Shown here piece by piece: positions 1 to 64,000 of a stretch of 64,000 bases of DNA. The number at the start of each line of letters is the position of its first letter. Within the stretch, counting starts at the first letter, position 1. Below the pieces are notes generated by a model that had not been told where the DNA came from, searched no databases, and saw nothing but the letters and a program-made list of their open reading frames with translations. The position numbers were made by a program, and so were the translations under genes. This DNA is from an uncultured virus (IMG/VR IMGVR_UViG_3300032316_001177) (lineage: Duplodnaviria; Heunggongvirae; Uroviricota; Caudoviricetes), in the IMG/VR virus record IMGVR_UViG_3300032316_001177, one strand, 5' to 3'.

Positions 1-582
1 ACCGAATACGCTTCTGAGCGTTACAAGTTTAACGTAAAGACCGACCTCCTAGAGGTTGTTCGTCAACTGCGTAAGCGTAACGTTCCTGTATTCCAAGACG
101 GTTACTATCGTTGTATTGCTGACCCTTCTTTCATGAAGGATCTGCGTGCTGATCAAGGCTTCCGTGAAATTGCCCGTTACCCAGGTATGGGTCAAGGCAA
201 CCCCCTCATGGGTGCTGCTGGTCCTAACCAGGCAATTTATGGTGGCGGTCAATATGGCCAAGCAATGTTTGTTGCTGGTGAGCCCGTGATGCCTACCGGA
301 TTTGTATTTGAAGGAGTACGCTTCTTCGAGTCAACCAACTTTGCCGAAAAATCCATCACTTGTGATATTGGCGATGGTAGCGGTGCCATTACTCACACCA
401 CTCCCCCAGGCCTTTTCTTTGGTCCTCAGGCAGTAGGCGTTGGTATCGGTGGCCCTAACGCCCAAGTTCTTATTAACAACAACGACGACTTTAGCCGTTT
501 CATTATCTTGATCTGGCAACTGTACGCTGGTTTTGCTAATTTGAACAAGGACTTTATCACCTCTGCTTTCACCGTTATTTGA
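1..582 (+). CDS. Major capsid protein, C-terminal part (N4-gp56-like), truncated at the window start
   Basis: Frame 1 is open from position 1 (TEYASERYKFNVKTDLLEVVRQLRKRNVP...). Motifs GFVFEGVRFFES, FFGPQAVG and DDFSRFIILIW resemble HK97-fold MCP C-termini. It heads the structural cluster. Confidence 0.75.
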   Translation, partial: TEYASERYKFNVKTDLLEVVRQLRKRNVPVFQDGYYRCIADPSFMKDLRADQGFREIARYPGMGQGNPLMGAAGPNQAIYGGGQYGQAMFVAGEPVMPTGFVFEGVRFFESTNFAEKSITCDIGDGSGAITHTTPPGLFFGPQAVGVGIGGPNAQVLINNNDDFSRFIILIWQLYAGFANLNKDFITSAFTVI

Positions 583-601
583 GAATAAGAGGTACTAACA
601 A

Positions 602-1432
602 ATGGCAACTTACAAATCAAATGCTGGAAACATCCTCCAGCCCGGCGCTCAGATCAATCGCCTTTCTTCGTTCAACGTAGAAGGTGTTTATGGTTGGCCA
701 GGTATTGAAGCGTATGAACTGGTTGGTTATGTAAAGATTAGCAATTTAGTTGCCGATAGGGCAAGCTACAAGAGCTTTGATATTACTGTCCCTTCACCAG
801 ATCGTCGTGTTGACGACCGTGTACGCGATAACCGTACTTCATTGGTTGTTAATGCTTCTACTTTGCGTCCAGCTTATGTATACGGTGCTTCTATAGCCGT
901 AGCACAGGACATTCCTTCCGGTGGTGTAGTAGGATTCCCCGCGTCTCCTGTAACTGCAGACATCGGCGGAACAACTAGCGATCTTCTTTTCCTTGGCCCT
1001 AATAACGCTGGTGTTCCTTTTGGTATACCTAGTTCACAGGCCAACGGTTTAGCTGCTGCTTCTTCTTACCTAACTGCTGCTTCTAACCTATTTACTCAAG
1101 GTTCAGCAGCTGTTACAGGTGGTGGTACAACAGGCATCGCTCCTTTCCTTAACACTGTTACTACTGCAGGTATTGTTGCTGCTAACCTTGCAGACTCAAT
1201 GCTCTACAAGGTGACTGCAGACACTACCTTCAAGGTGTTTAGCACCACTGGTGTTACTGCAACCACTGTTAACGGTGCTGGTGTCTTTATCAGCGCAGCT
1301 GATTCTGATGCTGGTAAGGCAGGTTACTTGTTGTGCAGGGTTAATTACCTACGCACAGCAGCTGCTGTTTCTTGGAATGACATCCAAGGTTTTATTGACT
1401 TTGCTTCTCAGGTAGGCGGCAACGATACTTGA
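602..1432 (+). CDS. Putative capsid-associated/decoration protein
   Basis: 276 aa, G/A/T-rich, immediately after the MCP. Confidence 0.5.
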   Translation: MATYKSNAGNILQPGAQINRLSSFNVEGVYGWPGIEAYELVGYVKISNLVADRASYKSFDITVPSPDRRVDDRVRDNRTSLVVNASTLRPAYVYGASIAVAQDIPSGGVVGFPASPVTADIGGTTSDLLFLGPNNAGVPFGIPSSQANGLAAASSYLTAASNLFTQGSAAVTGGGTTGIAPFLNTVTTAGIVAANLADSMLYKVTADTTFKVFSTTGVTATTVNGAGVFISAADSDAGKAGYLLCRVNYLRTAAAVSWNDIQGFIDFASQVGGNDT

Positions 1433-1491
1433 TACTGGCCAATAAGGGTTAAGGTGGGTATTGTATTGATAGCTGTCATTTCATTTTTTAA

Positions 1492-1932
1492 ATGCTGTAT
1501 CAATACAAGCCCACCGGCTCCCTCCTTGAAGTTGTCTCTAAGCATGGGGAGGGAATCCTCATGTGTGTCGATTCACAAGATGAAGTTTGGTACGTAGCGG
1601 AAGAGGACCTTGTACCACATCTTGATGCTACAAATGAAAAAATCCGTACAGAAGAACGTCTTGCTGCTCAACTAGAAGAAGAAGGCGTTAAACCTGCAAA
1701 AGCAACTAATCGAGAAACATTTCCACTTGACGTTAGGATTAACATCAATACTGCAAGTGCAAGACAGATCGCCGATGCATTACCTGGAGTAGGATTAAAA
1801 ACAGCACGGGACATTAAAGATTTACAATCTTCAATGACCGGTGAAAAGTTCGTTAAACTAGATCAACTTAAGTCCATCAAACGGGTTGACTGGGACGAAA
1901 TCTTTAAAGAAAATCTTATCCGCGTTGAGTAA
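1492..1932 (+). CDS. Helix-hairpin-helix (ComEA-like) DNA-binding protein
   Basis: ININTASARQIADALPGVGLKTARDI matches the HhH/ComEA signature. Confidence 0.75.
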   Translation: MLYQYKPTGSLLEVVSKHGEGILMCVDSQDEVWYVAEEDLVPHLDATNEKIRTEERLAAQLEEEGVKPAKATNRETFPLDVRININTASARQIADALPGVGLKTARDIKDLQSSMTGEKFVKLDQLKSIKRVDWDEIFKENLIRVE

Positions 1933-2411
1933 TGCAACTCGATAGCTTCCTCAAATCAAAAGTCCGCTGGCACTTGGGATATAACACTACAAGCGTCCCT
2001 GCTGGTGATCAGGCACGTCTTGAGGAAGCTGTCAACAACATCCCAGATTCGTTCTGGTATTCAAAAATTGTCGAACAAGTAGGTAGGTGCGATCAAGCAG
2101 AAAAACGTACCGACATGACTGGTAGTGTTAATAACAATACTATTCCGCGTAATCGTATTGAAAGTATTGCAGGCGACGTAGATCGTACAATTGCTACTTC
2201 TGATTTTAGAGAAACACTTAAAACTTGGACGGCGATTTATATATACGAGACGGATCGATTAGCCCTACATCTTTATGTTCCCAATTACCGAAACCCTGAA
2301 CAGGCTAGGTATCGATTTGATCGGGAAGGAGCTGAATTTATTCAAGCACTTCCAGGCCCTGCTGACGTTTCTGTTGGTACTAGGCTCATGCTTTCAAATA
2401 GTTTCCGCTAG
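1932..2411 (+). CDS. Putative head-completion/adaptor protein
   Basis: 159 aa, coupled TAATG start, located in the head module; function inferred from position only. Confidence 0.4.
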   Translation: MQLDSFLKSKVRWHLGYNTTSVPAGDQARLEEAVNNIPDSFWYSKIVEQVGRCDQAEKRTDMTGSVNNNTIPRNRIESIAGDVDRTIATSDFRETLKTWTAIYIYETDRLALHLYVPNYRNPEQARYRFDREGAEFIQALPGPADVSVGTRLMLSNSFR

Positions 2412-2427
2412 AGAGGTTAAGAATAAA

Positions 2428-3045
2428 ATGGCAGCTTTAAACGCAAGTCAGCTTTTACAATTAGCTCAAAAAGCAGGGTTTAAGGATAAAGAAGCCAAGA
2501 CCATGGCTGCAATTATTCTTGGTGAGTCCAGTGGCAGGCCGGATGAGTACAATCCAAATGCGGCTACTGGTGATAAATCTTACGGACTTGCTCAAATAAA
2601 TATGATTGGTTCCATGGGACCAGCAAGATTAAAGCAGTTTGGTTTACAAAAAAATGAACAACTTTTTGATCCAGCTACTAATTTAGCTGCTGCACAGAAA
2701 GTTTATTCTGAGGTTGGGAATAAATTCACACCTTGGTCTGTATATAGATCTGGTGCATACAGGCAATTCTTACCTCAAGTAGAGAAAGCAGCTTTAACTC
2801 CACAGCAGTCACCAACACCTCAGCCATCAGAAGCTACACAGGCTAAGGTTCCAACTCCAGACGGAACATCTAAAACAGGGAATACATTTATTGTTTACAC
2901 CGGAGACAAATCACCAACTGACTTTCTTAATGATTTTATAAAAGAAAAACAATCCGTCGATTCAACCGGTCTTACTAAATCTAGTCAAATTGATCCAGTG
3001 AAACTATTGACTGATGCTTTTAAGGTTAATTATTTTGACAATTAA
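2428..3045 (+). CDS. Lysozyme-like/transglycosylase domain protein with Q/P linker and conserved C-terminal module
   Basis: AIILGESSG...DKSYGLAQINM...LFDPATN...FTPWSVY. The ATG at 2428 is preferred over 2275, which overlaps the upstream gene. Confidence 0.75.
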   Translation: MAALNASQLLQLAQKAGFKDKEAKTMAAIILGESSGRPDEYNPNAATGDKSYGLAQINMIGSMGPARLKQFGLQKNEQLFDPATNLAAAQKVYSEVGNKFTPWSVYRSGAYRQFLPQVEKAALTPQQSPTPQPSEATQAKVPTPDGTSKTGNTFIVYTGDKSPTDFLNDFIKEKQSVDSTGLTKSSQIDPVKLLTDAFKVNYFDN

Positions 3046-3074
3046 ATTAGAATTTAATTAAGCAATCTACTATT

Positions 3075-3731
3075 ATGTCAGAAAAATCTATTGTTGATGT
3101 AGGTAAGTTTCTTCAGAAATATGGATTAAAGATAGGTGAAAATCCTGTTTTTGGAGGGGTCTCCAATGTACATACAAAAGGTTCTTACCATTACACCCCA
3201 GGTGGCTCTGCAATTGATGTTACTGACTGGAGGCCGGACATGGCACCTGCTTATGAAGGAGGTCCTTCTAAGAGCTGGAAACAACGTACAGGGGAACTGT
3301 CTTGGCGTGCTAAAAAGTTAGGTGTCTTTACCGAAGCACTTGGACCCGGTGACCCTGGTCACAGCGAACACGTGCATTTAGCGTTAGCAAAAAACGCTCC
3401 TATATCTGAACAACAATTAGAGTGGCTTGCAACTGGTAGATATAAGACGCCGGAAGGTAAGCTTTCTAGCTCCCTTCCCACTAGCTACGCTTCAGGACAA
3501 TCTTTACCTGCTACAACACAACCTGCACAACCTCAAACCGCACAGCAAGGAGCAGGTAATACGATTGTTCTTGTTCCTGGTATGCCTAATCAGCCGAAGT
3601 CTAGTGAAGATTACCTTACTGATTTTCTTTCAAAGAACTTTACTAAAACAAGTACTGGTAATACAACGTCTCAAATTGATCCAATTGCAGCGTTACGACA
3701 GGCCTTTAATACACCATCTACTTTTGAATAA
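3075..3731 (+). CDS. Putative peptidoglycan metallopeptidase (M15-like) with the same C-terminal module
   Basis: SYHY...AIDV...HSEHVHL pattern of H/D/HxH ligands; Q/P linker. Confidence 0.55.
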   Translation: MSEKSIVDVGKFLQKYGLKIGENPVFGGVSNVHTKGSYHYTPGGSAIDVTDWRPDMAPAYEGGPSKSWKQRTGELSWRAKKLGVFTEALGPGDPGHSEHVHLALAKNAPISEQQLEWLATGRYKTPEGKLSSSLPTSYASGQSLPATTQPAQPQTAQQGAGNTIVLVPGMPNQPKSSEDYLTDFLSKNFTKTSTGNTTSQIDPIAALRQAFNTPSTFE

Positions 3732-4030
3732 TGAGATTCGCTCAAGTCCCTGGCTATGAACCGAGCTTTCCCGTTACCTACGGTAATTTATATGGAGACA
3801 GTACGTTAACTACTGCAGGTTTTAGTGACCCATTTAACATGCAGCGCACTGAGAAAATAATGCATTGTCCATACGTAGTATCTTACAATGGTATTGAGGA
3901 GCCACGGTTCCAACTAAACAACCCAGCATATATGAGGGAGGTTGACCGCTCTCATAGCGACCCACTGCCTCCAGTTGGGTTAAGCCGTAACTCAAGACAA
4001 AACGATTTACATGGCGTATACAAAACCTGA
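3731..4030 (+). CDS. Hypothetical protein
   Basis: 99 aa, translationally coupled within the operon. Confidence 0.55.
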   Translation: MRFAQVPGYEPSFPVTYGNLYGDSTLTTAGFSDPFNMQRTEKIMHCPYVVSYNGIEEPRFQLNNPAYMREVDRSHSDPLPPVGLSRNSRQNDLHGVYKT

Positions 4031-4244
4031 ACTTAGGGAACGACTTAAGAATCGAATAAAATCCGGTTCTAAAGGAGGTAAACCAGGACAATGGTCAGCC
4101 CGAAAAGCACAATTACTGGCGCAAGCATATAAACAAAGAGGAGGTGGCTACAGAGGAGAACAAACAGAAGGACAAAAATCCCTAAAACGTTGGGGTGAAC
4201 AGAAGTGGATGACACGCGAAAACTACGAAAATAAAAACAAATGA
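4011..4244 (+). CDS. DUF5872-like basic protein, N-terminal half
   Basis: YTKPELRERLK...GSKGGKPGQWSARKAQLLAQAYKQRGGGY. Confidence 0.65.
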   Translation: MAYTKPELRERLKNRIKSGSKGGKPGQWSARKAQLLAQAYKQRGGGYRGEQTEGQKSLKRWGEQKWMTRENYENKNK

Positions 4245-4456
4245 TGACAGACAAAGCAATTGAGCCCGGTCAAAAAAGTACGGAACGGTATTTACCAGAA
4301 AAAGCGTGGGCTAATTTATCACCAGAAGAACGGAAGAACACAGATGATAAGAAAAAACGTGGTTCTAGAGAAGGTAAGCAATTTGTACCTAATACAGAAA
4401 GGGCAAAAAAAGCCCGTCGCGCCGTAGAATTATCAAGTAAGAGAAAAAAACAATGA
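4241..4456 (+). CDS. DUF5872-like basic protein, C-terminal half
   Basis: TERYLPEKAWANLSPEE...KKKRGSREGKQFVPNT. Confidence 0.6.
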   Translation: MMTDKAIEPGQKSTERYLPEKAWANLSPEERKNTDDKKKRGSREGKQFVPNTERAKKARRAVELSSKRKKQ

Positions 4457-4788
4457 GTATCCATGGACAACGGACAGTAAGAAAAAAACTTGTTGACCAT
4501 GCTGAGGATAGAACAAGACGACCAGATGAGAGGCCTGCAAACAGACCTCAAGCAGACCTTGGTTATACCCTTGGTGTACGTCAAGACTCATTACCTTTTG
4601 ACGAGCCCTTAAAAACCAACGCTGAAAAATTTGTTTCTCCCCAACGAACTAATCAAAAAAAACAACGAATGGCCGGTGATGTATTAGGCGCTTTAAACTA
4701 TGATATAAAACAAGGTACTGGCCTTCCTTCTGCATTTAAACAATTGCAAGTTGGTAGTGCTGAGCTCCGTAACCCCGAAATTTCTTAG
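4453..4788 (+). CDS. Hypothetical protein
   Basis: 111 aa, ATGA-coupled. Confidence 0.5.
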   Translation: MSIHGQRTVRKKLVDHAEDRTRRPDERPANRPQADLGYTLGVRQDSLPFDEPLKTNAEKFVSPQRTNQKKQRMAGDVLGALNYDIKQGTGLPSAFKQLQVGSAELRNPEIS

Positions 4789-4793
4789 TAGCA

Positions 4794-4985
4794 ATGCCTG
4801 GTAAAAATCAAATGCCACCTCAATTGTTGGCGCATTTTAAAAAGAAAGCAGCTAGCAAAGGAGAGTCAGAGGAGACTACGCCAGGGATGCAAAAAGAAAA
4901 CGATAAAGCAAAGCGCAAGGAAGCACTGACAAAAGCTCGTACCCAATTAGAAGAAAAAAATAAAACAAAACGAAAAGAAAAATAA
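4794..4985 (+). CDS. Small basic hypothetical protein
   Basis: 63 aa, K-rich (MPPQLLAHFKKK). Confidence 0.5.
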   Translation: MPGKNQMPPQLLAHFKKKAASKGESEETTPGMQKENDKAKRKEALTKARTQLEEKNKTKRKEK

Positions 4986-5043
4986 ACAAACTACCGGTTA
5001 GTGAAAATACGCTACAATTAAAACAACGTAATTAAGTAGAGCC

Positions 5044-5817
5044 TTGTCTTCATCCTCTTCAAACAAGCAGCCTATGCTTCTTGATAGGCCTGCTAATTCA
5101 AGCACCCTAGTTACGGTAGCATCTGGCCAGTTATTTTCTACAAGCTTAATACCAACGGCAATTGGAAACTGCACAAAAGTTTTTGATTGCGATTCAGCAC
5201 AAACAGATACTTCAATTAGCGGAGCATATATAGATGAAATATGGTTCCGTTATACAAAAAATAGTAATACTTTTATAGACGCGCAAACCGCTGGAGCCGG
5301 AACATATGCTCAGACAGGTACATCTTCAGTAATCGTAACATTAGCTAACCATAATCTACGTGTTGGTCAAAAAGTAGGTCTTGATTATACAAGTGGTACT
5401 GCTGTTGATGAAGTTGCAGTTGTTGCTTCAGTAACTACTACAACGTTTACAGTTACTAGTGCAGGAACTTTAACAACAAGTGGAAACGTAAGTGTATATC
5501 AACCAACTGATTTTGGTTTCTATTTGTTAAATACATCGACAATTACTAATACCAACCAGTTTTTTCCTTTGTTTGTTGCAAGTGTACCATCAACTTATGA
5601 TAACGTTGAGTACAGTCTTACTACAAATTTAGTTCTTCCTTTAATCAATCACCCGGTACCACAAGCTGGCGCAAACTTTACTAGTACTAACAGTACCGTT
5701 TCTCCAAAAATGCGTGGTTTAATGTTACAACGTGGACAAGCTTTATATGTTTCTGTAAGTGGTACAACCTCGTTAACAAATGGTTTTTATTGTAACGTAC
5801 AAGCTGGTTACTATTAA
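5044..5817 (+). CDS. Putative virion structural protein
   Basis: T/S-rich; contains one 'VTLANHNLRVGQKV' beta-repeat like those in the next gene. Confidence 0.5.
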   Translation: MSSSSSNKQPMLLDRPANSSTLVTVASGQLFSTSLIPTAIGNCTKVFDCDSAQTDTSISGAYIDEIWFRYTKNSNTFIDAQTAGAGTYAQTGTSSVIVTLANHNLRVGQKVGLDYTSGTAVDEVAVVASVTTTTFTVTSAGTLTTSGNVSVYQPTDFGFYLLNTSTITNTNQFFPLFVASVPSTYDNVEYSLTTNLVLPLINHPVPQAGANFTSTNSTVSPKMRGLMLQRGQALYVSVSGTTSLTNGFYCNVQAGYY

Positions 5818-5825
5818 GAACTAAA

Positions 5826-8123
5826 ATGCCTTTTGGATCTAAAGGTTTTAGTGGTAAACCATTAAAAAGTTTTGATAGCGGTTTGTCCAAAGGGTTTGAA
5901 GAGGTTAGCAAGACAACATTACCGGAATTTCTTTTAGATGAGAACCCATTTAAATTTACTCCTAAAGATTCAAAATATAGGAGCAACATCCGCTTCTATG
6001 ATCAGGACGCTTTGTGGACCAGGTGGAGACGTGGATATGAACTTTATACAGTTACGCAAAATGTTTTAGGTTCTTTTTCCCAAGAGAGAGCACAGCGTGG
6101 TGATTATAGAATGTACTGTTCGTTTCAACAGTTCCCTGGTGTATTTATACCTATACGTGTTTTTACTTTTCCTACAACAAATTCAGAACTTGGTAATCAG
6201 TTAGTAGGTATAAGAGATGCAAACTCATTAAATTTTTATAATTTTGGTTTACCAATACTTGAGGTACGTTATTTAGGAACAGCAAGAAGCGCAACATATT
6301 CCCAGGTCAGTACAACAATAACAGTTTCAAAACAAGATCATGGTTTTTTTGTAGGAGAAAATGTTTACCTTGTTTTTACTTCCGGTGCCGGTGTAAATGC
6401 AACACTTCCAATTACTTCAACAACTCAAAATTCCTTTACTTGTATTGCTGCTGCACCTCTAAGTACCGGAGGTAATTTAACAATACAGCTATCAACAATA
6501 TTTACAGATTCACGTTGGACTGAACTCAGGACAAAACTTAGAAGTTTACCTACTGCAGCAAGTTTTCTTTCAGGCGAACGTTTAGTAGATAGGGTAATTG
6601 AAAAAGATCCAGGTATCTCTGCAACTTATTCAAGAGCAGGTTCTACATTAACTGTAACTTGTTCCTCTGTGCATGGTCTTTCAACTGGTAACACTGTTTA
6701 CTTATCAATTGGTAGTGGACTTATTACCTCTGGTCAATACACTATTACCGTTACTTCAGTAACACAATTCACAATAACAACAATTACTAGCGGTGCAACA
6801 AGTGGTAATGCTACGGTAATTCGTTTAATAATGGGATTTAGATATGATGACTATGTTGGGTACACTGTAAACACAGTTGATGCCACTACAAATGAGATTG
6901 TTTTTTATCGTACAGATAGCTATGCAGCACAAACAATAAACAATAAAACGGAAACAGTAGTACCGGCTGCAAGGGGATTTGAAGTTGGTAGATTTTTAAC
7001 AACCGAAGTTCGTTATCAATGTACATGTCAAGACTACACTAGGCGGTCAGGATATAATTTTTTTAAAGAGGGTATGCATAAAAATTTTCCAGTTACGGCA
7101 ATCGGTTCTACTAAACCTGGTCAGTACCTAGATAAAGACGGTTCGTTAATTAATCAACGAGATAACGTAGGTGTTTTTTCTGATCTAGGTCATGTTGCTA
7201 TTAATAATTTTTACCAACTACCTACTTATGAAGACACTTCGGATACGTCTTTTCCTAATTTAATGTATTATCAGTTAAGGTGGTGCAAACATATATATGC
7301 TGCTATGTTTTCCTTGAATCATGATGAAGGGAATTCCCCGTTATCTATTGATGCTAAGTATGTTCAAGCTGGTGTAAGCATTACAATTACCGCAGAAAAT
7401 CATGGATTACAGGCTAATACAAAAGTTGAACTTGTATTTACAAGTGGCAGTGCAGCGTCAGGCCAGTATACTATTACGCAAATTATTGACAGCAATAGTT
7501 TTAAAATTGTTTACCCTTTTTCAAACAATACAAGTGGATACTGCATTGTTGAGAATTTAAAAGAACATGATTATGTTAAAGTTTGGCTCTTGGAACCTAA
7601 TGATAAGCCAGTTGGTGACTCTTTAGATGCATTTTATATTTCTTTTGACAAAGAAAATAAAAACTTGCGTAAAGCTGCAGAACGTTTTGCCCTAGTTAAA
7701 CAAGGTGAAAAGTGGGTAGGAACACAGTCGGTTATAGGATCTAGAAATTTACCAGAAGATATTGCTAATATCGATCCACAACTTTTGGTAATGTTAATGA
7801 CTGACGAAGTACGTAGAGGATCTTCAGGAACATTAGATAATCAAGGTGTTTTACAGAATAGTACACAGAGAATGATTTCAATGATTAGTAAATTATTAAA
7901 CTTGCAACCGGAGTTTATTCTTGGCACTAAATTTGCCATGCTAGATGAGCCCCTGATAAATTATATGCCGACATTTGATGCTGGTGCAATTAGAGGAGGT
8001 GCTTATTTAAATGGGGCGCCTACAGAAGATTTAGCCACGTTGACTTCTATTAATTGCTCAAGCTATGATCCGTATGTGCAGCAAGATACGGTAGTATCTT
8101 CTGGACGTTATATTAATTCTTAA
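5826..8123 (+). CDS. Large protein with three beta-rich repeats and a split SWIM-like zinc finger
   Basis: Repeats TITVSKQDHGF / TLTVTCSSVHGL / SITITAENHGL; YQCTCQDY...WCKHIYAAM. Confidence 0.55.
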   Translation: MPFGSKGFSGKPLKSFDSGLSKGFEEVSKTTLPEFLLDENPFKFTPKDSKYRSNIRFYDQDALWTRWRRGYELYTVTQNVLGSFSQERAQRGDYRMYCSFQQFPGVFIPIRVFTFPTTNSELGNQLVGIRDANSLNFYNFGLPILEVRYLGTARSATYSQVSTTITVSKQDHGFFVGENVYLVFTSGAGVNATLPITSTTQNSFTCIAAAPLSTGGNLTIQLSTIFTDSRWTELRTKLRSLPTAASFLSGERLVDRVIEKDPGISATYSRAGSTLTVTCSSVHGLSTGNTVYLSIGSGLITSGQYTITVTSVTQFTITTITSGATSGNATVIRLIMGFRYDDYVGYTVNTVDATTNEIVFYRTDSYAAQTINNKTETVVPAARGFEVGRFLTTEVRYQCTCQDYTRRSGYNFFKEGMHKNFPVTAIGSTKPGQYLDKDGSLINQRDNVGVFSDLGHVAINNFYQLPTYEDTSDTSFPNLMYYQLRWCKHIYAAMFSLNHDEGNSPLSIDAKYVQAGVSITITAENHGLQANTKVELVFTSGSAASGQYTITQIIDSNSFKIVYPFSNNTSGYCIVENLKEHDYVKVWLLEPNDKPVGDSLDAFYISFDKENKNLRKAAERFALVKQGEKWVGTQSVIGSRNLPEDIANIDPQLLVMLMTDEVRRGSSGTLDNQGVLQNSTQRMISMISKLLNLQPEFILGTKFAMLDEPLINYMPTFDAGAIRGGAYLNGAPTEDLATLTSINCSSYDPYVQQDTVVSSGRYINS

Positions 8124-8125
8124 CC

Positions 8126-8563
8126 ATGACCGTTCAAATATTAAGCCGCTTCTCAGATCTTCTTTATGATCGTCCATTTCCAACAAGATTAGGTGTACTT
8201 GCTGATGGCGTGGAAATGGCGTTGAACCATAACGCTATTGATCCGGGTTTATATTTTGCAGATAATACATCAGGTCCTACACGTGCCTTGATAAAAGTAG
8301 GCCCCACACATGTAGGCAGTACAGCTCCTAACCTCACACCTACTGGCCACACAAGCTACTCTAAGGGTGAATCCTGGTTAGATATTGCCAGCACTAAAAT
8401 CCTTAAGGTTTATGATGGCACAACATTTCAAGCAACAAATGCAGTTGCCTCTGTTAGTGCGGGTAAACCATCTAATCCGATAAACGGACAACTTCATTAT
8501 GATTCAGCTATACCAGGTTTATTTATATATTTAACAAGTAGTGCTAACTGGATTGCTATTTAA
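8126..8563 (+). CDS. Putative tail/fibre-associated protein
   Basis: KGESWLD...LKVYDGT and NGQLHYDS...LFIY fibre-type repeats. Confidence 0.5.
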   Translation: MTVQILSRFSDLLYDRPFPTRLGVLADGVEMALNHNAIDPGLYFADNTSGPTRALIKVGPTHVGSTAPNLTPTGHTSYSKGESWLDIASTKILKVYDGTTFQATNAVASVSAGKPSNPINGQLHYDSAIPGLFIYLTSSANWIAI

Positions 8564-8799
8564 CGCATTACCCTGTCAAGAATCCTATCTAACTTACTGT
8601 GAACAGCCTGCATCTCCCGGAGGAAGTCTTCTTTCAATACGTAATCTCTAATTAAACGGTCTTCTAAAGAGTCAAGCTTGTCTTCAATTTTTTCAAAACG
8701 TTTATTTAAACGCTCTTGAGAATTATACAAGGCCTTAGAGAGACCAGCAAACGCAGCGATTCCTGCAGAAAGAGCAGTTAGAATTGTTTCTATTGGCAT
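8560..8799 (-). CDS. Small membrane-anchored coiled-coil protein (holin/spanin-like candidate)
   Basis: Hydrophobic N-terminus, coiled coil, YVLKEDF motif. Confidence 0.45.
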   Translation of the reverse strand: MPIETILTALSAGIAAFAGLSKALYNSQERLNKRFEKIEDKLDSLEDRLIRDYVLKEDFLREMQAVHSKLDRILDRVMR

Positions 8800-8871
8800 T
8801 GTTTTAGTCCTCTTACTATATATTCTAAAGGATTTAACAACTTAGAATAACATTAGAAAAATAAAGGTATC

Positions 8872-9405
8872 ATGTCAACAGGGTACGATCCCAATATAGA
8901 AGGGGCTATTACTGTACTTGTTGATTTAATGTCAGGTAATGGTTTCACGCTTACCAGGCAACCATATGCGCCTAATTACAGGGGCTTAGTAGATTGCATT
9001 ATTGATTTAAAAGACGGTTTATATGCATATGTTCCACACAGGGTTGGATTTAATGTTGTAGTTTTTGAAAACGTAAATAAAAACGATGCGGTTTACCTTA
9101 GAGCAGCAGACGGTCAAGCAGGAAAAGCCATTGCAAGTGGCGTGTCTTTTGATGCTGCTTGTGTTATTGGATTTGCTGAAGAGGCTGTTCTTTCAGGCGG
9201 AACTGCAAGAGTCATTGTTGCAGGTTTCCAAAATTTTACAGCTACTTTAGATCCAGGGGATTTGTATTTCCTATCTGCCGCAACAGCTGGTCAAATCGCA
9301 ACAACACCACCAAGTACAGCTGGACAGTATGTGACAAGAGTAGGAGAGGCGTCAACAACCAGCGAATTTGTTATCCAAATAGAACCACCAATTAGGTTAA
9401 GGTAA
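8872..9405 (+). CDS. Head/capsid fibre-like structural protein
   Basis: DAVYLR..GQAGKAIA...IGFA...LDPGDLYFLS...YVTRVG; paralogous to the C-terminus of 9408-10223. Confidence 0.5.
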   Translation: MSTGYDPNIEGAITVLVDLMSGNGFTLTRQPYAPNYRGLVDCIIDLKDGLYAYVPHRVGFNVVVFENVNKNDAVYLRAADGQAGKAIASGVSFDAACVIGFAEEAVLSGGTARVIVAGFQNFTATLDPGDLYFLSAATAGQIATTPPSTAGQYVTRVGEASTTSEFVIQIEPPIRLR

Positions 9406-9407
9406 AT

Positions 9408-10223
9408 ATGTCAATCACACCAATAAGTAATACTGGTTTATATCCAGGTCTTTCTTGGGCCACTGTATTTACATCAGGTAACCAAAGCGGTATATTTGCA
9501 ATAAACGGTACGACAGCAACTGGAACACTTTTTGATTTTAAAAATTATTCTACGTCCGTTGAGCTTCTTTGTTGTTCTACTGATGGAATAGCTACAGTTT
9601 ACGCAAACGGTGTTGCCGCAACCGGAATTGCGGTTGGTAGTACTTATGCTTCAGCTACGTGGATAACAGTTCTTTCTGGAGCAGGTACATTAACAAGCAT
9701 AGCTGTTGAATCTATAAGTACACAAAGAGGAATATTATTTCAAATTCGTGTTGATGGAACTCAGCTTATTGATCTAAATTCTTACCCACCAAATGATGTT
9801 GGCGTAATCGAATCTTTAATAGATTTGAAAATAAATATAGCAAATATTTTACCAGTAAGATCGAGCTTGTCAATTATAGGAACTACATTTGAATCAATTT
9901 CACAAGGTGAGGCGGTGTATATGCGCAACAGTGACGGAAAGCTAGGTAGAGCCGTTGCTAATTCGACCGTTGAACTAGCTACTGTTATTGGTTTTGCCCG
10001 TGAAACAAAATCAACAGGTCAACTTTTACAAGCTTCTTTTGCTGGTATACAAGGAACAACGGGCCGCACTCCTGGCAGCATTTATTTTTTATCTGCCAGT
10101 TCTCCCGGCTCAATAGTAACGACTGCGCCATCTACTTCTTCTTACTACATCACAAGAGTAGGTAAGGCTGTGACCGCTACTCAACTTGCTGTGGAATTAG
10201 AACCGCCTATACTTTTAACATAG
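9408..10223 (+). CDS. Head/capsid fibre-like structural protein (paralog)
   Basis: GEAVYMR..GKLGRAVA...TPGSIYFLS...YITRVG...LEPPILL. Confidence 0.5.
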   Translation: MSITPISNTGLYPGLSWATVFTSGNQSGIFAINGTTATGTLFDFKNYSTSVELLCCSTDGIATVYANGVAATGIAVGSTYASATWITVLSGAGTLTSIAVESISTQRGILFQIRVDGTQLIDLNSYPPNDVGVIESLIDLKINIANILPVRSSLSIIGTTFESISQGEAVYMRNSDGKLGRAVANSTVELATVIGFARETKSTGQLLQASFAGIQGTTGRTPGSIYFLSASSPGSIVTTAPSTSSYYITRVGKAVTATQLAVELEPPILLT

Positions 10224-10275
10224 TGTCTAACTATACCCTTGATAATATAGATAATAAGGTAAGACCTGTGCAAGC

Positions 10276-11694
10276 ATGACAACTAGAAAACCTATTGTTT
10301 TAATTTCAGGGCTTTTTGAGCAAGTAAATACCCCGACGGATGGACTAGATTTTGCTGGAAATACAACAACAAATTTAACAGAAGGTACGAATCTTTATTA
10401 CACAGATACTAGGGCACGGTTATCAATTTCTGCTGGGAACACAGGAACTGGATACGGGTCTATAAGCTATAACAACAGTACCGGAGTACTTACGTATTCA
10501 GTAGTTACTGATGCAAATATCCGTGGCACATTAAGTGGAACTAATAGTGGAACTGGTTACGGAAGCCTTTCATATAATTCAGCTACTGGCGCCTTTACTT
10601 ATAGCGTAGTTACTGATGCAAATATCCGTGGGGCAATAAGTGTAGCTTCTGGATCAGGCCTAAGTTATAACAACAGTACAGGCATACTAACCACAAGCGC
10701 AATTCCTAATTCACAGCTTGCAAATAGCGCCATAACACTGGGCAGCACCTCAGTGTCCCTCGGAGCTACTGCAAGTAGCATCGCTGGGCTAACTGCACTT
10801 ACGGCTACAACACTTACAGCCGGTACCGGTGGCAACATATTTACTGGTTCTACATCTGGAACAACGACAGTTGTTGCTACAGCAATTGCATCTGGCACAA
10901 TCACATTACCAGCTTCGACCGGTACTGTTGCTCTGTTATCTTCTTTAAGCGCAACTAGTAGCGGAACTGGTTACGGCTCATTGAGCTATAACAGCAGCAC
11001 TGGCGCCTTTACATACTCAGTAGTTACAGACTTAAACATTAGAGGCGCATTAAGTGTAACTGGCGGTTCAGGGTTAACATACAACAGTACTACTGGAGCA
11101 TTTAGTACAAGTGCTATTCCAAACGCACAACTTGCTAATAGTAGCCTCACCGTTGGTTCTACATCAATTGCTCTTGGAAGCACTGCAACTAGCATCACTG
11201 GCTTAACTGCTTTAACCGCAACAACATTAACCGCAGGTACTGGCGGGAATATATTTACTGGGTCGTCATCAGGAACCACTACAGTTGTTGCCACAGCAGC
11301 AGCATCTGGAACCTTAACTCTTCCAGCTGTTACAAGCACTATTGCTGTTCTAGGCTTAGCGCAAAGTTACAGTGCGGCGCAACGTGGAACAATTAGTGTC
11401 CTCACAAGTAGTTCTTCTATTACTCCAGACTTTGCTGTTTCTAATAACTTTTCTTTAACTTTAGGTGCAAGCACTACAATCCAAAACCCATCGAACTTAA
11501 CTGCCGGACAAAGTGGCGCAATAGTTATTACTCAAGATGCGACCGGTTCGAGGACAATTGCATACGGTTCATTTTATAAATTTTCAGGTGGCACACCAAC
11601 TGCTACAACAACTGCAAATGCCGTTGACGTACTGGTTTATTATGTTGAATCAACTACAAGAATAACAGCTAGACTGATAACAAACGTGACATAA
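10276..11694 (+). CDS. Tail fibre protein with internal repeats
   Basis: T/S/G-rich; LTEGTNLYYT; three GTGYGSxSYNxxTGxxTYSVVTD repeats; C-terminal ITPDFAVSNNF...QDATGSRT domain. Confidence 0.75.
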   Translation: MTTRKPIVLISGLFEQVNTPTDGLDFAGNTTTNLTEGTNLYYTDTRARLSISAGNTGTGYGSISYNNSTGVLTYSVVTDANIRGTLSGTNSGTGYGSLSYNSATGAFTYSVVTDANIRGAISVASGSGLSYNNSTGILTTSAIPNSQLANSAITLGSTSVSLGATASSIAGLTALTATTLTAGTGGNIFTGSTSGTTTVVATAIASGTITLPASTGTVALLSSLSATSSGTGYGSLSYNSSTGAFTYSVVTDLNIRGALSVTGGSGLTYNSTTGAFSTSAIPNAQLANSSLTVGSTSIALGSTATSITGLTALTATTLTAGTGGNIFTGSSSGTTTVVATAAASGTLTLPAVTSTIAVLGLAQSYSAAQRGTISVLTSSSSITPDFAVSNNFSLTLGASTTIQNPSNLTAGQSGAIVITQDATGSRTIAYGSFYKFSGGTPTATTTANAVDVLVYYVESTTRITARLITNVT

Positions 11695-11700
11695 TAGATT

Positions 11701-12105
11701 ATGGCAACTCAAGTACAACTAAGGCGTGGTACGACCGCTCAAACAATCGCTTTTGCGGGTGCGCTGGGGGAAGTCACTGTTGATACACAGAAACTTACAG
11801 CCATAGTTCACGATGCTATAACACTTGGTGGGTTCCCACTTTTACGAGAAGATGGTACTAACTGTTTACTTTCTCCCGGTGCGCTAAACAGTTGCGCTCT
11901 TAAATTTGCTAACAGCGTTAATACTGGTATTATTAGTCCAGTACAGGCTCAATTATCTTTGGTGACGAACGGTGTTGCAAGGCTTACAATAGATTCTTCA
12001 GGGAGTGCAACCTTCTCTGGAAACCTCACCGTTAACGGAAGTCTTAGTGTCGCTGGCACCACTACTTCATCTGACACTTTAACCTTAATTATTGCTCTAA
12101 GTTAA
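11701..12105 (+). CDS. Tail protein with Mtd/hyaluronidase-type N-terminal domain
   Basis: MATQVQLRRGTTAQ...GALGEVTVDT...VHDAITLGGFPL. Confidence 0.7.
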   Translation: MATQVQLRRGTTAQTIAFAGALGEVTVDTQKLTAIVHDAITLGGFPLLREDGTNCLLSPGALNSCALKFANSVNTGIISPVQAQLSLVTNGVARLTIDSSGSATFSGNLTVNGSLSVAGTTTSSDTLTLIIALS

Positions 12106-12450
12106 ATGGCAAACACTTTTAAAAAAGATACAAAGTCAAGCCTTTTGACAGCTGATGTAACATCAAGCGCGACTACTAATATACTTACAGTTGGCGGCAC
12201 TGCTACTCTTGTTATTCTTAGTGTTTTGGTTTCAAACAAAACTGGTAGCAGTGCGAATGCAAATGTATATATTTCTTCTGCAGTTGGCGATTCAGTATTT
12301 CTTATAAAGAATGGGCCAGTACCAGCAGGTTCTTCGTTAGAACTTGTACAAGGTAATAAACTGATTATAGAACCGTCAGATGTTATCCGTGCTAGCTCAG
12401 ATACTGGCTCAGCACTTGACATAATGATTAGTTATTTGGAGCAAACATAA
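12106..12450 (+). CDS. Virion structural protein
   Basis: MANTFK...VPAGSSLELV.GNKLII...S.LE pattern typical of cyanophage tail-region proteins. Confidence 0.55.
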   Translation: MANTFKKDTKSSLLTADVTSSATTNILTVGGTATLVILSVLVSNKTGSSANANVYISSAVGDSVFLIKNGPVPAGSSLELVQGNKLIIEPSDVIRASSDTGSALDIMISYLEQT

Positions 12451-12857
12451 TGACAACAGGACTAACAACAATTGGTGATATTGACATCCTGTACAGACAG
12501 GTGAGTTCTTTAAAAGAAGATATTAAAAACAAAGGAGAACTAAAAGAAGAAACATATAATTTAAAAATTACTGAAATAGAAAAACGCCTTCAAGATTTAG
12601 AATCAAGAATCTTTGAAGAACGTGTTCTTGAACTAGATAATTCTTCTTGGAATAACATTATTCTAAAAAGAAATTACCTTCTTAAATCAACAGACTGGAC
12701 TGTTTCTTCTGGTTGCACTGTAGATCAATCTGCTTGGGTATCTTATAGACAGCAGTTGAGGGACTTACCACAAACGTTTTTCGGTGTAAAATTAAATGAA
12801 GTCCGGTGGCCAATAGCACCAGCTACTACTGGCCCGAACTCAATAAAAAATAAATAG
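12450..12857 (+). CDS. Tail fibre assembly chaperone
   Basis: RNYLLKSTDWT...WVSYRQQLRDLPQ...WP. Confidence 0.75.
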   Translation: MTTGLTTIGDIDILYRQVSSLKEDIKNKGELKEETYNLKITEIEKRLQDLESRIFEERVLELDNSSWNNIILKRNYLLKSTDWTVSSGCTVDQSAWVSYRQQLRDLPQTFFGVKLNEVRWPIAPATTGPNSIKNK

Positions 12858-12865
12858 GAACTGAC

Positions 12866-13696
12866 ATGCGTTATATAGGAAACACAACATTAACACCTGG
12901 CATAAGTTACCAACGTGTTGATAATATTGGATCTAGTTTTAACGGCGTTGCAACATCCTTTCCATTATTAGTTTCTGGTATTTCACCAGTCCCGTTTCCA
13001 TCTAACCCACAACAGTGTTTAATTTCTGTTAATGGTGTAATTCAAAAGCCAGACCCAACCGGTGCGGCTGGTTTTAATTTAGTAGGTACGAACATAGTAT
13101 TTGCCTCTGCTCCAACAGGAGGTTGGGCTTTCTTTGGAGTTGTTCTTGCTGGGTCTGATTTTGTTGCGGTGGGTGCTAGTTTTCCAGATGGTTCAAATAG
13201 TGCACCAAGTATTACATTTGATAATGCACCTACCACTGGTTTTTATCGCAGCGGTTCAAATGAAATTAGTGTTACTACCGGTGGTATTCAACGTGCTGTT
13301 TTTGACGCCAACGGTAATCTTGCTATAGGAGCATCTGTCGGTAATACCAAAATATATGTACAGGGAACTGGAGCAATGAACATTGCAACTTTAACCGATG
13401 GATCTACAATTACTCCTGATTTTTCAGTTGCCAATAACTTTACAGTCACTTTGACCGGAACACCTCGAACACTTGCCAACCCAACCGGCATGACTGTTGG
13501 GCAGAGTGGTTTGATTTACATTCTGCAAGATGCAACGGGAAGCAGGATTTTAAGTTATGGCAGTCACTGGAAATTCCCTGGCGGCCAATCATTTAAAAAT
13601 CTAAGCACCACAGCAAATGCAGTTGACTTAATTGGTTATACTGTACGTACAAGTACAAGCATTGTTTGCCAACTTGTGAACAACCTTACCCAATAA
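12866..13696 (+). CDS. Tail fibre protein
   Basis: ISVNGVIQKP, DGSNSAPSITF..TTGFY, and a C-terminal domain paralogous to that of 10276-11694. Confidence 0.7.
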   Translation: MRYIGNTTLTPGISYQRVDNIGSSFNGVATSFPLLVSGISPVPFPSNPQQCLISVNGVIQKPDPTGAAGFNLVGTNIVFASAPTGGWAFFGVVLAGSDFVAVGASFPDGSNSAPSITFDNAPTTGFYRSGSNEISVTTGGIQRAVFDANGNLAIGASVGNTKIYVQGTGAMNIATLTDGSTITPDFSVANNFTVTLTGTPRTLANPTGMTVGQSGLIYILQDATGSRILSYGSHWKFPGGQSFKNLSTTANAVDLIGYTVRTSTSIVCQLVNNLTQ

Positions 13697-13698
13697 TT

Positions 13699-16125
13699 AT
13701 GTCTATTCCAGGTTCTACCAACCCCTTATTATTATTCGGTGACGCTACTGGTGGCGCATTACAGATTAGTAGATCCTTAAGATTCAACAGTAGTGACAGT
13801 GCCTACTTGTCTAAAGTCTTCGCAGTAGCGGGGAATCAAAAGATTTGGACCTGGAGTGGATGGATTAAAAGAAGTAAACTCGGGACCGAGCAACGCTTCT
13901 TTGATGCGCGTGATGGCGGTTCGCAGCAATACATTAAATTTAATTCTAATGATGCCTTAAGAATTTTAGATTCAAACGGAACACTTATTACTTCTCAAGT
14001 TTTTAGAGACTTATCGGCTTGGTATCATGTGCTAATTGCCTTTGATACTACTCAATCAACTGCTTCAAATAGAATAAAATTATACGTCAATGGCTCGCAA
14101 GTTACAACATTTAGCACTGAATCATATCCCACTCAAAACAGTGATATATTATTTAACAGTGCTTGCACACACAGCATTAGCTGGAGTGCAGGCACTACTG
14201 AATGGTTTGACGGTTATTTAACCAATATCCACTTCATCAACGGTCAACAACTTACCCCCAGTAGTTTCACCGAAACCGATGCCACTACTGGGCAACTCAT
14301 ACCAAAAGCATACACCGGCAGTTATGGCACCAATGGCTTCAACCTTTTGTTTGCTGATAACTCCAGCAACACTGCCAGCACATTAGGGAAGGACTATAGC
14401 GGGCTGGGGAACAACTGGACCCCGAATAACTTATCCGTTACTGCTGGTGCTGGCAACGACAGCCTCGTAGACTCCCCCACTAATTACGGGACCGACACCG
14501 GCGTGGGCGGCGAGGTGAGAGGGAATTATTGCACCTGGAATCCGCTTGCAAATAGTGCCGCACAGCTTACATATTCAAATGGAAACTTAGACCTAGCACA
14601 ATCCAATGCTGCGTCGTATGCGTTACCTAATAGCACCATAGGTGTCAGTTCTAGTAAATGGTACTGGGAAACAACAATTACATCTTCAGGATCTTGCAGA
14701 ACTGGAGTTTTAAAAGATGGGAGCAGTCTTACCACGTTTCTAGGAAATTCCAGCACTGCTTATGGCTACGCTTCCGGCGGATACAAAGCTAACAGTAATA
14801 GCAACTCTGCCAGTGGCTACTCAACGTATACCAATGGTGATGTGATTGGTGTTGCACTAGATCTTGACAATGGCAAAATCTATTTCTCAAAGAATGGTAC
14901 TTGGCAAGAAAGCGGCAACCCAGCTACACAAACGAATCCTGCGTATACCGGACTTTCTGGTACATATTTTGCGTCTTGGGGTAAAGACGATTACGTCAAT
15001 ACAAGCTGTTCAGTTAACTTCGGCCAACGCGCATTTGCCTACACCGCACCATCAGGCTACAAAGCACTCTGTACACAGAATCTGCCAGCCACATTAGTCA
15101 CGAAGTCTAATACGGTAATGGATGTTGCATTATATACGGGTAATGGTGCAGCACGTAGTATCACCGGACTTGCATTTAATCCTGATTTTGTTTGGATAAA
15201 AGCGAGAAGCGCTAGCTACGACCACAGACTTGCTGATTCAGTTAGGGGTGTTGGCAAGGAACTATATTCAAACAATGCTAGTGCTGAAACAACCAACGAT
15301 GCCAACGGTTATGTTTCAGCTTTTAATTCAGATGGTTTTGCACTTCAATCGGGCATTGGAGTCAATGGATCTGGAGACACCTACGTCGCCTGGGCGTGGG
15401 ACGCAGGCACCTCAACCGTATCCAACACACAAGGCAGCATCACTAGTCAAGTGCGGGCTAACCCGACTGCTGGGTTCTCGGTGGTTACATTTAGTACACC
15501 CGGCTCTGCGGGTGACTACACAATCGGTCACGGACTTAATGTTGCGCCAAGTATGATAATAATTAAGGAAAGAACAAGGACATCTGGGTGGTATGTATAT
15601 CATGCTTCTGTCACGGATACTGTTAAAAAATATCTTATTTTAAATTCCACAAACGGTTTGAGTACTGACGCAAACAATATCTGGGGCAGCTCTCTTCCAA
15701 GTTCTACTGTCTTTGGAATTTCTAACGCAAACCTGCTTGCAGTTAATCAAAATATTGTTACATATTGCTTTGCTCCAGTATCCGGGTACTCTTCTTTTGG
15801 CAGCTACACCGGCAATGGAAGCGGAAGTGATGGTCCCTTTGTGTATACAGGGTTTAGGCCAAGGTTTCTAATGGTTAAACGTACCGATTCAACCACAAAC
15901 TGGTTTGTACTCGACACCGCAAGAAATACCTATAACGCAGTCAATAGTTACTTAATGCCTAATAGTAGCAGTGCAGAAGATCCAAACAACTCAACTGTTA
16001 ACACCGATTTTCTATCCAATGGCTTTAAGCTACGGGCGACCACAGATGCGCTTAACACCAGTAGCGCCACATACATATACATCGCTTTTGCCGAATCACC
16101 ATTTAATTACTCAAGAGCGCGGTAG
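13699..16125 (+). CDS. LamG/ConA-like + SPRY-like multidomain tail fibre (receptor-binding protein)
   Basis: SLRFN...WTWSGWIKRS...FRDLSAWYH (LamG-like); KWYWE...GDVIGVALDLDNGKIYFSKNG (SPRY-like); C-terminal PDFVWIK...AFAESPF. ATG at 13699. Confidence 0.8.
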   Translation: MSIPGSTNPLLLFGDATGGALQISRSLRFNSSDSAYLSKVFAVAGNQKIWTWSGWIKRSKLGTEQRFFDARDGGSQQYIKFNSNDALRILDSNGTLITSQVFRDLSAWYHVLIAFDTTQSTASNRIKLYVNGSQVTTFSTESYPTQNSDILFNSACTHSISWSAGTTEWFDGYLTNIHFINGQQLTPSSFTETDATTGQLIPKAYTGSYGTNGFNLLFADNSSNTASTLGKDYSGLGNNWTPNNLSVTAGAGNDSLVDSPTNYGTDTGVGGEVRGNYCTWNPLANSAAQLTYSNGNLDLAQSNAASYALPNSTIGVSSSKWYWETTITSSGSCRTGVLKDGSSLTTFLGNSSTAYGYASGGYKANSNSNSASGYSTYTNGDVIGVALDLDNGKIYFSKNGTWQESGNPATQTNPAYTGLSGTYFASWGKDDYVNTSCSVNFGQRAFAYTAPSGYKALCTQNLPATLVTKSNTVMDVALYTGNGAARSITGLAFNPDFVWIKARSASYDHRLADSVRGVGKELYSNNASAETTNDANGYVSAFNSDGFALQSGIGVNGSGDTYVAWAWDAGTSTVSNTQGSITSQVRANPTAGFSVVTFSTPGSAGDYTIGHGLNVAPSMIIIKERTRTSGWYVYHASVTDTVKKYLILNSTNGLSTDANNIWGSSLPSSTVFGISNANLLAVNQNIVTYCFAPVSGYSSFGSYTGNGSGSDGPFVYTGFRPRFLMVKRTDSTTNWFVLDTARNTYNAVNSYLMPNSSSAEDPNNSTVNTDFLSNGFKLRATTDALNTSSATYIYIAFAESPFNYSRAR

Positions 16126-16497
16126 CCCACAAGTGGACACGCCTACGGTGCTGGGGTGCAGCTAGGTTAACTGCATTAAACGTTTCTCGCCCGAAAGTTT
16201 GAGAACGCCCCTAAAAGCCCGGTCTCCACTTCTAACCCCATGGAAATCGACGGGTTTGCAACCATTTTCGTAACGCCACGGATATGGTAGGGTAGCGAGT
16301 GTTCACCAAGTTGGACAGTACCTGGCGTAGTGTTCAACTTATTAAACATAATGTTTTTGCGATCAAGATGAACCAATCACTTGTGGCATTTACCGTCATA
16401 AACTGCGTGGCGATAATTTGCTTTACGTACATTGTTACCAGGCGTTATTAGTCCTTGGCTTTCCTCCCCCGTGGAAATCGACGGATTTACTCAGGAA

Positions 16498-16580
16498 CTC
16501 CCCTCGATCCAGCGGCAGCTCTCCTCGATCCAGCGGCAGCTCCCCTCGATCCAGCGGCAGCTCCCCTCGATCCAGCGGCA
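16498..16580. repeat. Tandem repeat, 4 x 21 bp (CTCCCCTCGATCCAGCGGCAG)
   Basis: Copies at 16498, 16519 (one substitution), 16540 and 16561 (20 bp). Confidence 0.95.
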
Positions 16581-16781
16581 TGCCTCTTAGTCCCGCACAC
16601 TACGAGTTATGAGCACGACCGTATTTTGTCGTTAACGGATTGGCATTTCGTGGTCTACAAGGTTGCTAGGTGCTAATCCGTGATCCACAAAACCGATAAG
16701 TCAACGCCACTAGACCGGTCAACTTCTAGTTCGTTTTAAATTTCAGGATGTGCGGTAAGATAAGTCTTCTTATCCCGACCT

Positions 16782-17039
16782 ATGGCTGACTCTGCTTCAG
16801 TAGCAACTATTCTTACAGTTTCTATCCATCGAACAGATACGAATCCTGTTTATGGCCGTGGAGTTTTACAGATTTCTATTGACGACGAAGGCGCAGGGGG
16901 TTTTGTAAAAATTTGTGAATTAGGCGATGACCTAGAACATTACGTAAGCATTGACGCTGATGAACTAGATTTGGTTTTTCAGGAAGCCAAAAAACTTCTT
17001 GCTCAGAAAACACTGCGTTCTTTTAAGGATCTGATTTAG
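16782..17039 (+). CDS. Hypothetical protein
   Basis: 85 aa (IDDEGAGGFV); first of a small + strand cassette. Confidence 0.6.
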   Translation: MADSASVATILTVSIHRTDTNPVYGRGVLQISIDDEGAGGFVKICELGDDLEHYVSIDADELDLVFQEAKKLLAQKTLRSFKDLI

Positions 17040-17043
17040 TAAC

Positions 17044-17352
17044 ATGACACCACAACAAAACGACGTACTTTTGGCTGTCATTGATTTAATGAATGGTGGG
17101 ATGGACATGAGAGAAGCACTGGGATGTTACGCAATTATTTCCAAGTATGTTGTAAACACAATTCCATTTGATTCTGTAGAAAACGAGAACAATCGATTAA
17201 GACCGTTACCTGATCTTGAAAGGCAAGAAATAATGTGGCGTGTTGCTGTTACGTCCGCACTAGAGACAGGAGAGGCTCCGTATGCAATTTTTGCTGAACG
17301 TCTTCATAACTATCTTGTCAACTCTTCGCACTTACCAGTTCCCAAATTATGA
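17044..17352 (+). CDS. Hypothetical protein
   Basis: 102-aa ORF in the cassette. Confidence 0.55.
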   Translation: MTPQQNDVLLAVIDLMNGGMDMREALGCYAIISKYVVNTIPFDSVENENNRLRPLPDLERQEIMWRVAVTSALETGEAPYAIFAERLHNYLVNSSHLPVPKL

Positions 17353-17522
17353 AACCAAAATTTCTTGTCATACTGGATCAAGCAATTAACGAGGGTGTGC
17401 TCCGTGGGTACAGAAGGGCATTTAAACATGACGAAAATCCTGGTGAAGAACGTATATGTGAGGCTATTGAAGAATGTGTGCTAAGTTCTCTCTATGAGTA
17501 TTTTGATTTTGACGAGGAGTGA
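17349..17522 (+). CDS. Small hypothetical protein (not in ORF track)
   Basis: MKPKFLVILDQAINEGVLRGYRRAFKH...YEYFDFDEE, 57 aa, ATGA-coupled. Confidence 0.65.
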   Translation: MKPKFLVILDQAINEGVLRGYRRAFKHDENPGEERICEAIEECVLSSLYEYFDFDEE

Positions 17523-17565
17523 CGGCTCCCATATTGGAAAAAAACTATTTTCAAAAGGTGTTTAA

Positions 17566-17892
17566 ATGAAAAGAGTATGCAGCTACTGTAAAAAAACACA
17601 GCCACTAAATGAAAAACATTTTCAATTAGTGAAAACATTTAAGCAAGGATATTCCTTTTGTTGTTTAACTTGTAATGAACAAAATAAAAAACCAAAAACA
17701 AGAAAGAAAGATCAAAAGTTTCTTAGTGAAAAATTAGAAGTAAAAATACAACACCGTGATCTTGAAGAGTTAGTAAATATCCTTGGGTATTATAAAGGAA
17801 TGGTTGAATCTTCTGAAGAGAATGAGATAACTATAAATAATATAAATCGTATGCTCGGTAAAATAAAACACGAATTAAACAAACATAATTAG
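17566..17892 (+). CDS. Zn-finger (CxxC...CxxC) hypothetical protein
   Basis: CSYC...CLTC. Confidence 0.55.
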   Translation: MKRVCSYCKKTQPLNEKHFQLVKTFKQGYSFCCLTCNEQNKKPKTRKKDQKFLSEKLEVKIQHRDLEELVNILGYYKGMVESSEENEITINNINRMLGKIKHELNKHN

Positions 17893-17917
17893 TACTAAAT
17901 TACCATTCAACAGAATA

Positions 17918-17939
17918 AAGACCCTCCAAAGAAGGTCTT
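17918..17939. terminator. Hairpin between convergent genes
   Basis: AAGACC...GGTCTT between 17892 (+) and the psbA stop (-). Confidence 0.5.
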
Positions 17940-17959
17940 ATAACTTGTTAATTTATTTA

Positions 17960-19039
17960 TTAACCAATAGATGGTGCAGTAAGCGCAACAGAAGTTAATT
18001 CAGAAGCAGCAAGATCTAATGGAAAGTTGTGAGCATTTCTTTCATGCATAACTTCTAAGCCTAGTCCAGCACGGTTCAGAATGTCTGCCCAAGTTGGGAC
18101 GACACGATTCTGACTATCAACAATTGATTGGTTGAAATTAAATCCGTTAAGATTAAATGCCATTGTAGAAACACCCAGAGCAGTGAACCAAATGCCAACT
18201 ACTGGCCAAGCAGCTAAGAAGAAGTGAAGCGAACGTGAGTTATTAAAAGATGCATATTGAAAAATAAGGCGTCCAAAATAACCGTGGGCAGCCACAATGT
18301 TGTAGGTCTCTTCTTCTTGGCCAAACTTATAGCCATAATTGTGCGATTCATTCTCTGTGGTTTCCCGAACCAATGAAGAAGTTACAAGCGAACCATGCAT
18401 TGCACTAAAAAGTGATCCACCGAATACACCAGCAACTCCAAGCATGTGGAAGGGGTGCATAAGGATGTTGTGCTCAGCTTGGAATACCAACATGTAGTTA
18501 AACGTGCCGGAAATACCAAGGGGCATTGCATCAGAAAAAGACCCTTGACCGAAAGGATATACAAGGAATACAGCAGTTGCAGCAGCAACAGGTGCTGAAT
18601 AAGCAATGCAGATCCAAGGGCGCATTCCTAATCGATAGCTAAGTTCCCATTCGCGTCCCAGGTAAGCAAAGATGCCAATGAGGAAGTGGAATACGACGAG
18701 CTGGAACGGCCCACCGTTGTAGAGCCATTCATCAAGGGAAGCAGCTTCCCAAATTGGATAGAAATGTAATCCGATTGCATTTGAGGAGGGGACAACGGCT
18801 CCTGAAATAATGTTGTTTCCATAAAGTAAAGAGCCAGATACAGGCTCGCGGATCCCATCTATATCGACAGGTGGGGCACCAATAAAAGCTATGGTGAAGC
18901 AGACGGTGGCAGCAAGAAGTGTTGGAATCATTAGGACTCCAAACCAACCAACGTATATCCGATTTTCAGTTGAGGTTACCCAACGGCAAAATTGTTGCCA
19001 TAGGTTTGTTTGTTCTTGTAAGGCAATTGAAGCAGTCAC
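17960..19039 (-). CDS. psbA: Photosystem II D1 protein
   Basis: Complete D1: [29 protein letters not shown] (Glu130 type), [27 protein letters not shown] start. Confidence 0.99.
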
Positions 19040-19082
19040 TTTTAAAAGGGTAGGTATGAGCTCGGGGGACGAACGGGTTGTG

Positions 19083-19151
19083 TTATTCCCACATCACCCT
19101 CGGATGCGGGTATTAGAGATGATTTACTTCTGGTGATCTCGGTTTCAGAAG
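19083..19151 (-). ncRNA. PhotoRC-II-like structured psbA leader
   Basis: Minus strand CTTCTG-aaaccGAGATcac-CAGAAG-taaatc-ATCTC (possible pseudoknot), then CCCGCATC-cgagggt-GATGTGGG-aata, upstream of psbA; matches my recollection of the motif. Confidence 0.7.
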
Positions 19152-19310
19152 TGTAAGGAATTGTAAAGTTTTATCTTCGTTTCCTGACTTACTCAGTATA
19201 GCCTGTTTAAACAAAAGTTGTGAGGTCAGCCCAAAACCTTTAGTGGTTAAGGGTTTTCAAAGTGTACTAAAAAAACAAGTCTATAATTAATAAAGAAAGA
19301 ATTATTTTAG

Positions 19311-20105
19311 TTGGCTGTTAATCCTAACAATTTTTTAAAAGAATATCTTGACCCGATCAAAGATTCAGGGGAAGGTACGTTTGGTTATAAGCCTGAATTA
19401 GAGTACGAGGATACGGCAGGACTGTTCGGAAGCGTTTTACAAAAAGCACAACAATTTGTTAATAGCGCAAATAAATTAGGAACCGATGTTTACAGTGGTG
19501 CTGGTAAAGCTTATGAAAATGTTGATAAGACAGTATTTAAAGGGTCGCTTCCCTATGGTTCAGATTATGTTAAACCCAGTAGAAGCATTCCGGCACTTTT
19601 AAACGATGTCTTAGATAAAGGATTAATTCCAGTTCCAACAACAGATAGAAACAACTGGGCAGCAGCCACTGGCGTCAAGGCTTACGCTGGCCCATTGGGT
19701 AAACCATTTAGAGTGATGGATAATCCAGATGCGGCAAAGTATAGGTATGAAACCCTTGGTTACGCGCAACCATCAAATAATAATATTAATTATGGATTAA
19801 GTACCACCGGGAAGTACAGACAAGGATATGAGAAATTAAGGGATGAACCCGCAAATATGGCAATCGGCCAATATTCAGCAACCCCAGATCGTTTTGGTTT
19901 TGTAAATGTAACAGATAATTACAATACAAACAACCCTCTCAGTTGGTATTTTAATAAAGTTGTTGAAGGTTCCCCAAGTGAGAAAGGTTTTTACGCAGTT
20001 GCCGGGGCAGGTAAGGCCTTGGAAAACATTGGCTGGTTAAATCAACGTCCCCTTGGTTCAAGTGTCCCCATGGGTTTTGTGAATCCCACTAATCGAAACA
20101 ACTGA
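19311..20105 (+). CDS. Hypothetical protein (possible virion cargo)
   Basis: 264 aa, TATAAT about 30 nt upstream, N-terminal FLKEYL motif. Confidence 0.6.
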   Translation: MAVNPNNFLKEYLDPIKDSGEGTFGYKPELEYEDTAGLFGSVLQKAQQFVNSANKLGTDVYSGAGKAYENVDKTVFKGSLPYGSDYVKPSRSIPALLNDVLDKGLIPVPTTDRNNWAAATGVKAYAGPLGKPFRVMDNPDAAKYRYETLGYAQPSNNNINYGLSTTGKYRQGYEKLRDEPANMAIGQYSATPDRFGFVNVTDNYNTNNPLSWYFNKVVEGSPSEKGFYAVAGAGKALENIGWLNQRPLGSSVPMGFVNPTNRNN

Positions 20106-20294
20106 AATTACAATTCCAAGTAAAATCCACGTTCCGTCCGCAAAAACATTGATCCTATGTCGTAACTCTGCGTGGTTATTCTGTGTTTCATATGCTTTAT
20201 TTAGTTGATACATATCAGTAAGCCCCCAGTAAGATGAAACGGTTGCTGCACTAAGGCCAAATACAAAGGAACAAGAAAGAAAAAAGTTTTTCAT
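20058..20294 (-). CDS. Small membrane protein
   Basis: Two hydrophobic segments. Confidence 0.5.
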   Translation of the reverse strand: MKNFFLSCSFVFGLSAATVSSYWGLTDMYQLNKAYETQNNHAELRHRINVFADGTWILLGIVISVVSISGIHKTHGDT

Positions 20295-20426
20295 ATGCTT
20301 TGTGAAAATTTAAAAAAGTTAATAGATAGGATTAAGGTAAGATGTAAGCGATTTAACGTCATGCTTAGGACGATTATTTAAAGTAAAAACAAAACGTTTG
20401 TTACAATTAATTTAACAGTTGCTTGC

Positions 20427-20684
20427 GTGGTCATGCCTAACTGGCTCTGGCGTTCAATACTTGCTACAGCAGCTTCAATCATGTTGCTTACTGTTGCTCA
20501 GTGGGGCGCCTGTAGATTTTATGTTTTCCCAACAGCATGGCCTTGGTACGCTAAGTATGTAGGTACTCCTGAAGGTAAAGCTATTGAAGCTCAGCCAACT
20601 TGTGCAGACAGTGATAGCAGAGCCATAACATCTATGATGGCAGTGTTAACAACATTAATAAGCCTTAGTCGTAAGGCTGATTAA
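20427..20684 (+). CDS. Small membrane protein
   Basis: Two hydrophobic segments, paired Cys. Confidence 0.5.
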   Translation: MVMPNWLWRSILATAASIMLLTVAQWGACRFYVFPTAWPWYAKYVGTPEGKAIEAQPTCADSDSRAITSMMAVLTTLISLSRKAD

Positions 20685-20699
20685 CCTTATTTAGTAAGC

Positions 20700-21551
20700 T
20701 TATAGAACAGGCATCTCATACTCTTGAGTAACGTTTACATAATGCTTCCAAATAACTTCCGAACTATTACCTGCCCAGTTTGCAACTTGTGCTACTGGAA
20801 TCTGGGCCTCAATCCACCGGCTAATTGCGGTATGCCGTAAGTCATATGGCCTATACCTATTTTGGATAAGTTTATCTGCGTGCAACTCTTTCATTCGATC
20901 ATAAAAATAACTTTGAAACGCATACCTATTCCAGGGAAAAATATATTCATTGGCTTTTGATACAGCAGACATAATTTCTTGGCACCTAGTATTTAAAGGA
21001 ACCCACCGTTTTCTATTTGTTTTTGTTGAATTCTTATACCCATGAGTAAGAGTATAGTTACTATGCACAAGGATCTTATTTTCTTTTATATCTTCCCATT
21101 TAAGTGCGCGTACTTCTCCAGTGCGCATTGCAGTTTGCAACATAAACTCAGAATAAAATGCCCAGTTAGCGCCGTTACGTGGTTGTTTTGATCCAAGTGC
21201 TTTCAAAACCAGTTCTGTTTCTTGCCGTGGAATTACAATAATATCAACATCTTCTTGTGGTGGTTTTGGCATTTTAAAACTAATAATTGGGTTCTTATCG
21301 ATTAATTTTATATCTTCACTGGATGCCCAACGATATAACGATTTTATGTACATTGTTACGCGCCGACTAGATTTAATAGGTTTTTGACTTAATGTCCATG
21401 TTAATATTTTTCTTCCCTCATTTAAATCTGTAATTGGGCATTTGTTTAACCAATTACCTACTTGCCTGTAGTCCGCAAGCAGACTAGTTGGACACAGGGC
21501 AATAGCTCTTTCGGCTTTGAATTGTTCCCAGGCTTCAAGCAGTGTTGTCAT
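20700..21551 (-). CDS. Tyrosine recombinase/integrase
   Basis: TAMRTGEVRALKW (Arg I), STKTNRKR (Lys), YDLRHTAIS (Arg II), VANWAGNS...HY; no obvious arm-binding domain. Confidence 0.9.
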   Translation of the reverse strand: MTTLLEAWEQFKAERAIALCPTSLLADYRQVGNWLNKCPITDLNEGRKILTWTLSQKPIKSSRRVTMYIKSLYRWASSEDIKLIDKNPIISFKMPKPPQEDVDIIVIPRQETELVLKALGSKQPRNGANWAFYSEFMLQTAMRTGEVRALKWEDIKENKILVHSNYTLTHGYKNSTKTNRKRWVPLNTRCQEIMSAVSKANEYIFPWNRYAFQSYFYDRMKELHADKLIQNRYRPYDLRHTAISRWIEAQIPVAQVANWAGNSSEVIWKHYVNVTQEYEMPVL

Positions 21552-21644
21552 TAGCGGGAACTCTGTCGGCCCAGACTAGCATAAAATCGGTTAATGTGCT
21601 GCAAGAGCTGAGAAGGCTTACAATAATTAAAAACCTGAAGCATA

Positions 21645-22211
21645 ATGTTTCTTTTAAACGGTAAGCCAATATCTCCAGATTCTCCATTTGTAACACCGGA
21701 TGGAACCCAGTACCCTTCAAATTGGATTCGATTATCTTCCCCTGAAGATCGCAAAGCAATTGGAATTACTGAGGTCCCTGATCCCCCTTATTACGATCAA
21801 CGGTTTTATTGGGCTCCAGGGATACCTAAAGACCACGACCAGTTGGTAGTTCAATGGGTGGATCAAACCAGACAGACTGCTAATACCTTAATTAGTCCTA
21901 CAGATTGGATGATTGTGCGTTCTGTTGATAACGGAAAAGAAACAGATCCAACCGTTAAAACCTGGAGGGAAAACATACGTACTACATCGGGGAGTAAAGT
22001 TTTAAAAATTAAGAACACGAAAACTACAGATGACTTAGCTAATTTTGTTACTTCAGCTGAGTATTCCACTTGGCCCATACAGGGCGCCAGTAACAACCTA
22101 GTTACCTCAGATTCAGTGATTGGCTCTGGAACAACGGATTACGTTACTGGTTCTAGTGGCATAGATTATCTTTCATTTAATTCAGGCACTACGACTTCTG
22201 GTATAGTTTAG
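21645..22211 (+). CDS. Tail fibre-associated/assembly protein
   Basis: MFLLNGKP...QYPSNWIRL...IGITEVPDPPYYDQRFYW...PTDWMIVR, a family I associate with LamG/SPRY fibre genes in cyanophages. Confidence 0.6.
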   Translation: MFLLNGKPISPDSPFVTPDGTQYPSNWIRLSSPEDRKAIGITEVPDPPYYDQRFYWAPGIPKDHDQLVVQWVDQTRQTANTLISPTDWMIVRSVDNGKETDPTVKTWRENIRTTSGSKVLKIKNTKTTDDLANFVTSAEYSTWPIQGASNNLVTSDSVIGSGTTDYVTGSSGIDYLSFNSGTTTSGIV

Positions 22212-22231
22212 TATTAACACTTGACGCCACT

Positions 22232-23482
22232 GTGAAAACATCTGCACAAGGCTTAAAATTAATAAAAGAATTTGAAGGCCTTAGGCTTACCGCTTATTAC
22301 GATGTAGTTGGCGTTTTAACCATAGGGTATGGGCATACAGGAGATGATGTATATGTTGGTCAGACAATTACTGAACAACAAGCTGAACAACTACTTCAAA
22401 AAGATTTAGACTTTTTTGAACAATCAGTAAGTAAATTAATTTCAATAAATTTAAATCAGAATCAATTTGATGCACTTGTAAGTTTTACTTATAATGTCGG
22501 GGCCGGTGCGTTAGGTGAATCTACTTTACGCAAGCGTTTAAATAGCGGAGAGAATCCCAATATTGCAGCAACACAGGAATTAGTGAAGTGGACAAAAGGT
22601 GGTGATGGTCAGAGTATAGCTGGTTTAATAAGGCGCAGAACAACAGAAATTAAGTTATTCTGTACTGTTAATAACCAAAAAGAGGAAATACCTACCATTA
22701 GTGTTACCTCTCTTCAGCAAACTTGGTTTAAGAAAGAGCCTAAGCCCGCAGACAAACTTGCTAATGAGAGTAAAGCAAAGGTCTATCAGGGAAGAACATA
22801 CCCAGGTAATCAAGTTTTAGAAAAGAAAGATCAACATACTCTGCTTGAAATGGGAAATAAAATGGGTAGATGGTGGATTTACGACGCTCATTGGAGTGGA
22901 CTAACACCGAAGATAAACCCTTATGCACAGGATGGAGATTTACGTTATTTACGTAACTTTCCTTTCTTTGATCAAAAAGATAACGGCCCCGAGGGTTGGC
23001 GCCAATGTCAGACAAGCTCAATTGCGATGTGTTTAAAATACCTTAACGTAAAAGAAATAAAAGACGATACAGATTATTTTAAAGTTGTTGACCGTTTTGG
23101 CGATACAACTACTAGGGACGCTCATTACAAAGCGTTAGAAGCGCTTAATGTATCTGCAAAATTTTATACAAACTTAGAAGAACAGGATATTAAAGATCAG
23201 ATCGATAAAGGTAAACCTGTGGCTGTGGGTATCCTCCACCACGGCACTGTAGACTCCCCACGTGGCGGTGGGCACTTCATAACCATCTCAGGCTACAGCA
23301 GTACTTATTGGCTAGTTCAGGACCCTTATGGAGACCTAGACTTAGTTAACGGAGTATGGGAGAACCAGTCCCCTGGTGCAGGTAAAAACCGTCACTATAG
23401 TTTTAAAAACTTAAACCCACGTTTGTTTTACGGTGGCTGTGCTAATGGCTGGGGTTGGATCATTAAGGGAAGTAAGGGTTAA
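22232..23482 (+). CDS. Endolysin: GH24 lysozyme + C39-like peptidase
   Basis: LIKEFEGLRLTAYYDVVGVLTIGYGHT...NQFDALVSFTYNVG; QCQTSSIAM...GGHFITISGY...VQDPYG. Confidence 0.9.
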   Translation: MKTSAQGLKLIKEFEGLRLTAYYDVVGVLTIGYGHTGDDVYVGQTITEQQAEQLLQKDLDFFEQSVSKLISINLNQNQFDALVSFTYNVGAGALGESTLRKRLNSGENPNIAATQELVKWTKGGDGQSIAGLIRRRTTEIKLFCTVNNQKEEIPTISVTSLQQTWFKKEPKPADKLANESKAKVYQGRTYPGNQVLEKKDQHTLLEMGNKMGRWWIYDAHWSGLTPKINPYAQDGDLRYLRNFPFFDQKDNGPEGWRQCQTSSIAMCLKYLNVKEIKDDTDYFKVVDRFGDTTTRDAHYKALEALNVSAKFYTNLEEQDIKDQIDKGKPVAVGILHHGTVDSPRGGGHFITISGYSSTYWLVQDPYGDLDLVNGVWENQSPGAGKNRHYSFKNLNPRLFYGGCANGWGWIIKGSKG

Positions 23483-23533
23483 CCTTGCGTTTAAATAAAA
23501 ACCTGTTAACATTCAAGTAGTTATCTTAGTCTG

Positions 23534-23752
23534 ATGATTGAAAACGTGTTAGAACTGGAGAAAGGATTGCAGGAGCAACTAAAGTCCTTAACGTCAGAAA
23601 TTAGAACAGCAGAGGCCAATTTAATTTCTAGTAAAGAAGGCTATCTAAAAGTTCAAGGGGCTTTAGAAGTTCTTAATATTCTAAAAGAACAACTAGAAGA
23701 CAAGGCCAACAAACAAATCCTAGAAGCGTGTCAAATTATGAGCCCAGATTAA
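23534..23752 (+). CDS. Coiled-coil hypothetical protein
   Basis: 72 aa, LKVQGALEVL. Confidence 0.55.
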   Translation: MIENVLELEKGLQEQLKSLTSEIRTAEANLISSKEGYLKVQGALEVLNILKEQLEDKANKQILEACQIMSPD

Positions 23753-23848
23753 CTGTGCCGGTTCGGCTTACACTAAACCCTGTATTTTATTGTTAGTATG
23801 TATACAGATGTATGCGCCATATCTTTTATTTAGAAGCATGAGCGCAAC

Positions 23849-24259
23849 GTGTTTCACACTGAGAACGAACTCTTAGCTGAACTAATTGTCCTTACTCCAA
23901 AACTCGCTCGAAAAAAATTCCGTCAAAGTATTTTTGAGGCGTGGAAGTGGAACTGCGCTTATTGTGAGAAACAACTTTGTCATAATACCGCTACGATTGA
24001 TCACATTGTTCCAAAGCATAAGGGTGGACATAACTCAAGGAATAATCTTGCCTGTTGTTGCTGTTCTTGTAACTCCGCTAAAGGATCTCAAAAACTTAGT
24101 TTATGGTATACAGACGGCAATCCTAAATACACTAAAGAAAGGGCTGATAAGATTAAAGAATGGACAGAGCAGAAACCAAAGTCCTTAAACCTAGCCGCTG
24201 CTTATCAGGCTATTCCGTATATTTGTGAGGATGCATATGTTGGATGGATTGCAACCTGA
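23849..24259 (+). CDS. HNH endonuclease
   Basis: CAYC...TIDHIVPKHKGG...NLACCCCSCNSAKG. Confidence 0.9.
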   Translation: MFHTENELLAELIVLTPKLARKKFRQSIFEAWKWNCAYCEKQLCHNTATIDHIVPKHKGGHNSRNNLACCCCSCNSAKGSQKLSLWYTDGNPKYTKERADKIKEWTEQKPKSLNLAAAYQAIPYICEDAYVGWIAT

Positions 24260-24275
24260 TAGACAACAACCAGCA

Positions 24276-24407
24276 ATGGTGCCGTCTGAGTTCCTTGCTG
24301 GCTATGTTCAAAAATTAAATTCCTACAGAAGGCCAGACCCATTTGAAATTGCGGATAAAGGCGCTGTATCTCAAGATGTAGCAACAAATCTGGCTGGTCG
24401 AATGTAG
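24276..24407 (+). CDS. Small hypothetical protein
   Basis: MVPSEFLAGYVQKL..., fills the gap before 24410; start uncertain. Confidence 0.45.
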   Translation: MVPSEFLAGYVQKLNSYRRPDPFEIADKGAVSQDVATNLAGRM

Positions 24408-24409
24408 AT

Positions 24410-24682
24410 ATGGCAGACCACGCTAAGGCTAAGCGTCTATCAAAAGAGCACATGAAGTGTAATAAACCTCAACGTGCCCCAGCTGGTGATACCCATAAAT
24501 GGGTGGTTAAGTCTTGTCATGATGGGGAAGAGGCTATAGTTCGTTACGGGCGAAGAGGTTATGAGGACTACACCCAACATGGAGATAAAGATCGGAGGAA
24601 AAATTTCAGGGCTAGAATGGGATGTGATAAACCCATGGATAAAAATACGCCTAAATACTGGGCGTGCTCACACCTTTGGTAA
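24410..24682 (+). CDS. DUF5754-like basic protein
   Basis: VRYGRRGYEDYTQHGDKDRRKNFRAR...TPKYWA. Confidence 0.55.
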   Translation: MADHAKAKRLSKEHMKCNKPQRAPAGDTHKWVVKSCHDGEEAIVRYGRRGYEDYTQHGDKDRRKNFRARMGCDKPMDKNTPKYWACSHLW

Positions 24683-24687
24683 TTTAA

Positions 24688-25158
24688 ATGGTAAAAGATC
24701 TAACCGATAAAAAAACTTCCTGCTACTGCCTTCTAGTGCAGTGCTTAAGGGATTCCGTTAATGTTTACCACCAAACCCAACTTGTCCATTGGGGACTAAT
24801 GGGAGGTAAATTTTATGAAATCCATCTGTTGACAGAAAAAATATACCGTGAAATGGAAGAAGGCATAGATACAGTTGCTGAGCATATTCGTTCTTTAGGT
24901 ATTGCTACACCTAAGACAGTAATGGATTTAACATATTCAAATATGCCTGAGTTACCGTTTGAAGATTGTTTTAACCAAGACAAAATTATTCTTCAGATAG
25001 CTGCAAACCACGATACACTTGCTTGTAATTTCAATGATTTGATTACTGAGTCAGACATCATTGGAGATCAGTTAACCTTAGATCTTGGAGTTGAACGAGC
25101 TAGGGTACATAAAAAAAATCAATGGCTGTTAAAATCCAATTTAGATTACAAAAAATAA
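24688..25158 (+). CDS. dps: Dps/ferritin-like DNA protection protein
   Basis: QLVHWGLMGGKFYEIHLLTE...IDTVAEHIRSLG...HKKNQWLL ferroxidase signature. Confidence 0.85.
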   Translation: MVKDLTDKKTSCYCLLVQCLRDSVNVYHQTQLVHWGLMGGKFYEIHLLTEKIYREMEEGIDTVAEHIRSLGIATPKTVMDLTYSNMPELPFEDCFNQDKIILQIAANHDTLACNFNDLITESDIIGDQLTLDLGVERARVHKKNQWLLKSNLDYKK

Positions 25159-25161
25159 ATC

Positions 25162-25518
25162 ATGAGTTTTGATCCCAGTTTTATTGATAGCGTATTTTTT
25201 AGCTCCGGCGCTCTTTCAGGAGCAGGTACAGTAGCAACTTTTCAAGTTGCAGAACAAAATATATCATCTTTAACTGCTTTTTTAATTCAAATTACTACTG
25301 CATCAATACCTATTGGCGGTAATGTTGTTTTTAAAATAGAAGGCAGTTTAGATGGGACAAATTATTTTAATTTAAATACGTCCGGTAATACTACTGTTAC
25401 CAGTAATGGTACAACTTTTTTAACTTACATTGATATGCCATTAAAGTACATTCGTTGTAATTTAGTTTCGTTTGTGTCAGGCTCACCAACTGTTTCTTTT
25501 GTTATTGGCGCTAAATAA
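25162..25518 (+). CDS. Beta-rich hypothetical protein (paralog of next gene)
   Basis: IEGSLDGTNYF...PLKYIR. Confidence 0.55.
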   Translation: MSFDPSFIDSVFFSSGALSGAGTVATFQVAEQNISSLTAFLIQITTASIPIGGNVVFKIEGSLDGTNYFNLNTSGNTTVTSNGTTFLTYIDMPLKYIRCNLVSFVSGSPTVSFVIGAK

Positions 25519-25521
25519 ACT

Positions 25522-25866
25522 ATGAGTTATTTTGAAGGTTATCAACAAACGGTATTTTTTGATTTCCCGACACTTACCGCTCCTGGGGTTACTGATTCTG
25601 TTGACGTTTATATTACAAACTATTTGTCCACACGTAATTATACATTTGTTGTTATAGTTGATAGTGTACATAACCACGTTGATGTTAATTTAGAGGGTAG
25701 TCTTGACGGTATAAATTTTGGTGTAATGCGTACTGAGAAAATTACTGCAAATGGTACTTATGCATATAATGTCAGTGGGTTTCCAGTAAAAAAAATACGT
25801 GCTAACTTTTTTCATGAAGGCGGCGGTACCAACGCAACAGTTAAATTTAATATTTCCGCTAATTAA
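25522..25866 (+). CDS. Beta-rich hypothetical protein
   Basis: LEGSLDGINFG...PVKKIR. Confidence 0.55.
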   Translation: MSYFEGYQQTVFFDFPTLTAPGVTDSVDVYITNYLSTRNYTFVVIVDSVHNHVDVNLEGSLDGINFGVMRTEKITANGTYAYNVSGFPVKKIRANFFHEGGGTNATVKFNISAN

Positions 25867-26756
25867 ATTAATGGCCAAGACCTGAACCACTTAGTAATTA
25901 CATATTTATTGTTGCTTATTGGTGGTAATGCTTCGTGAAGTGTTTTATAATTAGGCATACCGTTTCTATATAGATTATTCCAAATAACAGCAGTTCCTTC
26001 TGTAGGTTTAACCTTTAGTTTTAAATGTTTAAAATAAGTTTCTCCCCCTTCCTCTACATCATTTAGATAACACATAACAGTCCATGTTCGTTGCCCCATC
26101 CATTCTGTATATATAGAAAACTCTTTTGTTTTTGGATGAAAAAAATCATGGTGCTCCTTATAATATTCACCAGGTAAATAACTTTGCCCTTGTAATGTTT
26201 CACCAGTAAATGGTTCTAAGTCCATAAAGTGACAAATTTTCCAGTCCAACCGATTTAAAAATATTGAATAAAAATAATGCAAATCAGTTGTCTTGCTTGT
26301 CCTATAGTCAGACACAATAACTTGATCATTTGGATTGGCAACTGTAGATGGCCTTGACCTATCGTTAATTAGTTCTATCAGTTGCTTGCATGTTTCTGAT
26401 GATAAAAAATTCTTATGTATAAAAAACTGAGTAAAAGGAAATCTTATATCTTGTTTTGTTTTTGTTATTGGTCGATTAGAAAATAAATTATAATTAATTC
26501 TTTTTGGTTTCTTGTTAAAAGAACAGGATTCTACAAGCTCTTCAATGTCTTTATTGGTAAATTTATATTTTTCTTTAAAGTAACGAATTACTTGAGTTTT
26601 ACTTACGCCAGCAACAGCCGCCTTTATAAACTCAGTTGTTACGGTACTTTCAATCACTGTGTCCTGAGTGTAGGGTTGCTTAAAATATAGTAGTTTAAAA
26701 GCGGGTTTGCAAGTGTTTGCTATTATCCTTTTATCAGGATTAATCTTTGGAAGCAC
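25863..26756 (-). CDS. 2OG-Fe(II) oxygenase, prolyl 4-hydroxylase-like
   Basis: YRTS...YKEHHDFF...RTWTVMCYLNDVEEGGETYF...LHEALP...KYVITKW; true start probably downstream of 26756. Confidence 0.9.
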   Translation of the reverse strand: MLPKINPDKRIIANTCKPAFKLLYFKQPYTQDTVIESTVTTEFIKAAVAGVSKTQVIRYFKEKYKFTNKDIEELVESCSFNKKPKRINYNLFSNRPITKTKQDIRFPFTQFFIHKNFLSSETCKQLIELINDRSRPSTVANPNDQVIVSDYRTSKTTDLHYFYSIFLNRLDWKICHFMDLEPFTGETLQGQSYLPGEYYKEHHDFFHPKTKEFSIYTEWMGQRTWTVMCYLNDVEEGGETYFKHLKLKVKPTEGTAVIWNNLYRNGMPNYKTLHEALPPISNNKYVITKWFRSWPLI

Positions 26757-26941
26757 CTATGCTTTAGGCACAATATGTCTAAACAAGCAATGGAGCAAAA
26801 ATGGATTACGTTCTTACCAAACAAGTATGGAACGCCTTGGTAAATGTAAAACGTTAACAAGGGTCAACTCTGGTTTATCCTAGAGAGCAGGCGACAAAGC
26901 AACTTAGAACTGCTAAAATAACAGTATAAGTTGGAGAGCCG

Positions 26942-27163
26942 ATGGACACTAACGCCTTAGAGCTACCAGTGGACGCACAGTTTGCTCTACATGCTGCTGC
27001 GCTAAGCTTAAAACAACTTGACAGAGATGAACTAGAAGAAGCGTTTATTGACATGCTCCATCAAAAAATGATGGACAAACAATTGTTCTTTGGTATTATG
27101 AAAGAACACGGCATAGACGCTGAAATTAAGTTTAACTACCTGACAAAAAGCCAACTCTCGTAA
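26942..27163 (+). CDS. nblA: Phycobilisome degradation protein NblA-like
   Basis: LELPVDAQFAL...LKQLDRDELEEAFIDMLHQKMMDKQLF fits the NblA pattern L.LEQQF...M..E....L..L..Q.M. Confidence 0.6.
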   Translation: MDTNALELPVDAQFALHAAALSLKQLDRDELEEAFIDMLHQKMMDKQLFFGIMKEHGIDAEIKFNYLTKSQLS

Positions 27164-27168
27164 TTACC

Positions 27169-27555
27169 ATGCCTACCAGAACAATCAAAGGGACCATTGA
27201 CAACTTTTTTGTTAATGCTGGAAGTGAAGTTACCTACCAAGGAACAACGTCTGCATCCACAACCACTGGCTTGAACATTAGGGGTTTCCGTGTTAATCCA
27301 GCTAATACAGGTAGTCTAATAGTTACGTTAGACAGTAGTAATGGTGTCAATACCATGGAGATTTTTCAAGAGGATGTCTACAACGGCTCTACTGCACCGG
27401 CAGGGTACAAAACTTTTGCTAACATAGCAAAGGATGGCCGCAGTAAAGGCGTAGTTGCTGTTACCGTAACAGATGCAACCAAAAACTACATCGTCCTACT
27501 GGAATTAGATGGGTACTCAGAAGTCACCTACAACGGCAGCGTTGTTGTACCATAA
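27169..27555 (+). CDS. Beta-rich hypothetical protein
   Basis: 128-aa ORF. Confidence 0.55.
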   Translation: MPTRTIKGTIDNFFVNAGSEVTYQGTTSASTTTGLNIRGFRVNPANTGSLIVTLDSSNGVNTMEIFQEDVYNGSTAPAGYKTFANIAKDGRSKGVVAVTVTDATKNYIVLLELDGYSEVTYNGSVVVP

Positions 27556-28255
27556 GGAAACCTTACCCTTATTTTTTAATCAAGACGGTATAAAATTAAT
27601 ACAATTATATACAACGCCCAGAATTTACTTAGGTTCCGGGCGTTTTGGTTGCTATAAAGAAGAAGGATCTGATCACTATAAGATTGGGTATGACAGTGGG
27701 AGAATTAGAAATCATGCAGTTAATTGGCAGACTAAAGCTACAACAAAAGAAATAAACAAGCAATTAGTAGAAGATCTAAAACCTTTTGCTGAGAAAGTGC
27801 AAGCATACGTACTTGTAAGTTTAAACAGTAAAAAAAGATCTGCACTATTAAGTTATGCACATAGCGTAGGTCTAGCTGCTTTTAAAGAATCTTATTTACT
27901 TGAATTAATAAACTCTTACGCCAGTAAGAAGTTGATTATTAAGGAGTGGAGCCCATTAATAAATTCAATTTATTTTGGTGCTGACAATAAGTTAAAAGAA
28001 CGCCGCCGCGTTGAGCTCAACATGTACATGGCACCTGACAAAGAGGTACCATTATTGTTTGAACATAAATGCAAACTTAATCAATGCCTTTTAAACATAG
28101 GAGAAAGTTATCTAGGTACGCCGAATCAAGTAAAAGCAATTGAATATTTAGAACGCAAATTACTTGAACTTGATCCATCCCAAGAAACTTTACGGCGTTT
28201 CTGGCGTTACTGGAACCAAGAACAAGGTTGCCTTGGTTCTAGTAAAACTATTTAA
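27509..28255 (+). CDS. Degenerate GH24 lysozyme-like protein
   Basis: GIKLIQLY...IGYD...LNSKKRSALLSYAHSVG...RRRVE aligns with the endolysin but lacks the EG catalytic motif. Confidence 0.6.
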   Translation: MGTQKSPTTAALLYHKETLPLFFNQDGIKLIQLYTTPRIYLGSGRFGCYKEEGSDHYKIGYDSGRIRNHAVNWQTKATTKEINKQLVEDLKPFAEKVQAYVLVSLNSKKRSALLSYAHSVGLAAFKESYLLELINSYASKKLIIKEWSPLINSIYFGADNKLKERRRVELNMYMAPDKEVPLLFEHKCKLNQCLLNIGESYLGTPNQVKAIEYLERKLLELDPSQETLRRFWRYWNQEQGCLGSSKTI

Positions 28256-28635
28256 TTATTTTCATGAGAAGCAATAAGCCTATCTAAATACCACCTGCTT
28301 TTTTTTAAATCTTCTAAAGTATTATTTTTGTGGTCAGCACGCCACACATACTTTATTACATTACCTTGACAGTAGCCACGGAATTTTTCAGTTCCTAATG
28401 CTGCTTTAATTGCTTCTATACACTCTATATCTTCGTTTTTTGTGTAGTGTGCTGGCCCATGCACGTTATCTGTACCAAGTTCTTTTAAGTCAGGCTTAAA
28501 AAAATTATCGCTAGCTTCTGTCTCCCAGTTGTTGTCTGCATACCAGTCAAAACTACGGCTGGAAAAATTGCAACCTGGATTAGAAGAGTCGAATGAGATG
28601 GTATCCTCACTTGGAGTAGACTGAAAAGTAATCAC
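28252..28635 (-). CDS. DUF3310 (SaV-like) protein
   Basis: DNVHGPAHY...IECIEAI...GNVIKYVWR...EDLKKSRWYL. Confidence 0.85.
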   Translation of the reverse strand: MITFQSTPSEDTISFDSSNPGCNFSSRSFDWYADNNWETEASDNFFKPDLKELGTDNVHGPAHYTKNEDIECIEAIKAALGTEKFRGYCQGNVIKYVWRADHKNNTLEDLKKSRWYLDRLIASHENN

Positions 28636-28665
28636 GGCAGTAAGTGTATCTGCCCAAATACTAGC

Positions 28666-28920
28666 ATGAAATTAGAAACAAGTCAGGATTATGACGTTGA
28701 TAATCGGTATGAGGAAACCGATGGTCCTAATGGTTCAAGTGTGTCCGACAATACCTCTGGTAAAAGGTTCTTAACTAGGTATATAAACAATTCAAAAGAT
28801 TTAATTAAACAAAACGCAGCTTCAGACGGTGAAGATGAAGGAAGGTTTATTATGTCGGGACCGGGTGACGTTACCTATGGATTTAGAAACGCCTTCCGCG
28901 CTAGCTTGTTTAACAGATGA
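28666..28920 (+). CDS. Hypothetical protein
   Basis: Isolated + strand ORF with FLTRYI motif. Confidence 0.5.
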   Translation: MKLETSQDYDVDNRYEETDGPNGSSVSDNTSGKRFLTRYINNSKDLIKQNAASDGEDEGRFIMSGPGDVTYGFRNAFRASLFNR

Positions 28921-29530
28921 CTTTACCGATATTAGAAAAAATTTGTTGAAACCTTTCAATTTGATTAAAACCTAAATCCGTACTAGGTAAGTAAACAAAA
29001 AACCCCCACGTGAATGGGGCACCTAAGACTTTCATAAATTTACCGTGTATCAGCCTTGCTCTATCTTTTGGTATACACACTGGATAGTTCCATATGTCTG
29101 GACAGCTCCTTAATATTTCATGGCTAGTAGAAAAAAATAAAGCTTCTGAGACATTACGAAGTTTCCATTCTTTTTCTAACCTTTTAAACCAAATAGAAGA
29201 GGGAGACTTCCCGGTGTGGCCTCCTTTCAATCCCCACCTCCATGTACCGCGTTGTTTGTTAAAAGAGCAACGTCCGTATGTAGGAGGGAATAAATATGTT
29301 TTTCCTAACCACTGTTCGTTAGTATTTAAACCGTCTTCTTTTAATGTGTAGATCTTTCTTGCACGTAAATATTCTTTATTGGCGTGTTCAGTTGTGCAGG
29401 GGTCTAAGTCAATGTCACCAAGTAAAGCGTATATATAAGGTAAATATTCAACAGGAGTTAACCAGTCCTCTTCAATTCGTAAAATTCTTGTAAGAAATAA
29501 ATGTCGGGGTAGGTTTTTGTAATAACTCAT
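28910..29530 (-). CDS. Phage DNA N6-adenine methyltransferase-like protein, variant catalytic motif
   Basis: DWLTP...IDLDPC...DGL...W.GKTYLFPPTYG (NPPY expected). Confidence 0.65.
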   Translation of the reverse strand: MSYYKNLPRHLFLTRILRIEEDWLTPVEYLPYIYALLGDIDLDPCTTEHANKEYLRARKIYTLKEDGLNTNEQWLGKTYLFPPTYGRCSFNKQRGTWRWGLKGGHTGKSPSSIWFKRLEKEWKLRNVSEALFFSTSHEILRSCPDIWNYPVCIPKDRARLIHGKFMKVLGAPFTWGFFVYLPSTDLGFNQIERFQQIFSNIGKVIC

Positions 29531-29934
29531 GTAGGAACAAGGTCAGCAACACCTTTTTCACGTTTATAATTCAGTAACGACATATGCTGTGGGTCTTGAA
29601 TAATAAATAAAGCTTCTTTCTCTAAGTCAAGTGTCTCAGCTTTAATAATAGCTTTACGCATTATCTCGGCAACTCCATCCATATCTTTTGATTGGAAGTC
29701 CTCTTTGGCTGCAATTAGTGCTGCAACCGGCATGTAAAACATTGAATTCTTCTCTTCTTTAGCCGTTGGGACGTAAACCATAGCTCCAGGCCCTTCAAAA
29801 TAATAAAACCGATCATAAAAATCACACATGTCATCACAGACTCTTTCAATGACAAGCTTAGTCAGGACACGTTCCGTTTCGGTTGGTGTGTTTCCAGCTA
29901 GTTTGTCTAGTTTTTGTTTTCTGTAGTTAGTCAT
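29527..29934 (-). CDS. Hypothetical protein
   Basis: 135 aa, ATGA-coupled. Confidence 0.6.
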   Translation of the reverse strand: MTNYRKQKLDKLAGNTPTETERVLTKLVIERVCDDMCDFYDRFYYFEGPGAMVYVPTAKEEKNSMFYMPVAALIAAKEDFQSKDMDGVAEIMRKAIIKAETLDLEKEALFIIQDPQHMSLLNYKREKGVADLVPT

Positions 29935-30003
29935 TTTTGAAGTTGTAAGTTAATAAAGATAATAACAAAGAAAAAATAAAAAATAGGACGGATAACCGAA
30001 AAG

Positions 30004-30585
30004 TTATTTGGTTTCGGTTACCCCTGGGGTCTGTTTTATAAATGCAAACAGCCCTGAGCGTTTTAATGTTTCTCTTATTTTAGGTAGCGGCCTATAAATT
30101 ACTACCATTTTACCGAGATTACCGACTTCTTTAATTAATTTCCCAGATTCGTCCCTCATTTTTATTAATTCTTCTTGCCGAATCAAGTATTCTGCAACGC
30201 ACCTATATCGCCGTTTTGTTGCAAGGTCAATGTCGGGAAATTTAGCACATATTTTTGCTGGTACCATATCACTAAAACAAATTCTTATCTGATCTGCAAG
30301 TGATAGCCCAAGAACCAAATCATTTGTAGATGTTTCGTAACTACAAACAAGTTCTAAATACCTTTTTAAGTCTGCGTCCTCAAAGCTACCAGAAGGTGGT
30401 ATAAACATCTCCACCTGGTCCGCTAACGAGGAGACTAATTTTTCCTTGCTGTTCTCAATTGTGACTTCTGAAATATTTAAACCGTTAAACCTATAGCTTA
30501 CGTATTTATTGGGATCAATAGAAGATTTTTTTACTGGCGGTAAGGCCGGTAACTCCCCTTCTTCAACCAGATAATCCGCCAACAT
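30004..30585 (-). CDS. Hypothetical protein
   Basis: 193-aa ORF. Confidence 0.6.
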   Translation of the reverse strand: MLADYLVEEGELPALPPVKKSSIDPNKYVSYRFNGLNISEVTIENSKEKLVSSLADQVEMFIPPSGSFEDADLKRYLELVCSYETSTNDLVLGLSLADQIRICFSDMVPAKICAKFPDIDLATKRRYRCVAEYLIRQEELIKMRDESGKLIKEVGNLGKMVVIYRPLPKIRETLKRSGLFAFIKQTPGVTETK

Positions 30586-30594
30586 GGAGTGCTA

Positions 30595-30981
30595 TTACAT
30601 TTCTATAGGTATCTTAACGTTTTTTAAGAACTTGTCACACTGTTTTAAATGAGCAAGCCGTAGAACCCATTCGTAATAAATTCTCTTGTCTTCCATGTTT
30701 TTTAAATCCCCTGGTTTCGGTCTACCTCCATAATTACAAGCCTCCCAAAAAGCTTTTGCTACTTGTTTTTCTTGCTGAGTCATTAATGAATGCATAATCT
30801 TTGTAGACATACTGGCTAATAGTTCGTTAAACTGGGCCATATGTAAAGGGTTTTCCTCCTCATGAAAAAGACCATCACTTACGCTGAGTTGATTTTGTTC
30901 CTCGTCTTCATGCCGCTTGGGGCAGTAGGGGTGACTCACCTGGCGCAGTTTATTAGTAGTAATATCAGTATAGAGATCCAC
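30595..30981 (-). CDS. Hypothetical protein
   Basis: 128-aa ORF, start uncertain. Confidence 0.45.
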   Translation of the reverse strand: MDLYTDITTNKLRQVSHPYCPKRHEDEEQNQLSVSDGLFHEEENPLHMAQFNELLASMSTKIMHSLMTQQEKQVAKAFWEACNYGGRPKPGDLKNMEDKRIYYEWVLRLAHLKQCDKFLKNVKIPIEM

Positions 30982-30999
30982 GTAAAAAAATAGGTACTT

Positions 31000-32355
31000 A
31001 TGGGAAGTCAGAAAGCAACCGCACCTACAGTAATAATGCCTGCGCCTACGGCGCCTTCTTTGTACCGTTCAATTACAACACCAGAAGCGTTTGCTGTTGG
31101 TGAGAAATATTTAAAAAGCCTCCAAGACATGGGGGCCACTAGTAAAGCAAGTCGTATAGCAGCTGTAGGAACAGATAAAGATTTACGCGAAACCCAAGAA
31201 CAAACAAAGTATCAAGCCGCTGCAACTTATTTATCTTCGCTTCCTAAAGGAGATAAATATTTAGCTGAAACCACTGGCATTCCTAAAGAACTTTTATACA
31301 AAACCGCAACTACAGCAGCATCTACAATTGCTGATGAGAAACAAAAAGATTATTTTGACGCAGTAAAAAATAATACCACTGCCCCAGTAACTGAAACAGG
31401 TTCCAAGTTACGTGAATTTAATCGTTACTACAATCCAAGCACGCAACAACATTTTTATAGCTCAGAGCCAGACAAAGAATTATTAGGTGGTTTTAATAAA
31501 GAAGGTGATACTGCATTTAAAACATTTGATCCTAGCGATACTACTGCGGGTGCAAGTACGTTATATCGTTTGTATAGGCCAGGTGATAAGCCAGGTGGAC
31601 CTAATCATTTGTTTACAACATCAAAAGAAGAAAGAGACTCAGCAATCGCTGGCGGTTATAATTATGAAGGTGATGTAGGCAAGGTTTATCAGACTGCTCA
31701 AGCGGATACACAAGAAGTTCAACGTTTTTATAATCCTGAAGCAAGTCAGCATATGTATACCTCTGATTTAGAAGAAATTAAAGGCTTAGAAGGTAAAGGT
31801 TATAAAAGGGAGGGATCTTTCTTTACTCCAACAAAAGCAGCTGCACCTGCACCTGCTCCCGCTACTGCTACTGCTACTGCTACTGCACCCGCTACTCCAA
31901 GTGCGGATGTTGCTGCCGTTGAAAAAGCGAGAGCAGATTTAGCTGCTAAAGCACAAGCACAAGCAGCAGGAACAACTCCTACACCTACTCCCGCAGCAGG
32001 AACAACTCCTACACCTACTCCCGCAGCAGGAACAACTCCTACACCTACTCCAGCCGCTAAACAATTCTTAAAAGACAGTGTAGGGAAAAATCAAATACAA
32101 GAAGCAAGCTCTGACTTTTTTGCGGGTGCGCCTAGATTGAACACACTAAGTACTAAAGGAGGTAATGATCAAGGGATCTTTGGAACAAAGGATTACGAAT
32201 CGGCAACAGCATCTTCTTTACCGGAAGCAGATCGTTTTAAAGATGATGAAATTGAAAAATGGCTTAAAGAAAAAAATGTTCCTTTAGGAGATGATATAGC
32301 AGCTAATAAATTTGGTGGTAGATTAGCTGGACAGGTTTTTAGTCAATATAGTTAA
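31000..32355 (+). CDS. DUF5648-like repeat protein with A/T/P linker
   Basis: RYYNP..QHFYS / LYRLY...HLFTT..ERD...YNYEG / RFYNP..HMYT...YKREG. Confidence 0.7.
   Translation: MGSQKATAPTVIMPAPTAPSLYRSITTPEAFAVGEKYLKSLQDMGATSKASRIAAVGTDKDLRETQEQTKYQAAATYLSSLPKGDKYLAETTGIPKELLYKTATTAASTIADEKQKDYFDAVKNNTTAPVTETGSKLREFNRYYNPSTQQHFYSSEPDKELLGGFNKEGDTAFKTFDPSDTTAGASTLYRLYRPGDKPGGPNHLFTTSKEERDSAIAGGYNYEGDVGKVYQTAQADTQEVQRFYNPEASQHMYTSDLEEIKGLEGKGYKREGSFFTPTKAAAPAPAPATATATATAPATPSADVAAVEKARADLAAKAQAQAAGTTPTPTPAAGTTPTPTPAAGTTPTPTPAAKQFLKDSVGKNQIQEASSDFFAGAPRLNTLSTKGGNDQGIFGTKDYESATASSLPEADRFKDDEIEKWLKEKNVPLGDDIAANKFGGRLAGQVFSQYS
31963..32051. repeat. Coding tandem repeat, 3 x 30 bp (AAGTTPTPTP)
   Basis: GCAGCAGGAACAACTCCTACACCTACTCCC repeated three times. 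Confidence 0.95.
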
Positions 32356-32361
32356 TAATTA

Positions 32362-32556
32362 TTAAACAGTAATTGAGAGTTTTTCTGTTTCCAGCCACTC
32401 TTCATAAGCCTCAAGCAATATTCCGTAAGACTCCATTGGTAAAAGCATCACCGCATAAGTTTCAGTAGTAATTTTATAATGTTCTAGATTTAAAACAACA
32501 TCGTCCATGATAGCGTCAAAATCTGACTGAAGCTGCTCAACAGTGACGACTTTCAT
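32362..32556 (-). CDS. Phd/YefM-like antitoxin
   Basis: MKVVTVEQLQSDFDAIMDDV...YKIT...AVMLLP. Confidence 0.6.
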   Translation of the reverse strand: MKVVTVEQLQSDFDAIMDDVVLNLEHYKITTETYAVMLLPMESYGILLEAYEEWLETEKLSITV

Positions 32557-32592
32557 AGTACAAGTAGTTTGCTACTAATAGCGTAGCATAAA

Positions 32593-33285
32593 CTAAGTCA
32601 CATTGCCAAAATCGAACTCAAGGTCTACTGCCGCTGTTATTGAATCGAAGTTAATATCCTTTTCAGATGTTTCATCGGAATACCTCCAATCATTAATAGA
32701 TGTTATTAATCCAATTGAGTAAGTTGTTTCAATATAACGAATATCATTTGTTATTAAAAATAAATAATCTTTAGGTGCAAGCATAATGCTCGGATAATCT
32801 TTTGTCTGGCTTTCAACTATGTCCGTATCTGAATCAGAGTATGGAACACCGGACATATCGTACACGTAGCCATTGGAGTTTATTGGAAGCTCTCTTCTAT
32901 GTGTACCGTCTTCAATTACGTAAAACGACAGTATTGTATTTCTATTTGTTTTGGAGTCATAAGAAGTTTGGCTGAAGTCCTGTGTAAACTGTACTGCACG
33001 CGATTGAAGTAAACGCATTTTATAAAATGTTGTTTGAATTCTTGTTAAACCGCCGTGAGAATTTGAAATTGTTAACGACTTAGAAATAGAACTAAATGAA
33101 CTTAAATCACCGAGGTTAATTGGGTTATTAACGCTATCGCCAGGTCTTGATGGTAGTGGGTCACTACCAAAATAACTTGTCGGACCGTAAGCAGTTGGCC
33201 CAGTACCACCAGTTGGGTAGGCCTGAACTGTACCTAGGTTTGTGAATCCTAAGTTAGTCGGAAGTGCTGTCAGGTATAGTGCCAT
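32593..33285 (-). CDS. Hypothetical protein (possibly structural)
   Basis: 230-aa ORF. Confidence 0.55.
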   Translation of the reverse strand: MALYLTALPTNLGFTNLGTVQAYPTGGTGPTAYGPTSYFGSDPLPSRPGDSVNNPINLGDLSSFSSISKSLTISNSHGGLTRIQTTFYKMRLLQSRAVQFTQDFSQTSYDSKTNRNTILSFYVIEDGTHRRELPINSNGYVYDMSGVPYSDSDTDIVESQTKDYPSIMLAPKDYLFLITNDIRYIETTYSIGLITSINDWRYSDETSEKDINFDSITAAVDLEFDFGNVT

Positions 33286-33598
33286 TGATTAAATTTAAGC
33301 CAGTGTATAGGCCGTTGTCCCTACCACTTGCTTGATATTTTTCTTCTATTATTGTAGCGCGTTCAGGGTAAACCCCTTCCATTTCTTTTGTTTCTATTAA
33401 TTCATAAGTTAATCTTTTTTCCAATATGCGTAGATCGCTTTCTATTTCATCTTTATCCGCGTTAGGTTCTGTCCAGTATTTATCAGGTCCTATAGCTATT
33501 ACTCCAATCCACTTAGGATTTATTTCGTGGTAGCAGGTAAGTATAATTTTACTGTGCTTCTGCGTTACTTTTTCTAACTTGTTCAAAGATGTTTCCAT
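33254..33598 (-). CDS. Hypothetical protein
   Basis: 114-aa ORF. Confidence 0.5.
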   Translation of the reverse strand: METSLNKLEKVTQKHSKIILTCYHEINPKWIGVIAIGPDKYWTEPNADKDEIESDLRILEKRLTYELIETKEMEGVYPERATIIEEKYQASGRDNGLYTGLNLINGTIPDSTSD

Positions 33599-34685
33599 AG
33601 GTAAGGTCGTAGTTAGTAAGCTGTTCCGGCTGGTCTCCTAACTTTAATCCTTTTATTGTTAAGTGGGTTGGGTTACAGCAGCCAGATTCACAATCTTGTG
33701 TGTGCATGATTCTGTACTTTCCTGTATAACCCCTTGAAACCCAGAATGCAACTCTCGATGCTGTCTGTGCTTTAGCCGAATGGAAAGGACTTGGCATATA
33801 CGCAACGGTTTCGTTGTTGGGTTTTCTGCCGCCTTTCCACACCCAGCATTTTTTGGTGTCCAAATCTTTTGGTATAACAACCTTGTCCCAAAAACTACGG
33901 ACGGTCCAATATTTATCAAAAGCAAAAGATTTAAGATTTATTTCACATTTCCCTTTTTCTATTTCTTCCATACAGGTCAAGCACTCGCCCATCAATCCAA
34001 ACTTACCTTTATGCCCCCATATGCATTCAATGTTTGAGTAGTCCATTACATCCTCTTCTGTAATTTCAAGGGATTCAGAGCTAACGCCTAGTTTCTCTGG
34101 AACTATAACAAGCTTCTGTGCTGTTGGACTGGACGGTAAGTAAATACCCTTGTTACAGATTCCACGTATAACACTATAAGAAAGATGGAATTCATCAGAA
34201 AGTTTTTGATAGGTGTAACGCTGAGGGTCATTATTTCTTAAAGTCCTAATTTTTTTAATTGTTTCTCTTGACAGAGAAGTTCCGTTACGTCTCAACCGCT
34301 CCAACTGAACATCGCTTCTACTCCCCCAGTAGTAATGGTTAGGGTTGACACAGTAATAAGAAGAACAGGAAACAGTTCTTACTACAACCTGCCCAGGTTC
34401 ACCATACCTACCAGCAATAGCCAGGATTAAAGCCCGTGCATCCCTACCTCTATATCGCGGTCTACCAGTAGAGGCCTTAGACGAGGCTGAGGGGTCCTCA
34501 AAGGGGTTCTTCCTCTGGAGGGTAAACCCATGGAAGAAGGCGTGGTTAATCTTGTCCAGGGGCCAACAACAGTCATCTGGTAGGCGCTCCTTCAGCAATT
34601 TTAAACACTTAAGGATCCAAACCAAGTCTTCGGTTCCTAAACCTTTTTCAACAAAAAATTTTCCTGTTTTTTTAGCGTTAAGCAA
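33549..34685 (-). CDS. Protein with two His-Me finger (HNH_3-like) domains flanking an HTH
   Basis: CSSYYCVNPNHYYWGS; TYQKLSDEFHLSYSVIRGI; CWVWKG...ASRVAF...IMH...CCNPTHL. Confidence 0.65.
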   Translation of the reverse strand: MLNAKKTGKFFVEKGLGTEDLVWILKCLKLLKERLPDDCCWPLDKINHAFFHGFTLQRKNPFEDPSASSKASTGRPRYRGRDARALILAIAGRYGEPGQVVVRTVSCSSYYCVNPNHYYWGSRSDVQLERLRRNGTSLSRETIKKIRTLRNNDPQRYTYQKLSDEFHLSYSVIRGICNKGIYLPSSPTAQKLVIVPEKLGVSSESLEITEEDVMDYSNIECIWGHKGKFGLMGECLTCMEEIEKGKCEINLKSFAFDKYWTVRSFWDKVVIPKDLDTKKCWVWKGGRKPNNETVAYMPSPFHSAKAQTASRVAFWVSRGYTGKYRIMHTQDCESGCCNPTHLTIKGLKLGDQPEQLTNYDLTYGNIFEQVRKSNAEAQ

Positions 34686-35239
34686 GTTGATAGGGTTCCG
34701 CGCTGACTGACAATAGCCTGCGCTGCAGTAGATGTCAAGGATGCCTCCACGTAAGCTGAAAAACTGAGTCCTCTCTTAATTACTATAAGAAAAAAAAGGG
34801 GTAGTGCCTAACAGACACCATAACAACCCTATCGCTGTGTGCTTAGCACGACCTCCTTTTTTCCCTATAAGAGTTAGGAGCGGCGACACCTTATTACGGA
34901 TTAACCGACTCGTCAACCAAACCTCTTGCGCTGCAACCAACTGTCACCCAGTGTCAGAACCCTATCAACTCACCTTAAGAACTTGTGTACTACCAACTTT
35001 AGGCTCCTGGCCACGGTTCCCCTCTTTCGATAGTGTTTAGATTCTCCGCATGTGTCGTTGCAATATATAAAGAATCGGAACAAAGGCAAATATCACCGCT
35101 AGGTTTACAGGTTAAGTACACGTCAAACCCCTCGGTCCCCTTGGTTTTAAATATTTTCACACCGGTATCGTATTTTTGCACGAGAATTTCTGACATACAA
35201 AAGTTTTTGGATAGTATTATTGTAAGAAAGCTAAGTGTA

Positions 35240-36013
35240 ATGATTATGGGTAATAATGAGCTTCTTCAAGGGTTTAAAAAATACGCAACAGAGCAAGCTG
35301 CGAATAAATATCTTTCAGAACGGTTCCCTAGCAAACCAACCCAAGGATTGCCTTCGTGGGCAGCAGGTATGACTACCGGAATTAATGCTGGTAAAAATAT
35401 GATGTCCCCCGAGGCTTACGGATACGTAACCAATAAACTTGGCGCATTAAGGGGACAACCAGAATTAAGCCTTATGGAAGGCGCTAAAAGGATTGCTGCT
35501 ACTGAAGCTGCTAATAGAATGGTTACTGATGCCTTTAAAGGTAATTTCAAACAGCCAATACAAGCCCCCAATATGAGCGGTGGAACTGGATTAGGAGCAG
35601 GCACTGTGCCTATTGTTCTAGGGACAAGGGACGGCGTTACTGCAGACCCTACACAAAGCGATCAATACAGGGCTGAGCTTTCACGTTATATGAATACAGT
35701 TGCTGGACCATCCAAAGAACAATTAGGACTACAGATGTGGGCGCAAGCAAATCCAGGTCTTGCAGCCAAGTTAAAACCCGGTCAGTCTGGTTATGATCAG
35801 TCAGCAGATTACTTCAACAATAGGTATCGTGATTACGGGGATATGCCATCTACAGGTGCAATTGGAACGTCACCTTTAAACCAGATGCCTTTAGAAGGGC
35901 AGCAGCCGGTACAAATGGCTCAACCAGAGATGGAAGGCGTTGCTCCTGAAAGCACTAATGAAAGAGTTCAAAACTTCCTTAGAATGTTGACAGAGGTTGG
36001 ACAAGGCCAATGA
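35240..36013 (+). CDS. Low-complexity hypothetical protein (possible virion internal protein)
   Basis: G/Q/P/M-rich; ATG at 35240 or 35246 rather than 35033. Confidence 0.55.
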   Translation: MIMGNNELLQGFKKYATEQAANKYLSERFPSKPTQGLPSWAAGMTTGINAGKNMMSPEAYGYVTNKLGALRGQPELSLMEGAKRIAATEAANRMVTDAFKGNFKQPIQAPNMSGGTGLGAGTVPIVLGTRDGVTADPTQSDQYRAELSRYMNTVAGPSKEQLGLQMWAQANPGLAAKLKPGQSGYDQSADYFNNRYRDYGDMPSTGAIGTSPLNQMPLEGQQPVQMAQPEMEGVAPESTNERVQNFLRMLTEVGQGQ

Positions 36014-36246
36014 TGAACCAGCAGTGCGGCCCATCTGGATTTGACTATAGTCAGATGGGAGTTGTTGACGGAGTGCAACGACAGGGGATGCTACCTGGCG
36101 GGTGGTCTAATCAAGGCCAAATGGTGAGTAATCAATATCAAGAGGCTAACCGCGAGGCAGCTAAAAAAATTAATCCCCAGAATGCTGCTTCTCAGATGCC
36201 AATAGGGGAGCGCGTAACCCAATTCCTACATACTATGGGGCAATGA
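36010..36246 (+). CDS. Hypothetical protein
   Basis: Coupled; ends ERVTQFL, similar to ERVQNFL in the upstream gene. Confidence 0.55.
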   Translation: MMNQQCGPSGFDYSQMGVVDGVQRQGMLPGGWSNQGQMVSNQYQEANREAAKKINPQNAASQMPIGERVTQFLHTMGQ

Positions 36247-36758
36247 TGGTTGATAACGATTTTCCTACTGCATATGCTAATTTTGGCGATGTAGCGCAGG
36301 GAACGTCACCGGTTAATGAGGATTTATATAACTGGATGCATAAGACATATGGCATAAAACCTGCTGAGTGGTATCGTAACAACCCAGATAAAAAACCAGG
36401 AGCAAATCCAATGCTTCCTAAAGGCGCTTATGTTCCTTTAGCCGAAGGAAATACTGATGGAAATGGGGCTGTTGGTTTTCTTCAGCAATATGCACGTGGT
36501 GTTCAAGATTACAGTCAAGAGGGTACAGATATTCCTTCATTCAGTTTTGAGAATAGATATGCTCAGGAACAGGGTGGACCTATTGCCAGGTCATTTAAAA
36601 TTGGACCAAGAACTATAGCTACTCCTATTGACGATGTACCGGTTAGGGGTGATTACTCTTTACCTTCTGTAGAAAATCAACTTAGAAATGTAAATAGGTT
36701 ACGAGATGAGAGAGGCTTGCGACCAATAACTGCCGGACAATTCATGGGAGGGGTATGA
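36243..36758 (+). CDS. Hypothetical protein
   Basis: Coupled, 171 aa. Confidence 0.55.
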   Translation: MMVDNDFPTAYANFGDVAQGTSPVNEDLYNWMHKTYGIKPAEWYRNNPDKKPGANPMLPKGAYVPLAEGNTDGNGAVGFLQQYARGVQDYSQEGTDIPSFSFENRYAQEQGGPIARSFKIGPRTIATPIDDVPVRGDYSLPSVENQLRNVNRLRDERGLRPITAGQFMGGV

Positions 36759-36896
36759 ATTTAACACCTGATGAGAATCAACTTATGGAAAGTTTGGCTA
36801 AAGTACTCAGGAATTTAGATAGTTACGATGATTGGGAATACGGAACAGAAGTAATACCAAACGATACAACTTGGGGTCAAGCTAAACATAAAATTC

Positions 36897-39491
36897 CTAC
36901 TGATCCTTGCCTTCAGGAAGAATAGTAGGAAGGTCCATATAAGCTTGATCAGAAGCACGAATTGCAATACCTTTAAAGAAAGTACGGCCCGCCTTATTAA
37001 ATACATTCACACCATCTAATCCAAGCTGATTTCTACAACAATCCTGCAATAAATTAACAAATCTTTTTTGACCTACGGGTTTAGATCCTGTTGAATCACA
37101 GTGTTCGCAATAACTAGGATACAACTGAGTATGTGTATTGTAATAACGAGTATTACTATCTTTAGCTGCGGGTACTTTTTTACCTACAGCAGAAACACTA
37201 TTAGCACAAAGTACAACTTCTGATTGTAACCATTCAATTAAATTGTTACTACTAAGAAGAATATTATTTCGCACACGACGTAGTGCAGGAACCATTTCTG
37301 TAGTATCAAGAAGGTAACGACGCATTGACTTCTCATCCATTTCAAGCACCCAGTTAACAAGTCCTGGCAAGTACTCTTTCCAGTTACCGCTAATGCGTCC
37401 CTTATCAATCTTAATCATATCTTTAGCTTCGCTACTTTTATCATAGAGCTTACGGTTGAACTCAATCGTCAACCTTCTACGTGCCAACCCACTGGTATTA
37501 TCCGTAGTTTGAATAGGTTCATTAGCTGCAACCATGACCATTCCTGTGTACACAAATGGTTCACCGATTGCTTTTAATTTTTCTTCATAACGCAAAGAAT
37601 CTCCACCAGTTAACGCTTTAAATATCTGTGCTGAACCGCCATAACGTTCTGAGTCATTTATTAATGTCAACCTCTTATCTTTAATGGAAGATAATTCAAA
37701 TCTGCTTTGCTCTAATTGATTTAATGATGTACTGGCATAGTTACCAGCACCGACCATGGCGCAACATAGGTTGGCATAAGTGGATTTACCACGACCACCG
37801 GGTCCAATAACTTCAAGAAAACGTTGCAATTCATTTCCACGACCAACTAAACATGCTCTTAACCAGGCTCTAAGCACCTGTACGCGATCATCGTCACCGT
37901 ATTGGGTGCGTGATAACCAATCGACAATAGGGCCAGGTAGAACCTGTGGGTTGTAATCAAAATCAAGTCCCCAGGTAATGTAATTGTTGCGGTTATGTTC
38001 TAGGAAGTTACCCGAATCGAGTTCAAGAACACCGTTACGAAAGGAGAGTAAAGACGCATCATCATTCCAGTCTGAATGGGCAAGGTGGCCTTCGAGGAGT
38101 CCACAAACATCATTAATAAGGCTATTGCTATAACCACCAGGGAGCGATAAATTACAAAGTGTGAACTGAATTTCGTGTTTGAAGTCCTTACTGTACCCTT
38201 GTCGAGACCAGATCCCACGTTTTTCGTCATAGTGCATGAAAACATCGAACCTCGGATCATATAGCCAACCGTTCTTCCTGCAAAGCGGCATAACAAAATC
38301 CGCAATCTCAGATGGCGGTGGGTTGCGAGCAGATTTTTTACTATCTTTATTTTTGGACCCAGCTGCATTTAAGAAATCATTTACTTCAGATATATAATCT
38401 TCACTTGAATCTTCAAAATATTCTGGATCACCGCCAGATTCTAAATAATCAGCAAATGCTTCGTTATGTTCGGCAGCTACTCTTTTAGCAACTTCCTCAA
38501 TATTTGGGACAGTAAATCCATGCATATCAATGAACCCATCTTCTTTTGCTTTTGCTCGTAATGTTTTCAAACCCCTTGCTCCTTCAGGGTTTGGCCCACC
38601 TGGTAGCCGTTCAAATGACTCCCACTTCTCTTCACAACAACCTTCTTGAAAAGATTCAGATTGCATAGACCATTCAATCCAATCACCAAGAAGAGTATCA
38701 TCAATTTGATGTAAAGACATACCAACAGCTATCCATTCTTCATAATCATCCGCTCTTTCTGGAGACAAAGCTTGAAGGTATTCGATTACATCTTCAAGAA
38801 TAGATTCTAAATGATATTGACTGTCTTCTTCATAACTTAAAGTAATATTTTGTGTCAATAATGAACCTGGTCCTGCTGTTTTTCTTCTATACTTACTTGA
38901 AGGGTATGCATTACTAATTTCTTTATATAACCAGTCCGGCATTTCCGGTAGGTTCTTAACGTGTTCAAAACCGCCGTGTTTACCGGTGCAATAACCGTTT
39001 GTATCAGGGTGTGCGCCCATTAATGCGCCTTGCCTGCTGCGCCAGAGTATTTCCCAGGGTGCTTTATCTAATTTCAGGGTTGCTTTATCTGGCAGTAAAT
39101 CTATTTTTCCGTTTGGCACACGGAATAACATTCTGGACTTACCAGGCTTCCCACTGGTTATGGTTAAAGTAGGAGGAAAAATAGCGTCAATTGGTCCTCC
39201 ACCTAAAGCCTCAATAACCGGTATAGCTTCTTCACCGTCAATATCGACCCAGATCAGACCGTATTCATTACAATGCTGACCGCTCAACAAGCCGACACCT
39301 GTTGCACGTCCTGCGTCTAGTTCATCTTTAATTTGGTTAAGGGTGTACGGATTGGTTGTCCATCCACCTATGTAAGCTCTTTTACCGTTAAGAGGAGTGA
39401 GCGCCCAATCCTTAGGGATTAGCTCTAAGTTTATTTCCCCAGGATCTAATTCCCTTTTGGGTGGCCTGGGCTCCATGGCTGCAAGGGACAT
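36897..39491 (-). CDS. Primase-helicase: Prim-Pol + PriCT-2 + D5/SF3 helicase
   Basis: WALTPLNGKRA...VDID; DDYEEWIAVGMSLH...WS...KW.SF; FRNGVLEL; Walker A GPGGRGKS; FKALTGGD. Confidence 0.92.
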   Translation of the reverse strand: MSLAAMEPRPPKRELDPGEINLELIPKDWALTPLNGKRAYIGGWTTNPYTLNQIKDELDAGRATGVGLLSGQHCNEYGLIWVDIDGEEAIPVIEALGGGPIDAIFPPTLTITSGKPGKSRMLFRVPNGKIDLLPDKATLKLDKAPWEILWRSRQGALMGAHPDTNGYCTGKHGGFEHVKNLPEMPDWLYKEISNAYPSSKYRRKTAGPGSLLTQNITLSYEEDSQYHLESILEDVIEYLQALSPERADDYEEWIAVGMSLHQIDDTLLGDWIEWSMQSESFQEGCCEEKWESFERLPGGPNPEGARGLKTLRAKAKEDGFIDMHGFTVPNIEEVAKRVAAEHNEAFADYLESGGDPEYFEDSSEDYISEVNDFLNAAGSKNKDSKKSARNPPPSEIADFVMPLCRKNGWLYDPRFDVFMHYDEKRGIWSRQGYSKDFKHEIQFTLCNLSLPGGYSNSLINDVCGLLEGHLAHSDWNDDASLLSFRNGVLELDSGNFLEHNRNNYITWGLDFDYNPQVLPGPIVDWLSRTQYGDDDRVQVLRAWLRACLVGRGNELQRFLEVIGPGGRGKSTYANLCCAMVGAGNYASTSLNQLEQSRFELSSIKDKRLTLINDSERYGGSAQIFKALTGGDSLRYEEKLKAIGEPFVYTGMVMVAANEPIQTTDNTSGLARRRLTIEFNRKLYDKSSEAKDMIKIDKGRISGNWKEYLPGLVNWVLEMDEKSMRRYLLDTTEMVPALRRVRNNILLSSNNLIEWLQSEVVLCANSVSAVGKKVPAAKDSNTRYYNTHTQLYPSYCEHCDSTGSKPVGQKRFVNLLQDCCRNQLGLDGVNVFNKAGRTFFKGIAIRASDQAYMDLPTILPEGKDQ

Positions 39492-39550
39492 ATCGGTTTA
39501 GTCTACGGACAGTTACTACAAATTTCAAGTTACAGCGCATAAATCTGCCA

Positions 39551-40486
39551 TTAAGTTTTTTCTAGCTTGTCACCATCCACAACTTCCATATCGATTTCAT
39601 TTTGAGCCGGTAAAATCTCGGAGTAATATTTCGCAACAACTTCCAACCACTTGGTTTTATATTTCTCAATTGTCCCGCTTTGTACAGCAAAAACTTGTGT
39701 ACGATCCCTGGTTGCAACAAATATCATTAGGACTTCTGGCACCACTCCTATGGTATGTTCCAGACCTAGTGCGTAGGCGCCCATCTGCAGCATGCATTTT
39801 TGGTATTTCATGAACCCAGAACGGCGCATGGCATACTCACTTTTCAGTGTTTCAGGACCTGGCCACCTACTGTAATAAGGTCCATTTGATGTTTTTAGGT
39901 CACCTAAAACAATTTTTCCTTTGTATTCGGCCACAATATCGGGAGCACCAGCCCATCCCCAGTTTTCTGTTTCATGCACCCCTGGGTGCCATACGCGACT
40001 GATGCCGTCTCCTCCTATTGTCCAAGAAAAGTTATCACCGACAGGGTTTTCTGCCCATAATATTCGCCCAAGCTTGTCTAATTTTTCTGGAAGTCCGTTC
40101 CAAAAAGCCTGGATTTCCTCATTCTCAATGACTGGATTTTTATCAATACCTAATAAATAATTTTCCATGAGTCCGTGGACTCTTGTACCCCTAGCTGCAG
40201 CAGCTTCTCGTCCACCTGGATTATTCTTTGCCCACCGTTCAAGTGCTACTTTATTACCCCCTGTTGCAGATAATATTGTAGTCACAGATGGCAAAGTACC
40301 GTAGGGAGTCTTGTAGTGACGGCTCCCATTAATGGTTAATCTAGTGTCTCCGTCGCTTTGGTATTGCAAGAATTGCACATATGGCGCAGTTCGAGAGTAC
40401 ACGGGGTGAATTTTGCGTTCTAAAAAAACGCTTTCCAGTACTTGGACCTCGATATCCGTAAAAGCTGCATACATAAAATCTCCCAC
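39551..40486 (-). CDS. PD-(D/E)XK exonuclease
   Basis: LPSVTTIL...RGTRVH...AGAPDIV...GDLKTS...LQMGAYA. Confidence 0.85.
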   Translation of the reverse strand: MGDFMYAAFTDIEVQVLESVFLERKIHPVYSRTAPYVQFLQYQSDGDTRLTINGSRHYKTPYGTLPSVTTILSATGGNKVALERWAKNNPGGREAAAARGTRVHGLMENYLLGIDKNPVIENEEIQAFWNGLPEKLDKLGRILWAENPVGDNFSWTIGGDGISRVWHPGVHETENWGWAGAPDIVAEYKGKIVLGDLKTSNGPYYSRWPGPETLKSEYAMRRSGFMKYQKCMLQMGAYALGLEHTIGVVPEVLMIFVATRDRTQVFAVQSGTIEKYKTKWLEVVAKYYSEILPAQNEIDMEVVDGDKLEKT

Positions 40487-40549
40487 CTCCTCAAAAGGTA
40501 ACAGATTTTTTTGCTTTTACAAGAATTTTGGACCTTAGAATAGCTAAAA

Positions 40550-40936
40550 ATGCGTGTGAAAAAAAAAGTGCATGAGTTAGCAACCTTAGGACGACACTGC
40601 ATACTTGATGTATATGGGTGTAATCCACTATATTTAGATGACGAAACTTTCGTAAAAGAAGCTATTAAAAAAGCTGTTACTTGTTCAGGAGCAACTTTGC
40701 TTCAGTTGATTGCGCATAAATTTCAACCGCAGGGAGTTACTGCACTAGCACTTTTATCTGAGTCACATATAGCTCTTCACACGTGGCCTGAATTAAATTA
40801 TGTAGCAGTAGATGTATTTACTTGCGGTAACCATACGGATCCAGATGCTGCGTGTGCGTTATTAAAAAAAGAATTTGAAGCCGAATCAAGCATAATTAAA
40901 GTTTTTGATCGTGCTACAAATCAAATAAGCCTTTAA
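40550..40936 (+). CDS. speD: S-adenosylmethionine decarboxylase proenzyme
   Basis: GRHCILD...HKFQPQGVT...LSESHIALHTWPE...DVFTCG. Confidence 0.95.
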   Translation: MRVKKKVHELATLGRHCILDVYGCNPLYLDDETFVKEAIKKAVTCSGATLLQLIAHKFQPQGVTALALLSESHIALHTWPELNYVAVDVFTCGNHTDPDAACALLKKEFEAESSIIKVFDRATNQISL

Positions 40937-41245
40937 TTAATCCCCATCAACTTCTGGGTGCCGCTCAAAACAACCTTCAATATTGCTTGCAAATTGCATG
41001 TTCTGATATTTTGCAACGTGCCCTTGAATTTTACTATAAATATCAAAGCTACTTCTTACCGCGTCTTCTGGACTAATCATTAGTTTTGAATTAGCAAGTA
41101 ATCCAGCAGTCAAAACACAAATCGCAAGCTCCTGGGGATGATTTATAAATGAACGCAGTGATCTACCGTTATCCGTAAACGAAGCTAGGAGATAAGCTAT
41201 GTCCCCTGCTGAGTTATTTTTGTTTTGCTCTGGTTCTTGAATCAT
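40937..41245 (-). CDS. Hypothetical protein
   Basis: 102-aa ORF. Confidence 0.55.
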   Translation of the reverse strand: MIQEPEQNKNNSAGDIAYLLASFTDNGRSLRSFINHPQELAICVLTAGLLANSKLMISPEDAVRSSFDIYSKIQGHVAKYQNMQFASNIEGCFERHPEVDGD

Positions 41246-41508
41246 TAGTTTTCTTCTTCTTCCTTAACGTAATAAAGAGTAGTGTAATCCTTCTTAATTA
41301 TAGGTAGCAATAAACCATGTTCTTTTAAAGCGGACAAACGTCTAGCAATTGTTCTATGGTTACGCTCAAACTTTTTTACAATAGCAGTTACTGGAATCAA
41401 TACTAGGTGATCGCCTTTATATTCGGTCGCTTCCTCCAATAAGAACTCATGAATCTGGTAAGCCAGATCATCCATGAGTGCTTCATGGTTCATACTCGGT
41501 CTTGCCAC
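41245..41508 (-). CDS. Putative winged-HTH protein
   Basis: VTAIVKKFERNHRTIARRLSALKEHGLL. Confidence 0.55.
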   Translation of the reverse strand: MARPSMNHEALMDDLAYQIHEFLLEEATEYKGDHLVLIPVTAIVKKFERNHRTIARRLSALKEHGLLLPIIKKDYTTLYYVKEEEEN

Positions 41509-41579
41509 GTTGTTTATTCCGTAATTAAAGTTACATTTTGATTCTATAGGAGTTTATTCCCTAAGAAATGTGTGTACAG

Positions 41580-41810
41580 CTAATTCTCTATATTCTTTGC
41601 GGCTTGTTTTCTTGCCTTCATGATTCCTTTTTTAGCGGTTTCAAGATCCATGCCCCAGCATGGCTCCCCATCCTCTAACCTGGGGTAACAATATAGAGTG
41701 TGGTTAGTGCTGCCGTGTCGCAGTGATTTGATTTCATAGCCTTCAAAATCAATTGATGGCAAAAGCTCAGAGGCTGTGCCGCGATACTTAAACTTTTTTA
41801 CGTCCCTCAT
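41580..41810 (-). CDS. Hypothetical protein
   Basis: 76-aa ORF. Confidence 0.5.
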   Translation of the reverse strand: MRDVKKFKYRGTASELLPSIDFEGYEIKSLRHGSTNHTLYCYPRLEDGEPCWGMDLETAKKGIMKARKQAAKNIEN

Positions 41811-42069
41811 GATTGAGCTCTGACTGCTTTATCAGCATACTTCCATACACTTAGACTGCCACCACTGTACTGGATCAGAAATGGATAGAAAAAAAGTCCG
41901 CCCACTTCCAAGTAAAAGAGGACGGACTGCTTAAATAAATGCACCTTAATCAATAGAGTTATTTACGTATAATTCTGCTTCTTCTAGATATTTAACTACA
42001 TCCTTAAGGCATTGTTCATAACCACGAATATATTCATCGGTTTTATTTTGACTAATAAAAAAAATAACA

Positions 42070-42273
42070 TTAAGGAGTAACCGCCTTCTCAACCTGTCCC
42101 GATAGAGCTTCTCCATTAACTTCCTCGACGGCTTTTACAATAATAGTACCATCCTTTTGTATTGTAAAATCCAATAAAGTTCCTTCTACCCAGCCAAGCT
42201 TATCTATCAGTTCGTCCGGCAATTGTAGTACACCTTCTTCATCGCATGTAAAATAGTATGCTGAAGTAGACAT
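42070..42273 (-). CDS. AbrB/MazE-family DNA-binding protein
   Basis: LQLPDELIDKLGWVEGTLL...DGTIIVK. Confidence 0.8.
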   Translation of the reverse strand: MSTSAYYFTCDEEGVLQLPDELIDKLGWVEGTLLDFTIQKDGTIIVKAVEEVNGEALSGQVEKAVTP

Positions 42274-42442
42274 TACTTATCTCCTTTTACTTGGAAACAT
42301 TCGGACACAACTATTGGTAAAAGGTTTTTCATTGTATTGTAGAATTTTTTATTCTCGTTAGAAACAAGGCAATTAATTTGTTTTTTCTGAGGCTTTGTCA
42401 TGAACATGATAAAAATTTTGTAGGTGGTACATAGCCAAAATA

Positions 42443-42474
42443 AAAGACCCCTCACTTTTATGCAAGGGGTTTTG
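42443..42474. terminator. Rho-independent terminator-like hairpin
   Basis: AAAGACCCCT...AGGGGTTTTG with A/T tracts on both sides. Confidence 0.55.
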
Positions 42475-42490
42475 TTATTTCTACATATTA

Positions 42491-43090
42491 TTATGAAGAG
42501 ATTAAACGCTTCCTGCGTTCGTAGACTAGGCTGTAACCAGGAATTAATTGTGCGATTGCCGGTACTGAACTCCGGTTTGCAAGGATGTCTTGTCTAACCC
42601 TATCCTTATCTGGTAACTCTTCTTGTTTAGAATCTAAAACAGTTTCATCTTTTATTCTTACAACAGTTGTTATTTTCTTCAACCCGTACTCTACTCTATC
42701 CTGGTCTGACCATAACTCGAAGTTATCTACTAGCCTTGGTTTTGTAGCTCTTATAGTAGCCTGATACTTTGCACCTGTTGGTGTACTATTAATAAGGTTT
42801 TGTTGATAAGCAAACTTAATAATTTTAACAAGATTTTCTTTATTACGTTTCCATGCATCTCTATTGTTTTTTACTTCTTCCATTTCTTTTTCTAGTGCTT
42901 CGATATAAACATCACACTTCTTTATTATTTCTATAATGTTATCAAATTTATTTTCATGCCTAGATGCAAGGTCTTCAATATGTTTTTGAAGGTATGAACG
43001 ATCTTCTTCACTTGTGTCAGGAAGGTCTTTTAAAAACGAGACGTGTTGAATTGCTTCAGAAAGTTGAACGTAGCTTTGTTTGTCTGACAT
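42491..43090 (-). CDS. Siphovirus Gp157-like coiled-coil protein
   Basis: KFDNII.II......EALEKE coiled coil; PDK..V near the C-terminus. Confidence 0.5.
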   Translation of the reverse strand: MSDKQSYVQLSEAIQHVSFLKDLPDTSEEDRSYLQKHIEDLASRHENKFDNIIEIIKKCDVYIEALEKEMEEVKNNRDAWKRNKENLVKIIKFAYQQNLINSTPTGAKYQATIRATKPRLVDNFELWSDQDRVEYGLKKITTVVRIKDETVLDSKQEELPDKDRVRQDILANRSSVPAIAQLIPGYSLVYERRKRLISS

Positions 43091-43119
43091 GATGATAATA
43101 AAAAATGGTGATTAAAAAA

Positions 43120-43989
43120 TTAAGATTTAATTTGACCCATTATGTATGCAACAGATTGACTATACTTAATTAATTGATAAGGTGGTACATGTGTTAAAGC
43201 CTTAGTAAAGACCTTCCAACAGTTACCAGTTGGGTTATGATCAGCAGTATAAATTTGTTGTTCTTTCCAGGAATTCTTAGGTAGCCAATTCATCTTATCT
43301 TTTATACCATCATTTGTTACACGATAAAGTAAACGTCCACTTCTATAATCAAAGTGATATATACACATATTTAAGTTATATCCTTTCTTTCTTGATTGTT
43401 CCTGAACGATATAACGTAAAGTTTCTAGTTCTAAGTTTGCATTATTCCAGCTAATGTGTTTGCAAATTGGTACGTACTCATCCTTACATACTTCATATAC
43501 TTCTTTTGCCATCTCCGCCCTGTTGGCGTTTAACTGTACCCAAGAAGGGCAACTACATTCTTGTTCTTTAACCTTAACAAAGTAAATTTTTTGTTCACCA
43601 TTTGAATCAGTTAAGATCTTTGGCGGCCTACCGATATTAATAGAAATAGTATGGTGTGTCTGATCAGAAGAGTAATCAAGAGCAGCAATAGGAATACCAT
43701 TGTTAGGGTCTTTAGATTTGTACTTTTTCCATACTGTGTAATTAAAAAATGAAGGTGTCCTAGTCCTGTGGGTTAAAAAATTATTTAAAACATCGTGACG
43801 CTCCAATGAAAGTAGGGTATTGTCTACATTACAGATAACCTGAGAACCTTCAAGTGAAATTGAATTAATGTCTGTTGCTAATAAACTTTTAAATTTATCT
43901 GGGTTTAATGTATACAGGCAATCAATAATTCTTTTTCGTCCGTAAATTGATTCCTGAGCTTTATTTAATTGGTTTACTAATAGAGGCAT
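43120..43989 (-). CDS. SWIM zinc-finger protein
   Basis: ECSCPSW...ICKHI. Confidence 0.6.
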   Translation of the reverse strand: MPLLVNQLNKAQESIYGRKRIIDCLYTLNPDKFKSLLATDINSISLEGSQVICNVDNTLLSLERHDVLNNFLTHRTRTPSFFNYTVWKKYKSKDPNNGIPIAALDYSSDQTHHTISINIGRPPKILTDSNGEQKIYFVKVKEQECSCPSWVQLNANRAEMAKEVYEVCKDEYVPICKHISWNNANLELETLRYIVQEQSRKKGYNLNMCIYHFDYRSGRLLYRVTNDGIKDKMNWLPKNSWKEQQIYTADHNPTGNCWKVFTKALTHVPPYQLIKYSQSVAYIMGQIKS

Positions 43990-44289
43990 TTTAGTTGGGT
44001 TCCTAATAGAACTGTGGTGAGCATGTTGTCTTAACGTTTACCTTGACCACGACTAGGTTTTTTGCGTTTTCGTGTCCAAGAACCACGTTTGCGTAGTCCG
44101 TTACCAATTGATGTGCGTTTAGCAGTTGATACAACTGTGTGGCTGCCGGAAGTAGCTTTTTTTTGGGTTGCCATGTTGGGTACAAGAACAAGAGGAGTTT
44201 AGTCTTTAATTAGGTATTATCAAGTGAAGTTTTGTTTCAACTTGACATTTTAATAATTTGTTTTAAACTGGTCTATATGCTTTAAATGC

Positions 44290-44562
44290 ATGTCAGGATT
44301 TGATTTAACAACAGTTTCTTTTTCTGTTGAAGACTTCCAAGGTACGATGGAGGATAAGTTTTCTGTTGCTAAGTTAAAACAAGGGATTGAGAATACTGAT
44401 AGTAAACAAGAACTAAAACAAATTGCATGTACACTTGCTGAGTTGGCTACACAAAGACAGAGTTTAATTCGTGGCTTGTGTAGACGTTTAGCTAAGTTTG
44501 AATCCGAATTGATTTCTAGATCTTATGAAGATAAATTAAAAGCCGCCCATAAGGACGGCTGA
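44290..44562 (+). CDS. Possible divergent NblA-like protein
   Basis: TMEDKF...IENTDSKQELKQIACTL...QRQ two-helix pattern. Confidence 0.35.
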   Translation: MSGFDLTTVSFSVEDFQGTMEDKFSVAKLKQGIENTDSKQELKQIACTLAELATQRQSLIRGLCRRLAKFESELISRSYEDKLKAAHKDG

Positions 44563-44579
44563 TAACTATAGGAAATTGT

Positions 44580-45509
44580 TTAGGTTAGTTCAATTTCACC
44601 TGTGTCAGTACTTCTAGCACCGAATAGTGCTTTCATGCCGTTCTTATCACTTGAATCACTGACAGGTGGAAGAGTGAAATCAAGTCCTGGTTTAATTGCA
44701 TGGAAGCCAATTTCTTTTTCACATTGCTGGAAAAAAGATTTGGCATACACTTCAGGTGGACATGTTTCCCATACTTCTTCAACAAAGTCAATGTCTTCAT
44801 TGGTAGAAGGAAAGAACTCTTCAATATTTTTAGAAGTTGGTTCAACCCAGGACTTGGGATAAGCAATCCAACTTTTTTGTTTGTCACCATATTGTTGTGC
44901 TCCAAAAGTAGGAGTAAAGATAGCAGCAGCAGCTTGTTTTGGATCGAAACCAGATCCACCCTTGGAACCAGCATAGTCAGCAAAAGCTGATTCAAGCTGT
45001 TCAACAAAGGTTCCGTAGGCATCTGTGAACAAATTAGATGCACCGCCATGTATTGAAAGCAGTAGCGGTTTCTTGTGTACTGGGCTACCCTTCTCATTTA
45101 CAAGGAAAGTTAAGACAAGACGACGGCGCTTGTATGGGTTGGGTTTATCTGGGTTGTTTTCTTCCCAGTCATCATATAAGAATGAATCACGTGGATAAAG
45201 ACCTTCAATCCCGCCTTTGTCTGAATTCTCAATGAAGGTTACATCTTTACGGAAGCCGCAATGTAAAATTAACATGCGGGGTGTTTTAAAGAATACACCT
45301 TTATTGGAATCACCGTTGTTATAGGTGTGTTCGTATTCTTCAGCTTCTGGAAACATAGCTGCTGTACCGGACCAGCCGATACGAGCTAAGACAGTATCCT
45401 TAAGAAAAAGTCCTGGTTTGGACTTATCGTTGAGGATCTGACAATTACAAAAGTCCCGGAGGACGCCTTGATACCTTTCGGTATTTTGGTAACGATCAAG
45501 TACGGACAT
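44580..45509 (-). CDS. DUF5895-like protein (replication/recombination region)
   Basis: CQILN...GLF...PRMLI...PVHKKPLLL..HG.A; sits next to ssb. Confidence 0.5.
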   Translation of the reverse strand: MSVLDRYQNTERYQGVLRDFCNCQILNDKSKPGLFLKDTVLARIGWSGTAAMFPEAEEYEHTYNNGDSNKGVFFKTPRMLILHCGFRKDVTFIENSDKGGIEGLYPRDSFLYDDWEENNPDKPNPYKRRRLVLTFLVNEKGSPVHKKPLLLSIHGGASNLFTDAYGTFVEQLESAFADYAGSKGGSGFDPKQAAAAIFTPTFGAQQYGDKQKSWIAYPKSWVEPTSKNIEEFFPSTNEDIDFVEEVWETCPPEVYAKSFFQQCEKEIGFHAIKPGLDFTLPPVSDSSDKNGMKALFGARSTDTGEIELT

Positions 45510-45538
45510 TACGTTCAGAGGATGGTTAGTGGATTTGC

Positions 45539-45581
45539 CTCCAGAGCAGGAGTTGCACCCGCACTAGGCACTGGCCTGGAG
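45539..45581 (-). ncRNA. tRNA-minihelix-like T-loop element, copy 4
   Basis: CTCCAGG/TCTGGAG 7-bp stem plus GCGGG-TGCAACT-CCTGC 5-bp arm. Confidence 0.5.
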
Positions 45582-45629
45582 AAGAAAACCTGCCTTGTAG
45601 CAGGCTTTAACTACCCAACACGGCTGACG

Positions 45630-46364
45630 TTAGAACGGAACTGCGTCTTCGTCAACAGAACATGAAATTGTTACAGGAATAGGCTTTTCAGATAACCGTG
45701 AATCGGTAGCAGGTGAATACATTTTCTCCTCACTTAATTCATTCTTAACCTTCGCTTGCTCCTCCTTGTTTTTGTTTTTACCAAATACTGAATACATTCC
45801 AGCACGTACCCTTACCTGATATGTACCGCGTTGGCTACCGTCCTGTGCTTGCCAAACGTTATATCTTAAAACACCTTCAATGCTTAATTGTCGGCCAACA
45901 TGAAGTAATGTTGTCAAACGTTTTGCATCATCACCCCATGATTCCATCCTGAAGCTGAGACTATCTTCCCAAGTATGATTAAGTATCATTTGAGCTGGTG
46001 CTGACACCATTGTTGTAAATGTAAGTAGATCCTCTTTTGTTTGCTCTGGGATGAACCCGACACCACCAGCAAGATTTACACGATTTATTTGTAAATTTTT
46101 GTCATTAACAATAGTTATTGCTTGATTTGGAACTAGATACATTTTGTAATCTTGTCGGCTTGGATATAATCTGCCGCTAACAAAAAGTCTTACCCCTGGT
46201 TGAAACACATCAAATGTTTCTCCTGCCGCTTTATTAGGTACCAAGTAAATCGGTACATCAGAACCACTTTTGCCTACTTTTGGTAAGCTTATACCCATAA
46301 AACGCAAGCCGTTTTCGTGAAACTTCTCTCCTGTAAAGGTCCCAATCCCAATAAAAGAATTCAT
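45630..46364 (-). CDS. ssb: Single-stranded DNA-binding protein, tandem OB folds
   Basis: Two OB-like halves (MNSFIGIG...VSGRL; INRVNLAGGVG...IEGVLRYNVW) and acidic tail DEDAVPF. Confidence 0.75.
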   Translation of the reverse strand: MNSFIGIGTFTGEKFHENGLRFMGISLPKVGKSGSDVPIYLVPNKAAGETFDVFQPGVRLFVSGRLYPSRQDYKMYLVPNQAITIVNDKNLQINRVNLAGGVGFIPEQTKEDLLTFTTMVSAPAQMILNHTWEDSLSFRMESWGDDAKRLTTLLHVGRQLSIEGVLRYNVWQAQDGSQRGTYQVRVRAGMYSVFGKNKNKEEQAKVKNELSEEKMYSPATDSRLSEKPIPVTISCSVDEDAVPF

Positions 46365-46406
46365 TGTTCAGTGCAGGTGTTTGTGTGTGCAGATCAGTGT
46401 AGCAGG

Positions 46407-46856
46407 TCAAGGATCAATCGAAATTAAAGGTACCCCAGCTTCTTTTAATAATTTTGCAGATAAAATAAAATTTTCAATCCACCTACTTGGAACTGACTCC
46501 CAACTCATTACATAAACATCCTTGATTCCAGCATTGATAAGTGCCGCAGCACACCGGCTGCATGGATGCATAGTGATATAAGCACTACAACCATTGGTAC
46601 TAACACCATGAATTGCAGCCGTAATGATGGCATTTGTTTCTGCATGGATTGTGAGCTCATATTTTTCTTCACGATCCATTAACCTATTTATATCATCGTT
46701 TATGCCTTTTGGGAATCCATTGAAACCAGTTGAAATAATTCGACGTTCTTTTACCAAAACGCAAGCCACTTTTGTCGATGGATCTTTACTCCATCCAGCT
46801 ACAAGTGCTGCCAACTTCATAAAACGTTGATGCCATACGTATTCAGATGCGTTCAT
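46407..46856 (-). CDS. dCMP deaminase
   Basis: SKDPSTKV...GFNG...HAETNAI...PCSRC. Confidence 0.93.
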   Translation of the reverse strand: MNASEYVWHQRFMKLAALVAGWSKDPSTKVACVLVKERRIISTGFNGFPKGINDDINRLMDREEKYELTIHAETNAIITAAIHGVSTNGCSAYITMHPCSRCAAALINAGIKDVYVMSWESVPSRWIENFILSAKLLKEAGVPLISIDP

Positions 46857-47086
46857 AATTTGTAATACTTATGAATTGTTTACATCTTCAAGATGTTGTC
46901 CAATTACTTCTTGAATAATGCTTTGCCTTTGGAATAGAGCAGAAATTAAATCCTCAATATCTTTACTCATTAAGAAAAGTTCCTTTAAGTCCATTTCCTC
47001 AAGAGATTTTTTTGTGATTTCGGTTGCAGGATTTGTCATCTTGGTTGTTTGTGGTGTGAAAAGTATACTAGATAGCGGGTTGATGG

Positions 47087-48949
47087 TTAATGGCTTTCCA
47101 TCCAATTTTGACCGACCCTTGCTTCGCCGGTTAATGGGCACTTAAGATTAAAGTACTCACCAGCTTTTTTAAAGGAATCGATAGCTAACTTCATATAAAT
47201 TTCAACGTGTTCAGGTCTAACAAGAGTTTGAAATTCATCATGAATATGGGCAACATACCCCCAGTCTTCACCAAATCTTAACCCAATCGCTTCCAAATCT
47301 TCATATAAGATACATGTTGCTTTTTTAACTGTTATTGCTCCAGTTGATTGTAGTAATTGGTTTAAAGCTGAATGTTTAGATCGTATTTGTAATTTTCTTC
47401 CATCAACACCAATAAGGTAACCTTTTTCCGTAACTCTTTTTTCAATTAAATCTTTTAATTGTTTAATTGCCGGTAAATTCTTATAGAATGTTTCCATTGT
47501 TTTCTTTCCTTGTGTATATTGTTTATCTTCATCTTCAAGCGGTGAAATAATACTACCTACTTTTTTTGCACCTGCACCATAAGCTAAAGCAAATATTAAT
47601 TTCTTTGATAAATCTCTTTCTGTTTTTGTTATAGGACGATCACCGCTATACAAACCGAACATACGAGCGTTATAACTATGAATATCGCCATTACTGTCAC
47701 TAACAAGCTTTGCATACTCTCCTCCATCGAAATATGCGAGCCAGGCTCCGAGCGCTCGTAATTCGAGTCCAGATGCGTCGGCGCCAACTAATTTCCACCC
47801 ATCAGGAGCATAGAAAAGAGCGCGACATTCAGCCCCATAAGCGTGACCAACACTTGGTACTTGGGCCATATTTGGACGTTTATGGCTACAACGCCCACTG
47901 ATACAAGCATTTGTGATAACTTGTCCGTGAATCCTACCGTCTTTATAAACTTGAACATGTTTAAGCCAAGCTTCCTTTCCTTCTGCAATTTGTCCAAGTC
48001 GTTTATTTAACGTTTGATATTCAGCTAGTATCTTAGCCTCAGGATATTTTGTTCCTAATTTCTCTAAAACATCATCATCTACTTTAGGATTACCTTTTTC
48101 TGTAGAACAGAAGGTAATTTCTGGGTATAGCTCTTGCAATCTTCTTGAAGTTTGTGTTCTTGACCCTGGATTAAACACTTCAGTTTTATTAATTAAACGT
48201 TTTCCTGTCTTTGAAGACCATCTTTCCTTTACTAGTGGAGGAAACACTGTTTGTAATTTTTCATTAATTTCATTTCTTTTTGTTTTTAAAGTATTAACCA
48301 AGGCATAAGCAGCCTTTTCATTGAAAGGAAAACCAAATCTTTCCTGTTTATCCATTATTAAAGCAAACTGGTGCTCTAGATCTAATGAACGTTTATCCGC
48401 TTCCTGGCTTAACATATATTTATATAATTCAAGAGATACTTTAACGTCACCTTCACAGTAATATTGCATTGTTTTAGACCATACTTCCCAAACACTTTTT
48501 GTATTATTTTCTTCTTCTTCTTCTTGGATTTTTAATTCAGATTTAAAGTCAATTTTATTTACACCAACTCGTTCACCCCAAGCAGCAAGTGAGTGGCTAC
48601 CAAAGTATTTACGGTTTATGTGGCCATATTTCGCGTGATCCAATGGCGCCAGCTCTGGCCAAAACAATCTACTTGTTATCAATGTATCAAAATAATCACA
48701 ATCTGTTCTTAATGTAAGTTTTGGATATATTTTTCTCAATGCTGGTAAATCGAATTTTATTATGTTGTGTCCAACTAATAATGTAGCTTCAGATATGTAG
48801 TCCAAAGCATGTGCTATTGGTAGGTAACCATCTTGATCAGCACAACTGATAAACTTGTCACTATCTAAATCATAAAGAACAATACAATGAATTTTGTCTA
48901 AAGTTGGCAACAGTCCGTTGGATTCCAAGTCAAGAATAAATCTTGTCAT
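47087..48949 (-). CDS. polA: DNA polymerase family A (T7-like) with 3'-5' exonuclease
   Basis: DLESNGL, GHNIIKFD, YCEGD; motif A GADASGLELR; motif B SKKLIFALAYG; motif C HIHDE. Confidence 0.95.
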   Translation of the reverse strand: MTRFILDLESNGLLPTLDKIHCIVLYDLDSDKFISCADQDGYLPIAHALDYISEATLLVGHNIIKFDLPALRKIYPKLTLRTDCDYFDTLITSRLFWPELAPLDHAKYGHINRKYFGSHSLAAWGERVGVNKIDFKSELKIQEEEEENNTKSVWEVWSKTMQYYCEGDVKVSLELYKYMLSQEADKRSLDLEHQFALIMDKQERFGFPFNEKAAYALVNTLKTKRNEINEKLQTVFPPLVKERWSSKTGKRLINKTEVFNPGSRTQTSRRLQELYPEITFCSTEKGNPKVDDDVLEKLGTKYPEAKILAEYQTLNKRLGQIAEGKEAWLKHVQVYKDGRIHGQVITNACISGRCSHKRPNMAQVPSVGHAYGAECRALFYAPDGWKLVGADASGLELRALGAWLAYFDGGEYAKLVSDSNGDIHSYNARMFGLYSGDRPITKTERDLSKKLIFALAYGAGAKKVGSIISPLEDEDKQYTQGKKTMETFYKNLPAIKQLKDLIEKRVTEKGYLIGVDGRKLQIRSKHSALNQLLQSTGAITVKKATCILYEDLEAIGLRFGEDWGYVAHIHDEFQTLVRPEHVEIYMKLAIDSFKKAGEYFNLKCPLTGEARVGQNWMESH

Positions 48950-49182
48950 TAATAAAAATTTTTATAAAGGGCAGAAATGTTAGTAATTTCAAGCTCTTCA
49001 TTCATTTTTTCATTTTGAAGCCGTTTAAGAATGTTTTTTGCCTCTGTTAAGTCTGGTAGACACATTGCTTTGTTTAACACTTTTGTGTCGTTTATTGTTA
49101 GTAATGTAAATCCATTACCGTTTTTATTGATGCAAAGAATTTTTGTCAATTCTTTATTACAAAGCACAAAACCTCTTTGCAT
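48949..49182 (-). CDS. Hypothetical protein
   Basis: Coupled to the polymerase. Confidence 0.5.
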   Translation of the reverse strand: MQRGFVLCNKELTKILCINKNGNGFTLLTINDTKVLNKAMCLPDLTEAKNILKRLQNEKMNEELEITNISALYKNFY

Positions 49183-49185
49183 GGC

Positions 49186-49470
49186 TCAGTCCTTGATACT
49201 AGCGTGATCTGGTACAGCCCGCATCAAGAAAAGATCTAGAGCGATATGCAGGAACAGTGGCGCCATTTTAAATGCTTGTGGTGGCAGTCCACCGAACAAA
49301 GCAGAAAGTTTGTCACTGAGGTCTGTGCGGTGCATTTCTTCAAACTCAACGCTTAGCATCTGAGCTATATTGAGGATGAAATCACTTAGGTCTTCGTCTT
49401 GATGCTTGAGCTGTTCAACAACTTCCCACAATAGTGGGTCGCTTTGAATCATTTTAATCAACTCTTCCAT
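49186..49470 (-). CDS. Hypothetical protein
   Basis: 94-aa ORF. Confidence 0.55.
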   Translation of the reverse strand: MEELIKMIQSDPLLWEVVEQLKHQDEDLSDFILNIAQMLSVEFEEMHRTDLSDKLSALFGGLPPQAFKMAPLFLHIALDLFLMRAVPDHASIKD

Positions 49471-49471
49471 A

Positions 49472-50068
49472 ATGAGCTATCGTATCTGCCGACAGATTAA
49501 CACCCGTACATTTCAGTGCAAGTCTGGAATTTGTAAAGTTTTTATGGAACCTTGTGAACTGATAAAGCAGGGTCATTGGTCTTGGAATTTTGGCTTTGCT
49601 GTCGGCAGCTCTAAAAGACAATTAAATGATTGGTACAATAATCGAAATAAAAAAAGTGTAGGTAAATTAAAAAATAAATTTACTGGAAAAGAGGGTGCTA
49701 CTTTACTTTTAAAAAGTTTTAATCTTTGTTTTAACATGAGGTGGAATATACCACCGGGAGATTTAATTATTGTAAATTGTGAGTCAGGTGAACCAGAAAA
49801 ACAATTTAGAGTTTATAAAAAACTTATCCGAGGGAAAGGTAAAAGAAACCACCTGGATTGGGTTATAGATGAAGAAAATAAAAAATTCTTTTGGTATCGT
49901 CCACCGTATCCAGATGATTTAATTTGGGAAAGTGCTAAACAGAATAACGTAAGGATTATTTCTGCTGAAGTTCCGAATCCACTACAAGACTGCCTAACAA
50001 GCTTTGCGTACTTTGAAAGTTTTGATATTGTTCAATTGAATCGGAGTACTCATCTACCCAGTGGCTGA
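49472..50068 (+). CDS. Hypothetical protein
   Basis: 198 aa, WNFGFAVG.S.RQLNDWY. Confidence 0.55.
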   Translation: MSYRICRQINTRTFQCKSGICKVFMEPCELIKQGHWSWNFGFAVGSSKRQLNDWYNNRNKKSVGKLKNKFTGKEGATLLLKSFNLCFNMRWNIPPGDLIIVNCESGEPEKQFRVYKKLIRGKGKRNHLDWVIDEENKKFFWYRPPYPDDLIWESAKQNNVRIISAEVPNPLQDCLTSFAYFESFDIVQLNRSTHLPSG

Positions 50069-50825
50069 AAGCAGATTGCAGAACCCCTGGCTCAATCCAC
50101 ATAGAAAGTTGTTTATGCGCGTATTGAATAAGTTCTAGTGACTCTTTATCATTTTTTGTTACAACATTATCTAACAAACGTATAAGCATAGCTTCTAACC
50201 ATCTGTTAGGCTGTTCTCTAGGATCTAAGTATTTCATCATGATTTTTGTGGTGTAAGTAATACAGCCATTACAAAAGTAAAGTTAATTATTGCTAGATAA
50301 AGACCACTTAACATTGGATTGAAAACAAAAACAAGAGTACATAAAATCCATAAAATAAATGCAATTAGTCCAGTAAATTCAGGAGTCATTCAATCAATTT
50401 CAATTACAATACGACGTAAGTGACCTTTATTATCTCGTTGTTCATAAATATTAAATTCACCATCACCTACTTCTGTATTAAAACTAGCACCAAAAGAGAG
50501 GGAAGTACGACCGATAGTACTTGAAAGGTTTTCAAGGTAACACGGGTCAACAATGCAGATACTACCGGAATCACAGCTTACGGAATTGATTTTTCGTGGT
50601 TGGCATAAAATAGACATAGTAATTAGGCATAATAAAAAGGGACCATTCCCTCGAAAGAGATGTCCCAGTAGGGGTGTTGTACGTTTATTATAGCAGTTGG
50701 GGCGAAGAAGAACCGTTGGCAGCCCCATGCTAAAAAGGGAATCAGGATTTTTACGGTTTCCCCTGATTGGTAACAGATGGACCGCGCCGCTGATCACGGT
50801 ACGGTCCCTCCCTTATGTCGAAAGA

Positions 50826-51458
50826 TTAATTTTTCTTAAATGCTGCACTTGCAATTACTGGAAACTGACTGGTAAAGATTATTTTTATAGTGTCAGCAAT
50901 AATTCTATGTTCTTTTTGAGTTTCCTCTGCTGTTCTAGCTTGGATATAATGAATCCAGGAACGTAAATTTGCATTTGCATAAAGGGTTGTTTTTGTACAT
51001 AAAGGCAATATTCTGCGTGCAGTTTCTTTTGCTATATCTGCTTTTATCATTTCATCATAAAGTTCTTTTGTTTTAGTAAACAATTCACCAGAACGAGTTA
51101 TAAAGTCAGTAGTTACTGTACTATTTAAATCATCAAAACTATTTTGACGATTTTTATAATCTTGTCTCCTAAAAGAAGGGAAGGCAATCTCTTGCGCTTC
51201 TGAATATCTAGTTGAGTATTCTTGAAATGATATAGATCTGTGTCTAATAATTTGTGCGGCAATATCACGCTCAGTATTTATTTTTACACACATGTTTGCC
51301 ATTTCAAAAGGCGACCAATGTTTATGACTAATTAAATATTTAAGAAGTCTTTCTGATGTATCAACATTAGTTGCATTTTCCGGTGAACTAACACGTGCCA
51401 TTTGCACAATCATTTTTTCCGCATCTGGAGTGATCCAGATAAGTCCTACTGAGCTCAT
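50826..51458 (-). CDS. thyX: FAD-dependent thymidylate synthase
   Basis: HKHWSPFE; QIIRHRSISFQEYSTRY; ETARRILP; NLRSWIHY; QKEHR. Confidence 0.96.
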   Translation of the reverse strand: MSSVGLIWITPDAEKMIVQMARVSSPENATNVDTSERLLKYLISHKHWSPFEMANMCVKINTERDIAAQIIRHRSISFQEYSTRYSEAQEIAFPSFRRQDYKNRQNSFDDLNSTVTTDFITRSGELFTKTKELYDEMIKADIAKETARRILPLCTKTTLYANANLRSWIHYIQARTAEETQKEHRIIADTIKIIFTSQFPVIASAAFKKN

Positions 51459-51489
51459 TTGTTTGAGGGGGTTAATTTAGAAATACCTT

Positions 51490-51738
51490 TTAAGTTGTTT
51501 GAGTGGTATTCATTTGTTCAATCACATCAGTACATTTATATTTTGTACCAAGAAATTGAATGACATAATATCTTTTATTCTTGTGCAATGTCCCGGCAGT
51601 AGCGCCGGGAGCAATACGACCGTTTTGTCTTATCCATCTCAGACCACTGGGGGCAGAAGAATCTGCTACCAAGTAGTCTGTAAACTCACTCTTTCTCTGT
51701 TTCTGTAGTAAGGACATTTTCTCCATTGGTGAATTCAT
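51490..51738 (-). CDS. Truncated HNH-endonuclease-like N-terminal fragment
   Basis: SAPSGLRW...PGATAGT...YYVIQ..G..Y without a downstream HNH core. Confidence 0.45.
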   Translation of the reverse strand: MNSPMEKMSLLQKQRKSEFTDYLVADSSAPSGLRWIRQNGRIAPGATAGTLHKNKRYYVIQFLGTKYKCTDVIEQMNTTQTT

Positions 51739-52100
51739 CTAAAAGGTCTTTTAATATCTCTATAAGAGTTTTTTCAAGTTCTCCTTTTCCCATCGTACTC
51801 AAATAATTGTATTCAGGATTTATATCTTCATCCCAACTTACTCTCATCCCTTCGTCATCTATAATGATTTCAAAAGTATCTTGAATTGATTTTTCTTGAT
51901 CTTTTTGCGTGAGCATAGATTCTGTTGTCATTGTGCGTAGGTTGTTGAAGAGTTGTTGATGTTTTTAACAAGGGCTCTACGCGCACATGGATAACGCTTT
52001 AGAGCTTGCTCTTGTGCAGCAAAAGCAGTTTTTGCTATTACTACAGTTTTTATTGGCTGACCGTTACCGAATAAAACGGTAACGTTATAAGTTTTTTCCA

Positions 52101-52547
52101 TTAGATTGATACATGTTTCCAAGTTAAGTTATTGTCAATTTGATATATGCAACTTGAATTCACTTCGTAACATTTACCAAGTTCTTTATGAACAGCTGAT
52201 CTAGATGGATAACTATTTATAAAAGTAGTGTCAGATAAAAGCAACTTAATTTCTTTTACTTTGGCAACATTAAGTTTTGCGTTGCTGTTATTTTCTCCTA
52301 CATTTTTACAAGTTACTGGCATCATCCGACCTTTTGTATGTCTGTAAGTTCTACTAATTGTAGGATTTGAATTAACAGTTGTTTGCGTTGGGCGCGGGAT
52401 AATTTTATCAAGTGGGGCTGTGATCATTATTTTGTTTTCTCCGCGTGTTGCGGTTAGTACCAGTTGCCCATCTGTTACATCGATGGTTGGTTTATCTTCT
52501 TCTGTAATTTGTAGAGACTGGATCGATTGAAAAGCAAAGTGGTTCAT
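52101..52547 (-). CDS. HTH DNA-binding protein (HNH-associated C-terminal module)
   Basis: GENNSNAKLN...VKEIK...LGKCYEVNSSCI...TWKHV. Confidence 0.55.
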   Translation of the reverse strand: MNHFAFQSIQSLQITEEDKPTIDVTDGQLVLTATRGENKIMITAPLDKIIPRPTQTTVNSNPTISRTYRHTKGRMMPVTCKNVGENNSNAKLNVAKVKEIKLLLSDTTFINSYPSRSAVHKELGKCYEVNSSCIYQIDNNLTWKHVSI

Positions 52548-52648
52548 GGCAGGTGGGGAGCAAAGTTGGGGTTTGAGTTTAGGTACCCCATTGGACTTGC
52601 ATACTATAGAGGTGATGAGGTAGGATTACAAGTGTGCAAAGGATAGAT

Positions 52649-52683
52649 GAACCGGTTCCGTGCAGGAGGCCGGTTCTTTTTTT
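52649..52683 (+). terminator. Terminator-like hairpin
   Basis: GAACCGG...CCGGTTC followed by T7. Confidence 0.55.
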
Positions 52684-52795
52684 GCATAAAAAAGCCGACC
52701 CATTGGCCAGCTCTTCTATTTATTGGTATATATCTATACTATTTACTACTTATATAGTAACTGTGGCGACAGACGCGAGGTAAAGGAGTATTATC

Positions 52796-53047
52796 TTACT
52801 TATCTTCTTCAAATATTAAGAATTTTTTAACCTCTTTATCTGAAGCATTAATTAAGTTTGATATTGTTTTAAGTTTTTTCTCTGCGATTAAAGCCCTGCT
52901 GCTCCAGTACACAAGGTGTTGGTTGGTTTTGTTAAGTTCTGTTTCTAAGGCAGTCTGGAATAAAGATGATGGACTTAGATCTAAGTTAGATTCTTTCCAT
53001 CTTTGATGAAGAGCATCTGGAACGGAGACGCTGACTACTATTGCCAT
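52796..53047 (-). CDS. Ribbon-helix-helix-like regulator
   Basis: MAIVVSVSVPDALHQRWK...SPSSLFQTALE. Confidence 0.5.
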   Translation of the reverse strand: MAIVVSVSVPDALHQRWKESNLDLSPSSLFQTALETELNKTNQHLVYWSSRALIAEKKLKTISNLINASDKEVKKFLIFEEDK

Positions 53048-54943
53048 GTATAAAAAAATTGTGCTACCTAAACGATAGCACAACCTCGGTAGCTGTGTAT
53101 TTTTAAGCGGTTTCGTAGTGCTGTTATACACTACGTGCTGGATTATTTATGTTATTGCTGACTGCACGTCAAAGTTGACAATATAGTTTTTACTAGCAAT
53201 TACTGGAAGCGGTTCGCTTATTGAGGTGCCATCTGTAATAAGTTTCATTGCGTTGCTGAATTCTTCTGCTTCATCCATGGAAGGGAAGTGGGGCGCAAAG
53301 GTTCCCACTCCCTGGTGATGTATTAATACAGTGTAACCAAGAACCGGTAGTTTCATAGAAGTGGTTGTGATGCTGTTTTAAGCTAGCAGAACAGGTCCTG
53401 ATTTGTAAAACATAGAAGGGTTGTCTTGTACTGCAAGGTCTGCTTCCTCGTAGCTACTGACCACTCTCACGATCTCACTTTTGCCTGTAGCTGTTTTTGT
53501 CATGACAGCCCAAACAAGTGTAGAGGTGAAAGGTCTTATCTGGCAATTTGAATCGGTGACTTCTGACGAGTCCATGGCTTATTGATCTCTGGTATCTCAT
53601 TATGCTAGGCATGAATCTGCACTTTTGCATAGAGTTGTATGAGTCAAAGCCATTGGTACCACTACATAGTTAACGCATTTACACTACCAGACAGACATGT
53701 AACATAAGTTAAGAGAAAGTTAAGTTGTATCGAATATTACATTAAGATTTTCAATGAAAGGATGGCATGAAGTTATTTCTGAAATTATTAAGCATTCTTG
53801 GGAATCTTTCTATGAGTTGTGCAACTTGCCAGGTCTTAATTACCTTCCAACTTTTATATTTATAGACCTTATCAAAGCTCATAATAATGACAAGAACTGA
53901 ACTGATGTCATACAGTGTTTTGATAATCATCTTGATCTTGCGATAGATCTTCCAGAACTTACGGACGCTCTCATGCTGGCTATGAATGTAGTCGTGATCG
54001 TGAGACTTGTAGAAGTGCTGGGCTTTGGTTCTGTACATTAGTAAGCAAAAAGTTGGAGGTTACATTGAGCAATTAGCTTGATGTCTGCTAGTGGCTGTAA
54101 GGATTTGGCAACTAAAAAGAAAAACTGAGAGGTGTTTCTACGTATCCAATACAGAGCGTTTTTTCCGTATGCTTTTATTAGTAAAGCAGTTAAAACAAAA
54201 GAAGCTATAAGAAGTGTTGTTGTCATAAAAATAAGATAAAAAAAATCGACCAGTTGCTTATATAAAAGCAACTGATCGGTTAATTTCCGATTTAGTTAGT
54301 TAATTTAGTCTTCTACTTCGTTTTCCTTATCTTGTTCAAAACGCCACTTGATTGGGTCGTCTATAACTTTCTCTTCCGCTGGGCTAGCTAGTAGTTCTAT
54401 TACGTAAAACAGTTCTAGAGCTTCATCTAAAGAGATTTCCGCTTCACTGGTGAGTAAGCTCAAGAATTCAGGATTTTCTATGAGCTCTTCAATTGATCCA
54501 ATGATCGTGTTGATCTTTTCAAGACAGTTCACAAAACGATAGCAATTACTAAAATTGTATCAGGTTAAATCTTAAGACTTGAAAAACCCTCCACCAGATT
54601 TAAAAAGCTTTTCTTTAAACGTTTTTACCTCTTCCTCTGAATTTTCTACGTTAGATACAATAAAATGCTCTCCGTCTTTGGTAATAAAACCGCAAACGAT
54701 ACTGGTGCCTAGTTTGTCAGCAGCCTCCTTCATTCTGGTTACAACCTGCATTGATTGCAGATGCTGCATACTTAGCTCGTCACAGCTGCTCAAATCCTTG
54801 GAGTCATCACGTTCTTGAGAATTAATCCTGTTCATAATTGTCTGAATAATTTTCTTGCAGTTGTTCCTGTATAGAAGGAAGTGTGGCGTGTTTTTCATTC
54901 TAGTTGTTTGGTGGGCTCTATAATAAGTAAAAAGTTTGTTTAC

Positions 54944-55579
54944 ATGACTATTCCCATTAGATTTAATGAAACTGACCCATTAGGAGGTAGAGGTTGGGAG
55001 ATGGGTGACCCCAGGAAGATAGGAGGTTTGCTTGATGCTCCAAGAAAAGGGTTTAATGAAAGCATAATTAATCCTGTTAATCCGTATTCAAATACGTTCA
55101 ATACACCTGCTGTAATAAATACTTTTACAGATTCGTTAAAGCAAGGTAGACCAAGTGTAATTCAAAATGTAGAAAATTTTCTTACAGGAGGTAATATTAA
55201 ATTAAATGATGATACAGGTCAGGTTTCTTTTAACCCACAAGGTCAAATTAATATTAAAAGTAATGATGGTTGGGATTTAAGTTTAGATGCAAAAACAAAA
55301 TCAGCATCGTTTGGGAAGGGAGCTTTTAATGTAGCTGGTAGTTTTGGCAATGAACCGTATGTTAGAGCTGGATTTCAAGTTCCGTTTTCACAAACAAGTG
55401 GAGCGGTAAATACATATGAGCCAGTTGAAGTTCAAATGGAAAAACAATTAAAACAATTTAATGATAATCGTATTGCTACGCCTCTTTCAATAAATGTTGA
55501 AAATACTAAAAAACCTGCTTCATATATAGATGAAGATAATGCTTTTCTTAAGGACTATATAAGAAATAAATTATATTGA
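54944..55579 (+). CDS. Isolated + strand hypothetical protein (possible virion cargo)
   Basis: TATAAT at 54919, ATG at 54944, C-terminal AFLKDYIRNKLY. Confidence 0.6.
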   Translation: MTIPIRFNETDPLGGRGWEMGDPRKIGGLLDAPRKGFNESIINPVNPYSNTFNTPAVINTFTDSLKQGRPSVIQNVENFLTGGNIKLNDDTGQVSFNPQGQINIKSNDGWDLSLDAKTKSASFGKGAFNVAGSFGNEPYVRAGFQVPFSQTSGAVNTYEPVEVQMEKQLKQFNDNRIATPLSINVENTKKPASYIDEDNAFLKDYIRNKLY

Positions 55580-56139
55580 CTGCAGTTTAGTTTGACAATT
55601 GGCATTGATAGTTGTCCGCAACAACATTGCAAACATATGTTTTATCTTTGTAATAAGATGAATAAATTAAAGTATTGCTAACCTGCATATTTACGTAGCC
55701 TATACCTAAATACATTTGAACGCATGTTAAAGAAGAACATACAAAATTTAACATTTAATAAATATCAATTTGTTTTGTTATTCCTAAATCAATTGATCTT
55801 AGGTTCAATTGCTTTCCTTGCGGATTGGTTAGTTGAGTTAGGGTAATAATACCTACTTTTATTATGTGGCCACTTAGTGTTCCAAGTGGCGTATTTATAT
55901 TTAAAGGTGTTAAAGAGTTGGGAGGACCAATTGGTGACATTGGTTGAATTGGTGGCATTGGTTTGAACATGGTAATTCCTTAGTTGTAGATAAGTCTAAA
56001 TTTATCTTTAGCTTGACTTACAATTTGGATAATTTCTTTCCAAGCGGGATTTTGCGTATTGTACGAAAGTTCTTTCCATTCGCCATCAAGATAGATAGCA
56101 ATTGTAACAAAACGATCTTTGGCAACCTTTTCCATTTGG

Positions 56140-56853
56140 TTAAGAACACTGGAGTACTGCTTGTTTAGCACGTATGCCGTGCGCTGGGAATATTACCACA
56201 ACAGTCCGATCCGCTCTGGCACATAACGGTTTTTTCCACCTGCCTCCACAGGTCTGACATGTAATTTTAGATTTTGGTAAGGTTGCTGGGCATTGAACAA
56301 AGGAAACTTTGTCATGTAGAAAAGCAGTTGGCAGTCCTTTTGGTTGTACAACTACGGTAGGTAGTCCTTCTTTGTAACGTTGTGCTGCAACATCTAAAGA
56401 TTCAGTGGATACATTAACAACAAAACCTAATTCAATTGAATTAAAGATAATTTCTTTATTGATTGCACCATTGATACCATCTAAATTATGGTGTGTATAA
56501 GTCCAAGCAGCTAATAAATGAGAGATTGCATTAGCTAATTTATAAAGGTACCCCTGGTTGATAATATCTACGGCATCTGGTTCATGCCATAAGTCACCAG
56601 CAACATTGTGCCTGAATATTTGAAAACGAGGTAACTTTTTAACTTCTTCAATGAATAGAATAGGTTCTAATCCACGTGTACCTGCTGTAACAGCATCCCA
56701 GTGCATTCGTGTGTAGTAACCTGCTTCTGCATAACAACCTCCTTCTTTGCCTATAAGTTTACAATTAAGTGGACAAGAATCTCTTGAAGTAGTTGAGACA
56801 GCAATTTTACCTGTTTTTGCATTCTCAGATGGACAAGTAAGAGAACTGTTCAT
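56140..56853 (-). CDS. Cys-rich phage protein (Gp88-like)
   Basis: NAKTG...SCPLNC...GCYA...FRHNVAGD...CPA...CQTC...LC...FPAHG. Confidence 0.6.
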   Translation of the reverse strand: MNSSLTCPSENAKTGKIAVSTTSRDSCPLNCKLIGKEGGCYAEAGYYTRMHWDAVTAGTRGLEPILFIEEVKKLPRFQIFRHNVAGDLWHEPDAVDIINQGYLYKLANAISHLLAAWTYTHHNLDGINGAINKEIIFNSIELGFVVNVSTESLDVAAQRYKEGLPTVVVQPKGLPTAFLHDKVSFVQCPATLPKSKITCQTCGGRWKKPLCARADRTVVVIFPAHGIRAKQAVLQCS

Positions 56854-58516
56854 GAATACAATATTACGTAAGGTAGAAGTTCTTCAATAGTTGATATAGT
56901 AGCGTCCTTTCTTTCAGCTTCATCAGACAAATCAACGTCACAGAAGTCCTCTGTCTGATCTTCAACAACTTCAAATCCAGTTGTTTCAAGTTCTTTTACA
57001 GCGTCTTCCCAAGAGTTAGCTGCTAGATAAACCCAGGAAACTCGCAATGTTTGATCTGATACTAAGGCAACGTAGTTGTTCATTAGGAGTGAAGTGCTAG
57101 GTGTTGTTTCCATGCAGAGGAATGCATTTCATCTGCTGTTGTACTAGGTTCGCCATCAGACATATCGTCTGTTGGATCGTATTCAGTAATGTATTCAAGT
57201 TCTTCAATCGCACTTAATATTTTTTCATCTGATCCGATTGGCAAATTGCAATCCATCATATGAAGTTTATCTTCTTCTTTAATAATATTTCTCAATGCTT
57301 TTATAATTAAGTCAAGTTTTCTCATAGGATTCATTTTGAATATATGAACTTTTCCATTGATTGTAGTAAATGTGGTGTCTTCAAAGTGAATTTCAGTTTG
57401 CCTCATTTCTATTCCTCTGTTGTGGTGTAGAATTTGCTTTGTGGACCGTATTCAGAAAGGATTTTAGGAAAGGCAATAAATATACGTTCTCTGTTTTCAC
57501 TGTCTGCATAGCGTATTGCTGTAGCTAGTGATTGAAAAAAGCGTCCTCCATATCGGAGCATGGCTTCTGTTGTGGAGTGAACCTCGGTTGAATTCATGGT
57601 GCAGGATGAAAGGGACTAGAAAATTTTAAGGTCGTATCCAGGACCGGATCGTTATTTTAGAACGTAGTCATGCAAAACACAACTACGTTCACAAATTTTA
57701 AAGTAACTTAAAGTTTGTTATACTGATTAGATTAATCAGTACTGTCAACGGATTTGAGAGATTCTGTCTGATAATTTTGAAATTTCTTCTGCATTAAAAT
57801 GTGCTTGAAGAGACTCAAGTAAATCGTTATTTATATTTGAAGTAAGGTCTTCATGTTTACTTTTTAGTAAAACTTCAAGAATATCTAATGCATTGATGAT
57901 TGATTTCCATTCTTTAAGATGGACAATAATGTGTCTTCCTTCTAACATTGTGTTACCTCTGGATTGTTTGTGTTAGTTGTTTTAAATTCTTCTATTACTT
58001 CTGATAATATCCGAGGAGCAATATTGTCAACTTCAGCAACTAATTTTTCCATGGTGTAGTTTGCAAAATGTTCTTGAAGATCATCACAGGCATACGCCAT
58101 AAGATCTGAAAGCTCCATATTTTCTACCAAAGCAGTAACATAAGCATCAACAAGTTGCTTTTTGGTGAATGTCATTTGTTAATTTTCGGATGTTTAATCA
58201 AGTGGAAATACTTTAGTAAATATCATTTGTATCTCCATCAACTTCATCTTCTATAAGAGTCCAGTCAAGTTTTTCTAAATTTATATATTTTTCTATAACT
58301 GCAATTTTTTCAATTAAGCTCATTTGATTTAATGGTAACCAGGCTGGTATATCAGATACATCTACATCAGATGTACATAAACCGTGTTTGTATTCATCTG
58401 GAGTGACCTCATTACGATGTTGAACTAGGATCATGTTATCTATATAGGCATAGATAATTGCTAGATCACCTACAACTTCGATGTTTTGAATGTCCATGAT
58501 GTGATTTGGTGTTTAG

Positions 58517-58822
58517 TTAAGTTTGGTTTTGTAATAGGTTATTTAGTGGTGTAGGTTCAAATGCAATGTCGCGTTCAATTTTTAATCCAAATGGACCTGT
58601 TATGTTTGCTAGTTCACTTAAATTAAAGTAACCTAGCTCACGTTCAAATCCATCTACAAGACCGAAGCATTCTTCGGTTTCTGGATTCATTTCAGTTATA
58701 TACCAAGTCCAAGAGGACCATGGTGTGAATAATTTTAAATATGCAATAGCTGCGTCGCCTTTACCTTCTTGTGAATATAAAGGTGGAATCTTTTTTGAAA
58801 TGGTTTTAGTTAATAGTTTCAT
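58517..58822 (-). CDS. DUF2958 family protein
   Basis: KLFTPWSSWTWYITE...FGLVDGFERELGYFNLSEL...IERD. Confidence 0.85.
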   Translation of the reverse strand: MKLLTKTISKKIPPLYSQEGKGDAAIAYLKLFTPWSSWTWYITEMNPETEECFGLVDGFERELGYFNLSELANITGPFGLKIERDIAFEPTPLNNLLQNQT

Positions 58823-58848
58823 TTTGAAGATTAGAAATGAATGTTATT

Positions 58849-59205
58849 TTAAATTAAGTTAAGTAATGATAACCAGCTATCAGGATGATCTGGTTCTAGT
58901 TCGTCTTCTGCTGGAGTGAAACAGACGCTATCGAAGACCCATTCTTCAACGTCTTCAAGGTTGGGGATGTCGTACCAACCTTCGAGGTCCCTCTTCTCTT
59001 CTTTGGTATAGTTGGCTCCTCTTGGAACCCAGTAGTAACGGAGGACACCATTCTTGGTTTTGTAGATGTCACCAGCTTTATGTCCACCTGGGGAGTCAAT
59101 AGAACAAGTGGGGTCAACGTCGTACTGGGTGAGACCGTCTTCTTTTGAGACGGGATCGTAGTCGAGGATTTTAGCAATGATTTGCTGTTCTGGTAAGAGT
59201 GCCAT
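58849..59205 (-). CDS. Hypothetical protein
   Basis: EEWVFDSVC.TP..D..EPDHPDSWL. Confidence 0.6.
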   Translation of the reverse strand: MALLPEQQIIAKILDYDPVSKEDGLTQYDVDPTCSIDSPGGHKAGDIYKTKNGVLRYYWVPRGANYTKEEKRDLEGWYDIPNLEDVEEWVFDSVCFTPAEDELEPDHPDSWLSLLNLI

Positions 59206-61211
59206 AGGATTGGAAAAATGATTGTAAGAAAAGAATAGATGAGAGCAATGATGATTGTAATTAGATCATCATTATGGTCTTGTTGTTTAATCATAATTTG
59301 GTGGCGGAGGAAAGTTAGTAGTTGGGAATTTGTCTACACCATCCCATTCATTTTGTTCTGATTCACGCATTGCTAACTCTTGTTCGTCTGCAATGTCTGC
59401 CAGTGCGTCAAGCATGTCAGCAGTGTAAGGTTGATCAAATGAGTTCATTTGTACTGTAGTCAGGAGGATACAATTCTAAAGAAACCGACAGTATTACCAT
59501 TGATATCTTTTAAGTTTAAAGAATTAGAAGCAAGAGAAAGATGTTTTGGATGGTTAACTAATTTATCTGATAGTTCATCTAGAATTCGCGCTACTTCATT
59601 AGCTTGGTCTGTGTAGGTAATGCCAAAAGCATCGTTATCTACAGAGATAGAAATTTCTATGGAGTGAGCCATTGTTGTGTTGTTACTGGGGTAAGGTTAA
59701 ATTGGTAGGTCCTTCTAATACCTTCCTAGATATACAAAATTTAGAAGTTCCAGTAATATGTTCAACAGTAATAATTTTGTTAAGTAGGACGTTGCAATAC
59801 TTGTTGACGTTTTGATTTACTACGTATTGAAGTCCATTAAATAGAACAAAAGCAAGTGCAAAACCAGATACTACCAAGGATAACCCTGAGTAAGGTTGAT
59901 ACTTCATTTGAAATTTGCAGTGTGAAGTTACTGGTAAAATTCTGAATCGCAACTTGTCAATATAAAGTACAGTTGAAACATTTCTGGCATTTCATCAGTT
60001 TCAAGTTCTCTTTTAGCGACAATACCTCCTGATGAACATGTGTATTCTTGTTTTGAAGTGTTTTTCAGTGTCTGCATTAAAAGATAAGAAGCTGTTGCTT
60101 TTAATTCAGCAATGGAAGGAACTTTTAATTGATTATTTTCATTATTCCAAACCCAATCAAGGGTTGTCATAGTTAGGTGAACTTTTTCAAAATTAAAGTT
60201 GGCAATAACATAATCTATTTTGTTGATTTGTTCAGAAGAGATTTGCATTGTTGTTGGTGGTAGTGGGACAGGTTGGAAAAGGCATAGATTTATTAAGTCG
60301 TATGCCTTTATGCAGATTTTAGTCAGCAGCCAACGGCTTCCATGATAGATCAAGATCTCGCTTTTGACGATAACCTTGTCCTATTAGGAGGTTGACGCTT
60401 TTGCGAATAACGTTGATGGGCGCTTCAAGCTTTATGTATTGAGAACGTTTCTCAAGAACGTTTACTCTTAACATTTCTGCGAAGTCACCACGGATGGTGA
60501 TTAGATAACCGTCGTTATCTTTTTGATAGAGGAAAGAATGATCTTGGCGCATGGTTTTTGTGCAAAGGAGTGGAACGAAGCAAGCTTAAATACAAACTTG
60601 ATTCACAAAACAAAAAGATGTTTAAGCGAAGCAAGTTATTTGGTTTGGTATTTATTGAGGAGAATTAATTGGTTTGGGTTGATCTTCACTACAGTATTTA
60701 GCAATTTCTTTTAGTACGGAAGGATCTACCAGGTTGGTTAGATCGCCATCATTTATATCTGGTGAGATTAGGTTAGCAAGTTTCCGTCTGTTGTTACTGA
60801 TAAGTTCTTTGATGTTGTCTTTCTGGTTGTCATTTAGTTTTGACCAGATGAGGAAAGCGGACCCAGTGGCAATTAAGGAGGTGGAAAGGAAACGAAACAT
60901 TTGAATGGTGAAGAGGAAGAAATTTATTTATATGGAAATATAAAGAAAACCTTAAGACCATTCAATATTTATCTAGTTACGCTTATGCCATTAAGCTTCA
61001 TGTTTACACTATTTACCCATAATTTTGCTGTTTCATATTCGTTACTAAATCTTTTTGAATTATTTAAAGTCTTCATTGCTCTAAGTCGAGCAGAGTTGGC
61101 TAATGCTATTCGATCAAACAATGTCAAATACATGTTGCTTTCTGGACTAGACATTAGATAAATGCAATTGGATTTTAAAGTTAAAGTGGTCCTCATTTGA
61201 GAACCACAGAA

Positions 61212-61231
61212 AAGGGATCCGTAGATCCCTT
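61212..61231 (-). terminator. Terminator-like hairpin downstream of the second SSB-like gene
   Basis: AAGGGATC-cgta-GATCCCTT. Confidence 0.55.
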
Positions 61232-61242
61232 AAGTGTGATTG

Positions 61243-61653
61243 TCAAATAGAAGCCAGTAAGAGGTTATCTTCCTGGAGGTTAAGTTGATCATCAGTTGGT
61301 CTGTTAGTACCAGCTGCTTCTTCAGCTCGCTTGGCAGTACTGATTTTACCAAGGCGGATTGTAGTAATCGAAGTTACCACAATTTCCATACGGCTTAAGT
61401 ACTTACCTTCTTTATCTTGCCAAGTTGTATAACGCAGTCGGTAGGTTATACCAACTGTGTCGCCTTGGTTGTATTTATCGGCGATACTCTTTCCTACACC
61501 GTTGTAAGCAGTGAGAGGAATAGCAGAATCGCCATCACGTGCATCAACTGGAGCAACACGGAATTGTGTCACATCTAGTTGATCATTGGGTTGACGGTAG
61601 TTAATTTCAGATACGATTGTACCGATCAAGTTACCGTTGTTAGCAGAGGACAT
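61243..61653 (-). CDS. Second SSB-like OB-fold protein
   Basis: NNGNLIG...IPLTAYNGVG...QGDTVGITYRLRYTTWQDKEG...SRMEIVV. Confidence 0.7.
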   Translation of the reverse strand: MSSANNGNLIGTIVSEINYRQPNDQLDVTQFRVAPVDARDGDSAIPLTAYNGVGKSIADKYNQGDTVGITYRLRYTTWQDKEGKYLSRMEIVVTSITTIRLGKISTAKRAEEAAGTNRPTDDQLNLQEDNLLLASI

Positions 61654-62283
61654 AGCTTTTGTGCAAAGGAATAGTGCAGCATCCTGTCCCAGGCTGCAAT
61701 TGGGATAAACAAATAATTTTTAATCGTTAGCAGACGAAATCCTGATAACAATCACTAAGTACTGTTTGTAATTCTTTAACGCCAGTAGGCATCTCTTTCA
61801 AAGTAACTACATCTACTTGGCACCACTCATTCCTTTTAAGAACTTCAAAATGAACTTGTGTGGACTGACCGTTGTACCAAGTAACGCGATGAGTTGGAAA
61901 GCATTCGGGAGACCAGGAAAGCATGTTACTTTAAAGTTGTGCAGTGCCTATCTCTGCGGGCGGCTTTAATCTTTTGACGGGCTATTGAAACCCAATCACG
62001 TTGACGTATGTATTTAATAATGCCTTTGATTTCACTTAGTGTTAAGTGACCAGTTGGCTCAGACATTCCTTCAAACCACACTTCATAAGTAGGTTCTTGT
62101 CCTGGATTGTTAGCTGCCATTAATCCTGAACCTCTTGGTCCAGTAACAATGGATATCTCACCAATCATTTCATCGATGTAAACCAAGTGATAACCACCTG
62201 GAACACTTGGATGTTCCTTCCAACCTTTGGTTAGATCCATGAGGATACCTCAATGTGTGCAGGTGCCCATCTCCTGCGGACTA

Positions 62284-62336
62284 GGCAATAACTGGACCAG
62301 GGTTTGCACCTGGTCACCCGCTTGTACGGATCAGTT
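62284..62336 (-). ncRNA. tRNA-minihelix-like T-loop element, copy 1
   Basis: AACTG-a-TCCGT acaa GCGGG-t-GACCAGG TGCAAAC CCTGGTC-CAGTT-ATTGCC. Confidence 0.7.
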
Positions 62337-62483
62337 TTCTACTGAAGTCCATAAATCATGAAACGCTTTTACAAGCGCTTCTTGATAGGACAAACCTGAA
62401 TCCTCGTGCATATCTGATGCAGAGGAGTGCAAACTTTCAAGAACGCAAATGATTTGCTCTTGAGTCAGCTTTCCAAGTTCCAT
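62331..62483 (-). CDS. Small hypothetical protein (not in ORF track)
   Basis: MELGKLTQEQIICVLESL...TSVEN, 50 aa, preceded by a repeated leader motif. Confidence 0.55.
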   Translation of the reverse strand: MELGKLTQEQIICVLESLHSSASDMHEDSGLSYQEALVKAFHDLWTSVEN

Positions 62484-62628
62484 GGATTTTCTCCACGTGT
62501 GCGGTGCCTATCTCCGCTGGAGGCGTGTGTGTTGGGCAGGCCGAAGCCTGTTGGGTGAATTGTCCATCGAAGCAAGTTAAATACATAACTTACTCAATAA
62601 AACCAACAAGACGTTAAAACGTAGTGTT

Positions 62629-62682
62629 GGCAATAACTGAGGGAGGCATTGCACCTCCCTGACCGCTTAAACGGATTCAGCT
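62629..62682 (-). ncRNA. tRNA-minihelix-like T-loop element, copy 2
   Basis: AGCTG-aat-CCGT ttaa GCGG-tc-AGGGAGG TGCAATG CCTCCCT-CAGTT-ATTGCC. Confidence 0.7.
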
Positions 62683-63196
62683 TTGAACAGTTCAGCAACT
62701 GCTCGTTTTACTCTGGGTCGCGTTGCAAGGTATGCAACACCTGCTAATACAGCAGCAACTGTTGCTTTAACTACCAAGTGTTTTGAATCCATATTGAATT
62801 CAGCTGGTGAAACTGCTTGTGCGGTAGCTTCTGCTGTTGCTTCTGCAACAAAAAAAGCGTCTTCTGGATAAATAGTAAACATGTTCAATTAGGTTGAATT
62901 GGTTTAAGTGCAGAAGAACTCTGCAGAAATCCATCAGTAGTGATGGATAAGTGCAAAAATCAGTTGTACTTCTTATTTATGCAATACAATCCATGTCCTG
63001 CTGGAGATTTAATGACAACCAAATGATGAGTTGGCCTGGATGCGCAACTGTTTACTGCTAAAGTGTTCGATATTTTCTGCACAGGTATAAGAAGTAACAT
63101 GCCACTTACGATACCTATTCCGATAGCTGCGAAAGAATTTGTTAGTTCGTTCATGATTAATAAAGACAGGGTGAATTGGTGTATGCCACTAAGTGT

Positions 63197-63250
63197 GGCA
63201 ATTGCTGAAGGAGGACTTAAACCTCCTTGCTGGTCTGATTACCAGTCAGC
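63197..63250 (-). ncRNA. tRNA-minihelix-like T-loop element, copy 3
   Basis: GCTG-a-CTGGT aatcag ACCAG-c-AAGGAGG TTTAAGT CCTCCTT-CAGC-AATTGCC. Confidence 0.7.
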
Positions 63251-63496
63251 TTCTAGCTCAAGCTGATGCTTAAGCCATTTGATCAGATCCTTATTATTGG
63301 AGATGATCTTGTTAGCAACCACAATGAAGGGTTGCATGTTATCTGTACCTAAATCCAAAAATGTTTCAAATGCATTCAAGAATTCAAGTCGGAATTGTTC
63401 CAGCTCACGATCAACCAAAGGTCGGTGTTCACTGGAATCTCTGCGTGCCAGGAGTCTTAAATCCTGGAGCATGTTATACACAGCGGTGGTGGACAT
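63239..63496 (-). CDS. Hypothetical early protein
   Basis: MSTTAVYNMLQDLRLLARRD...; ATG at 63496 follows the CCTTTGCAC-N7 leader. Confidence 0.6.
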   Translation of the reverse strand: MSTTAVYNMLQDLRLLARRDSSEHRPLVDRELEQFRLEFLNAFETFLDLGTDNMQPFIVVANKIISNNKDLIKWLKHQLELEADW

Positions 63497-63775
63497 AACT
63501 GTTGTGCAAAGGAATAAACAGCATCTAAGGCCAGGCTGTAATTGGCCGAAACGAAGCAGACTTAAGTACAAAATTAAGTCATTAAATAAATAAAATATTA
63601 AGGTGCAAAAAGATTAATTCTTGTTAGAATTGGAAGCAGTTAAGAGAACTGTTTATAAGGTTATTTCTGAGATATACCCCTAGAAACAATTACCTATCAC
63701 TGAGTAGTATTAAATACAAAAATAAATTCCTGAATAAATACAAGTCTTATGCAACAAACGACTGCAGTTTAAAAT

Positions 63776-63834
63776 AGGAATAAAGCAAGAAAAAAATAGG
63801 AATAAAGCAAGAAAAAAACAGGAATAAAACAGAA
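63776..63834. repeat. A-rich tandem repeat, about 2.6 x 22 bp (AGGAATAAAGCAAGAAAAAAAT/C)
   Basis: Copies at 63776 and 63798, partial copy at 63820, in non-coding DNA upstream of the early region. Confidence 0.85.
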
Positions 63835-64000
63835 GTTAAGCAGTGATAAAACAAAATATTCAATTTTAGTATTCCACAGGTCCTGCCGAAAATTTTTTAA
63901 CGCGCCACCTTCCATCTGACGCTATAGGTGAGAGTGATTGCGGTGGAAGGGATTATAAGGGAGAGTAAGGGTATGTGGCGTATAAACTAAGGAATGGGGA

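Follow-up and report, generated by a model that had tools for sequence, protein, structure and literature searches.

Phage tail-fibre invertases include Gin of Mu, Cin of P1 and Min of p15B. The core sites of tyrosine recombinases consist of two inverted binding arms of ~9-13 bp around a spacer of 6-8 bp, and temperate phages carry attP-integrase modules; cyanophages with an integrase beside a host-matching attP include P-SSP7 and P-SS2. Integrons have IntI, attI and attC hairpins, the R''/R' consensus of attC being RYYYAAC / GTTRRRY. To our knowledge, a functional site has seldom been assigned to a cyanophage integrase. For T4-type phages, excerpts of Trojet et al. 2011 (PMC3157838) describe exchange within or near conserved adhesin motifs of gp37/gp38 and cite Tetart et al. 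1996 and 1998 for tail-fibre adhesin exchange. For the R64 shufflon, an excerpt of a preprint (bioRxiv 10.1101/2024.10.25.620183) describes the action of Rci on asymmetric sfx sites.

The window, which is the whole stretch of 64,000 nucleotides that was analysed, is cyanophage DNA. Shufflons and invertases, where site-specific recombination generates variants of the C-terminal region of an adhesin, are the closest precedent for the original prediction that short inverted-arm motifs of the form WAGW-N7-HCTW let a recombinase shuffle the domains of a tail fibre. However, such systems need multiple inverted copies of one crossover site together with silent cassettes in one genome. Here the crossover sites are not repeated and alternative C-terminal cassettes are absent: within 13600-21700 no repeat of at least 14 nt links the fibre gene to the downstream region, save weak chance-like pairs, and a tblastn search of 16126-21700 with 42 fibre proteins gave no match at E <= 1e-3.

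The overall system is of an already known kind. We assign a probability of about 0.62 to the reading that sites 1-3 and part of site 4 lie in junctions of homologous recombination, and that sites 5-7 are the ends of an integrase-linked element, likely an attP or a cargo junction.

Junctions of the fibre gene

The features of the fibre gene are as follows.

13666-16125, + strand: tail-fibre or receptor-binding gene. The ORF starts with TTG at 13666, with an in-frame ATG at 13699 as the probable start. Pfam domains, numbered in the ORF from 13666, are LamG (aa 58-192), SPRY (331-414) and DUF7483 (484-812).
13789-13807, + strand: site 1, AGTAGT-gacagtg-CCTACT, within junction island 13780-13812.
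14222-14433, + strand: junction island comprising the LamG end and linker, with ~90% identity to the relative G001 and 84-93% to many relatives.
14432-14448, + strand: domain-insertion hot spot, where relatives have 380-900 bp.
14448-14546, + strand: junction island where the SPRY module begins, holding site 2, TAGA-ctccccc-ACTA (14468-14482).
15013-15135, + strand: junction island at the SPRY/DUF7483 boundary, holding site 3, ATTAGT-cacgaag-TCTAAT (15093-15111).
15382-15488, + strand: further DNA-identity island inside DUF7483, with no + strand motif match.
16131-16145, + strand: site 4, AAGT-ggacacg-CCTA, with an indel boundary inside it.

All seven sites of the original prediction have the coordinates and letters it gave, and their spacers are indeed all distinct and GC-rich (4-6 of 7 bases). 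Their placement relative to the Pfam domains also agrees with it: site 1 is 16 codons before the LamG envelope, site 2 is within the LamG/SPRY linker, site 3 is at the SPRY/DUF7483 junction and site 4 starts 6 nt past the fibre stop codon.

The fibre gene is a mosaic. Related metagenomic phages have near-identical DNA islands of 30-270 bp at the fibre domain junctions, separated by cassettes that are 60-75% identical or different altogether. Over 10943-13863 and 17914-34556, G001 matches the window at 98-99% identity; within 13813-16115 the identity is 71-92%, in blocks split by unalignable DNA. An exact 26-mer from island 14448-14546 or 15013-15135 occurs in 26 distinct IMG/VR contigs, only four of which have both, and the BLAST blocks of these contigs begin and stop at the same window positions. 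The islands are thus shared reticulately between diverged segments, and the closest relative of the fibre gene differs block by block. One phage (G002) shares the islands though it is otherwise unrelated (four BLAST blocks of at least 150 nt). A DNA search of a phage collection with 13000-17500 returned only short matches of 70-83% identity, to pelagiphages and roseophages.

Domain content varies at the junctions, with architectures LamG-LamG-SPRY-DUF7483, LamG-Gly_rich_2-SPRY-DUF7483 and LamG-LamG-SPRY without DUF7483. The inserts at 14432-14448 are a second LamG, a Gly_rich_2 domain or a domain resembling the window ORF 9408-10223, and in five relatives a different C-terminal module starts from about 15083-15090, just 5' of site 3. 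At site 4, the 87 bp of 16142-16228, bracketed by an inverted repeat (16131-16140 / 16222-16231), are absent from G001 and two further relatives (L197, L063).

Breakpoints are spread along the edges of homology tracts and not placed at a single nucleotide. The 2302 transitions between high and low identity in 300 pairs, which are not independent and were called with HMM settings of our choice, peak at 15001-15015, 14251-14265, 14461-14475, 14386-14400 and 15121-15135. Of these peaks, 14461-14475, with 107 transitions, takes in the first 8 nt of site 2.

We infer that the recombination is homologous. The junction stretches of 30-270 bp, which separate differing domains and are nearly letter-identical across a pool of related phages, would supply the homology. 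Co-infecting phages or prophages would then exchange or insert whole fibre domains by ordinary homologous recombination, via host RecA or a phage exonuclease-type system, and the WAGW-N7-HCTW matches at sites 1-3, and partly 4, would be incidental parts of the junction stretches. An exonuclease-family protein and an SSB are among the products of the window, in which Pfam and PHROGs recognised no single-strand annealing protein. The interpretation offered in the original prediction is partly supported, in that the fibre gene is shuffled domain by domain at junctions that include sites 1-3 and touch site 4.

As in the gp37/gp38 genes of T4-type phages described in the excerpts of Trojet et al., conserved and hypervariable sequence are mixed in a receptor-binding gene, with chimeras drawn from a wide phage pool. 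Unlike there, the domains here are cyanophage LamG, SPRY and DUF7483, the junctions are DNA-identity islands of 30-270 bp, whole extra domains are inserted at one junction, and recombination is deduced from sequence alone. The limited portion of the literature on SPRY tail fibres in cyanophages that we covered held nothing on this gene family, and we do not claim that it is undescribed. The fibre gene is a clear illustration of how freshwater or marine cyanophages rebuild their host-range determinants from a shared domain pool, at junctions that are resolved to a few tens of bases and are common to an otherwise unrelated 78-kb phage. This is useful for predicting and interpreting host-range change, although T4-type and other phages had already revealed the principle.

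Element C and the integrase

Downstream of the fibre gene, the following features are found.

16126-21613, no strand assigned: accessory island, missing from the syntenic relative G003, with non-coding modules, small ORFs, ORF 19311-20105 and the integrase.
16229-16360, no strand assigned: non-coding module A, with a first copy of CCCCRTGGAAATCGACGGRTTT at 16236-16257.
16498-16580, no strand assigned: four tandem copies of the 21-bp unit CTCCCCTCGATCCAGCGGCAG.
16588-16713, no strand assigned: module C (element C), a conserved element with sharp ends, the left being site 5 (16588-16602) and the right site 6 (16698-16712).
16698-16725, no strand assigned: union of sites 6 and 7, AAGTCAAC-N12-GGTCAACTT, with centre CTAG.
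17960-19039, - strand: psbA, in the accessory island.
19075-19166, - strand: PhotoRC-II RNA, likewise in the accessory island and the sole Rfam match in the whole window at the gathering score.
20700-21551, - strand: tyrosine recombinase of 283 aa, the size of Xer proteins, with a Phage_integrase domain at aa 131-276.

A second copy of CCCCRTGGAAATCGACGGRTTT lies at 16467-16488. With ~80% identity, the tandem repeat at 16498-16580 resembles the stretch of a picocyanobacterial AlbA_2/HATPase_c_4 gene that encodes heptad repeats (DRGEL).

Sites 5 (TAGT-cccgcac-ACTA), 6 (AAGT-caacgcc-ACTA) and 7 (TAGA-ccggtca-ACTT, at 16711) map to the two ends of a conserved element found together with the integrase. 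Element C contains an imperfect inverted repeat (16624-16645 / 16671-16692), and its universally conserved portion runs from about 16622 to 16712. Its 29-nt core was found in 27 loci, 23 from metagenomes and four further ones from IMG/VR, some of which may be one sequence deposited in two collections. Conservation in these loci reaches CACTA(G/C), after which there are eight different 6-nt starts of the right flank, in at least seven classes. Among the sites, a longer, weak dyad symmetry is visible by eye (16 of 28 positions) only in the 28-bp union of 6 and 7, and this union is a candidate for the integrase core site.

Four records (the window, G001/G006, G413 and G414) have both element and integrase, and four others (G002-G005) have neither; on two fragments (G411, 62% complete; G412, 17% complete) the element is present without an integrase. 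In four of the 27 loci (L196, L227, L231, L234) an integrase ~70% identical to that of the window ends 74 nt from the junction, whereas in the window and G001 the distance from element to integrase is 4 kb. Against a link to the integrase, many element loci have DNA other than an integrase in the 1.5 kb rightward. The co-occurrence with the recombinase that the original prediction proposed to check holds, in a small sample, for sites 5-7; it fails for sites 1-3, the junction 26-mers of which are found in the integrase-free G002-G004.

The sharp boundaries of the element and its co-occurrence with the integrase are observed, and we infer that the integrase acts on it. The element, at 16588-16713 and extending to 16725, would belong with the 283-aa integrase; it bears a hairpin and most probably serves as attP, the recombination site proper to this integrase, or as a repeatedly used junction for cargo DNA. 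As in attP-integrase modules, a conserved non-coding element adjoins the 3' end of a tyrosine integrase, in four relatives, the two co-occur, and variable cargo including psbA lies beside the element. Unlike in such modules, no host attB or prophage junction was found, the element lies 4 kb from the integrase in the window, and the short integrase has no obvious room for an arm-binding domain.

The host side was covered with 401 picocyanobacterial genomes; the true host may be outside this sample. A search for an attB with 16583-16730 gave noise-level matches only (69 of the 401 genomes at E <= 1, best 0.0032), 16126-16781 matched only via the 21-bp tandem repeat (14 of 401), and 19170-21700 gave only noise (E >= 1.6e-4). 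No integrase homologue was present in the 401 genomes at E <= 1e-10, so that no prophage was found. A 19/21 match (CGCCACCAGACCGGTCAAATT) recurs in four orthologous host loci, where there is no tRNA; nor is there a tRNA in the window, in host locus L208 or in nine host loci with weak matches.

Alternatively, element C could be a regulatory or structural element located where the late operon ends. It would then be a hairpin in RNA, or a group of operator half-sites (TTTGTSGWTMAC / GTGATCCACAAA) resembling the cluster found upstream of brxL in certain host BREX loci, and only position would link it to the integrase. The element does follow the fibre gene immediately and can be folded into a long hairpin; copies of the half-sites ATCCGTGATCCACAAA and TTTGTCGTT(A/C)AC are also present in the gap between Fic and brxL of three picocyanobacterial genomes, and many element-C loci have no adjacent integrase. 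However, the fold of 16580-16730 does not surpass that of shuffled sequence (z = -0.68; 41 of 200 shuffles do equally well or better), Rfam gave nothing at E <= 10 over 16050-16850, and 15900-17100 contains no terminator-like site and one promoter-like site against 1.4 expected. The integrase-free G003, which is syntenic, also lacks the element, and the host matches, with per-genome E-values of 0.003-0.05 across 401 genomes, could be due to chance. We consider this alternative unlikely. The 16-mer GTGATCCACAAAACC is also present at unrelated host loci, so that the similarity to a BREX operator comes down to three genomes.

A more specific form of the integrase-linked reading, which we regard as rather improbable, is that the integrase and the hairpin element ending in AAGTCAACGCCACTA(G/C) form a site of cargo capture rather than a plain attP. 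Unrelated segments may be joined there at one exact nucleotide across phage lineages, by analogy with integron attI; the segments found are psbA-bearing, small-ORF or a fragment resembling a host gene in the BREX defence locus of one genome (G152). As in integrons, a tyrosine recombinase lies near a site that joins different segments at one exact nucleotide, and there is a hairpin-forming element of about 90-126 bp. Unlike in integrons, the R''/R' consensus of attC is not visible by eye in element C, there is no cassette array with terminal elements but one copy of the element per genome, and the integrase has no integron-specific match beyond weak Xer-like ones. In a bolder variant, the half-sites of the element would copy the operator-like cluster upstream of brxL, and the phage would target or mimic the host BREX locus. 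For element C as an integrase-linked site in general, a cargo junction reused beside psbA would bear on how phages acquire host-like genes.

Conservation of the islands and the inverted-arm motif

The islands might also be kept identical in DNA by their function as nucleic acid, in mRNA structure, internal regulatory signals or packaging, and not as substrates of recombination or by homogenisation. In the close set of relatives, codon identity given the same amino acid is 0.7-0.9 in 14266-14535, 15016-15135 and 15376-15465 and 0.3-0.5 outside these stretches, even where the fibre protein is conserved. Synonymous conservation in the islands thus exceeds that of other protein-conserved stretches of the gene, although the close set was picked by exact matches in two islands and conservation there is partly built in; a cross-check between the two sets was moderate (72-92% identity at the island unused for selection). 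In contrast, 17 relatives found via peptides located elsewhere have island codon identities at the baseline of 0.25-0.51, with the exception of block 15016-15045, which is raised (0.67) in this independently chosen distant set too. Outside that block, codons vary freely among the distant homologues in which the peptides are retained, and the identity of the islands therefore reflects shared descent in a gene pool and not a family-wide constraint on DNA. The reticulate sharing of the two 26-mers (4 of 26 contigs), the switch of domain content exactly at the islands and the lack of any Rfam match within the fibre gene at the gathering score also speak against such a function, which we judge to be very improbable.

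The motif itself is partly confirmed as a real observation. Over the whole window WAGW-N7-HCTW is not enriched, contrary to what was expected of a genome-wide count: there are 78 matches on both strands against 78.6 +/- 11.0, and 49 of 100 dinucleotide shuffles of the window reach at least 78. Local clustering is borne out, with nine + strand matches in 13789-16725 (the seven sites, 15699 and 15825) against 0.96 +/- 0.99 in 1000 local dinucleotide shuffles, none of which attains nine. The densest 2937-nt span has 11 distinct motif positions, and 200 shuffles of the whole window never exceed 10; when only the + strand is counted, three of these shuffles attain the observed nine. An offset of 11 between the starts of WAGW and HCTW gives nine pairs and every other offset from 4 to 30 gives 0-4; the motif ranks first among 112 variants of equal shape. 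The consensus was fitted post hoc to these same sites in this region, and the looser AG-N9-CT was counted only 20 times against about 10 expected. Base composition does not explain the local excess, and the post hoc definition explains only part of it.

That each match is a tyrosine-recombinase core site, at which the integrase at 20700-21551 swaps receptor-binding domains between co-infecting phages at spacer-matched sites, is hardly credible, being contradicted by the co-occurrence test: G002 (91% complete), G003 (96%) and G004 (85%) have the junction 26-mers and no integrase homologue. G005 (71%), a fibre relative at the protein level, also has none, and all four lack a Phage_integrase (PF00589) domain in six frames. 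The sites do sit at domain junctions where exchange occurs, the motif is locally over-represented, some breakpoints fall 5-20 nt from a site (15083-15090 for site 3, 14448 for site 2) and one, at 16141/16142, is inside site 4. However, breakpoints were expected on the sites, and transitions in identity concentrate at island edges and not in the spacers; only 68 of the 2302 (3.0%) are in sites 1-3, whose share of the gene is 2.2%, there is a local minimum within site 3, in bin 15091-15105, and identity continues on both flanks of every site.

Nor are the sites conserved at synonymous positions, as had been anticipated, since synonymous changes destroy the motif in relatives that keep the peptide: site 2 is lost in this way in four relatives (L056, L057, L065, L022), and different Ser codons are used at site 1 in three (L056, L057, L071). 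The 12 most distant homologues have seven motif matches against 11.5 expected. The arms, which are 4 bp long by the consensus and reach 5-6 bp at sites 1 and 3 if a mismatch is allowed, are far shorter than those of known recombinase core sites. All spacers are unique and no crossover site is repeated, so that recombination at spacer-matched sites could produce only allelic exchange, which the flanking identity of 30-270 bp already permits through homologous recombination. Site 1 is retained in 10 of 41 relatives, and 73 of the 97 motif matches in these 41 are at five inherited positions.

Gene content and mosaic structure of the fibre gene

The window derives from a tailed cyanophage, in which replication genes follow the endolysin gene.

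about 5044-16125: tail and fibre genes
13666-16125: fibre ORF, likely ATG at 13699, encoding a LamG-SPRY-DUF7483 protein
17960-19039, minus strand: psbA
19075-19166: PhotoRC-II RNA
20700-21551, minus strand: tyrosine recombinase (integrase), 283 aa
22232-23482: endolysin

The original prediction proposed that the recombinase could swap fibre domains between co-infecting phages at spacer-matched WAGW-N7-HCTW sites. All seven sites are present, starting at 13789, 14468 and 15093 (sites 1-3, inside the fibre gene), 16131 (site 4, just past the stop) and 16588, 16698 and 16711 (sites 5-7). Domain-wise shuffling of the fibre gene is likewise real, with islands of near-identical DNA at domain junctions where domain content differs between relatives, but the mechanism proposed for the sites inside the gene is not upheld. 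The fibre mosaic and a downstream integrase-linked element both belong to known kinds of system.

LamG-SPRY-DUF7483 proteins also occur in pelagiphages, cyanophages and roseophages at 33-43% identity, and at least 80% of the fibre protein is covered in 49 of 72 matching phage records. The nearest relative compared, the 25-kb fragment G001, matches the window at 98-99% identity to the left and right of the fibre gene. Within 13813-16115, near identity is confined to islands, separated by sequence that is 60-75% identical or unalignable.

Near-identity islands between the window and G001
13780-13812
14222-14433
14454-14540
15019-15135
15390-15450
16116-16141

About 790 bp are additional in G001 at 14433/14454. 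Relatives carry a second LamG (G001, L080, L071) or a Gly_rich_2 domain (L060, L082) at the junction, and DUF7483 is absent in L074. The domain inserted at 14432/14448 in L070 and L063 is 39-53% identical to part of the tail gene ORF 9408-10223, so domains are passed from one tail gene to another. BLAST blocks of relatives repeatedly start and end at the same places, and the closest relative changes block by block along the gene. Exact 26-mers from two islands retrieve 12 and 18 IMG/VR loci, with both present in only 4 of 26 distinct contigs.

The 78-kb phage G002, unrelated to the window in all other respects, shares the islands. Its contig has fibre-like stretches at either end (L091-L094), matching window 15016-15461 and 15016-15202; these are either paralogous fibres or the two parts of a single gene interrupted by the contig break. 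Among the window's tail genes, ORF 11701-12105 carries an N-terminal Mtd_N domain; Mtd, the major tropism determinant, is known from diversity-generating retroelements.

Motif sites and integrase dependence

Across the whole window the motif is not enriched (78 matches versus 78.6 ± 11.0 in shuffled sequence). Locally, the plus strand of 13789-16725 holds 9 matches versus 0.96 in 1000 local dinucleotide shuffles, none of which reaches 9. The densest local cluster (11 distinct positions) exceeds all 200 whole-window shuffles; on the plus strand only, the observed cluster value is equalled in 3 of 200. An arm offset of 11 is exceptional within the range 4-30, and the motif comes top among 112 equally shaped variants. 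This local excess carries no clean probability, because the sites themselves supplied the degenerate consensus; a looser AG-N9-CT count gives 20 versus roughly 10, only about twofold. The fibre genes of 41 relatives contain 97 matches versus 31.8 expected, of which 73 fall at five inherited positions (13791, 14468, 15095, 15779, 15162) and the other 24 are fewer than expected. The 12 most distant relatives have 7 matches versus 11.5 expected.

Sites 1-3 are not special within the islands. We aligned codons of the window gene with those of 24 close homologues, drawn from the 26-mer loci, and 17 more distant ones, found through peptides located elsewhere, leaving out exact duplicates and the weakest rows. 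In the close set, where the amino acid is the same, codon identity is 0.7-0.9 at 14266-14535, 15016-15135 and 15376-15465, versus 0.3-0.5 elsewhere in the gene, well-conserved protein stretches included; values in two islands are inflated because this set was picked by exact matches there. The distant set stays at baseline apart from 0.67 at 15016-15045. The raised stretches are ten times as long as the sites, and synonymous changes abolish the motif at site 2 in four relatives with identical peptide (L056, L057, L065, L022). At site 1, TCA/TCG replaces AGT in L056, L057 and L071, with nearly the same peptide. In five relatives the C-terminal module gives way to a different one at about 15083-15090, ahead of the left arm of site 3.

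Breakpoints also fail to track the sites. A two-state model over 300 sequence pairs, which are not independent, gave 2302 identity transitions peaking at island edges. The three sites take 68 transitions (3.0%) versus 2.2% of gene length; one of the peaks (14461-14475) covers the beginning of site 2, and the count dips locally in bin 15091-15105.

The islands do not depend on the integrase. Junction 26-mers are common to G002 (91% complete), G003 (96%) and G004 (85%); G005, which is 71% complete and carries terminal repeats, is related through its fibre at protein level. Six-frame searches of these four genomes found neither an integrase homologue nor any Phage_integrase domain, and all control genomes matched. 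G003 follows the gene order of the window throughout, at 65-91% identity (70-77% for the most part), and is without 16126-21613; the integrase therefore sits in an accessory island. A shufflon-like or invertase-like switch is excluded, since the window has no repeated crossover site and no silent fibre cassette downstream of the fibre gene. For the sites within the gene, the recombinase mechanism fails its own tests; co-occurrence with the recombinase breaks down at the fibre sites, given the islands of integrase-free G002-G004, and holds for the downstream element in a small sample.

The downstream element

The non-coding DNA at 16126-16781 (656 bp) is pieced together from an 87-bp insert starting inside site 4, module A, a 22-bp unit in two copies, a 21-bp tandem repeat in four copies, and module C (16588-16713), here called element C; in G001 the modules occur in a different order. 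The 87-bp insert (16131-16231 region), directly after the fibre stop, is absent from G001, L197 and L063. It is bounded by the 10-bp inverted repeat AAGTGGACAC / GTCTCCACTT and resembles a small palindromic insertion. Further downstream, 210 bp of ORF 17044-17352 (17078-17287) are missing in G001 with flanks 99.7-100% identical, and in L197 and L194 the ORF that begins at window position 17349 is fused to the leader 16711-16781.

Element C, conserved and linked to the integrase, is what the downstream sites mark out, with site 5 at its left end and site 6 at its right. Its 29-nt core occurs in 5 IMG/VR and 23 metagenome loci, counted as 27 after dropping one duplicate of G001. Several lineages have the left 36 nt replaced, so the universal part is about 16622-16712, comprising the imperfect inverted repeat (16624-16645 / 16671-16692) and site 6. 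Conservation among the 27 loci runs up to CACTA(G/C); beyond it, the right flank opens with 8 different 6-nt sequences, which fall into at least 7 classes. Since GGT(C/A)AC(C/T)T lies 3-4 nt past this junction in 15 of 27 loci, the 28-bp union of sites 6 and 7 (16698-16725), with the junction at its centre, appears to be the strongest candidate for a genuine core.

In four loci (L196, L227, L231, L234) the junction is 74 nt from the end of an integrase that shares about 70% identity with that of the window. Element and integrase are both present in four records and both absent in four others; two fragments that carry the element and no integrase count for neither side. Points against an attP reading are the lack of any attB or prophage in 401 sampled picocyanobacterial genomes, a hairpin that is not unusually stable, and DNA other than the integrase beside the element in many loci. 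The integrase-linked element merits a bench test.

Similarity to picocyanobacterial BREX loci

The 21-bp tandem repeat (16498-16580) is about 80% identical to the DRGEL-heptad coding part of an AlbA_2/HATPase_c_4 gene (roughly 620 aa), matched in 14 of 401 picocyanobacterial genomes (host loci L175-L184, L208); the remainder of the gene does not match the window. In the picocyanobacterium G152 this gene lies within a BREX locus that also encodes PglZ, Fic and BrxL, and the Fic-brxL gap, 4.2 kb away, holds copies of GTGATCCACAA in both orientations that resemble the element C arms. Three such loci (L208 3765-3825, L218, L222) carry in this gap an operator-like GTGATCCACAA / TTGTGGATCA cluster resembling the hairpin arms (16624-16695). 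G269 has one 19/20 and one 11/12 match, and the same cluster occurs in G148. Per-genome E-values of arm matches are 0.003-0.05, single matches being at noise level for a 401-genome search, and the 16-mer involved is found at unrelated host loci too. The co-location is suggestive, and may be due to chance.

Two other repeats occur in the window: a perfect 30-bp tandem repeat in three copies (31963-32051) within ORF 31000-32355 and, near the window end, a 22-bp repeat in 2.6 copies (63771-63828) surrounded by AT-rich sequence; the latter repeat may be iteron-like.
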